DNA of 64,000 bases from Takakia lepidozioides (lineage: Eukaryota > Plantae > Bryophyta): positions 10,168,001 through 10,232,000 of the forward strand of contig CM060733.1 in the NCBI GenBank assembly GCA_030704615.1, given 5' to 3'. Positions within the stretch are counted from its first letter, which is position 1. Each line of letters begins with the position of its first letter. Of the stretch, positions 1 through 64,000 are shown in pieces. The notes beneath the pieces were generated by a model that saw nothing but the letters and a program-made list of their open reading frames with translations, was not told where the DNA came from and made no database searches. The translations under genes and the position numbers were made by a program.

Positions 1-864
1 GAGGAAAATGTGAGATTATAGCGTTGGCCCGGACCTCAAATATCATGTCCCAAAGAAAAAGTGAGAAAGAAATTGGTTTGACCAAATCAAAATCTAGCTT
101 TATCCAATTTTGCTTGCCCCAAGACCCACCATTTCCAAATCAATAGTGGAGTGGCTCTGACCCCACTAAATTGCAGGTCCAACTGATTTTTTCACCTATG
201 GTTGCTATTCATGCAATTACATGGGGGTTGAAATCTCAAAATTGATAAGAGAAAATGTGCCTCGACATGAAGTACTTTTTTTTCTACAAAATTTTTAAAA
301 GCCAATGGTGGACGTGTGTATGTAATGCTCATACACCACAAGTGAAGTGCTTTTTCCAAAATTGCTAATTTTCTGCCAAAAGTGCAATCTGTTTTGGGCT
401 TGTTTACCTGCCACATCAGCGGTCAACAAGCCCTTTTTCAGGCCCCAAAACGTAAATGAGAGATCTAAGATATTTTTTGTAGGTCGAAGCTTTTGTTTTT
501 TTTTTAATTCTGTTTTTGCATCATACTCGAGACAAATCCCTTGTCATTAAAGCTTCAGGAGTGGGCCCCATCAGATTAGATCTGCAAAAATTAGGTCGAA
601 CTGCAAATTCAAAGTTACGCTTGGGAACTTGAGGGTTAAATGCAATGAACAAATGCGAAAAGACAAAACTGAATGTGATGGAATTGAAGGTAAAAACTAA
701 AAACCTGAATAGAACTGAATGTAATGGAATTCCATGTGATAAAACTCAAAGGAACTGAATATAATGGAGCTGAAGGGAACCGAATATAATGGAAGGCATT
801 ATAATAAAATTGAGAGAAAGTTAATATGATAAATTTGCGGGGATAATTTTGCGGGGAACTAAAT

Positions 865-1711
865 AATATGTAGAGCAGTTTCATTCGGCCCTGATTTTAG
901 AGTGGTCCAGGAATTACTGTGGCCCAGGAATTAGAGGGGGGCGCTTAATGTAATAAGGCCAAGTGCATTAAGGAATGAGATAGGGGGTCCAAAAAAAGAA
1001 GGGAGGAATTGACCAAATTTAGAATAGAGAGTCTTGTAAGGTTCACATGTGTCCAGGGCCTTCTACAAGGGTCCCAAGGTGGGCGAGCTTCTAGAAGGTC
1101 CCACCGCCCTGAGAAGGTATATAAGGGAGGTCCCCCTCTTACTACCTACTAACTTAGTAAATAGTGGGCTGTGCAAAGGTAGGGCCCCCCAAAAAAAACA
1201 GCAAACATGAATCAATTAATTAATAAAAACATGAATATGAGAGGGCATTGTGGTTTCTATTATTAATTGATTCATGTTTGCTGTTTTTTTATGGGGGCCC
1301 TGCCTTTGAATATGAATATGAGAGGGTAATGTGGTTTCTATTAATTAATTGATTCATGTTTGCTGTTTTTTTTTGGGGGCTCTGCCTTTGCAGACCCCAC
1401 TATTTATTAATTTAGTAGGTAATAAGTTAGTAGGTAGTAAAAAGGGGGGCTCCCTTATATACCCTGGGCCCTGGGACCTTCTAGAAGCCAGCCAACCCTG
1501 GGACCCTTCTAGAAAGCCCTGGACACATGTCAACCCTACAAGACTCCATATTCTAAATTTGGCCAATTCCTCCCTTCACTTTTTGGACCCCCTCATCTCA
1601 TTCCTTAATACAAGTGGCCTTCCTACATAAGCGCCCCACTCTAATTCATGGGCCACAGTAATTCCTGGACCACTCTAGAATCAGGGCCCGAATGAAACTG
1701 CTCTACATATT
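865..1711. repeat. ~850-bp foldback / MITE-like inverted repeat
   Basis: aatatgtagagcagtttcattcggccctgattttagagtggtccaggaattactgtggccc... at 865 is the near reverse complement of ...gggccacagtaattcctggaccactctagaatcagggcccgaatgaaactgctctacatatt ending at 1711. Arm homology continues ~350 bp inward, with an internal duplication at ~1233/1314. No clear TSD. Confidence 0.85.
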
Positions 1712-1929
1712 GAATACGATGAACTGAATACGATGAACTGAATACGATGAATAAGATGACCGGGCTCAGTACTTATATGGAAAAGCTCGGGAGCTCCTGG
1801 CATAAGTCGAATCAGACAGACATGCCGAGTTTTCTTCTGAATTCTGATGAGGCAGTGAAACCCTCCTTCACACCAGTTTGAAGAGAAATGGGAATCCCTT
1901 GCCACTGCCACTTGAGCACCATCTCCTGT

Positions 1930-2270
1930 AATAGCACTCATGATATCAGAAAGGATCTCTTTGCCCTTTTCCAGGGTTGTTACATTGGCACATGCATTGC
2001 AAACGCAAGCGAACGTGATCTGGTTGGGCTTCAACACTTCCTGCAACATCTGCTCATCTGTCTCCAAAGCTTCCATTCCACATCCATGCTGGGCATATCC
2101 TGCAAGCATTGCATTCCATGACACCACATTTCGTTCAGCCATTTAGTCAACCACACCCTTTACATCCTTGATGCTCCTACATTTGACATACGTCCACAAC
2201 GGCAGTGTCTAAAATCATATTTGGCACAATTCCAGCTTTTAAAATGTCAGCATGCACCTCTTTACCCGGT
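1930..2270 (-). pseudogene. PLS-class PPR gene fragment
   Basis: ERNVVSWNAMLAGYAQHGCGMEAL...LKPNQITF..VCNACA...LEKGKEI, preceded out of frame by GKEVHADILKAGIVPNMILDTAVVD. Only ~3 repeats, frameshifted. Confidence 0.8.
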
Positions 2271-3269
2271 AGAAAGAAAGAAGAAACTTATGTAACATCC
2301 ACAGAGGCGAGGGACAGGTATAACAAGCCAAGAACCACTTGATAAGTCATCAAATGTTCCCCCCAAGATGAAGTGCCTCAAGCATGTAGTCACAAGTTCT
2401 TACATAGGGTAGGCAACTTGCTGCAATCAATGGATGACTCACCTTTGCCGTGCAGCTCCGGGCAATACAGCAGCAGGCCCAGAGTGGCCTTCTAGAAGAC
2501 TCTTCTAGAGGCCTGGTGAGTGGCTGTGTCTAGTTGTCAAGTTGGTTGCATGTATGTGTATGCTCTCTCTCCTATTTTCGTGGAGTCCTTCACCGTACAG
2601 GGCTAAGACTATGTGTGCTACCTATAGTCATAACAAGAACTGAAACCAATTGAACCAGGCCAGACCACAAGTAGAAGAATAACTAGGACTATACCTGCTC
2701 ACTGACGGCCAGTCTTTCAAGGCCTTGGTGCACTATCTGCAGCTTCACTTTCTATCCTGCCCACACATGCCAACACAATTGATGTCCCTTTCCATTCATA
2801 ACAGGGATAAAGTGGCCCATATGATGTCCACAGGTACCGAGGCTATCCTGTGTACTCTGTCAAGAAGGGGGCTCGAGGGACTCAAGGAGAGAAAGAATCT
2901 CTAAAACGTAGAGAGAGAGAGATAATTAAATTTCTTGGGCACTCCTTCAACGGTAGACAATACCTTATACAACTTCCAGGCTGATCAACATCATTGAAAG
3001 ACATCATAAGCAGAGCATTATCCTGCCTCAACACATGAAGATTTATGAGAAATGTATATGATGCTGCACAGCACATGTAGCATAAACCAGTATTGAGTGA
3101 AGGAGGGAGCTTGAAGCACCAAGCATGGTGACCCGCATAGTACAAAGTTGATAGGTGAATAGAAGAGCTTGAGGGTTTCCCCGATCATGGGTTGGAACTG
3201 CAACCAATTTCCCTTAGGAGTTCGTTTGGGCCTTCTTGCAGCCTGCACAACGCCTGCCACTAGCAGCGC

Positions 3270-3380
3270 ACCTTGGAATTAAACACGCTCTTGCATCCTT
3301 AGTGCTCCCACATTCGGCATACATGTCCACGAGGGTATTGTTGAATGATGTTTGGGACAATTCCAGCTTTGATGATGGCT
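3270..3380 (-). pseudogene. short PPR motif remnant
   Basis: The reverse strand reads ...NTLVDMYAECGSTKDAR, the typical PPR S-motif pattern (N.LVDMYAKCG....A). Confidence 0.6.
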
Positions 3381-4475
3381 CGAGCGAGCGAGACCGAAGG
3401 AGCCCGCAGAGAAGCTAGGAATCGCGCGGAGCACGGGAAAGAAACAGCGCACAGAGTCGGGCTCTCTCGTTTCCTAACCTAAATTTCTCAAAACCTAAAT
3501 TTCTCTTGCAAGCTCTCTCCTTTCATGTGCAAGTATGCTTGTATCTTTCCTTTCCTTATCACTTGAGAAAGATGGGCTCGAGTCTGTGAGTGCCAGGTTC
3601 AAGTTAGTTGTAGCACTTGTGTTTTCAGATCATGAAAAATGGTTCAGCCTAGAGTACAGGGATCCGTGCATGAACCTATCCAAAGCGGATAGAGTGCAAA
3701 GGCGAACAAGTTGCATGTTTGTCATGGATAGAGAGGTGGATAGCCTATGTTGAAGAGCGGCGTTGCATAGCTCAACGCTATGGCAACCAAGTTTGGGCTT
3801 CCAGTGTGAAGCGGAGGAGATGTTGGCCACAAGTGGGCGAACTGGTGGTCGTCTTCTTCAGCTGCAGGCCGAGTTAAGGAGCTGCAGGAATGTGGGCTGC
3901 GCATGGAAGCTAGCTTGTTGCAGGTTGGAGATGATATGATCAGCTCCAGGTATTTTTGCCTGAAACTGGTTGTTGCGGGTAGAAGAGGAGCAGCCAAATG
4001 GTGGAGCTGCGAGGGGATGCATCGCAGCCCGTTGGGAGCTTCAGCTCCAAGCTCATGAAGAGGTATGAGTGAAGAGAGGGGGCTGGTCCCTCTTGTATGC
4101 AAATCAGTGCACTTGTGAAGCATGTGCTGAGTTGGAGTTTCAATCTCAAACTCAGCAGTGTAAGGGCTCTTGGAGTGGCAAGAGCTGGGCTAGAAGGGCA
4201 GCAACGAGGCGCCCTAGAGCCAGGGGATATGCATGAGAACTACAGGTACACCAAAGTTGTAAAGATGTGTATTTTCAGATTTGTTTTTGTAAGCTTCATG
4301 GAGAAAATTGAGCTTGTTGGGCAGCATATGGCTTGCTTGTTGAGTTAGGGGCACTTCTAGTAGGTCGTGAGAGCTCAGGAGTGCAGGGCGACAGGGCTGA
4401 TGGCTCCGCAGAAGCCATAGTTCGTCAGCAGCAGGTGCAGGAACAAACCCCAGTTCGGGTAGAGCTCGGGAACAA

Positions 4476-4585
4476 ACCTGAAAGTCATACTCTTGAAGTA
4501 TGAGTGCCCACCGTGCAAGCTTCCCCGTAAGCTTGTCTAACTCCATCAACCACTTGAGTGGTTGGTGATCTGTGACAAGGGTAAA
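4476..4585 (-). pseudogene. RNase H C-part
   Basis: FTLVTDHQPLKWLM...GKLARWALILQEYDFQV. Confidence 0.85.
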
Positions 4586-4998
4586 AAGATTGTCACGCCC
4601 CATGGATGTGAGCCGAGTTCAAGCTTTCATGGGGTTAGCAAACTGTTATAGACGGTTTGTTAAGGGATTTAGTGCCATTGCAAAGGCTCTAACCAAACTG
4701 ACCAAGGTGGACCAGAAGTGGCAGTGGGAAGATGAGCAAGAACAAGCTTTTCAAGAGCTCAAGGCGAGGTTGACCTCGGCGCCCATCTTGAGACGACCTA
4801 TCAGGGGGCGTTCTTTTCAGCTGCATACAGATTGGAGCATGTTGGGGCTTGGAGCGATGCTCACACAGGTGGATGATGAGGGAAGAGAGTTCGTAGTGGC
4901 TTATGCTAGCCGCTCGAACAATGCTGCAGAGTCTAAGTATAGCTCATATGAGGGAGAATGCTTAGCTGCAGTGTGGGCCGTGACACACTTCAGGTGTG
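4586..4998 (+). pseudogene. RT thumb/connection plus RNase H N-part (inverted relative to flanking pol)
   Basis: VQAFMGLANCYRRFVKGFSAIAKALTKL...FQLHTDWSMLGLGAML...VVAYASR...YSSYEGECLAAVWAVTHFRC. Confidence 0.9.
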
Positions 4999-4999
4999 A

Positions 5000-5586
5000 G
5001 GGTGGCATCAAGTTAGTCCACCATAGCCGTGGACGATGAGCCCGTGACCCCACTGCAGCTGCATCCAGCAACACTGCTGACCCAAGCCACGACCGGACTT
5101 GATGCACACTGGCCATCACCCTGGCCCGAGAATTGCCCATCAGTGGCACATTCTCCAAGATATATGCTGGAGATACAGCTTGATGAAGTTGTAAGTGGCA
5201 CAAAACCCGCACCATCTCCCAAAACAGACCCGACCTCAAGTCTTGCAATCCATTGTCATGCCCGGCTGATGAATGCCCTTGGCAGGGCCAACCTGCTCCA
5301 AATCCTGCGCCCCCAGCAACGAAATGTCTGCTGGCAAGGCCTGCTGATATCCACGAACTACAGACACTGGCAACAACTCAGGGTACTGCTGCACCAACTG
5401 AGCAACATGACGTAGGGGGACGCGTCGTGCAATCTTATCCTTCTCCACATACAAATAACGCCGAACTCGTACACCTGCCTGTAGAAAAGCAGCCAACCCG
5501 GTGTTGATCCCGCTAAACAAGTCTAGAAGGAAAATGCCTTCATCCGGACACTGCCACACGATCGGTGTGGTGTCCAATGGTGACAA
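5000..5586 (-). pseudogene. DNMT3-like C5 cytosine DNA methyltransferase domain within pol (truncated, frameshifted)
   Basis: Motif I LLDLFSGINTG, motif II YVEKD, motif IV AGWPCQG (5296-5276, in frame with ORF 4901-5248), SGLFWEMVRVL, motif VI YILENV, motif VIII DAAAVGSRAHRPRLWWTNL. Motifs IX-X are lost at the rearrangement breakpoint. Confidence 0.88.
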
Positions 5587-5755
5587 CTGAGGTGGTCCTG
5601 GTGCAATCCCCGCACTGTCCTCCTCTCATGACGATACAAAAACCTCTACCCAGGCTTGTTGCGCACGACAATCAGCAACCCGCTGCAAATCCTTGCTCGA
5701 GCCCCACATTGGAGTGTGAGCAACCATGGCAGACAACTCCGCCATACCATACATG

Positions 5756-6823
5756 TCATCCTGCTCTCCCGGAGGTGACACATCCTCTGAATGAGTGTTG
5801 CCATCCAACAACTCTCCAGGCCAAGTCACTGAAGCTATGAATGCTGCCAATGTTGGCATCTTGCCTCGCTGGGCAACCACAACTCCTCCTATGAACGTCA
5901 CAGGGAGCTGCACATGCCGGCCCTCCCTTGATTGCCATCCAGACCTTTAGGAAGCTGATTCCCCCCAAAAATCCAGGGTGAAGCCCATATGGTACAAACA
6001 CTGCCCCACCAACAAGGTCATCGTACGAGACCACGTCTGTCACAATGGCCTTGGCTCTCATCACTGAGCCATCTGTAGGATGATCCGGCTGTAGTCTGAT
6101 AGCCAACTCATGCCGTGTCATGCCCCGAGCCTGCTCTGATCCTCCCAGAGATGTCTGTATCTGGAAAGGGCATGGCTCCATATCCGCCTCCATGAGGCCC
6201 AAGCCTGCAATAGCAGCTCTGCCCAACATCAATGGCTGAGCTCTCGAGTCCAACAAGACTCGCAGTGGCCGGTACCTCTTGGCTACCGGTCCGCTCAAAC
6301 AGAGAATGTCATCTTGGTTGTCTATCATGACAACTCCAGGTGTCACCATGGCGTGCTCAATGGCTGACCTAGCTGACAGCTCTATCAACCTGGCAGCTGC
6401 TACTTGCCATGGCGCCGCCGTGGCAGTCTTGACCCTCACATCCGATGATCCCTCCGGCACTACACCTTCCACTATCTCCGCACAAGATGAAGTAACCTCC
6501 CCACTCTCACAGAGTGTAGCTGCCAGCCTGAACACCTCAGCTGGTCTTACCCCCGGCGTCGCAATCATGGTAGCTGAGAACAATGGAGCCTGGCACACAA
6601 CTGTGGCCGCCCCCAGCAGCACACTAGCTGTCGTAGCCTTGGCAACACCAGATAGTGGTGTTGCCCGTGTAGCTCTCCCCAATGACATAGTAACCTCCGC
6701 CTCGGTAACCGTCGGGCGAGAACTAGGTGCCATGGACGGCGTCGACACTGTCTCCGCCAATGTGAATGACTGAGGAAGCCTGGCCTTACGGCTTGCCTCC
6801 CCACGCTGTGGATCCAACTCCAC
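5756..6823 (-). pseudogene. retropepsin-type aspartic protease region of pol
   Basis: RVLLDSRAQPLMLG (D-S-G motif altered to DSR) and YDDLVGG (LLG-like motif). Confidence 0.7.
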
Positions 6824-6942
6824 CTCTGCACCCCGTGGCTCAGGAACTCGTGCTGCTCATTGAGTCACTGCCGCAACTGACTCCACTTGCACTAGTGGTA
6901 GTCATGTCCCGCACATAGTGGTAGTGGTAGTGATGCCCGACA

Positions 6943-8415
6943 CTAGTGGTAGTGGTGCTCCACCCACAGTGGTAGTGATAGTGCTGCCCCGCATATGAAT
7001 CCCATGCCCCCCATGTCTCCTCCCTCGGGAGCAGGAGGTGGACCATCCGGCCTTGGAGCCGGTACCACCTGAGTTGTGGCCATGGCAGCGAGCCTCTGCT
7101 CTAGCTGCTGAAGCCGGTTGGCCATGCCTTGGTCACCACCTTGACCTCCGCGTCCTTGGCCATGTTGAGCTTGCCCTTGGCCTGCACCTCGTACCTGGCC
7201 ACCTCGTTCTCTCTGGGCTGCTCCACCTCGCCCCCGGCCACCATTGTTCCCTTGGAACTGGCCTTGACGCAACTTAGATGCAAACCATAGCACTGGGCCT
7301 CTCTATGCCCGTACTTGCCACAATGCCCACACTACACCTGTGCAGGCTGTGCAGGTGCCAAACCATTGCCTCCCTCTGGGCAATCCTTCTTGACATGGGG
7401 TCCCCCACATGTTCAACACACCACATCCGCCCGTTGTTGGCCAGCAATGAAGGAGAGACCCCTGCATCTGAGGTCCTCTCTGCCCTTCCCTGGGCTTCAC
7501 TTGAGCCCCCTTGTTGCCTTGAGCACGTTGAGGTAGTGGCGGGCTAGGAGCACCACTACCCCGTGGTGCTTCATTAGCAAATCCCACCATGACCACTCGT
7601 TCCTCCACCATGTTGAGCTCTATCCGCTCTGCCAGCAAAAACACATTTGCTAAGGTGGGTTGGGCCGCTTGTAGGAGAGTTGCATCCCGCACCTTTCTCC
7701 TCCGCTCCTTGTCCAATATCCCATACCAGAATTGGACTGCCTGAGCCTCCGTAACCCCTTGGGTTACATTAATCAAGCGCCTCATGCAAGTGAAAGCCTC
7801 CCTCAAGCTCTCAGTAGGCTTCCATTGGAACTCTTGCAAGCTCCTCAACTTCTCTGTCCTCACCTCTTGGTAGTTCCTTCTCAACTCTTTGAAGAACTCC
7901 ACAACAGGGTTGAAGGCAGGCACCGCCATTGGTGCTGGTGCAGCGGTAGCTTGGGTGGACGTCGTAGCCTATGTACCACTAGTCCCACTGCTGCTCGTGG
8001 AAGCTGCCGGTGCAGCTGCCGGTATGGCTGCTACCCTTGTCCCTCTAGTGATGGAGACATAGTCGGGTGACCAGTACATCCTCCACTCCTCGATCTCAAC
8101 ATTGTGCCCCCGCATAAACTCATGGTAATCATCCATGGGCGGCCCCTCAAGGTGCTGAAACAACCCATTCCATGCCATGAAAGGCGTAAACAGTTGTGGA
8201 TTGCGCATCTGCAGCAAGTCACACCAACTATCAAATTCTTGGAAAAAATCATCCAACTCAATGGTGCCCACCGCCCCAGAGTACCTTCGTGGCCACTTGC
8301 TGGCTCTATACATCTCCTCCATTGTGTCCCACAACAATGGCAAGGAAACAACTTGCACCGTCGGTGTGAGTCTTCCTGATTCACAATCCGTATCAGAACT
8401 TTCCGTAGAAGACAC
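6943..8415 (-). pseudogene. gag: gag (capsid-like region plus zinc knuckles), frameshifted
   Basis: LDDFFQEFDSWCD...NPVVEFFKELRRNY...LQEFQWKPTESLREAF..MRRLI. Reverse-strand CCHC knuckles CxxCGGPHxKKDCP (~7380-7420) and CGHCGKYGHREAQC (~7290-7335). Confidence 0.75.
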
Positions 8416-9832
8416 AGGAGGTGAAGGTGGCCTAAACCGCTCGTATACCCCCTAGTATCGCTAGTGCTCGTACCGGCACTTTTCCCAGCAACTAGTGGCA
8501 CCTCTGTGTTGACAAACTGACTCTCAACCGGTCATGAATATGTCCCTAACCCCCTCTCCACAAGGTAACCGGGTAGAGAACCTGATGCGGCTTATGGTTT
8601 GGAATTGCACCTGCACGGCTTGCATCCCCCGCAGGCACTCCTATGGTTGGCTGGTCATTACCTCCAACCTCACCACAGGAGAAACAAAGATGGTCTGACT
8701 AGTCATCAACCCAGTCTCACCATCGATAACATGCTCTAGGGTGGGATCGGCGATCAAGCCCAAGTCCACCACCTATAAAATCAAGCGCTCACACAAAACT
8801 AGCATGGCGCACAATCAAGCATGCAGGTGTGGAGGGGATCCAAACACAAAAATGAAAACAACAACTCCCCCACACCAAAAATCTCTCCACAGTGTCGCTC
8901 CTGCAAGGACACCCCAACCCAAACCCGGATTGACTCTTGCCTCCACCTACGGAAATGTCTCGGCCTACAGAGAAGGTAGAAAGCTACGAGGAAGGGAAGC
9001 TAAAACAATGCCTATCCCTAGCACGCTCTCATCCCAACACCCTCTTTTTTCCTCTCTTCTCTCACTTGCATGACCATGAGAGCATCTTGTAGACACTCCT
9101 CAAACCGCTCTTCACGAGCTCATGAAACTTGGCCTCTAAGGCCCCGTGCAAGCCTCCACAGGGTCTACCAGTGCCTCCTTACGTCCACCAGCCATTCCTC
9201 AGAATGGAACCACCTCAGGAAACCACGCCATTCACTGAAGGTTAAAAAATGGAGCAAATAGAGGTACATATAGGCCCCAACAACATTCTGTCCAAAGGAA
9301 TTACCTGCAGGCTGGTCTTCCCCATAGTTAAGAATTGGGCTGAAAACCCGAAAATATTATCTGCAGGGAAGTAATCCCCTTTGTTAAAACACAACAGGAG
9401 GCAATTCCGACTTTTCTGCTGGATCAGCTAGCTCAAAACTGTTGTTCTTTAGAGCCCAGCCTCCCCATCAAGGTCCCACGAAACGAGTGAATTTTTATTT
9501 TTTTTTATTTTTTTTCCCCACTCTGCTTGTTCGCAGCCTTCCATGGCTCCAACCGCCACGACTCCTCACGGCCCGCCCTAGGCGCTCGTTGGCCATGGGC
9601 TGCCTTGTGATACCCCGTGGCACCATGCCCACGAGGCTTCACGGCCCGCCATCCCCACGATCTGGTCACTGTACCCACCCAATGTATCTGCACCACGACT
9701 TCCAACGGTCACGGTCAACGGTCACGACCTGGGCTCATGGTATCTCGTGATACCGGCCCACCACGGCCACTATTCCCTGCATTCCCTGGAACTCCCAACG
9801 AGTTCCCATGCATTCCTGGGGCGTTTCCGGGG

Positions 9833-10390
9833 GTGCATCGACCGGATTTGGTCAATCGGGATGCGGATGGGTTGAGTCGCAATCCATGCACGATCCAGCA
9901 GGATGACACTGAAGCTCGGTGGCATGGTGAGACGGACGAGGAGATGGTGCCCGGATGGCATGCATCTTCATTTTTGTGTATCTTGGCAGCGGAAGGCCAG
10001 TTTGGACCTGCAACAGGGATGACTCTAGATCAAGTGTCTGAGGACCCTGAGGCCAGCAATGAGCAAGGTGGCGCCAAAGATATACATGAGGATTCAGCTG
10101 TGTTGGACTATCTTCGCCCTGGAGACACGACAGCCCATGGGACTGCCAAGGAGAGGGATCGGATTCCTAAACGAGCCAAGAGGTTCAAGTGGGAGGGGAC
10201 ACACCTGCTCCGAGTGTGGGAGGATGGTCAAGTGAGGATTGTGCCTCACCCGCACAGCGGGCACGGTTAGTGCGGCATGCCCACGAGGAGTTGGGGCATT
10301 TTGGGGTGCGACGCACTCATAGTCTACTGCAGGGGCAGTATTGGTGGCGTGGTATGCACACAGAGGTGCAACAATTTGTGGCTAGGTGCA
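9833..10390 (+). pseudogene. RNase H end plus integrase zinc-binding (HHCC) fragment
   Basis: VHRPDLVNRDADGLSRNP is the expected continuation of QEYDFQV. It is followed by HAHEELGHFGVRRT...YWWRGM..EVQQFVARC. Confidence 0.85.
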
Positions 10391-10391
10391 T

Positions 10392-10566
10392 GGGTATGGA
10401 CGGATTTATACAGTGCTGTCTATTGGCTCAGTTCTTCATGGCAAAGAATATTAGGTTACTGTGGGGAATTTCCCTACGTGAACTTGTCCGGATTTTGTAA
10501 ACGATGCGTGAAGGGCGCTCTTGTGCTGAGAGGGAAGTGGGTCCCTGCAAGCATCCAATATTAACA
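10392..10566 (+). pseudogene. SWIM-finger fragment homologous to the C-terminus of the inner MULE transposase
   Basis: GYGRIYTVLSIGSVLHGKEY*VTVGNFPT*TCPDF...RGKWVP aligns by eye with GYGWVFTMISSASALQDRTYEIIVSNFPNCTCPDF...RGKFIPCKH at ~38150-38320. Confidence 0.75.
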
Positions 10567-11066
10567 NNNNNNNNNNNNNNNNNNNNNNNNNNNNNNNNNN
10601 NNNNNNNNNNNNNNNNNNNNNNNNNNNNNNNNNNNNNNNNNNNNNNNNNNNNNNNNNNNNNNNNNNNNNNNNNNNNNNNNNNNNNNNNNNNNNNNNNNNN
10701 NNNNNNNNNNNNNNNNNNNNNNNNNNNNNNNNNNNNNNNNNNNNNNNNNNNNNNNNNNNNNNNNNNNNNNNNNNNNNNNNNNNNNNNNNNNNNNNNNNNN
10801 NNNNNNNNNNNNNNNNNNNNNNNNNNNNNNNNNNNNNNNNNNNNNNNNNNNNNNNNNNNNNNNNNNNNNNNNNNNNNNNNNNNNNNNNNNNNNNNNNNNN
10901 NNNNNNNNNNNNNNNNNNNNNNNNNNNNNNNNNNNNNNNNNNNNNNNNNNNNNNNNNNNNNNNNNNNNNNNNNNNNNNNNNNNNNNNNNNNNNNNNNNNN
11001 NNNNNNNNNNNNNNNNNNNNNNNNNNNNNNNNNNNNNNNNNNNNNNNNNNNNNNNNNNNNNNNNNN
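10567..11066. other. assembly gap (500 N)
   Basis: Run of N. Confidence 1.
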
Positions 11067-14000
11067 AGCAATCAATCGAATTGCCCAGGAGACAAGGAAA
11101 CACAGACCTGAACATCAGGTGACCAGTTATATGTGAAGCCGGAAGGGCGAGAAACAGTCATGACTTTGATGATTCTATGCCAGTAATCCAATTGAGAATT
11201 GGAAGCACGAACTAACTGATGTACTGATAGATGGAGGTCTGGAGTAAAATCATGACAGACAAATTAAGAAAGAAGCTTGGTATAAGTAACATGAAAACCA
11301 ATTACAGTACACATGCAGATCAAAGAAGTGTACACCATTGGGATTGATAAGAGGAGTTAAGATACAGATACAGAAGATGATTTATGATCACAGTAACTGT
11401 GTTGAAGATGGATGAAGTCAGGAGGCTTACCCTTATTATTGGGACGTCCGTGGCTGAAAACAGGCAGGTATTCCATGACTGGAATTCAGTTAGTACTAAC
11501 CGTGCATAATGGGATACACGAGATACAAATTACCACAAAGAAATCTAGTAGATTACCTGCTACAAGAAGACCTCGAGGAGTCAGAGAGTATGATGGAAAG
11601 GAGGACTGGATGAGGAGCAGGAAGCTACCCTATTGCTGCACACCCAGAGTGGGAGCAGGTTGCAGAGATGCGGCTGGAAAGCCTAAGTTGTTTAAGAGGT
11701 ATCTGCTGTGGTGTGTGACAGCAACACCAACTGAAGAGGAAACCAGCAGTTACCCATCACATTTCTATGAGAAAGAGAAGGAGAAATGGAAATCCTAGAG
11801 GAACCAGCCACTGTGAGTACAGGATGAAGTGGTGACTGGTTGGACAATCACAGCTGATGAGCAAGTGAGGGAAGTGAATGTGGGAACTAAAGAGGAACCG
11901 AGGATGGTGAAAGTAGGAGCTGATTTGGAGCCGAGAGTTTCTTTGAAGAAGCTAAAAGCTTGTTCATCAAATACAGAGATGTATTTGCTTGGAGCTATGA
12001 GGATTTAAAGGGATACCACCTGAAGTCTGTCAGCATAAGATTGAACTGGAACCAGGGTCAGTACCAATCAAGCAGGCGAGGTACAGAATGAATCCCAACT
12101 ACGCACAGAAGGTTGGAGAGAGATAAGAAGTTGGCTGAGGCTAAGTTTATATACCCAATAGAGTATACAACTTGGTTGTCACCCATTGTTATATCCCAAG
12201 AAGAATGGTAAACTAAGAGTATGTGTGAAACTACAAGAAGCTGAATGCTTGTACGAAGAAAGATATCATTTCCTTTGCCATTCACAGAAGCAGTATTGGA
12301 CACTGTGGCAGGCCATGAGATGTACTCATTCATGGATGGTTCAGTGGTTATAATCAAGTGCAAGTGGCAGAAGAAGACCAAGGGAAAACAGCTTTCATCA
12401 CAGACTGGGGGCTTATGCATACAAAGTCATGCCCTTTGGACTTTGTAATGCACCAGCGACTTTCAGAGAGTGATAAGTGAATTTTTCATGAGTATCTGGA
12501 TGATTTCATGCAGTGTTCTTGGATGATTTCAGTGTGTACAGCTCTAAGAATGAGCACTTACATAAATTGGAGTTATGTTTGGCCAGATGCAGGATGAGAG
12601 GTCTGGGCCTGAATCCAGAGAAGTGTACTTTCTGTGTGAACTCAGGGGTGCTTCTGGGACACATTGTGTGTAAGAGGGGACTTCTTGTGGATCCCAGGAA
12701 ACAGAGGCCATTAAAGCCTCTCTACCACCAGTGTGATGTTAAGAGTCTAAGGAGATTCCTTGGGCAAACCAGTTATTACAGAAGATTTGTCAAAGGTATG
12801 CACAAATAGCAGCACCATTGAGCAAGCTATTGAAAAGAAAGATGCAGTGTTGCCTGGACAGCTGAATGTCAACAGGCGTTTGAGGAACTTACACTGTCAG
12901 TAACAACTACACCTGTGCTGATTAACCCTCACTGGCATGTAGTATTTCATGTTCACTGCGATGCATCAGGAGAAGCTGGGAGCGGTGTTTAGCCCAGAAT
13001 GTTACAGGAAATATAGATTCACCTGTGTACTATGCTAGCAGGTTGATGAACAGTGCTGAAAGGAACTATAGCACAACGGAAAGAGAAGCATTGGCAATGA
13101 TCTATGCAGTGAAGAAATTCAGGCATTACCTGTTGGGCAAGAAGTTTATGTTCTATGTGGATCACCAGGCTCTGATATACCTGGTAAACAAACCTCTGAT
13201 AAGCGGAAGAATAGCAAGATGGTTGATAATCTTGCACGAGTTTGAGTTCGAGGTTGTTTACAAGCCTGGGAGACTGCATCTTGTGGCGGATCACTTGTCA
13301 CGGTTATCAACAGGAGAACCAGCCACAGGAATAGATGATCAATTACCAGATGCGAGTCTCTTTGCAGTGGAGGTGCAGGGAAGTGCAGATGACTGGTTAG
13401 ATTGGCAGTGGCCAATCAGATACTACCTTGCTCATGGTCAGTGCCCACCTAGTTATGGTAAGGAGCAGAGGAAAAGAATCGCTATCAAGCTTTACCTTAT
13501 ACTATGGTAGGAAGCAGAATGTATAAGCTAGGACCTGATGGAGTACTAAAACGATGCTTGTACCACCATGAAGTAAATAAAGTTTTGGAGGAAGTTCTTA
13601 GTTATAAAGGAGTGGCTGGAGGTCATTTTGGAGAAGAGACTACCAGTAGGAAGATACTACTCGCAGGTTACTGGTGGCCTACTTTGTTCAAAGATGTACA
13701 CGAGTATTGTCAGAGTTGTGATGAATGTCAGAGGCTAGGACCTTTGCAGAGATCTGGAAGGATGGCCTTGCATCCTACAATGCCTACGGAACCATTTCAG
13801 AAATGGGGACTAGACTTTGTTGGACCGATAAACCCACCAGCCAAGAATACACGGAACAGGTACATAATTACAGCCACTGATTATACTACGAAGTGGGTGG
13901 AAGCTAAAGCTTTGAGGGACAACACAGCCAAGTCCACAGCAAGGTTCCTGTACGAGAACATACTTACACGATTTGGCTGTCCCTTAGAATTTATCAGTGA

Positions 14001-14630
14001 TCAGGGAAGTCACTTCATGAATGAGACCATTGAGTTGTTGACTAAAGAGTTCATGATTGTGCATAGAAAGAGTACAACATATTACCCACAGGGTTAATGG
14101 GCAGGCAGAGGCTACCAACAAAATACTATGTACTATCTTGGCTAAGATAGTCAATGCAAACAGAACGGATTGGGATACAAAGCTGCTGACAGCTTTGTGG
14201 TCATACAGGACTTCATATAAAGTCACCACTAAGTATACACCATTCCAATTAGTTTATGGTATGGAAGCCTTACTTCCAGTGGAATTCCTGTTACCTACCA
14301 TGAGAACGGAGTGGGGAAAGAGAATGGAATTGCAAGATTCCATTAAGGTCAGGAAACATGAATTATACCATGTGGAAGAAGTACGTGCTGATGCAGCTGA
14401 TAATATGACCAGAATTCAGATGAAGAGGAAGGAACAGTTTGATGAAGGCAAGTTAAAAACTTTTAAGACGGGAGATTGGTTCTATGGTTGCAGAAAAAGG
14501 GAAAGATTAAAGCTTCTAAGCTTAAATCACCATGGAAAGGACCTTATGTCATACAAAAGATGTATGATAACAACACCGCCATGTTACAAACCATTAACAA
14601 AGAAATGTGGGAAGAGTCAATGCCAATAAG
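11067..14630 (+). pseudogene. pol: pol (protease, RT, RNase H, integrase), many indels
   Basis: [46 protein letters not shown]...[43 protein letters not shown]. Near-identical to 27757-30680. Confidence 0.92.
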
Positions 14631-14782
14631 TTGAAGGGGTACAGTGGTATCCATGACAAACCATGCAGCATGATTTGCATGTTGAAACGCAAGAGCAGTC
14701 ACGGGCTGCACCAGTGTTACAACGGAGTATGGGAGCACTTGTCGCTAGGCAAGCATATATGCCAGGGCGGGCAAAACAAAGC

Positions 14783-15050
14783 GTGACACAGCCTATCACA
14801 GCCCATCAAGGCGACCACAGCCTATCACAGCTCATACGACGTGACACAGCCTATCACAGCCAATCAGGCAAACACAGCTACACAGCCTATCACAGCCCAG
14901 CACGGCGCAACACAGCCTATCACAACATACCACAGCGTGCACGCCTATCACAGTACCACAGCATCACAGCTATCAGCTTACCACAGTGCATCACAGCCTA
15001 TCACAGCGTACCACAGTATGACACAACCTGTCACAGCTCAACACAGCCTA
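14783..15050 (+). repeat. CACAGCC(TAT) short-motif array downstream of pol
   Basis: Repeated acacagcctatcacag units. A related array lies in the LTR (19449-19622, 25200-25405). Confidence 0.9.
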
Positions 15051-15747
15051 CTAGGGTTACACGATCCATAGAATCAGTGACAGGTGGACGCATAATAACT
15101 TCAGGAAAATGGCTGACGGAAAAAAAAAGACGGAAACCAGTTAAAAATAGACACGTGGAAGTCAGGGCGCGACACACAGCTGAGAAGGAAGTGCAAGAAC
15201 AGGTGTCATAAAGAAAGAGGACAAGAACGGCCGTCAAAAGGGATGAAAGGCGGGCCATTAATGAATACGGAAAAAGGGAAACGGAACAAACGGCAAGTAC
15301 AGAAAAACAAAAATTCTTGTCACATGTGTGATCCTAGTGGACTATCCAGCAGGGAAAGTCCACTAAAGAAAATAAAATCTAAAATCAGTCACAGCGGATA
15401 CAGCCAATAGAAAGCCAGAGAAAGGATCAAGAAAATGGAGGGAAATTAAGCGCAAGAGGCGGCGTCGTTCTGAGTAACGGGCGTCTCGACGGGACAGACC
15501 ATCAATGCTATAGCTTGGAAACTATGGAGGAACTAACAGACTATACGCTCGCAATATTACTTACGCAGTGGCATAGACACGAAAGAACAGAGCGGAGCTT
15601 TTCTCTTGAGCGATGCTTGCAAGCCCCGCAGGCTTACAAGAAATTACCCATAGCTTTTTGTGGCAACCATACGTTTATGCTTTGTGCACTACAGGCATTT
15701 TTGCAGTTGTTACAGCCAAAACATTTCTGTGGGTCTAAAAGAAGAGA

Positions 15748-18700
15748 GTGAGAGGAATGGAGGAAATCAGGGTGAAGAGCACCACAATTCTGCAGAAACA
15801 AACGATTGCTACCCCACAGGCGATACAGATACTGAAGGAGCTGAGATTGCAAGGATTGCAAAGCATAGATTGGACATGCACCATAGACAGTACATGTTTA
15901 CAATTTTTGCAGAACTTTGAGCCAAGGACAGGAACAACAACGGTGAAGGGAGTTGAATTAGTAATTACTCCCCTATACCTCCAGCAATTGTTTCGATTGC
16001 CAGCAGGTCAGGTGCATGTGGAGGAACACAGGGCAAGACTGCAAATAGGGGACTTATTCCAAGAAGGGAGTTTCTTTAAAACTCAGGGTTATGCTTGTAC
16101 CAAGGCCGTGTACCCAGGGCTAAAGGAGGTAGGCCAGGTATTGAACGTTCTGATTGCCATGAAACAGAACCAACAGTATTTGAGCAGATCCTTCACGGAG
16201 GAAATACTCAAAGCCCTGAAAGGACAAGAGGTAGAATGGGCGGACATAATGTACAACGCACTGGTGGAGGAGATGAAAAGATTACAAGGTACTACAGCAA
16301 AGTCTCCTATCATAGTGTCTGGCCCAATCATTGCTCAAATAATTCTTGATTCTGGCATACTTGATGCGCAAGAAAGAAAGAAGATGGGAGTGTTTGAGCC
16401 AGAACAGAAACCACTGCAATGGAAGAGCAAGGCTCTTCACACAGTGAGGGTGGACTAGCAGGGCAACCGAGACTAAGAGGCAGAGACGGGGAAAGACTGT
16501 AGTCGGGGATCCACTGGCTTCACGGATTCCGCATGATAATGTTTCCCAAGCTCATGTGCAGGAAGGGGCACAGCAGCACAGAGAACTGCTATTACTGGAA
16601 GCAGGACCTTCAGAGAGGGAGAGGAAGTTACTTCAGTATCACAGCCATCACAGCCAGCTGATCGGCTTGTCACAAGGTTACCAAGTTGTCCATGCAGTGC
16701 CACCAGAAATAATTGATTTGGAAAAAGAAAGGTTAGATATTCCAACTACAGAACAGATGGCAGAAATTGAGAAGGGGACCTTCTCTATGAATATTCTGGT
16801 CTGGTCAAGGAGACAGAGATTCCAGAGGTGCAACAGTTGCCCAAGGGAAATCCTGAGGTGCATATAATACACACACCTGTGTCGGAGGTACCACAGGAGA
16901 AGGTCATGACACTGCAGCACCGGTGATAGATGAAGTGGTTCAGGAAGAAAATCCGGTGGGACAATGGCCTGAGTGGTTCGTGAGACATCACACGTTGAGG
17001 ATCAGGAGGAACAGCAGCAACCTCACCATGATGACCCTCAACAGGCAATGCTGATGAGTTCCATAGGCAGGACACTTAATTTGTTGGGGACTTATGTCAA
17101 ATCCCATGTTCCAACTACCCAATTGACAGCCTTGAGAGAGGAACTCAGGAAGGAGTTTGAGGCTCGACTAGCCACTGAGTGTGCAAACAAGGTCGATGAG
17201 GAGGTCACTCTCAAGATGCAGCAGGACTTGGAGAATACAGAAGCGGCTTTGCAATTGGCCAAGGAACAATTGATTGAGGCAGGCCTCGCGCAAGACCAGT
17301 TGCACGAAGCACATAAGCAACAGCTATACCAAATGCAGGTGAAGCATGAAAGCAAGTTGCAAGAAGTGAATGCACTACATACGGAGTTGCAGACAGTGCA
17401 TGACAGGATGGCCATACAATGTGCTACACTCACAACTATGCTTGACCAATCTACAAAAGAAATAAACAGTCAAGCAGAAAAAAATATGAAGGCAGAAGTA
17501 GAGAATGTTGAGCAAATGAAACTCATTGTCATCATGAAGAATACAATCTGTCGCAATGAGAATACTTTCAAGCAATGCAGGCAGGTTGAAGCCGACCAAG
17601 AGAGGCACATCCTGGAATTGCAACAAACGGTCATGGCCAATAGAAATGAACTCTCTGTGGCTAACAAAGCTTGGAAGGAAGTCAATAATCTGGCTGTTGC
17701 CTATGCGAATTTGGTTGAACCTCATGCGAAGCGCATGGAGGCTTTACAACAGCAATTAGATGTGTACAAACTAAGAGAGGAGCACACTCTCAGAGCAACC
17801 ACAAGCAACTTGGTGGATAACCCTTATGCAGGTCTGGTTAGCACAAGGCCCAGTGGAGGGCAAAGCTTCACGAAAGCTCACCCAAAGCGAGATGAATGAG
17901 CTCAGACTGCAAGTGCAGAACATTGCCACAACTACTATAGACAATGTCTATAGTAGGATAGCGGAGTTACAGGAGGATGTAGACGGACTGCAGACTCAAG
18001 TGGAAGACCTCACTTCAAATATCGACAAAAGAGCCTATATATACCTGAGGAACAGTTAATGGCTTCTTATTTACAAGCAAGAACTTTGGCTTTTCAGTCT
18101 TCTTCACAGGAGGTGCAGGAGATGCCAATGATACAAGAGCCAGTACCACCAACACCACAACAAGTCACTGTACCAATAGCTGAACCTGTTGTTACTACAA
18201 CCACACCACAGCCCCACAGCCTGAGGTATGGGGCAATGCTGCTTTTAACCCACCTAAAACTCAGCTGCAAGGGAGTACAGTAGGGCTATGATTATGCCCT
18301 TCAACCAAATTCCCATCATGTTGGATTTGGCTTGGAAAAAATTTAGTCCTCCGCAGTCATTCGCACATTACTACCAAATCATGCGCATTTGGCTGCCAGT
18401 GGCAACTAGAACTAAAATTCTTCCGAACAATCGACCAATTGAGGATCATCACTTTGCACAGTGTTGGCACAAAGCAGGTACCATGTTGAGGGAATTAATT
18501 GCTTTCCAAGTTGTACATGGATTCATTTATACCAAGACCAAGGAGGTAGCAAGTATTGTCATGGGATGCGGGTTATACTACGCTGCTTGTTTTCTGGTAC
18601 GTTATCACATGAGCAGCATAAGATGCAATCGCGCTTTCTGAGTTATTCCAGTGGAGATCATTGGGTCTTACCTTCAGTACCACCTCATATGTACCTATAT

Positions 18701-19290
18701 GAGGCAAAAGTTATGATGCAAAAGGGTTCTCAAATTCGTTCATGGTTTCAAGCGGCCTGGAACAATTTGTCAACACAGAAATTCGGCATTGATGATATTT
18801 TCTATAGGGACATGTGGCATGGAAATACTTGCACGGTGCACAAGTAATTGGTACCCCACTCACCTGGACAGCCAAGGAACTCAGTGTCTACACCAATTTT
18901 GCTGTTCAGCGGTTACAGCAAGTTGTAAAATATAAACTTCCAGACATGGTAGGACAACATTGTATGCCCCAGAGGATTCCATAAAAAGTTCGACAATTAA
19001 AACACCTGAGAGGTGATGACGATTCTGATACAACTGTTTCTTCAGCGGATTCTTTTGACATGGGAGAAGACTATGCAATTCAGATGGCAAAGAAGAAGCA
19101 ACGGGGGTCTCCTATGCCTGAAAGGTTACCTCGATATCAGCCTCCAGAGGGCCTCACTTATCCTGGTAGTGTTCAAACATCTCCGTCAACCAGTGACAGA
19201 CCCCGGGCTCGTACACACAGTCCGCCACAAAACTCTTAACGTCAGAAAGGTGCTCACTCACAAAGGTTTGTTAATCGCAATCAGTAAACT
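15748..19290 (+). pseudogene. accessory 3' ORF(s) of the Gypsy element: plant-transposon-type domain, long coiled coil and unknown C-terminal domain
   Basis: 15748-16458 (QFLQNF...TVKGVELVITP..LQQLFRLP...GQEVEWADIMY) resembles Athila/Tat accessory proteins. 16973-18059 is Q/E/L-rich coiled coil. 18288-18850 is unassigned. Frameshifted. Confidence 0.55.
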
Positions 19291-19325
19291 GTGAGGACAC
19301 GGCTTTTTTAGAGGGGAAGGGGTAA

Positions 19326-20278
19326 TGTTAGAGGACTGTCTGGGACTTAGACACTTATACGGGATCTGTAGGGTACCCTTAATTTTAGCACGGACTGAGA
19401 CCAACAGGAGCCTTAGGGGTCACAGCTGCACACTGTAGAGGGGGGTTACACAGCCCGTCACAGCCAACACAGCCTGTCACAGTCGTCACAGCCGACACAG
19501 CCAGACATAGTCAGCACAGCTCGTCACAGCCCGACACAGCCATCACAGCCAACACAGCCACACAGCCAGTCACAGCCCGTCACAGTTTCACACAGCCAGT
19601 CACAGCTTGACACAGCTGTCACGATCATAGGGAACGGAGAAGAGGACAGAGAACGACTGTGGGGAACAACACCTGCATATGGAACATGTTAGTTCACGGA
19701 CGACGGTTAGTGAGGGAAACGGTTAGAGCCAGAGGTAGGAAGATAAAAGGGGAAGTAAGGACTGATGAGGGGTTTTTTTTTGGGATTTTGATGGAAGCAC
19801 TTGACGGGGGAGGACTTCTTGGTCATGCATGAGAGGAGATCGGGCGGAAAGCAAAGATGGAGAGCACGGAGAAGGAGGAAAGATGATTAGTAGATGATTG
19901 TTATATGCAAAGCTGTAGTGATATTGTAGAGCAGATTAGAAACACAATGGCTTCGGCCTGATACCTGATAAATCATAATCTGATACTTATACGATACAAT
20001 CACACTGTGTAGAGAGATCTGAGTGAAGCTGTGGAATGAATTGAGAGTTGATGGAATCCGATAGATTGATGAACCAAACTGATACTTAATTATCAATGGT
20101 AAGGTAGCTAACATGAATGCGGAAAGGGAAACAAATAGGAAACACCCCCATGATACACTAGCTGTAGGTCATGACAGATTGTTCTGCACGGGCTGAGTAC
20201 TTAGAGATTTCCAACTCTTCTATCTTGGAGTTTCCGCCTCGGATAGCGAAGGGATGGGTGAGTAAAAGCCGCGCGACA
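19326..20278 (+). repeat. 3' LTR of copy A (953 bp, TG...CA)
   Basis: Starts tgttagaggactgtc just after the PPT and ends gccgcgcgaca. Matches 25077-26048. Confidence 0.95.
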
Positions 20279-20317
20279 CTTGTATGCTTGTATCTTTCCT
20301 TTCCTTATCATTGTGAT

Positions 20318-20540
20318 GGACTAGTGGCAGCCTAATGGTGGACTAGTGGCTGCACTAGTGGTGGCTAGTGGCAGCCTAGTGGTTGGACTAGTGGCTGCAC
20401 TAGTGGTGGCTAGTGGCAGCCTAGTGGTTGGACTAGTGGCTGCACTAGTGGTGGACTAGTGGCTGCACTAGTGGTGACTAGTGGTTGTCTAGTGGCAGCC
20501 TAGTGGTGGACTAGTGGTGGACTAATGATAGACTAGTGTT
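20318..20540. repeat. CTAGTGG-based tandem minisatellite
   Basis: Repeated gactagtggctgcactagtggtggctagtggcagcctagtgg units. Confidence 0.9.
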
Positions 20541-21173
20541 TGGTGTGCACATGTGTTGTGTGGTTTTGGACAGTGATGTAATTGTGTAGCGATATGTATG
20601 CGCACGACACCAATTTTCACAAGAAAATGTAGTCCCAATGTGATCATTCTGGATTCTTAATCTTGGTGGATATGAAACAACATAAAATAACATAAAATTA
20701 CTTGATAGATCTAAAGGGATATGAAGGGACATGAGATCTGAGAAAAACTTGAGGTTGTGGAGAGTGGAAAAATGTGGATACTAATGCATTTGCCCATATT
20801 TGTGTTCTGATGAGCAAAGAAACCGATATTGGGGTTGATTCCCCAAAAGAACAACAAAACATCTATCAGCTAAAAATGCTGAAGGTAACCAATTGCAAAC
20901 TGAGAGAGAAAGAGAGGATATAAGCTTTGGACCCAATGGAGATGCATTTTAAAAATGTTGAAGGTAACCAATTGCAACTTAAGAGAGAAAGAGAGAATAT
21001 ATAAGCTTTGGAACCAATGGAGATGCATTCAGTGTAGGTATTCTATGGGGAAGTTATAATAAGGATTTGCCATTTATTGACAATGATGTGTGGTCTCCTC
21101 TTTAGCGAGGAGCCAATAAACCGCTAAATATACTTTCATCCATAATAAACTTGAAAACTCATCCATTTAATTT

Positions 21174-21522
21174 TGCCTCTCATTTTACAATAATTGGGAC
21201 ATTATGGTGCACGCGCAAGCTGATGGGTGGGCCTGCGCACGGACGTCTGGCTCCCCCCACCCGGACCCCCGCCCGCGCTCCGCCGCGCCCCCAGTCCGGC
21301 GCGGCCAGTCCGCCCGCCAGTCCGCTGCCTGTGAGTCCAGTTCCCCTCAGTCCGCCAAACCGCTAGTCTGCTGTGCACGCCAGTCCGCTGTGCCAATTCC
21401 CGCAAGTCCACCCAACAGTCCGCTATGCCCGTCTGCTGTCCCCCAGTCTGCTAGTCTGCCAGTTTGCGCCGGCCGAAGGATCTGGATCGTCCATAATGAG
21501 AAACCAATCCGCGCCATCTATG
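21174..21522 (+). repeat. left TIR of outer MULE
   Basis: Reverse-complement match to 47850-48224, including ggctccccccacccggacccc, gagtccagttcccctcagtccgccaaa and ggatctggatcgtccat. Confidence 0.9.
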
Positions 21523-21806
21523 CCAGTCTCGGCCAGTCCACCCAACAGTCCGCCCGCCAGTCCGCCGCCCATGAGTTCGCTTTCCTCCAGTCCACTGATG
21601 ATGCCGCATCTGGACCGTCCATTCGTAAATGCCATCTGAGCCCTCCATTTTTAGGGCATGAATACAAACCTTATCCCTGCCGCCTGCCACTTGCCAACAG
21701 CCGCGACCGTGCGCACTGATGCTCCTTGCACGTTGTCCATCGTGTCCAGTGTACTGCGGCGCGTTTCTTGCAGGTTCTGCAGTGTGTCCTTTGTACTGTA
21801 TAGGGC

Positions 21807-24800
21807 ATGGACGTGGAAGCAGAAAGTGTTGATATACTAAAAACGGGATACTGGATTATACGACCTCTTCAACAAAATTTGCAAACACCCAAACCAGGAC
21901 CCTTCAACACGAAGGACCTCCAATGGAAGAGAGACACACAATATGGTTATATGGGTGCCAGACAGAATGTTCTGAGGCCTGCATACCGTGGGATAGAGTT
22001 GATGACTTTCTCCTTGGAGAGGAGAGTTTGGTGGACTACTCCACTCAGTTTTGGGTGAATGTCCATACTAAAGTGCAACCCGGCATGCTAAAAGAGCCGA
22101 GAGCCAGCAGTTCTCTGAACAAGTGTGCACCATCCTCATCGTCCTTTTATAGTCTGATTGCATGTCTGTTGTCATTTTTCGTACCCACATACTGTGATTT
22201 CATGCTTCCAGAAGTCGATGGATATCCATTGTGATTTTTATGTCCAGGTATCAATGCTGCTACGGTCCAGATGACAAGCGCACCAACAATGCGATAGTGG
22301 AGGATCCCAAACTGAAACGTGGAGGACCTCTTGTAGGTGCTGGAACATCTCACCCTTACCCTCATAAAGGCCCAAGGAGAAATAAGTCGGAATATGGAGA
22401 GTCTTACAAGCGTGGTTGCCAGTGTTGTTTCAAGGTCCAGCAATGCTATCTCGCCCCCGACATTTGTGTCCTCACGTACTACAACAATATGGAGCATACA
22501 GACGCGAAAGGGAACGTCTGTCATGGGAAGTCCATTGAGTTCAGGAACACTCGCCACGCCTATGCACCACACATTAGCGAGGAATTGAAAGCATGGGTCA
22601 TGGAGTGTCTGTGCCAAGGCATGTCAGTCGCCCAAATCATGATGGAACATAAAGAGCACGTCATGAACAACACCGGGTTAGGGGATGCATGGACACGAGA
22701 CGATTTTTTGCTGAAGCAGGATGTGTGCAACCTGGCCGAGAAACGGGCGTGGCAAACGTTCAAAAAACATGCCAACGATGCGGAGAGTGTCCGCATGTGA
22801 AAAGACCAGAACCCAAAATCGGTCTTCTTCTATCAAGAGGAAAAATTGGCGCCAACATTCAAGCACTATGATGGCGACTTAACATTCACAATCGGCATAC
22901 AGACTGAGTGGCAGAAGAAGCGAATGTTTCAATTAGGCCATGCCCGTATCGTTGCATGCGATGCAACCTTCGGGACAAATCACCACAAGGTACTCTTCAT
23001 CCCTTTCACAATTTATCCACTTGCAGAAGTAGTGGATGTACGCACACTGGCAGCATCTGACATTCTGCATTTGAACAGTTCCCATTGTACATGTTGATGG
23101 TCTTCGACGAGTGGCTTAACGGTATACCAGTTGCGTACATCATATGCGCACGTGAGCGGACAACAGACCTGTGCCATGGATAACAGCCTTGCGGGACTCT
23201 CTCCTCGCAGAAATGCCGGACTGGCGACCCAATGCCTTCATTGTGGACGATGTCGACGCCGAAATAAACGCCATTACATAAGTTTCACGTACCCTCCTGT
23301 ACACTCGCGTGCAAGTCCGTTGCCTGCGTCCATTGTCTGTCTCTTCGGCAAGTCCCCTGCCATACAACGCAGTCCTAGCTGCAAGTCCGGCCCATTCATT
23401 TCTGCAAGTCTGCTGGCAAACCAGTCCGCTGATAATGTCCTCTAGCAAAGTCCATTGGAAGACTTACTTGCGCAAGTATGCTGCAAGGACAGTCTGCTCA
23501 GGTGTGCTGCCAGCAAAGTCTAGGTAAGTTTGCTGCCGGTCTCCTAAGGGCACGTCCGCAGGCAGGCCAGTCCATCGGAGGGGACTGTTCACAAGCAGTC
23601 CGTTGCAAGGCTCATGTGCGCCAGTCTGTTGCGACCTCAAACTGGTTCAGCAAGCCCGCTGGCAGGCGGGTTCGCCGGAGGGGACTGTTCGCAAGCAGTC
23701 CGCTGCAAGACTCACATGCGCCAGTCTGCTGCGACCTCAGTCTGGTCGAGCAAGTCCGCTCGCAGGTGAGTCTGCCGGAGGGGACTGCTCGCAAGCAGTC
23801 CGCTGCAAGACTCACGTGCGCCAGTCTACTACAACCTTACTCTGGTCCGCTGGCAGGCGAGTCCGCCGGAGGGGACTGTTCGGAAGTCTGCTGGCAACCC
23901 AGTTCACTCGGGATGCCCTCTGGCCAAGTCCGTTGCAAAACTCACCTACGTAAGTCTGCTGCGAGGTCAGCGTGGTCAGGTCTGCTGGCGGTGTCGTGAG
24001 GGCAACACTCATGGCAGGTCAGAGTGGGCGAGTCCGTTGCCTGAATCTGTTTGGAACAAACGGGCAGACCGGTCAACCAGAGAGTCTACTGGGTTGGTGC
24101 CCAAGTCCACCGGCGAAGTCCTCTTTGAAGTCTCTCATGTGGGCATGTGTACTTTGCGTAGAGTGGATTGGCTCATATGGGAACTCACAGGCCGTGTGCT
24201 AACACACTACTGGTATGCAATTCACCTGAAGACGCATGGATTCATAAGGAATGACAAACATGATAAGTACATGTCCAGTTCAGTGCTTGCGGCACGCGAT
24301 ATCCCAGCTTGCAATGTCACTCTTCCGTTCCATCCTGGGCAACCAGCCTATGTTCTAAGCACCAATCACCCAAACACAATTTATATTGCTTACAACCCCG
24401 GATGCGAATGGGCTTTTTGCACTTGCCCATGGGCAATGAAGGGCAATTTGTGCAAGCATCAAGTTCGAGTCATGAAGTTGCTTCATCCACACTTGCAGGA
24501 TGGACTCATAGTGCACGCTTGTGGCACGGCGCTGGGAACCATTCATGGAGGATTGCATAATGTGTTTAGGGTTCATGCAAGTGTCGGCGACAAAGAGGGT
24601 TTGGGAAATGCAACAGAGGGCCCTTCCACAGATGACTTCCCCTATGATGCGGAGCCTGTCCTCGTACCATCCTCCATGGATGAAGAATTTGCAGACATAC
24701 TTCGCATTGTTGGGGACGACAAATACCTGGAGAAACATGTGTTGTCTTCTCTTCGTATCTATAAGGGGCAGCTTGTTGATATTCTCGCCAAGAATGCTGC

Positions 24801-24843
24801 AGGAATGTTGCACCCTGCAGCAGCAAAGAGCTTCCGTCAATGA
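21807..24843 (+). pseudogene. MULE transposase with SWIM finger (spliced, disrupted)
   Basis: IPWDRVDDF; YQCCYGPDD; KRGCQCCF..H...CHG; DAESVRM* (W to stop); IGIQTEWQ; DATFGTN|FPLY.LMVFD; FIVDDVDAEINAI; RRVDWLI; CTCPWAMKGNLCKHQ. The CxxH/catalytic-E segment appears to be deleted. Confidence 0.85.
23310..24120. repeat. intronic AGTCYG-rich array with ~100-bp tandem units
   Basis: ggaggggactg recurs at 23577, 23677, 23777 and 23868. Dense agtccg/agtctg throughout. Confidence 0.85.
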
Positions 24844-26050
24844 CAATGACAATATGTCGCTGAAAAGGAAACGGGATTTCGTTGAGGCATGGAAAATGCG
24901 ACCCAGGGTCTTACGCAAAACAGGGAAGAGGGTTGGTGCCCCAACACCTGCAACACACATATACTCCACAATCCGGAGGATCGCAGACCGTATACCAGTT
25001 GTAAAGTAGAGTAGGAAATGTAGGAAATGGTACAGTATCATTCTCCCGATGAAATAAAATTTTGGCGGTACGATTGTGTTAGAGGACTGTCTGGGACTTA
25101 GACACTTATACGGGATCTGTAGGGTACCCTTAATTTTTGCACAGACTGAGACCAACAGGAGCCTTAGGGGTGACAGCAGCGCACTTTAGAAGGGGGTTAC
25201 ACAGCCCGTCACAGCCAACACAGCCCGTCACAACTTCACACAGCCTGACACAGCCCATCACAGCCAACACAGCCTGTCACAGCCGACACAGCCACACAGC
25301 CAGTCACAGCCCGACACAGCCAAACACAGTCGCACAGCCCGACACAGCCGGTCACAACCCGTCACAGTTTCACACAGCCAGTCACAGCTTGACACAGCTG
25401 TCACGACCATAGGGAAAGGATAGCAGGACAGGGAACGACTGTGGGGAACAACACCTGCGAAGGGAACATGTTAGTTCACGGACGACGGTTAGTGAGGGAA
25501 GCGGTTAAGAACAACGGGTAGGAAGATAAAACGGGGAGCAAGGACTGAAGGGGAGCACTTGACGGGGAGCACTTCTTGGTCATGCATGAGAGGGGATCGG
25601 GCGGAGAGCAAGAACGGAAGCAAAGATGGAGAGCACGGTGAAGGAGGAGAGATGATTAGTAGATGCTTGTTATATGCAAAGCTGTAGTGATATTGTAGAG
25701 CAGATTAGAGACACAATGGCTTCGGCCTGATACGTGATAAATCATAATCTGATACTTATACGATACAATCACAATGTGTAGAGAGATCTGAGTGAAGCTG
25801 TGGAATGAATAGATGAGTTGATGGAATCCGATAGATTGATGAAGCAAACTGATACTTAATTATCAATAGTAAGGTAGCTAACATGAATGCGGAAATGAAA
25901 ACAAATAGGAAACACCCCCATGATACACTAGCTGTAGGTCATGACTGATTGTTCTGAGCGGGCTGAGTACTTAGAGATTTCCAACTCTTCTATCTTGGAG
26001 TTTCCGCCTCGGATAGCGAAGGGATGGGTGAGTAAAAGCCGCGCGACATT

Positions 26051-26068
26051 TGGCGACCATACTGGGGA
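26051..26068 (+). promoter_or_regulatory. primer binding site (tRNA 3'-complementary)
   Basis: tggcgaccatactgggga, 2 bp after the LTR end CA. TGG start and Tat/Athila-like form. The cognate tRNA is not determined. Confidence 0.75.
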
Positions 26069-26658
26069 ACTGAGTCATGAACAACCAGATGTGACAGGCA
26101 TCTGGTGGGATCATGGTGGTTGGACCATTAAAGAATTTGAAGTGAATCAAATTCCCTGTGGAACGAAGGAAGAAAGATTGTCCAAACAATTCTTTCAAAG
26201 GTTCTTGGAATTGCCAGACGGTTGTAAAGAAAATATTCTTAAGCGAGTGCATGATGCTGATCCGGAATGGGGTCTGGAGAAAGGAGTGATAAAGATTTAT
26301 CAGGTAGCCTGTAGAGGAAGAGCACGGTGGTTACCAACATTGGTTTATGTGATAGCATTGCTATCCATTAAGCGAGTAGAGTTTGAAGGCTTGGAGGAAA
26401 GAAAGGTGAATGTTTATACTCATATGCATGAAGAGCTTGTACTGGTAAAGAATTGGATTCCAAAGGATATTTTGTGGATCAAACTCACACCAAGAACAGC
26501 TTTTCAGACTTGTTTGCCATATGGTTATATGGTAACGGAGACTTCAAGTATAACCAAGGGTGCATTGAAGCTTGAAAGAAACCCAGGCATATACGAGAGA
26601 TATTACAGAAGAGAGTTTTGGTTATTGCCACATTAAAAAGAAATGAAAGACATGGGAC

Positions 26659-29600
26659 ATGAGTGATGAAAGAGAAGATAGACGCCAGAGATATTCAGTA
26701 AAAAGAGAAAGCTATCTGAAAGCTAATTATCCATATCTTTGGGAGAGAGGAATAGACATAGGGGAATCATCTGGACCTCTCACACCATTAAGATCAAAGA
26801 GTACATCACCCATACCGGAAGAACTAGAGTTGGATGCCACTCCTTCTGTTTCTTTGCAAGAAAGATTAAGGGAATTGGTACGAGAAGAAGATCAATCACG
26901 AGGTGAAAGATCTGAGGTACATCCCTGGATAAAAGATTTGACAGAAATCTTTGATAAGAGTTGGCATGGAACACCAAAAGCAGGAACTCCAGTTTCTGAA
27001 GCGGAAGGTGAAGAAGGAGGAGAGGATGTGGCAGAGCCAACGGAGAGTTCAGACTCTCCAACACCATTACAGTTGAGTTACATGAGTGAAGAAGAAACCC
27101 AAGGACAGAACTTGGAGGATGAAAACAGGGAGAAGAAATTGGAAGAGTATGAAGAAGTAGACCCAACAGCTAAGGTTGAGACTACAACCAGGACATCCCA
27201 ACCCGTTGGACCTGGATCAAGTGGAGCACTTGGATCACAGGCCAACAAAGGTGTCGGCTCAGGGGGATCAGGCGGGCGGCCTGGATCTGGCTCTGGGGTG
27301 ACAGGGAGTGTGGGAAGTAGTGCAACTAAAGCTGGGAATACTGTGAATATCGTGGGGCCAGTAGCAGGGAGTGCTCAAGGGCCACCACTTGGTGGAAGAT
27401 CCACCACAAAAACAACAGGTCCAGAAGAACCAGCACCAGCAACGGTGAGGAAGATGATGATAATGAAGATGGCAGTGATATGCCTGAAGATGAAGAGACT
27501 TGGAAAGATGAGAAGGAACTGCACAAGGAAGTGGCAGATACCATAATGGAAATGCAGAAGAGTATTGATATTCCTGTGGCAGATTCCTCTGATTCTGATG
27601 AAGAAGAAGAAGGGAGTGAGGATGAAAGGAAGAAAGAAGATGCAGGCATGCAAAGTAATGAAGAGACTTTGGCTGAAGTAATATGCCAGACCAAAGCAGA
27701 GATTACCATTGGACAGCTATTGGTTGTGGCTCCTTATTGTAGGCACAAGCTGTATCAAGCAATCAATCGAATTGCCCAGGAGACAGGAAACACAGACCTG
27801 AACAGCTAGGTGACCAGTTATAATGTGAAGCGGGAAGGGCGAGAAACAGTCATGGACTTTGATGATTATATGCCAGTAATCCAATTGAGAATTGGAAGCA
27901 CAGAACTAACTGATGTACTGATAGATGGAGGTTCTGGAGTAAATATCATGACAGACCAATTAAGAAAGAAGCTTGGTCTAAGTAACATGAAACCAGCCCC
28001 ATTTACAGTAACAATGGCAGATCAAAGAAGTGTACAGCCATTGGGATTAATAAGAGGAGTTAAGATACAGATACAGAAAATGATCTTTATGATCACAGTA
28101 ACTGTGTTGAAGATGGATGAAGTCATGGAGGCTTACTCCTTATTATTGGGACGTCTGTGGCTGAAACAGGCCAGGGTATTCCATGACTGGAATTCCGAGT
28201 TACTAACCGTGCATAATGGGATACACGAGATACAAATTACCACAAAGAAATCTAGTAGATTACCTGCTACGAGAAGACCTCGAGGAGTCAGAGAGTATGA
28301 CTCGAAAGGAGGACTGGATGAGGAGCAGGAAGCTACCCTATTTGATGCACACCCAGAGTGGGAGCAGGTTGTAGAGATGCGGCTGGAAAGCGAAAGTTTT
28401 TTTAAGAGGTATCTGCTGTGGTGTAGTGACAGCAACACCAACTGAAGAGGAAACCAGCAGTTACCCATCACATTTCTATGAAGAAAGAGAAGGAGAAATG
28501 GAAATCCTAGAGGAACCAGCCACTGTGAGCTTACAGGATGAAGTGGTGACTGGTTGGACAATCTCAGCTGATGAGCAGGTGAGGGAAGTGAATGTGGGAC
28601 CTAAAGAGGAACCGAGGATGGTGAAAGTAGGAGCTGATTTGGAGCCGGAATTCTTTGAAGAAGCTAAAAGCTTGTTCATCAAATACAGAGATGTATTTGC
28701 TTGGAGCTATGAGGATCTAAAAGGGATACCACCTGAAGTCTGTCAGCATAAGATTGAACTGGAACCAGGGTCAGTACCAATCAAGCAGGCGAGGTACAGA
28801 ATGAATCCCAACTACGCACAGAAGGTTGGAGAAGAGATTAAGAATTTGGCTGAGGCTAAGTTTATATACCCAATAGAGTATACAACTTGGTTGTCACCCA
28901 TTGTTATAGTTCCCAAGAAGAATGGTAAACTAAGAGTATGTGTGAACTACAAGAAGCTGAATGCTTGTACGAAGAAAGATCATTTCCCTTTGCCATTCAC
29001 TGACGCAGTATTGGACACTGTGGCAGGCCATGAGATGTACTCATTCATGGATGGTTTCAGTGGTTATAATCAAGTGCAAGTGGCAGAAGAAGATCAAGGA
29101 AAGACAGCTTTCATCACAGACTGGGGTGCTTATGCATACAAAGTCATGCCCTTTGGACTTTGTAATGCACCAGCAACCTTTCAGAGAGTAATAAGTGAAT
29201 CTTTTCATGAGTATCTGGATGATTTCATGCATGTGTTCTTGGATGATTTCAGTGTGTACAGCTCTAAGAATGAGCACTTGCATAAATTGAAGTTATGTCT
29301 GGCCAGATGCAGGATGAGAGGTCTGGGCTTGAATCTAGAGAAGTGTACTTTCTATGTGAACTCAGGGGTGCTTCTGGGACACATTGTGTGTAAGAAGGGA
29401 CTTCTTATGGATCCCAGGAAGACAGAGTCCATTAAAGCCTCTCCACCACCAGTGAATGTTAAGAGTTTAAGGAGATTCCTTGGGCAAACCAGTTATTACA
29501 GAAGATTTGTCAAAAGGTATGCACAAATAGCAGCACCATTGAGTAAGCTTCTCAAGAAAGATGCAGTGTTTGCCTGGACAGCTGAATGTCAACAGGCGTT

Positions 29601-30686
29601 TGAGGAACTTACACTGTCAGTAACAACTACACCTGTGCTGATTAACCCTCACTAGCATATAGTATTTCATGTTCACTGCGATGCATCAGGAGAAGCGTTG
29701 GGAGCGGTGTTAGCCCAGAATGTTACAGGAAATATAGATTCACTTGTGTACTATGCTAGTAGGTTGATGAACAGTGCTGAAAGGAACTATAGCACAACTG
29801 AAAGAGAAGCACTGGCAATGATTTATGCAGTCAAGAAATTTAGGCATTACCTATTGGGAAGAAAGTTTATGTTTTATGTGGATCATCAGGCTCTAATATA
29901 TCTGGTGAACAAACCTTTGATAAGTGGAAGGATAGTGAGGTGGTTAATAATCTTGCATGAGTTTGAGTTCGAGGTTATTTACAAGCCTGGCCGTTTGCAT
30001 CTTGTAGCGGATCATTTGTCACGACTAACAACAGGAGAGGCCGCCACAGGAGTGGACGATCAGTTACCTGATGCGAGTTTATTTATAATGGAGGTGCAAG
30101 GAAGTGCAGATGAATGGTTAGATTGGCAGTGGTCAATCAGATACTACCTTACTCATGGTCAATGCCCACCTAGTTATGGTAAGGAGGAGAGGAAGAGAAT
30201 CGCTATCAAAGCTTTACCTTATACTATGGTAGGAAGCAGAATGTATAAGCTAGGACCTGATGGAGTACTAAAACGATGCTTGTACCACCATGAAGTAAAT
30301 AAAGTTTTGGAGGAAGTTCATAAAGGAGTGGCTGGAGGTCATTTTGGAGAAGAGACTACCAGTAGGAAGATGCTACTCGCAGGTTACTGGTGGCCTACTT
30401 TGTTCAAAGATGTACACGAGTATTGTCAGAGTTGTGATGAATGTCAGAGGCTAGGACCTTTGCAGAGATCTGGAAGGATGGCCTTGCATCCTACAATGCC
30501 TACGGAACCATTTCAGAAATGGGGACTAGACTTTGTTGGACCGATTAACCCACCAGCCAAGAATACATGGAACAGGTACATAATTACAGCCACTGATTAT
30601 ACTACGAAGTGGGTGGAAGCTAAAGCTTTGAGGGACAACACAGCCAAGTCCACAGCACGGTATGAGAACATACTTACACGATTTGG
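26659..30686 (+). pseudogene. pol: gag-pol of copy B (stops/frameshifts; integrase truncated)
   Basis: VLIDGGSGVNIM protease; KDHFPLP, MPFGLCNAPATFQR, FLDDF RT; RNase H; HHCC; WGLDFVGP. Confidence 0.92.
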
Positions 30687-32159
30687 CCAGTCACAGCTTG
30701 ACACAACTGTCACGACCATAGGGAAAGGATAGCAGGACAGGGAACGACTGTGGGGAACAACACCTGCGAAGGGAACATGTTAGTTCACGGACGACGGTTA
30801 GTGAGGGAAGCGGTTAAGAACAACGGGTAGGAAGATAAAACGGGGAGCAAGGACTGAAGGGGAGCACTTGACGGGGAGCACTTCTTGGTCATGCATGAGA
30901 GGGGATCGGGCGGAGAGCAAGAACGGAAGCAAAGATGGAGAGCACGGTGAAGGAGGAGAGATGATTAGTAGATGCTTGTTATATGCAAAGTTGTAGTGAT
31001 ATTGTAGAGCAGATTAGAGACACAATGGCTTCGGCCTGATACGTGATAAATCATAATCTGATACTTATATGATACAATCACAATGTGTAGAGAGATCTGA
31101 GTGAAGCTGTGGAATGAATGGATGAGTTGATGGAATCCGATAGATTGATGAAGCAAACTGATACTTAATTATCAATAGTAAGGTAGCTAACATGAATGCG
31201 GAAATGAAAACAAATAGGAAACACCCCCATGATACACTAGCTGTAGGTCATGACTGATTGTTCTGAGCGGGCTGAGTACTTAGAGATTTCCAACTCTTCT
31301 ATCTTGGAGTTTCAGCGAAGGGATGGGTGAGTAAAAGCCGCGCAACAGATTGCATGTGCACCAGACTTCCAGCCTGTCTGCCAACCAGCCTGGTAAACCA
31401 GTCTTCTGGCGTCTGAACCAGTATGCTCAACCAGTCTTCTGGTGTCTGAACCAGTCTGTTGTACCATACTGGGACTCAGTCTTCGAACAGTTTGCTGTGC
31501 CAGCCTTCTCCTCAACAAACCAATCTCCCGGTTCTGAACGTGCCTGCACTTGGCTGACCAGTGAGCCTCATGCGGTTTGCCCATCAGACTGGCCATTCTC
31601 AGTACGGTGGACTCTCACTTACTCTACTGACCAGACTTGGTATACTACTAGCCAATGCCATCCGCATGTACTCTACCACTCCGGTGACTCTCGACATTCT
31701 GCTCACCAGTGCAGACTCATGGTTCCCAATCGCATCTGCCAGTCTGCCGGACTGGTCCCAACTCCTCAATCTGTCGGACTCTCGTCAGTCTGGCGACATT
31801 GCACTCTGTCTGCTCACAAGCCTAGGCATACCCTCTTCCCGTACTTTGGCAGTCTGCTGACTCTCGGCTGTTTGCTGACCAGTGGACTCCCTTGGTATGT
31901 TAAACAAAATGATTGTGTGTGCAGGGGTAAGTCCACTTAACAACATGCAGTGAATTGGTCACAAGTCTACAACGACTATTCCACACTGCACTCATATGCG
32001 ACCAATAGGATGTGTATGCAAAGTCATATTTTATTTCGTTGCAAATGCTCAAAAGCATGCTTACATGACAAATGCGTCCTATGGTGCACCTCTAATCTCG
32101 GGCCCAGATGGATATCTATGAGGATGTTGTTTTCTCAGCAGCGGTCAAACCAGTCAAGA

Positions 32160-35100
32160 TGTACTTAAGACACTACATCTGTTGGCCAAGTGCAAACTTG
32201 AACGTAAACCAGTGTTTCGTGAAAGGTACTCCTCTCTCTGCCCTTTAAGAAGAGGTTCGACTATGCCCAGTTTGTAGCCATTCATAATATCCTTGGATGA
32301 AGGACATGACGTAAAACCCGCATTCCCAGCTGAATGGTTGTTGGGGCACTTCAGGCTGGTTGAACTGAAATGCCCTAACCTCCTCCCAACCCGGTGAATC
32401 AACACTGTAGCCTAAACACTCCGCATGCAGCTTCCGTATCCATGACAAAACATATGACAGTCTGCAAGGCACTGTCATTGTGTTGACTGCTTTCAGTCTG
32501 CTGGATGGTCTGGTCATTGGTATGCTGCACAGTCTGCTAGTGCACAACCAGGTCATCCGTCTGCAGCCCGGTCTGGTCATTGGTATGCTGGACGGTCTGC
32601 TTGACAATGACGTCATTGGTATGCTGCACGGTCTAGTGCAGAGGCAGTCCTTCAGTCTGGTCGCCGGTCTGCTCATGAGTCTCCTCGTCCTCGGTGTGGC
32701 CTGTAGTACGCCCACTCTCCTGAACAATGGCTGGGATAGTGTTGACAGTCTGTCCATGCTCTTTTTGTTGCAGGGGTCAGTCTGCTGAGCAATGGCGTCG
32801 TCAGCAGTCTGCTGAACGGTGTCATGGAGTCCCTGTAACACCATCACAACATCACGTGCACCTCTGGCAAGGGAATCAAAAGCACACTGCACGTGCTCGT
32901 CTAAATCGGACATTCCTGAAACAGATGAGTTGGACAAAGTGAGTCTGACAGGATGGTGGAAGAAAAGACCATGAACTTCACAACGGTCCAGAAGAAGTCG
33001 GCATTACCTTCTAGGAGGTTGCCAATGAGACCAATATCTTTGATTTGGCGTCCCAAGCATGCTCCATCGAGATGGCGAAATGCTGGCATGCGGTTTTCAA
33101 ATGGGGAGCCACACCAAAGGACTTTGAACACATCCGGTCTGTTCAACACAATATCGAACACTGCTCGCTCCATTACCGCAGCAACCATTGCAACGCCTCA
33201 TCCACAACACTCTTCTTACCCGCATCCGAATATAAATGAAACAAATACTTCCTCAAACTTTGCAGGTCCTTTACCAATTTGCTGTATGAACGGAAATTGC
33301 CGAACTGCATCCATCGATGGTGAAGGAAAGAATTAGCAATGCGATCAAAGTACTTTTCAGTAATTCCAAGCAAGTGCTTTCCCCGCACCCCAAAAGTAGG
33401 ATGTGCCATGGGCATATGTCTAAGTTCCTGAGGCCGTGGGTCATCCATGAGGATTAATTGGACAAGCAGTGGCGGGGCATTTTGGACCTTTGTGGCTGTC
33501 AGGGCAATAGAATGTGAGCTTTCGAGGACTTCATTCACTTCTGCCATAGTAAATTCCATGGAATAATGAAAGGGAACAAAGGCCACCAGCCGTCCGTGAC
33601 AATGCGATGGAGCTCATTATACCAATCCACATTGGCATTCACTTCCCCCGCCCTCAGACGGGCAAGTGTCAGGTCCACAGCTTCGGGATCAATGAGCGGC
33701 AATGGCGAGCGCCAAACTCCAAAAAGTCCCATGGTGGTCGTGACAATGGGAGTCTGCTGGACAACACTGTGGTGGATGGGCGTCTTCTGGGTGGCAGTCT
33801 GCTGGTTGGGAGTCTCCTGAATAACAGTCTGCTGGTTGGGAGTCTGCAAAGCAGTCTGCTGGATGAGAGTATGCTGGACGAGAGTCTGGTACATTGGAGT
33901 ATGCTGGACAAAACTGTGCTAACTATGAGTCTGGTGGGAAAGAGTCTGCTGGGCAAGAGTCTGCTGGATGCCAGATTAGGTGAGCTCTGTGTCCACCGAG
34001 TCTGCAGTGAGTATGGTGTTGACCGGGGAGTTGGCGCGTGCTTTGTCTAAAGAGTCCAGTGCTGCTATGGCGTCTACTGAGCCAGGGTACTTAAACAAGA
34101 TGTACTCCCGCACCCGCTCCACTTCCCGGCGCACCGCATTCACTACTAAAGGAGGGTCGGAGCTCACCGTCCGCCAAGCACACATGGCCTCCCGAATATT
34201 GGCTCGTTCATTTTGGTATATGACATAAAACCCAAAAACTCAGCATCGGACTCACTAGCAGCAGACTCATGAGTAGACTCACCAGCATCGTGGCACAGAA
34301 CAAAGGAACCAGCGGACTCCAGGGACTGACAAACAAGTCCACAAGCAGGGGACTGACCAGCAGGTCCACAAGCATGGGACTGACCAGCAAGTCCACAAGC
34401 AGACTGACGTAGCAGACCGAGCAGGTAGACTACCAACTACAAGCAGACTCACGAGCATCGTGGCATAAAACAAAGGAACTAGCGGATTCCAGCGGACTCA
34501 CGAGCAGACTCACAAGCATCGTGGCACAGAACAAAGGAACCAGCGGACTCCAGCAGACTCAACGACAAGAGACACCTGCGCACGTATAGTAGACTGAACC
34601 AGCAGACTCTATGACAACAGACACCTGCGCACAGTGGACTGCATAAGGGGACTGTACTACTGGACTCTGGAAGCAAGACGAGCAAATTCATGGGACTGAC
34701 CAGCAAGTCCACAAGCAGACTGACGCAGCAGACTGAGCAGGTAGACTACCACAACTGTGGGGACAGACTGGGCATTACCTCCTCCTCATCGTCAACACAG
34801 ACGTCCTCCTCATCTTTAAGGGAGCTCAACCAATTTTCCTCCGCTGCTCGGATTGCTGAGCTGTCCGGACTGGGCGAAACTGTAGAAAAAACGGAAGAAG
34901 TCTGGATCGTCCACTGGCGGGCACACCGATGAGAGAAGCCCAAATGGTATGAGGCGCAATGTGCTAGGATAGACTCCACTAGTAGTCTCTTTTGACTGGA
35001 CTTCGTCCACATGAACCCTCGACTAGTCAGGCAAGACAATGTCGACGGGAGATGAGATACCTCCCAGACCTGCGAATTCATCATTCCGAATGATGTTTGC

Positions 35101-35788
35101 AGACGGCTCAGCAGACTGGCTCTCACTCAAAGTACTGATGGTCTGCATGTGTTGTGTAGACCGTCTCCCTGGCACAGCCCGTGACACTTCCCGACTGCCT
35201 TGGGGACAAGTCTACTGTTGAGATTTTGCCCTCGCCTCCCGAGTAGACCTTGCAGCCTTTTCTCTTTCTTTCTTCTGGGCCTCATCACTAAGTTTCCTTT
35301 TTCTGGGAGCCACAGGTAATGGCGATGTCAGGTCATACACATCTTGCATTGAAACAGTAGAACCCACCCCATACCATGCGCGCACCTCGCCAAAGTGCGG
35401 GCCTTTGGGTTTGCGCCACGGAGTCTGGCGGTGGCCGCATTCACCACCCTCATTGAACTTTGAACTGGCCACGGCTTGAAGCCAGGTGGGATATAGTGCT
35501 TGTTTTTTCAACCCGTGTCAACACAATGGCGGTTTAGCTGCATTTGTCCTTGATAATTTCACTACAGAATGGACAGTGGAGCTTATCTTTCTGCCAGTTG
35601 GAGTCTGCAGGCTTGATTGCGTGGAGGTCTAAGAATGCTTCGACTATTCTTGCATCATACTCCTCAGGTGAGTACCAGTACCTTTGCTCCTTTAGCCTGG
35701 ACTTGTGCATGAAATGCAACCAGTCTGTTCCACCCTTTGCACAAGCATCCTCCATGACTGCAGAATCAGACAAGAGATGTAGCGGCAA
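32160..35788 (-). pseudogene. Ulp1/C48-like peptidase cargo gene of outer MULE (spliced, disrupted)
   Basis: VPQQPFSWECGFYVMSFI matches the C48 PQQxNxxDCGxY motif, with an upstream AFDSL. The catalytic His is not clearly visible and the upstream exon structure is uncertain. Confidence 0.6.
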
Positions 35789-37621
35789 TGAGCGACAGAC
35801 AGACTAAGAATAAGAAAGCAGAGAAGAGCGGAAAAGAGAATGGAAAGAAACCAAAGCACAAAGCACAAAGAGGAAAGCTCACCGGGCGTGTTGCGGAGGC
35901 GGCGGTTGTTGCGACAATTCGGTGCTCACGCGACTGTCCGCGCCTCGAAAAGCTAACACGCACAGAGGAAAGCGGGCTCGCACAAATGGGAGGTGGATGG
36001 GCCCTAAACAAAACAGTGCGAAAGAAGTCCAATGGGAAGTGGAGAACATGTATAACCCTGCATGCGCGGAGTGACGTGGCGAGATTTCACTGGCGCCCCT
36101 TTTTGGCCACCATCGCATTAAATAGATGCAGACCCCGCACACGTGCTGGCGGTATGCCACTGCATGGAAAAACTCGTATGCCACTGCACGGACTATCGTC
36201 AGTCTGCCGTCGTTGCATTCATTAAGTCCAGCAGACTTACTCATGATGACAAAGACGGACGAGCAGACCCAATACCCTCGACAATAGACTCATATGCCAC
36301 CGCAAGGACAGACTGACGACTGAGGTTAAGCGGACTGACAAAGAGACTAAGGCGAGTGCGGAGTCTGATGACGTGCCGCGACGTGACTGGGCCTCCTTAC
36401 CGCCGTCGCTGCATTTATTGCGTCCAACAGATTTAAACCTAATGACATAACGGCCGAACAGACCCACTGCAAACAAACTTGCGCAACAATAGACTCATAT
36501 GCCACTGCACGGACAGTCCAGCAGACGGAAGGTTCAACAGACTGACGAAGAGACTGACGCAGAGTAATTTGCGTGACAACAGACTGATTTCTAACAGACT
36601 AATATCCCAAAAGACAAAGTATCCTCTAGGCGACCGGGTGATACAGGAGTAAACCGTAAACCGCACTTTCTGTCCGAGTTCGGACGTGGCGAGAGATCAC
36701 TGGCGCCCCTTCCCGCCGTCGTTGCATTAATAGGTCCAGCAGACTTACACGTGATCATAATGACGGCTCAACGGACCCAGCGCAGACAGACTTGCGCCAC
36801 AGTAGACTGACTTTGTGACAGTCCAGCTGACTGATATCAGAAGAGACGGACAGACCAGTAGTCCGATGGCTCAGCAGACTCACGACAATGCGGATAATTA
36901 AAAGGTAGTAGTTAAACGGACTCATATCCGAAGAGACGGACTTCCAGCTGACCAACGGTTCAACAGACTGACGAGAGAAGAGACTTCGGGGATATGACGA
37001 GATAAGAGACTTTGGGGATAAGACGAGAGAAGACACTTCGGAATTCGGCAGGTAGTGACGGCCCAGTAGTCCAGTGAAGAACAGACTCGCGCCACACCAG
37101 ACTTGTATCCTTACAGACCAACAGTCCAGTAGACCAGACTGATATCCCATCAGAACCACGCTTGGCGTCGCTGTCATGCCGTGGTTGCATTTCATCCGTC
37201 CAGCAGACTTGCATATGCCCATACTCATGGCACAACACACTGCTTAGAGAAAGTATTGACAAAGACCAGTCGAAGAGCCTGTTGATCCACGCGCATTCGC
37301 AGTCGTAAGGACCTTGAACATCCACAAGCAACGTCAATCCACATCTCTCAGGCTACGTCTCCTTTCCCATTGTCCAGTTTTCAAGGAGACGGTACAACGA
37401 CGCTACCGCGTGAGCGTGTGAGCGTACGCTCACACAATGATGACGTGGCGTGAGCCTACGCTCACGCTGCTGACATGGCGCTGATGCTGACGTGGCGTGA
37501 GCCTGGTCCAGGTCATGCCACGTCACCACAAAGAAGGTGGGCCTATAACCGTGGAGCCCCGAACTGCTGATTTCACCACATGAAGGTGAAACGGATGAAG
37601 GGTTTTGGGCTTCTGGAGTTC

Positions 37622-37853
37622 AACCTTCTGTTAACAGGAGCTTCATTTCGTAGAACTGAAATGAACCTCGTGTCGACACAAGGGGGATTTGGAGAACTTC
37701 AACAAAACCTCGTGTTAACACAAGGTTGTTTTCCTGGAACAAAAATGAACTTCGTGTTGACACGATGTTGTTTTCTGAGAACTAAAATCATCCTTGTGTC
37801 AACACAAGGAGGATTTGGAGAACTTCAAGTAAACCTCGTGTTGAGACGAGGTT
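37622..37853. repeat. six 22-bp palindromes at an exact 42-bp period
   Basis: Units start at 37622, 37664, 37706, 37748, 37790 and 37832, e.g. aacctcgtgttaacacaaggtt. Confidence 0.92.
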
Positions 37854-38035
37854 GATTTGATCATCTGTCTATCTGAAGGTAGTTTCTTGTGTTTGCTAAT
37901 GAAAAGAGAATGACAAACCAATGCGACAAATGCATTGACCCACGCATAGCAAAGATGTTTGACGTCATACATTGAGAGTCACTGGACTTGAATAGTCATT
38001 CCATTACAAGTTGTAGTCAAGGAAAACACCGATTT

Positions 38036-41000
38036 TTATGGGCTTGTATCCCGCTGTAGAAGTGTGTTGACTTCGTTGAAACTCATAGTGGCTTGGTGAA
38101 TGAAGAAGTCGCGCTTTGGATCACAAACCATCCTTCTCAAGAAGACGAAGTAAAGGTGTTTGCACGGTATAAACTTCCCTCTCTTTCCCAAACTACTTGA
38201 AAGCATACCAACAAAATCTGGACATGTACAATTGGGAAAATTGGAAACAATGATTTCGTACGTCCTGTCCTGCAGCGCAGATGCGGATGAGATCATGGTG
38301 AAGACCCAACCATACCCTGGATCAGGCACTTCCATTGTTCCCGCAACACGAGCGTGAAGCATTCTGGCGGACTCAATTTTGCCGTAGTGTTCTGCGGTTG
38401 GAGGGAATCGTCGAACAAGCTTCCCGTTCCGTCTGGTTGGCCACAAGTGAGCGTCAGGCGGAGGTACCCGTGAACCGCTTCCACTTGAAGCACCTTCACG
38501 TGCAATGGAATGTCTGGCTAGGGAGAAACCCGCCTCTTCCAGCATTGCAATCTCTCGGTGAGTGAGACCTGTGCCCATCTTCACAGGCCACACGGTTGGT
38601 GGAGTAGGCTTCCTTACCACGGAAGGCCTCACTGTACCATGCACACATCTCCCACAATCGTCAGCGCAGAACCAGAACTTGTGGTTCTTTGCCTCGCCTT
38701 GTCCGTAAGGGAGAAACAAACCCGTGAATGTAGGAGCTGCAGTGCGTTCTTTCCCTCTGGAGATTAATGATGTACATTTTTCATGATTGGTGGCCCTGAT
38801 CGCCGCGCATTTCACACGAGATCCAGCACTTGTGCGTTCTATATGCCAAACCTCGTCCAAGCCCATGGACTCGATTATATGCGGCACCACGTTGTGGTCT
38901 TCAACCATTGCAGTGACAATGCTTGATGCAGGGGTCCGGTTTGGGCCAGAGTAGCCCTCACCTGTGGATGTTCCGCAATTCCATCTCTGATCCAAGTGAA
39001 CACGTGGCGTCGAGAAGTTCACCCTGTCCGGCCTATGGGAATCTGCATCCGATCCGGGAGGGGTGTCCAATTTCCGTTTGCAAGACCCGAATCTTTCTTC
39101 GCCTTCCAGATGGGGAACTCTTCCCACGAGAGGGGTGCCATCTGCACATATGCTCACTGCCCGCGCTATTTTGCTGGGATCCCCTGATCTTCTAGCTGCT
39201 CACAACATCAACTCGCTCCTGTCCGGACCTTTGCCACCAAGGCCACCCCTCAAGAATGACCTATATCTGGTTTGCTGCTGCAGAGCACGAATGAGGTCAT
39301 CGGCCGTCGCCGCATACAAATCTCTCCCTTTTTTGCCGGATTGTTGCAACCAGGCATTGTGCACTGTCTCTGCAAGATTGCAAGAAGGCATGTCCGCCAT
39401 CTCCTCAATGGACATATGCTGCAAGGAAAAAAAACAGAAACCCGATATTAGGATTGGACCCTGAAAGATATATCCGAAGCACCCAAACGAAGGTGAATAC
39501 AAACCACTCACCGTTGTCATGGCCGCTCCCCACTGTCGGTAACGGAAGTGCCAAAATGCGAACCAGTCTTGTAGTGCCCTCATGCTGTCCTCCGATGCCG
39601 CTCCAGATGAGTACCACCAGGCACGAATTGTCTGGAACAATGTATTCGCTTCCCCCATAGTTTTGGCGTCCTTGTACTGGTTGCACAGTTGGCGATGCAT
39701 AGTCTGCATATCTGGCTTGATGTATGTCTTTGTGTGTTTGTCCAGGGATTGTGTCCAATGGAAAAGACATGTACGTTCTCTTCCAGGCATTGGCACTTTT
39801 GGGTCTCCCGTCCCGAACACAATGCGGACAGCGTTGAAGTTAGCTTGAGCACTATCGGCCATGAAACCAACGAAATTGGGAGATGGGAGACCATTGGAGG
39901 CCATAACTCGAATGAGAGCTTCCCACATGAGCTGTTGTGAATCTGTGTCCTCTGACTGCATGTCACACACTGCAATTGTCATGACCCGCTGGTACACAGG
40001 GTCGTAAACATGACATGCCATTGTGGTCCAGTCTTTAACCCTCTTGACATGATCGAACATAAGGAAGCAGTTGCCAAGATCACCACCCTTCTGCATACGT
40101 TTATCCAGGCTGACCCCGCTGCCCTCACCTTTTGTGGACATTTTGAACAAGAACACTTTCCTGGCTCCTTGTCCCGGGAAAACGCTGTCTTGGATGTAGT
40201 CATACATGCTCCTTTTCTTCAAATCCATAATATTGTCCATATAACCTCGGCTCCCAGAGCCCATTCTTAAAGCGTTCACCTGATTCCTAATGTTTGGAGA
40301 AGTCAAAGTTGAGAAATGGTCCATAACAGTGTCCAAAGCCGATCCCTCCAGTATTCCTCCAACCGAATTTGATGCACACAGAATACGGCTTTCCAGAAAG
40401 GACTTGCTCGCCCCCATGGCAATTGCAGATGTGGTTCCAGTTGGATTGGTATCCAACTCTTGCCTTATCAGACGCGAGACTGTGTCAACGCTCTCCCTAT
40501 AATCCCCCTTGGACACAGGGTGGTTGTGAAAACCGAAATGGACACAGGCTCTAGTCAGGGTTTTGAATCGATGCACCACATAATACATTCTGGCGCCACA
40601 CAAAGCAAGGCAGCAAGGTGGTACCCTACAGAACTTGCACACAAAAGTGTTACTGTATGGTGGTGTCCCCCCAGGCTTGAATGGATTCTCACTGACACCA
40701 TCCCATTCGCTTTGGTTTTGCACACCTGACAATGCGAAGTGTCTGCATTTCATATTCTCGCATTTCAGGTGCCCATTACAGACTGTTCGCCTGAATATGA
40801 GTTTGTCGTTGTTGTGAATATTGGAGGTTTTTGTGCGGCACCAAGGGTGCCCATCGTGCTTTTTGTCCATTCCTTCCAGGAGACTAGAAATGCCCCCCAA
40901 GCGACCAGGAGGAGGCAGCTCGAAAACAGTATTACCATCAAAAGATTCCGGCAAGAATGCCACCCTCTGAATATTGAAAGTGCTCCAGTCTATCCCCCTC

Positions 41001-41538
41001 AACTCACTCTTGAAACCTGCCATCCCTCCATGGCTTTCAGTTTAGGAATGACACTGGTGATCTCCTCCACATCTGCTTCTACAGGTGGACATGGCTGATC
41101 CACGGGCGGTATTGCACATGTGTCATCGGAGGATGAGTCCGAAAGCTCAACTACAGTGTTAACGGTACTCATCTCCTTCTTGACAACCACGGGTGTTTTC
41201 TCCTGGGCCACTGATGCTGCCGTGCCAGGAGTAAGGAAAGATCCTGCAGACTGTCTCAGAGGGGCACTGAGCACCCTGTATCTGCCTGGAGGCACTCTCC
41301 ATTGTGTGGCTGGTGTAGTATGCGAAGGTTTCTGGAACACGTACTTGAGAAGTTTTCCATTGCCATCGTACACTTCCCTTTGAAGGAATAGAGTTCCATT
41401 TTCCAACCGAAACTGCGTTGCGAGGACGTGTTCATGCACCAGCGCAAAACCATCATCTTCCACCTCGTAAGAAAATGGCACAGGGTGGTCCTCACTGAAG
41501 AAGTCCGCGTCAAGGCAGCCCATGGCTTGGGAGGCCAT
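38036..41538 (-). pseudogene. MULE transposase: GCM-like zinc DNA-binding domain, DDE core, SWIM
   Basis: WCRTKTSN...CNGHLKC...CxxC...CGAR...HFGFHNHP; MFDHVKR; FMADSAQAN; CLFH; CNLAETVHN; CTCPDF...PCKH. In-frame 93-bp GT-AG intron at 39419-39511, one in-frame TGA at 39200-39202, and a frameshift at ~41020. Confidence 0.85.
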
Positions 41539-42261
41539 ATGTCGATGTTGCTTCAGAAAGTAGAGTTCACAGTCCGACCGTGCTTGTGAATGCAAATTGT
41601 GTGGGAGCGGAGTTTTTGCAGTCCTCACAAAGAATTACAGGTATCGCTCCGGCTTGCAGATCTCCTAACGCGGGTTTCCACTTCTGTGAAATGTCTCCCC
41701 ATGAAAACCAAGCGCATGGTCATAATGTCAGCCCTAATCCTAGAATCCAACTGTTTTTTCACAAGTGCCCCACCAGTGCATTCGTTGACAGATTGACTGA
41801 CAGAGCCGCCGTTTGGTTGTCATGTCAGAGAGGCCAGAAGAGATGCCCATTTCCATTTAATTTTAACGGCACCTACACCGCTATACAACTGTACACACTT
41901 GACATTCCTCTGGAACATGCCAGAATAACGAACTTTTTCAGATGGGAGGTGATTAGACCCCAACGGTTTTTGAATGGATGAGGATCCAATGATCTCCGTC
42001 GATATTTCATAACGATTAGATGGACACGTGTTCGCCATGCATGTGGAATGAGTCAGTGGCGCACTGAACGTTGCGAGCGAACATCTTGGCGTTGAAGGCC
42101 TTGCGATGAACCTCCCATAGTCCTCTTTTTTCCCTCTTCTCGTTATTGTCTTTACAACCCTGGATTCTGCAGAGACGGTGACCCCATTCCGAGGGAGAAG
42201 CAAGCGTCGAAGAACACTTTATTTCACATCAAAGAAGCAAAGGGCACGCGCTAAGGAGAGG

Positions 42262-45200
42262 ATGAGGAAGGCGAGACGGGAACTTAGAATGGGAGAAGAA
42301 ACATCCGGCGTAGAGGAAGACGAAGGGCAGAATAGGATTCTGCAACCGCAGTGTGGAGAGGAAGGTCTTGAAGTGATCCCGGAGGCGACCGATGAGCAAC
42401 CTCCAATAGAAGGGGGGGAGGACGAGGAAGTGAGCTGGGCTAGGGAGGAAGCACTGCAAGTAGAGAAACAGGTCTTCAAAGAGCAGGGAGAACAAACGGA
42501 CGCGGAAACGATGCCGTCTGCCCTTGTTTCGCACCATCGGGACCTCCTTGGAAGCATGCTACCTCCAGACGAAATGGAAAGATTGAATGCGTCAGGAGCA
42601 TCATCAAGTGCAAAGAAGAAACCGGAGGTGGCTATGAACTCTCTTTCTCTCTCTCTGATTCTTTCTGGTTCTTGCTAAGCATTGAGGTCGACATCAACCT
42701 TGCGTCAACGCAAGGTTGAAGTCGACCTCCCAAGTGTATATATTGTGCATGAAAACAGTGCAGATGCTGCTCTACAATCAAGCTAGACAGACATGGATGC
42801 TTGCGACGCATCATCAAGTTCGAAGAAGAAGAAGACACAGCAATCAACTTTTCCTGTAGCTTTTGTGTGTGTTCAACACCGATCCGAGAGCTCTCAGCAG
42901 ATGAAGAGGTGTGCTGAGAAGAAGACAAGCACATGGTACAGCTTGACAAGGGAGGCTTTTCTTGAGTACATGTACACTGTAAGCTTTTTGACACCTTTTG
43001 CCTGTTAATACTGCAAATTTTGTGATGAAATTGCAGTCTTTGATTCTTTTTACCTGTTATGTATGCAGCAAAAAATAGCAGAAACTGGATTGAAGGCGAA
43101 AGCATAGTACTATGATTCCCACACAGAAGAGCAGCGGTCTGCAACTGGGCTTGAGGACATTATGAAGTTCGAGATGAAAAATCAAAGGAAGAACCTCATG
43201 AGTGCATTCGACAAACAGATCCGGATAGCAGACCCAGGTCTTGGCACGGAATTTCTGGAACAGGTGAAAGCACACTATGATAAGTATGGCTCCAAGCCAG
43301 AAATGACTCAAGAGAAACTACATCGCCTTTCCATTTCAATGGTGGACAATGCAACCAAAATCAGGTGGTTGGAGATATGGAATTCGGATCCTCTTGTGAG
43401 AGACACGAACATGTTCCCAACTCCAGAGAGGGACCCGAAGACACAAGCAATAAGAGTTGTTAGCGACCATACATTCGACCAGTGGCTACACAAAGCCACA
43501 GTCTGGAGCCAGGTAAGGTTTGAACCAAACCATTTTCAGACATTTTTGATGCTCCGTAACCTCTTGAAAATTCTTACGAGCTTTCTTGTTGCAGTTAGAA
43601 AAACGCGCAGTGGCTGCACTTGCTGAGTCGATGGCAGACTACAAAATCCAGATGGCTTGCCCCCGGATCACACTGGAGGCCTATATCAGGAGATGGAAGC
43701 TCGCTGTCTGGAACAACTGCTTCTTCACGGAGTTTGAGAAAGAGAAAGGAATCTCCAGGTCTTACGAATTCAAAAACCAGTACAACAACGAGCAAGCAAT
43801 GAAGCGAGTGTTGTACAGGTGTGACCTCCTTGAATCAAAATTGGTGCTTGAAGGGCATGTTTCTGCAATCTTGTGTCGTTCTTTCCATAAAGAATTGCGA
43901 ATTTGCAGTGCTTTGCGAGATCTCTGAGGGCTCTGCATGTGCAGTCGAGCAACATTGCGTTAACGCAAGGTTGTTTCCCATTGTCCTGGTTTCCCTTACC
44001 TATACCTAAGTATCCCATAATGCCATTTTTCTGAATGTGAAAGGGGATAAACTGATAGGAAAATCAGCCTTGCGTCAACGCAAGGTTGATGAAGTGGCAG
44101 GCTATGTAGCTTTTCCTGTTGTTTTGGGTAGTTCAAATCCAGTTCCAATGCTGCCAAGATGAACATAAGACTGTTTGGAGTCGGTTTGAAATGCTATTTA
44201 CAACTTTCACTGTACCAACAAACAGCCTTGCGTTGACGCAAGGTTGTTTGGCGGTATGGATTGCTGGAAATTTCCCGTAGCCATCCCCCGATTTCAATAC
44301 AATTGTAGGAAACATATGATTATCAGATACCATTGACATGTGTTTCAACAGAGGATTTCAACATTGCGCCAACGCAATGTTGAATATCCGCACCAGTACA
44401 TAGTCTGATGGTAGTTTTCAGGCAGTGTTTTCCATTTCCTCTCTGAATGAAAACAACCTTGCGTTGAAGCAATGTTGAATTGCGCTTCTCAGTCGTTGTC
44501 TCTATTAATACAACATTATCATTTGGTGTTCCCCATTTCTGCTCGAATGAACATTGCGTCAACGCAAGGTTGATTCGGGATTTCAAAAGTAGAATTCTCA
44601 GTGTTGCCTTCCTGCATTTCAATATCTTTTTCCGGATGTGTGTTCTTTTTCGTTTTCTGATCGAATGACTGTCTGGGTTTTTTGTGTGTGATTCAGGTAT
44701 ATGTATCATATCCTCATACCGGGAAAGTACCTTAGCGATGACCCAGACTTCATCTATTCATGGGCTGACCCCTCCAATGACAAGACAATGTACACGGCTG
44801 GTATTGCCAAAGACTGGAGCAGGGCGCACTTCCGAGACTGTGGGTGGTACCTCGACCTGCCAAAACAGGACACCCCATTCGATGAAGTTGTTTTGAGAAA
44901 CCTGAACGACAATGCCGCAGCGATTGCCCCATTGGCTGAGAAAGACATCCAGCACAGAATCATTTCGGCTCTGGCTGCAAAAGAGCCCGAGAAAACTGCT
45001 ACTCCAAAACGAAAGGGGAAGGTTGTCAGGGATCCGAAGGGGAAGGGGAAAGTGCAGCTCCGCAAGGACATGGACCGTCAGAGGTTCCTGAAAGACAGCC
45101 TTCTCCTGCAAGGAGGGATAGGAGAACTTCAAAGTCCAGGGAGCAAGTTTTCGAGGCGAGAGAACATCCCTCCAGGGTTTTGGGCCAGTTCAATCGTAAG

Positions 45201-46432
45201 GTGCTGAATGAAAGTTTTCTTTCAATGATGGAGTCGAGGAAGTCCACATTCAAAGGGGTGCCCTCAAAATCGTGGGACATGCTTGTTTCGTTCCTCACTC
45301 AGGTGAAAACTTATGTCTAAACTGTTGTATGAATAATTGTGTTTGGCAGCTTGTTGTGGCTTGTCCAGGGGATTGATCTCCTGTTAGATTTGGATTGGGC
45401 TTCTTACAATGTCTCATGTTTTTGGCTGTAGGTCACAAAAAGTCCGGAATGGGTGAATGGAGTTCAACAGGCATACGCGACTGACCTTGTGGTGCTGGAC
45501 ATTCCTGACGGTTTTGCTGTCCCTGATGTGTTTCCTTCCAATTCGACCCCGACTTGGAACAAATCGGATTCTCGTTACTGGCAGTGGGCTTTCTCGTTCA
45601 GCAACAAGTTCCTTTCGGACTCGGGGGCTCTTCTTCTCATGCAGTCAAAGGACATGTCGGCTCGAAGAACTCTTTTCAGCTACATGAAAGCTTCCGGGTT
45701 TCGTGTCATCAAAACTTGGACATGCATCAATACTCTGCCTCTTACGAAGGGCGAGTTCCCGGGGCAGAAAGTGAGTTGGTTCCTTTCAATTGATGTTTCG
45801 TGGTTTTCCGGTAAATCAAAATGGTGGGTTATGTCTTTTGTCTCATTCCCTCTTCGTGATTAATGACAGACACGAGTGTTCGAAGCTTTGTGCCTGGTGA
45901 GGCGGACGGACACTCTTCCTGCTGGTGTTGCTGAGTTTCAGTTGAGGGACCTTGCAGCTCACATTGACCCCACCTGCGAGCCTGTGGAGGATGATGTTAT
46001 CTTCAATTATGTCGACTCGGGTCGGACTATGAAAAGGACAAATGGTGTCCCTTGGAGAGGTGCACGGGAGAAATCTCCAGCTTTCATGCAGACTTTGGTG
46101 GAGACATGCAGCCGTCATGGTGGACGAGTGGTTGACTTGTCTATGGGCACAGGTGGGGCCCTTCACATTGTGTTTGACATATGGGCAGTGACCTTAGGGA
46201 AACCTGGTTTTTATTTCTTGTTCTTCTTGGATTTGCAGGAGCATGTTTTCATGCTTGCAAGAGCGCCGGAAGGCACTTCTTCGGCATGGAAGCTGATACA
46301 GAGCTCTTCTCAAGCGAGCTTCGTCAGCTTGAGTCGGGCACTACTTCTGCCCCATCCACAGAGGGACTTCTGGAGGAGCCCGAAGCGCCTGACGAGGATC
46401 TGGACGTGGACTCCGATTTTGAGTGTGAGTAA
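42262..46432 (+). pseudogene. multi-exon gene with C-terminal beta-class N6-adenine/N4-cytosine DNA methyltransferase-like domain
   Basis: GT-AG exons 45432-45770, 45870-46152 and 46239-~46430 splice in frame to DLVVLDIPDG...FLSDSGALLL...W...AREKSPAFMQTLVETCSRHGGRVVDLSMGTGACFHACKSAGRHFFGMEAD. Upstream exons (~42262-42627, 42763-42978, 43069-43511, 43595-43818, 44698-~45200) encode an unassigned region with an in-frame TAG at 43105. Confidence 0.75.
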
Positions 46433-47849
46433 GTTCTTGTGTACTCGTGCAAAATATGTTACATTTCCTTGTGTCGTTCCCATTCGAGAAATAGTGGCTT
46501 CCGTTGTCTATATCTGGATGTTAACATATACCACCATTTCTCTTCTTGCTTTGCAGAGTTCAGCACCAGTCATCGAATCAGCAGACGCCTTTCGGTTTCC
46601 AAGGATACTACATGTCCCCGAGTCCCCCTAGATCCAACCGCTTGCCGGTTTACACGGAAGCTTGCGCACGGGTATTATCCGAACAAACACTGTACTCGCA
46701 TCTCCATGAAGGTCGAGGAAAAAAAAACCGTCATGGATGTGCTGCTGTATTCATAGATGATATTGCTGTACACTCTGGAAGTGGTTCCTCTGAAACCTCG
46801 AATATTTCTTTAGGTTCAAGTACCGAGGCTCAATAAATTGTATTTTGGTTTTGCTTCCATCTCCAAACTGTTTTTCAAGTTCTTTGCGCGTTCCCGTAAG
46901 TACAGTTGGGGATTGCCTAAAATAGGTCTTCGGATTGCGGAATTGAAAAATGATTGTGTGTTGGAATGAATGTACTGCTTTGCCCAAAAAAAATGTTTGA
47001 TTTTAATATTCAGTTCTCTAGTGGACGATCTCCTCATTCCAAAGTCATGACCTCAATCATAATTCATCCGCAAACCTGCCATTGTTCTCGGCCACAAAGA
47101 ATATTCATGTGGGGGCCTTGAAGAGGGATAAAAAATTAGGACATAGGCGACAGCTGATCCGCGGTAATAGGGGGGGTAAGCACGGAATTACGGCCTGAAC
47201 ACGTGGAAGCTGGCTGACGTGGCGTGAGCCTAGCCAGGCTCACAGGCTCACAGGCTCACGCGGCCAGGCTCACGCGCAAGCATTCCCCGGAGACGGTAGT
47301 GGTTGAGATGTGATGTTTCAGGAAGTGCATCTGGATGTTTGAGGACCTTTGGACTGGATCCTGTTCCGTTCACACTCTCCGCAGTTCCCAGACATGTGGT
47401 GGCAGAGACGTCCTCCCCTGAACAGTCTCATCGGTGGACATAAATTCTGCAATGTATACACACCCCCACGTGCATATGCTTCCGCGATTTCCGCTATCGT
47501 GTTACCAATGGTTTCCTGCTCCATACGAAGGAGCTCAGACTTGGACACACACCACAAACCGTAAACACATGCAATTTTTCCACATATCGTCCTAAAAAAT
47601 AAGCACGTCAGCACAAAACGAAGGCGAAAATAGTTAAAGCATATGCACGATGGTGGCTGTAGAGCCCCGCCAGCCCTCTCATGTTCAGGCACACCCTTCA
47701 TCGTCATTAAAATCGCCCTAAACAAGAAGAACAGCCGCATGCGTGCAAAGTCACCTCCGCAACATTGGACAACAAAGAGCCGCAAGAACGAGACAACAAG
47801 AACGAGTGGGCGAGTTCGTGGCAGGATGTTACGATCTTCCATGCCCTAA

Positions 47850-48224
47850 ACATGGATGGCGCGGATGGGTTTCTCAGAATGGACGATCCAGATCCTTCGG
47901 CCGGCGTGGACTGGCAGACTGGGTGGCAGCAGACGGGCTCATCGGACTGTTGGGTGGACTTGCCGGGACTGGCACAACGGACTGGCGTGCACAACAAACT
48001 GGCGATTTGGCGGACTGAGGGGAACTGGACTCACGGGCAGCGGACTGGCCGCGCCGGACTGGGGGCGAGGCTGCCGCGAGCGCGTCTGGTGGGCCGCGGC
48101 AGCAGCTGGGCGACGGGCGGGCGGGGGGGGGTCCGGGTGGGGGGAGCCGGGCGTCCGTGCGCGGGGCCCACCGGTCAGCTCGCGCGTACGCCATAACGTC
48201 CCAATTATTGTAAAATGAGAGGCA
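47850..48224 (-). repeat. right TIR of outer MULE
   Basis: Reverse complement of 21174-21522 with indels. Confidence 0.9.
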
Positions 48225-50487
48225 CTAATTACCATCTTTCATCCATAGATTTCAACCATACAACATTGTACCTAGCTTGGTTATGCATCACATCTCCAAA
48301 TTTGACAGGATTCCACCATAGAAATAAAAACATTATAATGCCTTTGTGAAACCTGCCAGAATTTGAGCTCCCACACAATACTCCTACAAAATTATGGTTT
48401 GACCATAACAAATTGTGGCTCTTTGTAATTTTCATTCCCTCTGGACCCACAAATTCCAAGGCACTGGTGCAATCACTAGCTCCTTGCAAATTTTAGGGCC
48501 ATATGAGGGTTTTTTCTATAGGCTGTTTTGTATAGGTGTATGTGGGAAAATTGAATGGTGACACGAGCTTCCAACCGAGGTGCAATGTGTCCCAACTTTT
48601 GGAAAAAACTGGACGGTAGATGTGTGGGTGCCATGCTAATGCCCCACAATGTAAATCCATTTAAGCAATTTAGTAAATTATTGGGAAATTTTTGGCCCCT
48701 GACTCTTGTAATATTGTTTTGGGACCCACAATTGGACTTCAGGCGGGGCTCAGGGAGGATTTTCCGACAGAATATTCCGTTTTTGGTGGGGGCACGTCCC
48801 ACCGTGTGCCACCCCATGCTCACTTGACCCGACTCACTCTCATGTATCACCGTGCAGGCAATGTGTCGGCACCCGGCAACCCTAAGTATGAACCTAATAA
48901 GTATGAAGTCAGACAAGGTGGGCCGCCGCATGCAGTCTCACCCTAGATTGGGACGACAGCCGATTTAGTGCACGTACCTGCCACCTGTCCAGTCAACTCA
49001 AGAAAAGCAGCCCGTTTTGGGTAGTGCTCACTTCTGAGTCCTGACGGACAGAAATTCGCCCATGCCACAATTCTTAATTTTAATATTTTCAGGAGAGATT
49101 CCTGAGAGGGAGAGCTCGATTTGTCTTTCAGAGGTCATCACCATCTGAGAGCATCTGCGGATGCTACCCACGAATCTCCCAAAGCAAGCAACCCGATTCG
49201 AGTGATTGGGTTAAGTGTGATCAGTGCTTATAATTGATATTCTGCCCTCTTTTATGGTAGTTGCACTATTACCACTTGGCAAACAATTATTTTTGATAGA
49301 ACCCCTCAAAAAGTGTCATTGGTCATAGGGCTCTGGATGCACTCAAGCATTCTTACTTTGGAACCCTACAACTTTGCATAGATTTTTTTCCAAACATTTT
49401 TCTTTTAATTTAAAGGAAAACATGTGGGAGCGACAGCTCACAAATCAGGCCCCTTAATAACAGTGAGAGGAAAAAATAACCTCTTTCACTGCGAGCCCTA
49501 TGACCGCTTAGAGGGCAGAGTCGACCAAACATGGCCCGTTCTTGAGGGATCGTGATTTGGAACACTCCAAAAAAGAATCTTACTCTCAAAGAAGTCCCAA
49601 CAAACCTTGCTACAGACTTCACCGCTGTCAATATTTTGATTGGCGAAAAACCTTGGCTCTCCGAGGGTACCCTCGCATGGGACACCGCCCAAGGGAAGGG
49701 GGGAGAAGAACATACCACAGCCATCAAGGTACCTAGATTTGACCCCAGAATCATCTGGATAGGACTGAGTGCACTATCCAACGAGCTCTGGACTATGTAG
49801 AATCAAATACATAGTTGCAAGTGTGTGGGAAGTTGCCCCATACATTGGACACCTTATGAATTACTTCGGGTAAAAATAACAAATTTTCACAGTTGGATTT
49901 TTCATCATCATATGTGAACGGTCATAGGCCAACATACCCCTTCCATATTTTCTTCTCATTAATTCAGTTTTACAAATCTTCCCTTGTTGTGGGAACTTTT
50001 CATCTCATGCTGCTAGTGGCGTATGGCTCCTCTTTGTGAATAGCAAAATCGACGCGTAGTCTCCTCCTTAGAATAGGAGGAGCCGACAATAAAGCTCCAC
50101 CAGGTTACAGCATCTACCACGACATAAAATATCATTTGTAAGTAACATAAAGGTCCATGATACTAAAGATTCTCTGCTTTGCGAGGGCAAATGATGAGAC
50201 AGCAAGAAACAGAAGAAAGGGAGAGAAGATGGTGATGGGCATGGCAGGGTGCATGCGTGAATCGTAGAGTGGAGTGGCAACAGAAAACAACAAAGGAAAG
50301 AGTTTGACTTGCAACTCTGCAGACTGCGGCTGTCGGTTCTTCTCCTGCCTCGCTCGCATTGCTGCAAAAAGCCGCATCAGTGTGTATGGATTTTACAAAG
50401 GTGGACGCATGCAGAAGCAGCTTGAGCGACATGGGTGGTGGGATTTTACTCGTGGTGATGAAGGTAAGGGTGGTGGTGCTTTGAGGA

Positions 50488-53093
50488 ATGGAAGCGATGC
50501 AGGGGCAGAGGAGCGCAGGGATTTCTGATGAGACGTTGGCATGCGTCTTCAAGTACATAGAGAGTGCAGAGGAGCGGGCTACGGTGTCGCTGGTGTGCAG
50601 GCAATGGCGGCGAGTGGATGGCAACACCAGGAAGTATGTCACCATTGCCAATATTTATGCGATTGCGCCCTCGGCGCTGTCCAGACGCTTCAAGACATTG
50701 GAAGGCATAAAGCTGAAAGGAAAGCCTCGTGCTGTGGAGTGGGATCTGCTGCCGGAGGATTGGGGTGGGTATGCGGGCCCATGGGTGCGAGAGCTGGGCA
50801 GAGCTTATACTGGCCTGCAGACGCTACAGTTGCGGCGCATGGAGGTTGGTGATGCCGACTTGCAGCTGCTGGCGATGTCGCCTTGCAGTGCTGCCTTGCA
50901 GGTGCTGCACCTCCACAAGTGTTATGGCTTCTCCACACGGGGTCTCGTGCCCATTGCTCGCTCCTGCAGGTTAGGCAGCTTGGGCATTTTTTCCAAAATC
51001 CTGGCATGCTTGTCATTGACATCTTCTGGTTGCGCAGAGTGCGGGGAGGGCTAATTGCAAGTCTTGGAAACCCTACGTGCTGACAGCCAGTAGGAGTTTG
51101 GTCCTGATGGCTTTTAGAGTAGGAAGAATGAGACTTTGGTGGCAAGGGATTGTCTCAGGAAGAAAAGTGAGTAGCGAAGTGTATTTTCCGTGGGTTCCCA
51201 TGAGCTTCTCTGGGCCTTTGCTGGCTGCAATATAGAGATTGGTCTTCCTCTGTTACTGTTCTCATAAGCAGAAGCCTAGTTTTGTGGGCGAAAGGAGCAT
51301 TCTAGTGGCCGACACTATCATGCACGTGAATATGCTTTTGTCTTGGGAATAATAGCAGGTAGTGCGTTTAATTCTCAAAAGGGTTGTTTGAACACTGTAG
51401 TAAGATTCATTTGTTGAGCTGTCATGTTCTTCTTGTTTTTTCAGATCCTTGAGAGTCTTGAACCTAGAAGAAAGTGTTGTGGCGGATGACGGTGGGCAGT
51501 GGTTACATGAGCTGGCACAATACAACTCAGTCTTGGAAGTGCTGAACTTTGCAGTGCTGGGCATGAAGGACATTGATATGGCGGATTTGGCACTTCTTGT
51601 TGAGAGATGCAAGTCCCTGGTGTCACTGAAAGTGAGTGATATCGACGTGGTGGAAGTGAGCAACGTTTTGAGCAAATCAACTTCTCTGTTGGAGCTTGGG
51701 GGAGGGTGTTGTAGCAGCCTTGGAGACCACAAGGGAACACCTGTTTGCCCTGACCTACCAAAACGAGTAGTGTCATTGTCAGGTCTATGGGCTATGACTG
51801 ATGTTGGGTTGCCGATGGTACTTCCTTTGAGGGAAAATCTGAAGAAGCTTGACCTTAAATTCACTCTTCTAAGTGGTGAGGGGCATTGTGAGCTTCTCGG
51901 TCACTGCTTTGCTCTTGAAGAGTTGCAGGTACAGACCTGTCACTTGGAAATACTTGGTATGTTTGTCTCTGATATTCACGTGCCTTCGGCCTGTGCAAGC
52001 TGAAGACCCAGGAGTCAGATCTGGATTCCGCACTATCTATGCTACAATATAGATAGATTCAAAGCACACCTACCTCTCTCTTCTTCCATTTCTCCTTCGC
52101 CTCCCGAGCATGGCAAAGCATCTACAGTGGGTGTGTCTGCCTCTCACTTTCTTGTGATGTTATTTGGGGTTAATCTTTATCTTCTGTGGAGAGGAGTTAT
52201 TTGCTTGAACTGAAGTTGGCCTCCATGTCCTGGAAGGCGCTTTTCTATGGTATATGTTCTCTTGGACTAAGGTAGCCTGGTTATGTGACTGGCATTGGGG
52301 TGGATAGGTACGCAATGTCCTAGGTGACAAAGGCATGGAAGTACTGGCCAGGACATGTACGAGGCTCAAGCGCCTGCGAGTAGACTATGATGAAACTGGC
52401 TTCATATCACAGAGAGGTGTAATTGCAGTGTCACAAGGTTGTGGACAGCTAAGGCATCTGACCTTGTATGTGCGGAATATCACTAATGCTGCGCTGGCTA
52501 TGGTTGGACAAGGCTGTGTGAACCTCACAGATTGTCGCTTTGTGCTGGAGGCAGCTCTAGAACCTGTTTCTGACCTGCCCCTGGATGATGGTGTCAAGTT
52601 GTTAATGAGAGGCTGCGTAAATCTAACTCGATTTGCGCTGTATCTCCGGCATGGGGCATTGACAGACACAGGTTTGGCCCACATCGGGACGTACGGAGGC
52701 AAGCTAAAGTGGTTGCTGATAGGTTGTGCAGGGGAGAGTGATGTAGGTTTGTCTAATCTTGCCAAAGGATGCCAGCAGCTGGAACGACTGGAAGTGCGCG
52801 ATTGTCCCTTTGGGGAGGCAGGGTTGGCACTTGCGATTGTGAAGATGAGGGCTTTGAAGTATCTCTGGATGCAGGGGTATCGGGCAACAGATGCTGGTGG
52901 CCACCTACTTGCCCTGTCCCGCCCATGTCTGAATATTGAGATTTTGTCTGCATCAATGGAGGAACCAGTACAGCTGTTGGCATACTATTCACTAGCAGGG
53001 CCACGCACTGATGGTCCACCTGAGGTGAAGGTGCTTGTCTCAAACGCAGACAAGCGGTCACAAGACATGCTTACCTTTTCTATTAAGTGCTGA
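50488..53093 (+). CDS. COI1-like: COI1-family F-box/LRR protein (583 aa; exons 50488-50969, 51445-51928, 52308-53093)
   Basis: F-box SLVCRQW; KGKPRA..WGGY; LPLDDGV; RFALYLR; LEVRDC; YLWMQGY; LAYYSLAGPRTD. GT-AG introns at the conserved TIR1/COI1 positions. The spliced 1752 nt stay in frame. Confidence 0.9.
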
Positions 53094-53516
53094 TTTCCCT
53101 CCTTCTAGATGACGATTGTGCGACTGCCTGCCACCTGAGCCATTGTGTTTCAGTTGCTTGCTCTGCGCAGAAATTGAAGGTTTCGGCTGACATCGAAGTG
53201 TTATGGTTTATGAACAAGAAATGTATGCTGGCCATAAGGTGTCAAGCTGGTGGCAGTCTCTGTTACTCTCAGACCCAAACGTCCCTCCAAGTGGGATTAC
53301 AGTGTCATTTCCACACTGTTTCCTGTAAAGAATTTGGTTAAGTTGATGTTTTTTCAGTAAACCATGATGGGTTACTGATGTTTCTCACCTGAACTTTAAG
53401 CTGGTTGGATTCTTGTCATTTATGAAACAACCATTCTTGCTCAACCAATTGTTGTAGAGAGAGTTGGACATCAGACCTGTCATGTGAGGTTATGTTTTTC
53501 ACCTTCTCCTTATTAA

Positions 53517-53879
53517 AGTTATCCTTAAAGTCATGTCCAGTTTGGTCCCCAGTTTGGACTTTGGACCTCTAACCTGTGTTTCATCCCCAGTTTGAGTGCA
53601 AACGTAAAGTCAGCAAAATTGGGCACGAGTTTGCCAAACTGGGCACGAATCTCGCAGCCGCTGCACTTTCTCATGCCCGTGGATGATCTCGCAGCTTGCT
53701 GCTTGCAGGTCGCTCTGCGTCACGCGGTGTGTTGGTGCTCAAACTAGTTTCATCTCAAACTAGTTTCATCCCGCGTTTTTCTTCCTTTGTATGAGTTTGG
53801 TCCCCAGTTTCTTAACTGGTCCCCACTTTTGGCCAAACTGGGGTACCCGTCCCCATTTTCTGGTACTTTACGGATAACT
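53517..53879. mobile_element. small non-autonomous TIR element with TTAA flanks (Kolobok-like termini)
   Basis: ttaa|agttatccttaaagt ... actttacggataact|ttaa, with internal ccccagttt / aaactggg repeats. Confidence 0.6.
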
Positions 53880-54204
53880 TTAATATATCTGGCCTATCTC
53901 AGGCCCTCAAACCAAAAAAACATTAAAAATTAAGAACATTAATATAAACGGGTATCTAGTATCTATCTTTAGAATGGAACGTACTATATACTTTGGTGCT
54001 CGGTAGAAGCGCCTTCGCATTGAATAAAGTTTTATTCAACACTTCAAATTTTCAATCTCTTCTTGCTACTGTTTACCAAATGTTTCCTAAGGTCTCAATG
54101 TGGAATCTACATGGATCCCACATCACAAGAAAAATGTCATATTTTATGGTCTCCCAAAAATTCCCGGGTTCACTTAAAATAAGTATCTAGTATCTAGTAT
54201 CTAC

Positions 54205-57200
54205 TAGTGTTGGACTGGTATATAGGGTCTGGCCTGGTATCAACCACCGACCCCGGCTGGTATTGGCTTTTGTAATACTATGTTAATAACCGACCGGGCT
54301 GGTATTGGCAATTCCAATACTATGGTTGATAACTGCATACCCGTATTATGGGCAAAAACAAGGACTATACCATGGTATGAATAGGAAATTGGCTAGGTGC
54401 ACAATATGTCAGGGGTCAAGGTAAGAGGGTGCACATGTCAGGGAGGGCATGTCCAGCCCCAAGGGCCTGCCACTATGCTTCATTTCTTACCACATGTCCC
54501 GACCCTATTCTTTATTTTAAAGAATTGGCCGGATGATGTATGGATGGATTGCGAGGTGGTTTCGAGCGGGATCAAGGATTTCTTTTTGTCGGAAGACAAT
54601 TTCATTGATGAATATGAGGACCTCATTGCAGATGCTAGTTTATTTGACGATGAGGAGGGTTGCAATCAGTCTTCTTTTAACTAAGCTTGCTTCAATTTGG
54701 ATACTAAAATCTGCAACGTTGTTATTATGTAATGCAAAGACTGATTTTTTTTTTTTTTTCATAATAAGGGAGAAATTTTATTAATAAATAACGAGGAAAA
54801 AATAGGAAAAATGGGACACTGCTCCCAGCCCTAGATCCTGTACTACCAGGCAGAGTCCGAGATGGATCTGCGAAGAGGAGAAGGGAGTAATGAGACTATC
54901 TAGAAGAGATGTCGAAAGAAAGGAGCACTTTAGATTTGCCCTTCCTCAAGTGCTTGTGACGCCAATTCTCATCCGAGTCCTCCTGCTGCAAGGATTGTTG
55001 CGCACTAGTAGAGCTCCCAACATGGCGGAAGTTTGTTGTTCCAGATAACCTCTGATTCTGATGTTCTTGAGCAGAGTTGTCCGCCTTTCCAGGTGTTATC
55101 AAAGCAAGAGAGAAGTTGTAGCCTCCTTCTTTGCGCGCATCTAGCAAGAGCTGCACCCAAAACCCGCCATGCTTTCCGTGCCTCAGTCATGAGGTCGGAG
55201 TGTATCATGTGCAGCAATAATTTTGCAAGATTGAGTCCCCCCATAAACCAGCGAGCATCTGCTCTTCCATACGCTCTAGAGTGTATGGGCCCTTAGAACT
55301 GCCCACACGGGCAAGTGCTCCACAACATACCACTGTGTAAATTCAAAAGCAAGACAGATGCATTCGTGGAAGCCTGTGGGTTCCAAAACTGATAGAATCT
55401 ACAAACCCGAGATCAAATGAACGCAGCTAGGGGGCAGGACACCAAGCAGTGCTTTATCGATTCATCTTGGCCTGCCTGCCATATCGAGCATAAGCCAGAG
55501 GAGCCATGAATGAACTGGAGAACCGGAAGGATTCTATTTGCAATTTTCCATAAAAACCCCGAGACCTTGGCAGCCCTATCTTTTCTCCAGATATCACCCC
55601 AAACGGACTTCCAATCTGCAGGGAGGGTAGGTAGATGCCTCCACTTAGAGTTCCATTTGCTAGCGAAGAGCATTGGAGGCCGCAGGAGAGAATAAGCCAG
55701 TTCACCTTGAACCCAAAAAAGGGGGTATGCTTCTTATCCATCCAACGCCATTCAGTGGGGTCAAACTGAAGCAACCTAAGAGGAGCAGAAAGAAAGCATA
55801 TGAAAGAATCATCATAATGCGCAAGGTTGAGGGGGGGTTCTGGATCACAAGCCCTGGAGGTAACCGAAAACACCCTAATGGGAAATAAATCGGCGGGCCT
55901 GGTGAAACGCAGGACGGAGAGAGACCAAGGCTCCGTCAGTATGCAAAAAGAAATCCAACCCGGAGAGCGATTGAGAGTCCCTGGAGGTTGCATAGAAGGC
56001 CACAAACGATCCAGAAGCACCCCTACCCAGCCAAGATGGGAGTGCCCTTTGATTGAGTGCCCTTTGATTGAGTGGAAGGGAACATATAGAGAGCCAGCGA
56101 GGGGGAATGTTCGAGACGATGGTGTCCCAGGCGGTCGCTTTCCTCATCGATAGTATTGCAAGTAGCAACATGTTTCGGGAGGAAAGCCACATCCTCCCAG
56201 AAATGACAGAAGTTCGAAACCCCTGCCTGTTCCCAGGAAGCCCACTTATTTGAGCACTTAATAAGGACTTCTGAATCTGCGTTAAAGTTCCCAAATACTG
56301 GCTGCCTTAAGACCTCCTCCACCAAAGAGGGGATGGTCTGGAATAGGTGAGGTCTCACACGCATCCATGCTGCCCAAATCGATTGCCAAACCTTTGAGCC
56401 ATTGGCCCCCGCTTTGAGAGATCTCCCCCCCTGAACAATCCATCTAAGAGACTGTGGCCAAGCACCAAGAGACGGATGGGCGTCTAGGATGTGGCATCTA
56501 ACAATTAAGCTCCAAGGGGCAGAGAGATTCGTGAGAACTCTCGGGACCCATTTGGCAAGCAGGGAAATTATTTGGGTTTGTGGGTCACGGATACCCAAGC
56601 CACCAAATTTCCTCTTTTGCGTAATCTGGGACCAGCTGACCAAGGCTCTTCTGTTGGGGGAAGCTGAAGTGCCTCCCCACACGAAGTTCCTAGTCATAGT
56701 CTGGATTTGCTTGATTATTTGAGCCCAAGGATACCAGACTGAAGCCGAGAACCAAGAAGAAGCAAGAATAACTTGATTTGCCACAATAGCTTTTCTTGTG
56801 ATGGACAGAAGAAGGGAAGACCAGTCTGGCCAGAACTGCCTCAAAACGGTGAAGATCAGACAGTCCATGCCCAATCAGGTGGGTATGTGATTGACCATCC
56901 TGCAACCAGCGCTAGCCCAAATTATCCCCCCATGGGGCAACATGCGATAGAGGAGCATCAGTGGAAAGCTTCCTGAATTTTGCAACATAATAATTAATTT
57001 TCTTGTGAAATCAACTGAAATCTTCTAAATTCACTAGATATGAATGATTTAGTGGTTTTTTTCATTATTTATTTTTATTATTTATACCCGGGTTGATAAC
57101 CAGCTGGTATTAGATTGGTCGAAAATCATACTACTATTGAGAACCGGTGGGTATTGAAATTGAGGGAATCTTTCAATACTATGGAACTGGCTGGTATTGC

Positions 57201-57266
57201 AAATTAATTTCTTTTCAATACCCGGACCCGGCTGGTATTAGAAAAAGTAATACCCAGCCAACACTG
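54205..57266. mobile_element. non-autonomous hAT-like element interrupted by a LINE
   Basis: TIR tagtgttgg / ccaacactg; flanks gtatctac / gtatctct (imperfect 8-bp TSD); gctggtatt subterminal repeats at both ends; possible transposase C-tail remnant (ILKNWPDD) at ~54500. Confidence 0.65.
54745..56920 (-). mobile_element. 5'-truncated L1-like LINE (ORF2 3' half), degenerate
   Basis: RNFVWGG...VSWSQITQKRKFGGLGIRD; zf-RVT-like FLWKIANRILPV...ESIKHCLVSCP; poly(A) tail seen as a T-run at ~54745-54759. Confidence 0.85.
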
Positions 57267-57440
57267 GTATCTCTACCTAACAAAGCAGAAAAAGGCATTG
57301 TCAGGATCCTTGGGTGCATTGTAAGCAAACAATTTGACACGTCACCAGGTTTTAGTTTTATTCGCGGCTATATAGCCAATCAATTCTACACCCATATGAT
57401 ATGTCTCCACATATTAGCATACATATACTCGCTACATATT

Positions 57441-57755
57441 GTGGTTTCTATTAATTAATTGATTCATGTTTGCCGTTTTTTTTTTGGGGGCCCTGCATTT
57501 GCAGAGCCCACTATTTATTAATTTAGTAGGTAGGAAGAGGGGGGGCATCCCATATATGCCCGCCCACCCTAGGACCCTTCTAGAAGGCCCTGGACACATG
57601 TCAACCCTACAAGACTCCCTACTCTAAATTTGGCCAATTCCTCCCTTTTTTTTTGGGACCCATCTCATTCCTTAATACACGTGCCCTTCCTACATAAGGG
57701 CCCCACTCTAATTCATGGGCCACAGTAATTCCTGGACCACCCTAGAATCAGGGCC
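57441..57755 (+). repeat. single-arm copy of the 865-1711 foldback family
   Basis: gtggtttctattaattaattgattcatgtttg...ctagaatcagggcc matches 1331-1688. Confidence 0.85.
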
Positions 57756-58704
57756 ACATGGGTTACCGAGCCATGTGGAGAAATAAAAACCCAACCCACC
57801 ACCCAACCAACCTTTACAGCCAGGGTATGCAAAATTGAGAGGTGCCTAACGCACTCTGGGTCAATCGCTCAATCAACTGGTTCACCTGAACGCTCAATCA
57901 ACTGGTTCACCTGAACTTATGCGGGCGAAGAAGGCCGAATCAGAGTAATTGCACAGAATGGGACGGCTTTTCCCATACCACAATGCAGACATATCCAAAT
58001 GAAATAGTCAGTGTGGCCGACCCTGCCAATATAATAACTTTTACAGCATCTTGGATCCATGGATTCAAGAGAACATACAAAGAGTTTTGGCTGGTATCCC
58101 AGCCACACCACTTAGTTGGTCATCCATCTGCCTTATGTGAATCCAAACCAAATTCCTCACTAGTGCTTCCCAATCTTCTATCCAAACTGCCCAACATTTG
58201 CATACCAAACTGGGCCTCGTTTGTACCTGTGAAGCTGCACAAAGGTCCTACCCAAAGGGTATAGAAGGGCCGGCAGCACCGACGGATATTGGAAAAAATT
58301 ATCTACAGACTCCAGCATGGCAGATACCAGTCCAAAAGGTGGATAGTATTGCAAAGTATCGAATGAAATGTTGGAAGGAGCCTACACGGCTGAGATTCCT
58401 CCTGTACCCATGGGTCAATCCCTCTGCCGGGAAGCTGATTTGCCCTGTAAAAGTCATCAGATTCCAGAACAACTGACAGCTCCAAATACAAAAAGACAAA
58501 GAAAGCCGCTGCAATGAGTCCTCAAGGGCCTGTTCGTATAATTCAGATTGATCCCTCCCAACCTCAGAGCAGAACCCAGGAATCTGTGGAGATAGACACG
58601 GGCACAGTGAATGCCCAGCAAACCTGGTAGAACTAAATCTTTACAATACAAGGACCCAGAGAGTACCACTCTAAATCATTTGGAACTAACTGGGAGAGCT
58701 TTCA

Positions 58705-61700
58705 CTATTGGCAGCCAGCACTTGTTCCACCAGGTGCAACATGGCGAAACCGCAACGAACTGCCTGTGACCCCTATTCTTTGACCATCGTGGATTGAAGA
58801 ATCAACTTGAGTTTTTTCTTCACAATCACCTCTGACAGACCCCTTCATGTCTCCTGTCTCCGGATGTTGAGCTGCCAAGGAATCGCTAGAGGTTGAAGTC
58901 AAACTGGATTTCATGGATGTTGCTTCTTGTTCAACATTACCTTCTGCCTCAGCTGCCTCTACCAGACCTGCAAAAAAATGAGTTTCAATGATGGTCGGTA
59001 AAAGACAGCAAACTGACATCCCTAACATCCCTGACTTCAACCAAATATGAATAATTTGTATGCTCTCCAACCAATGTTGCACCACCAACTTGAGTATTCC
59101 ATAACAACATTGAGCAAAATAATTAAATATTTTAGTGGTCAATCACCACACAATGCTGACATCCCACTCAAGCAATGTTTCTTATCTGAACCAGAGTAAG
59201 AAGACAGCAGGAATTACAAGTACGATATTATCGAGCCACAAGTCCAGACCACCAAAGGAAGCTATCCCAACCCGTGTCTAGTGCACCTTGGTGGCCTGGC
59301 ATATATTGGAAATGTGCTATTCCACATTTTGTGATGAGAATGCTCTATTGAAAGTGACTCTGTTTTCTCTGCTCTAGCTGAAAGGGAGACAGAACTCTGC
59401 ACCTCATGAGCTCATCAACAAAAGGATTAGACATCTTGACCCCATACATAGATCGGGAAAGACCCACCTGCAGGGGACGAGCTTGGTAGCCTTGCCAGAC
59501 CACCCACCCTCCTCCGCTCTCCAAAGTTGTGCAGACGTCGCCCAACCAAATAGCGATCATCACGTATGGAATTGTGAAGGTCGAGTACAAACTGGTGTAG
59601 TCGTTTTGCACTATACCAGAACAGCCCCAGTAGAAGGCAACCAAGCCAGGAAAACCGATAGACAGCCGAATTGACAATGAGGGAGTAGCCAAAGAAGGGA
59701 AATAGACCGCGGGCAAAAACATAGGGTACGCACAATGCTGTCAGTAAGCGGGTTAAAATCGGGGCAATGATCGCACTGAACACCCACCAACCCCGAAGGC
59801 GGGAAAATCCATCAGACCGAACTTGCTCAAACTTCACCCGCCAGGTGTCATCAACCAGTGGCAGCATCTGCCCAAGCATCACCTGTCCAGACCCAAAGTC
59901 CCCCTTGCATTGAGTATTTGAATAATTTGCATTCAGGGTCCGCTTGTGAAGTTGGTAACCTGGATGAGAAAGGAAACACCTGAAGCTCCAAGAATAATCA
60001 GTATGAAATAATACCTCTGTAAATCACTAGAGTCTAGACTTCTTTCCTTTCATTTCCTTTCCACATTAATTTTTAGATGGGAGAGGAAGTTACCAGTCTT
60101 GTCCAAATTTTCAGAAACACAAGTCCCAATGCCCAATCCTGATAGAGGAGGAAAACTGGGCTTTCATCCACTGGTACACGAAGGGGTACAACCACCAGCA
60201 GCTCAAACAGGAGGCCAATGAGCACAGGGATTACAACAATCTGCCAGTACCCCACACATCTGTTAGCACTAGACAAGACCTGACTTTCTATTAACAGTGT
60301 CACTAAACCTGATATAAACTAAACCAAAAGAGTTAGGCAATGCCCATTGCATATCATATGGTTTGCAGAAGAAGTTTTGATACATACTACTCATAAGAAA
60401 ACACTTGACTGGGCAAAATATAGGAGTCCAAAGTTCTCCATACACAGTATTCCAAGGAATAGACTAGATGGGCACAGTTTCTTGTTACATCAGCACAAAC
60501 TGCAGCAGAACTATGATGCGCTTTACCTGGGCAACAAGTTGAGAGCTTCGTGTCCCAGGAGGCAGTAAGGGAGCATGGAGAGAGGCAAAATCAGTTCACA
60601 TGCAACAGAACCATCAGTCCTCAAACACATACCCAGAGAGCCAGAAGCAGAAAGCTCTTGGCAATGATGGCTGACCACTTGAGCACCTGTCTGAGCAGCA
60701 CACGAACATCATGGGTTCGCAAATAGTCTATCACATATCGAATTGCCGCAGCAGTTGCCCACAAAATGTAGCAGCCAATGTTGAACGCATACAAATCTGC
60801 AATTACATCACAGGAAACAATTATGTACCTTCAAATTAAGTGCAATATTGCGTATGGCCAACTCATGAAAAACCAAGATACTAAGCTCCTTCAAAACATC
60901 TATGAAACAGTAAGTTCAACTCCTTGCAATTACTGTTTAACCCTTTGCAAGTCTTACATCGGTTCTATGGACAAATTTGCCATTGACACAGTGATAACAA
61001 TTTGATTACCATTGCATTTGGCACCCCGAGTGATAGGGAGTTGCGAAAAGGAGGTAAATATGGCACGTCCAATGGAGACAGGTAGTAGAACCATTGTCGA
61101 ATTGAATATTAGAAGCGTGAACCATGCCCACGATAACAGCAAAATGATCCGGATTGCAAAGTTGTACCTGCTACCCAGAAACACCACACATGAGCACCAC
61201 AGACTCACAGATGGTTGCAACGCCTCTCTCCTCCCAGAAAATACAAAAATCTACAACATCGACAAATATAACACATACTCATCCGTGGCACCTTCGTCCT
61301 CAACTTCGTAGTCCATTTCATCTACATCATCCTCACTGGTGGATGATGGAGACTCATTCTGGCTGTTTACTGCTGGTGCTCTCCCATGGATTGCCTCTGG
61401 AAACGCTCCATGTACACCATCTTGAGCCCGGCCCACTTGTTCATGGTTATGAGGGTTAATATGCAAATTTGCGTCCTCTGTTCCCGGAAGAAGAAACTCA
61501 GAAAGGCCCAAGGTCCAACCAACTGTTGAAAACCAATGAGAAAGAACAGTTTTGATTGTTGCCCGTGGTCTGAAGTGCTCAACGGCAAAAGGAATGCAGA
61601 TGTGGAACAAAAGCATGTCAGCCGGTATCTCTGTAAAGGGGTCTGACACCCTGCAATGTGGACATGAAACAGCGTCATTTCAAGTGTTTGGTAATGTTGA

Positions 61701-64000
61701 TTGTAAATTTTTTGAGTAGCCAAAACAAGACAAGCACTGCAATTAATGAGAACAGCACACAATCCCTTCTTTCTTGCTCCATAGGAACTCACAGCCTACA
61801 CAAAGAGAACACAGCTCAAAGTTACCTTATGTCCAATGGAAACATCCGAGGAGCCACAAAGATGGCAAGACGAACAGGCAAAAACACCAGCATCACAATG
61901 AGGCTGCCATACACAACAACTGACAAAAGCACCCGGCGTGCATGCTTGTGGATCGGATCATCAATTAGATCCCGAAAGGGGTTGTAGTTTGGATCTGCAG
62001 GATCCCTTAGAAAATATAGAACTCCAGGTCGCAGCACCTGTAAAACAGCACCAACCAGACAACAGTCAAAAGACAAGCGCATAAGGTGCTGTGAGGGAAG
62101 AAAAATAGAAAAACCACTGGCCAACAGCAAAGCAGTCAGCATATGACAGCTGCAGTGAAACCATACTTAGTACGAAAGCACAATGCACACAAAGAATAGT
62201 ACAGATGTATAAACAGGTAGGGAGATAACCTCACGGAGGAGGCTCACGAAAATGCTGATTTGAAGCATGTACACAATTCCAACAAGCCAGTGGAGCAGGG
62301 AGCTAGTGAGAGGAGATGCCCACAGAAAGGCTACTCGCTGAGCTATGGTGACTTCCAGCATTCCCAGTGTGCAGACATCCAGCCACCACCCACACATGAG
62401 TGGGAAGAACCCTAGCTCAATCACCAGTAACAACGTCACTTTCACCATTGTTGCCATGTATTTCACACCAGCCACCACCTGCCTGGCCACTGATGGTGCA
62501 GCTTCAGCCATTGAAGTAACCCCATGAATTCGGCCGACGGTTATTGGCTCCCCCCGACTGTATCTAATAAGCGCTATGAGGCCCAGATAAAAACCCAGTG
62601 CAAGCAGGATAACCCCATAACCCACAGCCACTGTGGCGGTATCAGAAAACCTGAGGGCTGCTACCATAGCTTCAGTCACCACATCAATAGCACTTCCCAC
62701 CGGTACAGAGGCCACCCCTGTAAGGCCACTTCCAGCTAGTAGATTAAACAGGCTGCTATTGCTTTCCACCCTCTCATTCCCTGTGTAAAAAGAGGTGGGG
62801 TTAGGGTTCATGGCAGTTATTGGGGAGGTTGAACTAAGTTCTGCTGTGATATTTGTAAGAGCTGATGCTGCTATGGCACTTGCACTTCCAGTGGCAACCA
62901 CCAACCTTGACGCAATGGACAAAACTAGGCGACCGAGTGTGAATGGAACTAGGGCCACTAGGCCCAGAAATATCGCATTGCTAGCCAAAACCTGCAAGAG
63001 CCACAGTACATGCACTACAGTTCATCAGCAGAAGTGCCCATGGGATAGCATTGAACCATAGGTATAAAATGGAAATCCAGATCCAAACCAAAGCTCTTCC
63101 GCACTGTCTCCTGCCAGTTGTACTTCCTTGCAGCAACCCCAAAGGGTACAATATGCTGCATTGCTTGTCTCAGCTAAAACACTACTGAGACTATCCTGGG
63201 TACCCAGTAGAGATCCAGCTCTAATGCATGCAGACCATTCAAAAGGTTTCGATGGCAGGAAAAATAAATTATTAACTCACTAACCGTAATAGCGTTCTCA
63301 ACAAGGTGGAAGACTGGGCCTTGCATCCCCACAAGCTCATCAAAGGGTACATCTTCAGCACCATCAACATCTTCAACAGCGTCAAACATCTGTTCTACAT
63401 GAGCCTCCAGGCGCGCAGCTTGCATTTCCAACCGGGCAGCTACATTTTCCGCATTTCGTCTCAACAATTGGCCAGCTCCCGCTGCCAGCCCATGCGCAGG
63501 TGGCACAATTGCAACTTCGCCATTGGCTCCACCTCCCAGAGCTGGGACGCGTGGCACAGCCACTTGCCCATCTCCTGCAACCCCCCTGCCCCCAGCGACC
63601 ACCTGACCTAGGCGCCTACCAGCCATCCCACCTAGGCCCCTACCTACTCCTACCACTTCCAGCTGCCGGCCTCCATCCTGGGCACCTCCTATCTCCCGCA
63701 AATGCCGGAAGTACTCCCGTAGCGAAGTTGCACCCAAAAAGATGAAGACAATCCCAGCTGACAATAACAAGCCGTGTAAGCAGTCTGTGAGCAGGAGACT
63801 CAGTACACACCGACTAAGGAACAGGTGCTGGGCTTCAGCCAGGCTCCGCACAAATGTGAACCTCCATATCCAGAAAGTGATAAAGGGAATGACAAGAAGC
63901 CAGACAGACAGTACAAATGCTAGACGCACAAAAAAGCGTGCTCCCCTCCCAGCTTTCACTGCCATGCCCAGCACGAGCTCCTGAAATGAGAGCCTGGCAG
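58705..64000 (-). CDS. SUD1: SUD1/CER9/DOA10 (MARCHF6-like) membrane E3 ubiquitin ligase, 5' end outside the window
   Basis: Exons >64000-63285, 62991-62230, 62037-61826, 61650-61279, 61167-61010, 60796-60633, 60240-60094, 59882-59468, 58967-58705, all GT-AG. Motifs EDVPFDELVGMQGP, FPLMCGWWLDVC, LRPGVLYFLRDPADP, QDWALGL, IRDDRYLVGRRLHN. Confidence 0.95.

Follow-up and report, generated by a model that had tools for sequence, protein, structure and literature searches.

The window, that is the whole stretch of 64,000 nucleotides of Takakia lepidozioides DNA that was analysed, contains a 9.9-kb Mutator-like DNA transposon with a transposase pseudogene on one strand and a spliced accessory gene on the other. 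The features of this element are listed below, the palindromes being given in a later section.

37386 to 37394, plus strand: left target-site duplication, GAGACGGTA
37395 to 47289: Mutator-like DNA transposon without long terminal inverted repeats (TIR), a broken copy of a repeated family
38036 to 41538, minus strand: MULE-type transposase pseudogene, from a homology alignment, with an inferred start codon
42121 to 46432, plus strand: spliced accessory gene of a ParB-like plus amino-methyltransferase-like family, from homology, with an uncertain 5' end; predicted exons are a remnant at about 42889-42978, then 43069-43512, 43599-43818, 44697-45195, 45432-45770, 45870-46152 and 46239-46432
42889 to 42894, plus strand: inferred internal deletion point with a loss of about 0.95 kb, from a break in homology and from longer copies
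43819 to 44696, plus strand: GT..AG intron of 878 bp with six palindromes inside
45432 to 46340, plus strand: beta-class amino-methyltransferase-like domain with DIPD in place of DPPY as motif IV and DLSMGTG as motif I
47290 to 47298, plus strand: right target-site duplication, GAGACGGTA

A Mutator-like element and its accessory gene

The element is bounded by a target duplication of 9 bp, or 10 bp when the G shared by positions 37385 and 47289 is included. The element-free joint (37384 to 47289) was present in contigs of three of four public runs; since the flank is itself repeated, this joint fixes the ends of the element but gives no evidence of polymorphism. A related copy from a second species ends at 37395 and 47288, has other flanks, and has both genes, similarly ordered, on a single contig of 9,055 bp. 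Similarity between the termini is short and degenerate (4 ungapped matches in the first 30 bases), and the ends bear a short repeat of the GTGAGC type, different from the palindrome.

Regarding the transposase, 144 homologues were found. Conserved D, D, CxxH and E residues were read by eye from the alignment as candidate MULE-type motifs. A SWIM finger near 38134-38242 passes the Pfam cut-off (E=1.7e-4), none of 39 family members matched the Pfam MULE model, and a PDB profile search with the transposase gave no match. The pseudogene includes a predicted intron (39419-39511) and is interrupted by a frame change near 41020-41029 and by an in-frame TGA near 39200. Target-site duplications of 8-11 bp are given for Mutator-like elements in the accessible text of PMC6446971, and the 9-bp duplication, the SWIM finger and the non-TIR ends of the present element fit a non-TIR MULE.

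The C-terminal exons of the accessory gene define a family with 44 further representatives (45 matches, one of them spurious), whose sole named homologue comes from the moss Ceratodon purpureus; a moss homologue, P0188, carries PF01555. The family profile matched DpnA best (E=2.1e-8) and aligned D-I-P-E with DPPY of CcrM (E=3.1e-5). Motif IV reads D-x-P-E or D-x-P-K in 18 of 18 distinct related exons, retrieved with a pattern in which D and P/F were fixed and the fourth residue was free. Motif I (FxGxG) retains the D, the last G and the following acidic residue; the F and the first G are lost. The motif (D/N/S)PP(Y/F/W) of active N4/N6 methyltransferases is lacking in the domain. Because active eukaryotic relatives have SPPY where DIPD is found here, catalysis by this methyltransferase-like domain appears doubtful. 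The permuted PF01555-type fold and its bacterial origin are common to MpDN4MT1 (10.1101/2021.02.12.428880) and rotifer N4CMT (PMC8885841), which are described in the available parts of these reports as host genes with an intact SPPY and shown 4mC activity. By contrast, the present gene rides a transposon and all relatives seen carry D-x-P-E/D/K, and identity with either enzyme was rejected on account of the different catalytic motif.

No VANC-type or PMD Pfam domain was detected in the 9 element frames scanned, and exon 43111-43512 gave no match when longer homologues were sought. The single-sequence fold prediction of P0187 reached a pLDDT of 35, too low for use, and the middle domain, modelled at a pLDDT of 67, had no counterpart among known folds and gave no match in an atlas search. 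Viral contigs searched for the accessory exon, the motif and the transposase gave no matches.

An upstream exon with the motif DGNHR was found in three of 49 metagenome loci (L003, L004 and L010) and in contig G001:C58. A language-model feature search placed this exon near ParB_N (0.92, a family present on 32% of the members of that cluster) and also near DUF3723 (0.95); Pfam, PHROGs and PDB profile searches with it were blank. Judging from the DGNHR motif and this feature search, the upstream exon is likely ParB-like. It is absent from the copy in the window, in which homology to exon 2 of the relatives starts abruptly at 42889, and other family copies run on past 42893 into another palindrome copy. 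The copy of the second species has 956 extra bases at this point, and G001:C58 needs 862 bases from its start codon to the matching point. An internal deletion of about 0.95 kb in the window copy has therefore good probability, and the ParB-like exon was likely lost with it, as was a further copy of the palindrome. Judging from the lengths (956 bases extra for 862 needed), intact family members would have this exon. The window copy of the gene also carries a TAG near 43105.

The palindromes of the element

The palindromes and their spacing were as follows; the individual intron copies were located by motif scan.

37622 to 37853: subterminal array 3' of the transposase, six copies of the GTGT..ACAC type (starts 37622-37832) with a 42-bp period, equal to 4.0 helical turns
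42684 to 42729: extended palindrome of 46 bp, holding the copy 42696-42717, in a predicted intron
43951 to 43972: first copy in the 878-bp intron
44066 to 44087: copy 115 bp (10.95 turns) after the previous one
44224 to 44245: copy 158 bp (15.05 turns) after the previous one
44360 to 44381: copy 136 bp (12.95 turns) after the previous one
44455 to 44476: copy 95 bp (9.05 turns) after the previous one
44550 to 44571: copy 95 bp (9.05 turns) after the previous one

The seven copies starting at 42696, 43951, 44066, 44224, 44360, 44455 and 44550 had been reported in an earlier note, and all of them were present with 0-3 mismatches to the 22-letter pattern, which had no match in 100 dinucleotide shuffles of the window. 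The same scan gave one additional match at 37706, and allowing up to 6 mismatches yielded 13 copies, namely the seven reported and the six of the array. The claim that the motif occurs only in introns of the methyltransferase-like gene was thus right in that exons with protein homology hold no copy, and has to be widened to the six same-motif copies of the array. The accompanying claim that none exists elsewhere holds outside the element, as all 13 copies lie within its boundaries and none was found in the remaining 54 kb of the window, where other repeats and one host gene are present.

A stretch of 878 bases, beginning with GT and ending with AG, has no counterpart in two homologues, P0136 and G001:C58, whose sequence is uninterrupted at this place, so that six of the palindromes lie in an intron. 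A GT donor (42628) together with a pyrimidine tract makes an intronic position probable for the copy at 42696 as well. The last intron of the accessory gene was spliced in 2 related contigs of a probable RNA run, and no RNA contig spanning the 878-bp intron or the intron around 42696 was seen among the contigs.

The reported extension of the first copy to 46 bp was confirmed, with 22-bp arms, one mismatch and extra GTCGAC at 42687 and 42721. The symmetric switch from GCGT..ACGC in introns to GTGT..ACAC in the array also stands, 7 of the 12 aligned copies having C-G and 5 having T-A (array copy 37622 being left out of this alignment). The flanks, which had been called unrelated, show 32% ungapped identity compared to 86% within the motif. 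The last three units, separated by two identical 95-bp spacings, are weakly similar to one another (best pair p=0.002, uncorrected and one among 90 comparisons). Because these spacers retain some similarity, the flanks probably derive from repeats by decay instead of being unrelated. The possibility that the motif is an independent tiny MITE with its own target duplications found no support, as no consistent duplication surrounds the copies: 5 of the 7 have no flanking direct repeat of at least 5 bp within 14 bp, and those of the other two differ, one being self-complementary.

When the 13 copies were compared, the fixed or near-fixed positions formed the mirror pairs C3/G20, T5/A18, G7/C16 and T10/A13, and positions 4/19 admitted non-pairing letters, with recurrent A.G and C.T mismatches. 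This constancy of mirror pairs and the tolerance at 4/19 point to reading of the sequence more than to base pairing. The CpGs of the seven genic copies were kept in 13 of 14 cases, in an element with an observed/expected CpG ratio of 0.67.

The six copies of the 878-bp intron are phased at 10.5 bp (R=0.98), the best period being 10.51 bp when 6 to 16 bp were scanned. The corresponding p values, 1.5e-4 at a fixed period of 10.5 bp and 0.008 when it was allowed to vary between 10 and 11 bp, count the two 95-bp steps as one and come from a test made after the spacings were seen. Ten other spacings, mostly from relatives, are not phased as a set (p=0.34; one step of G001:C58 was entered as 110 bp, the actual value being 109, and a step of 107 was left out), and an extra 204-bp unit in other family copies is out of phase. 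Among the family contigs of one run, none of the 20 variants with a share of at least 20% fell in the motifs, all being in spacers (p=0.018, the motifs making up 18% of the bases), a count for which it should be noted that read depth was inflated 3-5 fold over three of the six motifs and can hide variants by dilution.

Could the palindromes act as RNA hairpins of the pre-mRNA, on splicing or on the production of small RNAs? The 878-bp intron folds far better than its shuffles (z=-7.0) and covariation between the palindrome arms was seen in the 12 aligned copies (0 of 500 shuffles), as such hairpins would give. However, any cluster of palindromes would yield such scores, and the covariation amounts in large part to the split between array and introns. 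The mismatches at 4/19, the copies found 3' of the transposase and, in a relative, upstream of the start codon, the 10.5-bp period, which is a property of B-DNA, and the lack of any Rfam match all speak against hairpins, and we consider a role at the RNA level very improbable.

Palindromes of related elements

Relatives were retrieved through the methyltransferase-like exon as 48 loci, counted without L048, whose contig of 181 kb matched weakly, and L050, which has the transposase alone; the distant ones are too short to reach any adjoining transposase. The window motif does not recur in these 48 loci, apart from three scattered single near-matches that are limited to its core. Another core, CTCGG-NN-CCGAG, was counted 34 times, compared to 0-5 times in 20 shuffles; the loci that carry it number 10 of the 48 and include some near-identical pairs. 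This core was chosen from the same loci where it was later counted, so that only G001:C58 is an independent find: this contig carries a whole accessory gene with the DGNHR exon and four palindromes of the CTCGG-NN-CCGAG type, 106-109 bp apart, directly upstream of the start codon. None of the 34 occurrences lies in exon-like sequence, though this represents 44% of the bases; they sit in repeats of 73-75 bp or 126-129 bp located 5' and 3' of the accessory gene. The core was not found in the other 38 loci, of which many are of little length and some contain repeats of another kind, and no copy of it is present in the 3-5 kb of the three JGI loci reaching the ParB-like exon (L003, L004 and L010).

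Both motif types have arms of 10-11 bp, a 2-base centre and CpG in the arms, and their common descent is a guess. A GTYRAC centre serving as a HincII-type methylation target was dropped, the centres of the relatives being GG-NN-CC; this idea was also weakened by the origin of the GTYRAC sites, since 12 of the element's 19 simply belong to the motif copies or to their extension.

The repeats of the relatives are at various stages of spacer decay, identities of motif and flank being 1.00/0.85, 0.91/0.53 and 0.89/0.45 in relatives and 0.86/0.32 in the window element. Some are plain tandem repeats, motif-to-motif joints occur in family contigs, and copy-specific symmetric extensions involve 20 of 35 flank pairs (permutation p=0.027, or 0.086 without the first copy). 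All three observations are compatible with a neutral by-product, in which decayed tandem repeats or tiny insertions keep their symmetry through hairpin-templated repair or conversion. To this we assign a low probability. Repair preserves symmetry, but would not hold the letters identical in copies that lie 7 kb from one another and have spacers of 32% identity; there are no consistent target duplications, and whole-turn spacing among unequal spacers and the retention of CpG would be left unexplained.

Transposase binding sites, replacing the missing long terminal repeats in end pairing or self-activation, would be in line with the subterminal position of one array in an element without long TIRs and with the presence of the transposase gene on the same element as the sites; in Arabidopsis, cognate copies can be activated by a Mutator transposase acting on its own, according to the accessible part of 10.64898/2026.08.24.746577. 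Yet the seven genic copies lie inside the accessory gene at 2.7-5.3 kb from the nearest end, the ends bear their own GTGAGC-type repeat, the arrays of relatives adjoin the accessory gene on both sides, and contig L050 extends 550 bp past the transposase stop with no array. A transposase target is for these reasons unlikely.

Symmetry, phasing and conservation indicate a reading by protein and leave the owner of the protein unspecified, and the sites may accordingly recruit a host transcription or chromatin factor, the accessory gene merely adjoining them. One palindrome core is indeed common to distant accessory-protein clades, as a host reader would allow, and this sharing tells against a tight one-to-one co-evolution. 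The motif nevertheless has no copy in the 54 kb of the window outside the element, other repeats and the host gene included, and the sharp differences in motif between element families are not what a conserved host factor would favour; recruitment of such a factor is unlikely.

Candidate binding sites and comparison with known systems

The earlier note had proposed selected cis-targets of an element-specific trans factor. Confinement to the element, dyad symmetry, helical phasing, avoidance of variants and the relatives' own palindromes beside the same gene fit this proposal, binding being putative. We favour, with some confidence, the reading that the palindromes are dyad sites at which the accessory protein of the element, a predicted fusion of ParB-like and methyltransferase-fold parts, binds, and that they likely serve anti-silencing. 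The sites would have been multiplied by tandem duplication and kept while the spacers decayed. A dimer of the accessory protein would read the two half-sites of each palindrome, and dimers bound at whole-turn spacing would all lie on the same side of the helix, which may result in cooperative loading or spreading, selection preserving the sites plus their phase. The bound protein might mark the element as self, and would likely protect it from silencing or activate it. Its methyltransferase fold, lacking the aromatic residue of DPPY, would more probably grip or shield DNA than methylate it. Since its own gene is broken and has no ParB-like exon, the copy in the window would depend on protein from intact copies.

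A more specific model, which we put forward as tentative and less probable, is a parS-like self-recognition in transposons of seed-free plants, in which a ParB-type nucleotide-binding clamp with a rewired methyltransferase fold would load at phased family-specific palindromes, spread, and either shield the element from host 5mC or write a non-canonical mark via its D-x-P-E site. Bacterial parS sites are palindromic. Unlike bacterial ParB/parS, no ParA partner and no helix-turn-helix were identified here, and the gene is a spliced eukaryotic one. Likeness to the phage fusions of ParB and N6N4-methyltransferase and to ParB/parS (10.1101/2025.10.10.680097, available in part) lies in the candidate ParB-type fold, the GxxR-like box (DGNHR) and the fusion to a methyltransferase.

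The element was also compared with VANDAL/VANC of Arabidopsis, as the earlier note had done. In the accessible text of PMC5735166, these are likewise non-TIR Mutator-like elements with an accessory gene, and their family-specific motifs are found in introns, intergenic and terminal regions via tandem repeat formation. VANC motifs are 9-base words such as YAGTATTAY, whereas the present ones are 22-bp palindromes, and the protein is unrelated by the Pfam scan of the element frames. The accumulation of motifs in non-coding parts is alike in both, and the comparison is kept as an analogy, not as membership, in view of the methyltransferase fold and the lack of VANC-type Pfam domains in 9 frames. 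Anti-silencing is proven for VANC (PMC5735166); in the present element, by analogy, it is a proposal.

The closest systems found in the accessible literature are the ParB plus N4/N6-methylase gene of Sola1-1_Ec32 from Ectocarpus and PAG3 of Plavaka elements with inverted-repeat arrays from Bostrychia. Sola1-1_Ec32 (PMC12477816) carries its ParB-like and N4/N6 methyltransferase gene on the strand opposite the transposase of a DNA transposon, and the accessory protein was proposed to bind and modify its own element. A PF01555-like amino-methyltransferase domain and the position opposite the transposase inside a DNA transposon are found in the window element as well. Sola1-1_Ec32 is a Sola-1 element of a brown alga with a 4-bp target duplication and a 282-bp TIR, whereas the present element is Mutator-like, has a 9-bp duplication, comes from a land plant and combines a D-x-P-E/D motif with 13 mapped sites; the main text of PMC12477816 has no occurrence of "palindrom", and no altered catalytic motif was found in the portion available. 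The Plavaka accessory genes PAG2 and PAG3 (10.1101/2025.02.11.637652, consulted in its accessible part) are comparable in that a ParB-like gene is placed beside tandem inverted-repeat arrays that are its proposed binding sites. Plavaka elements also carry a PF01555 methylase, and homologues of PAG2 and PAG3 occur in Mutator elements of Chondrus. In these EnSpm-type elements the fusion partner of ParB is a 2OG oxygenase and that of the methylase a SET domain, the two fusions being encoded separately; the present family, by contrast, has ParB-like and methylase-like domains in one gene and sites that are also dispersed in introns.

A self-targeting ParB-methylase design has thus already been proposed for algal transposons, in the reports as far as accessible, and no land-plant description of such a system was found in the literature searched, which covered few subscription papers and no bioRxiv supplements. 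Transposon escape from host DNA methylation has been shown for few systems (VANC, TnpA and Mutator transposase), and the algal ParB-methylase cargo genes were proposed to act on their own elements with no target site defined in the accessible texts. The candidate sites described here are exact, symmetric and family-specific, which makes a comparison of binding to cognate and swapped sites straightforward; the broken copy limits the value of this particular locus, and model species exist among the plants concerned, the one named homologue being that of Ceratodon purpureus. If the parS-like model is true, these transposons would hold a second plant anti-silencing system, of bacterial origin and independent of VANC. 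If the palindromes are sites of the accessory protein, as favoured above, the two would provide a programmable pair of protein and site with which DNA could be protected epigenetically on a local scale, and an instance of a ParB-type fold at work in a eukaryote.

Repeats and a host gene around the element

The 9.9-kb Mutator-like transposon shares the window with several other repeats and a host gene, listed here by window position.

865-1711, long (~850 bp) fold-back element with nested inverted arms; partial second copy at 57435-57760
Within 11800-31400, a pair of related LTR-retrotransposon bodies separated by 16.7 kb
Within 11800-31400, three LTR-like copies bearing 10-bp CACAGCC-type arrays
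21174-21660 and 47840-48224, two copies of a GC-rich repeat, ~89% alike, in opposite orientation
50485-53093, plus strand, TIR1/COI1-type F-box/LRR gene, spliced, with Pfam hits to Transp_inhibit and F-box_5

The two GC-rich copies are spaced 26 kb apart, and the F-box/LRR gene lies 3.2 kb from the right end of the Mutator-like element. The observed/expected CpG ratio is 0.31-0.36 in the LTR-retrotransposon region (11800-31400), compared to 0.67 in the Mutator-like element.

The accessory gene and its relatives

An old internal duplication of ~200 bp was observed within the element (42560-42630 and 42780-42840), marked by an exon end, GCATCATCAAGT..AAGAAGAA, that is present twice. Other copies of the element carry an additional palindrome 204 bp past the one at 42696.

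Among related loci, tandem arrays follow the 3' side of the accessory gene in L032 (2272-4843), L040 (4815-5714) and L045 (1774-2509), with periods of 85, 102, 35, 70, 82, 36 and 45 bp; the CTCGG palindrome core (CTCGG-NN-CCGAG) is absent from these downstream arrays. Three further loci, the transposase-only L050 together with L057 and L058 (G001:C80, C58 and C134, respectively), are plant-type transposon contigs with introns inside a bacterial genome bin, where they most likely represent contamination.

Element ends

Clusters of a short repeat, GTGAGC / TGACGTGGCGTGAGCC, occupy both element ends (37408-37515 and 47215-47275). This repeat is a candidate for a word bound by the transposase, separate from the palindrome. 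Joints linking 37505 to 47246 were seen in contigs, a hint that tiny derivatives of the Mutator-like element may exist in which the interior is deleted.
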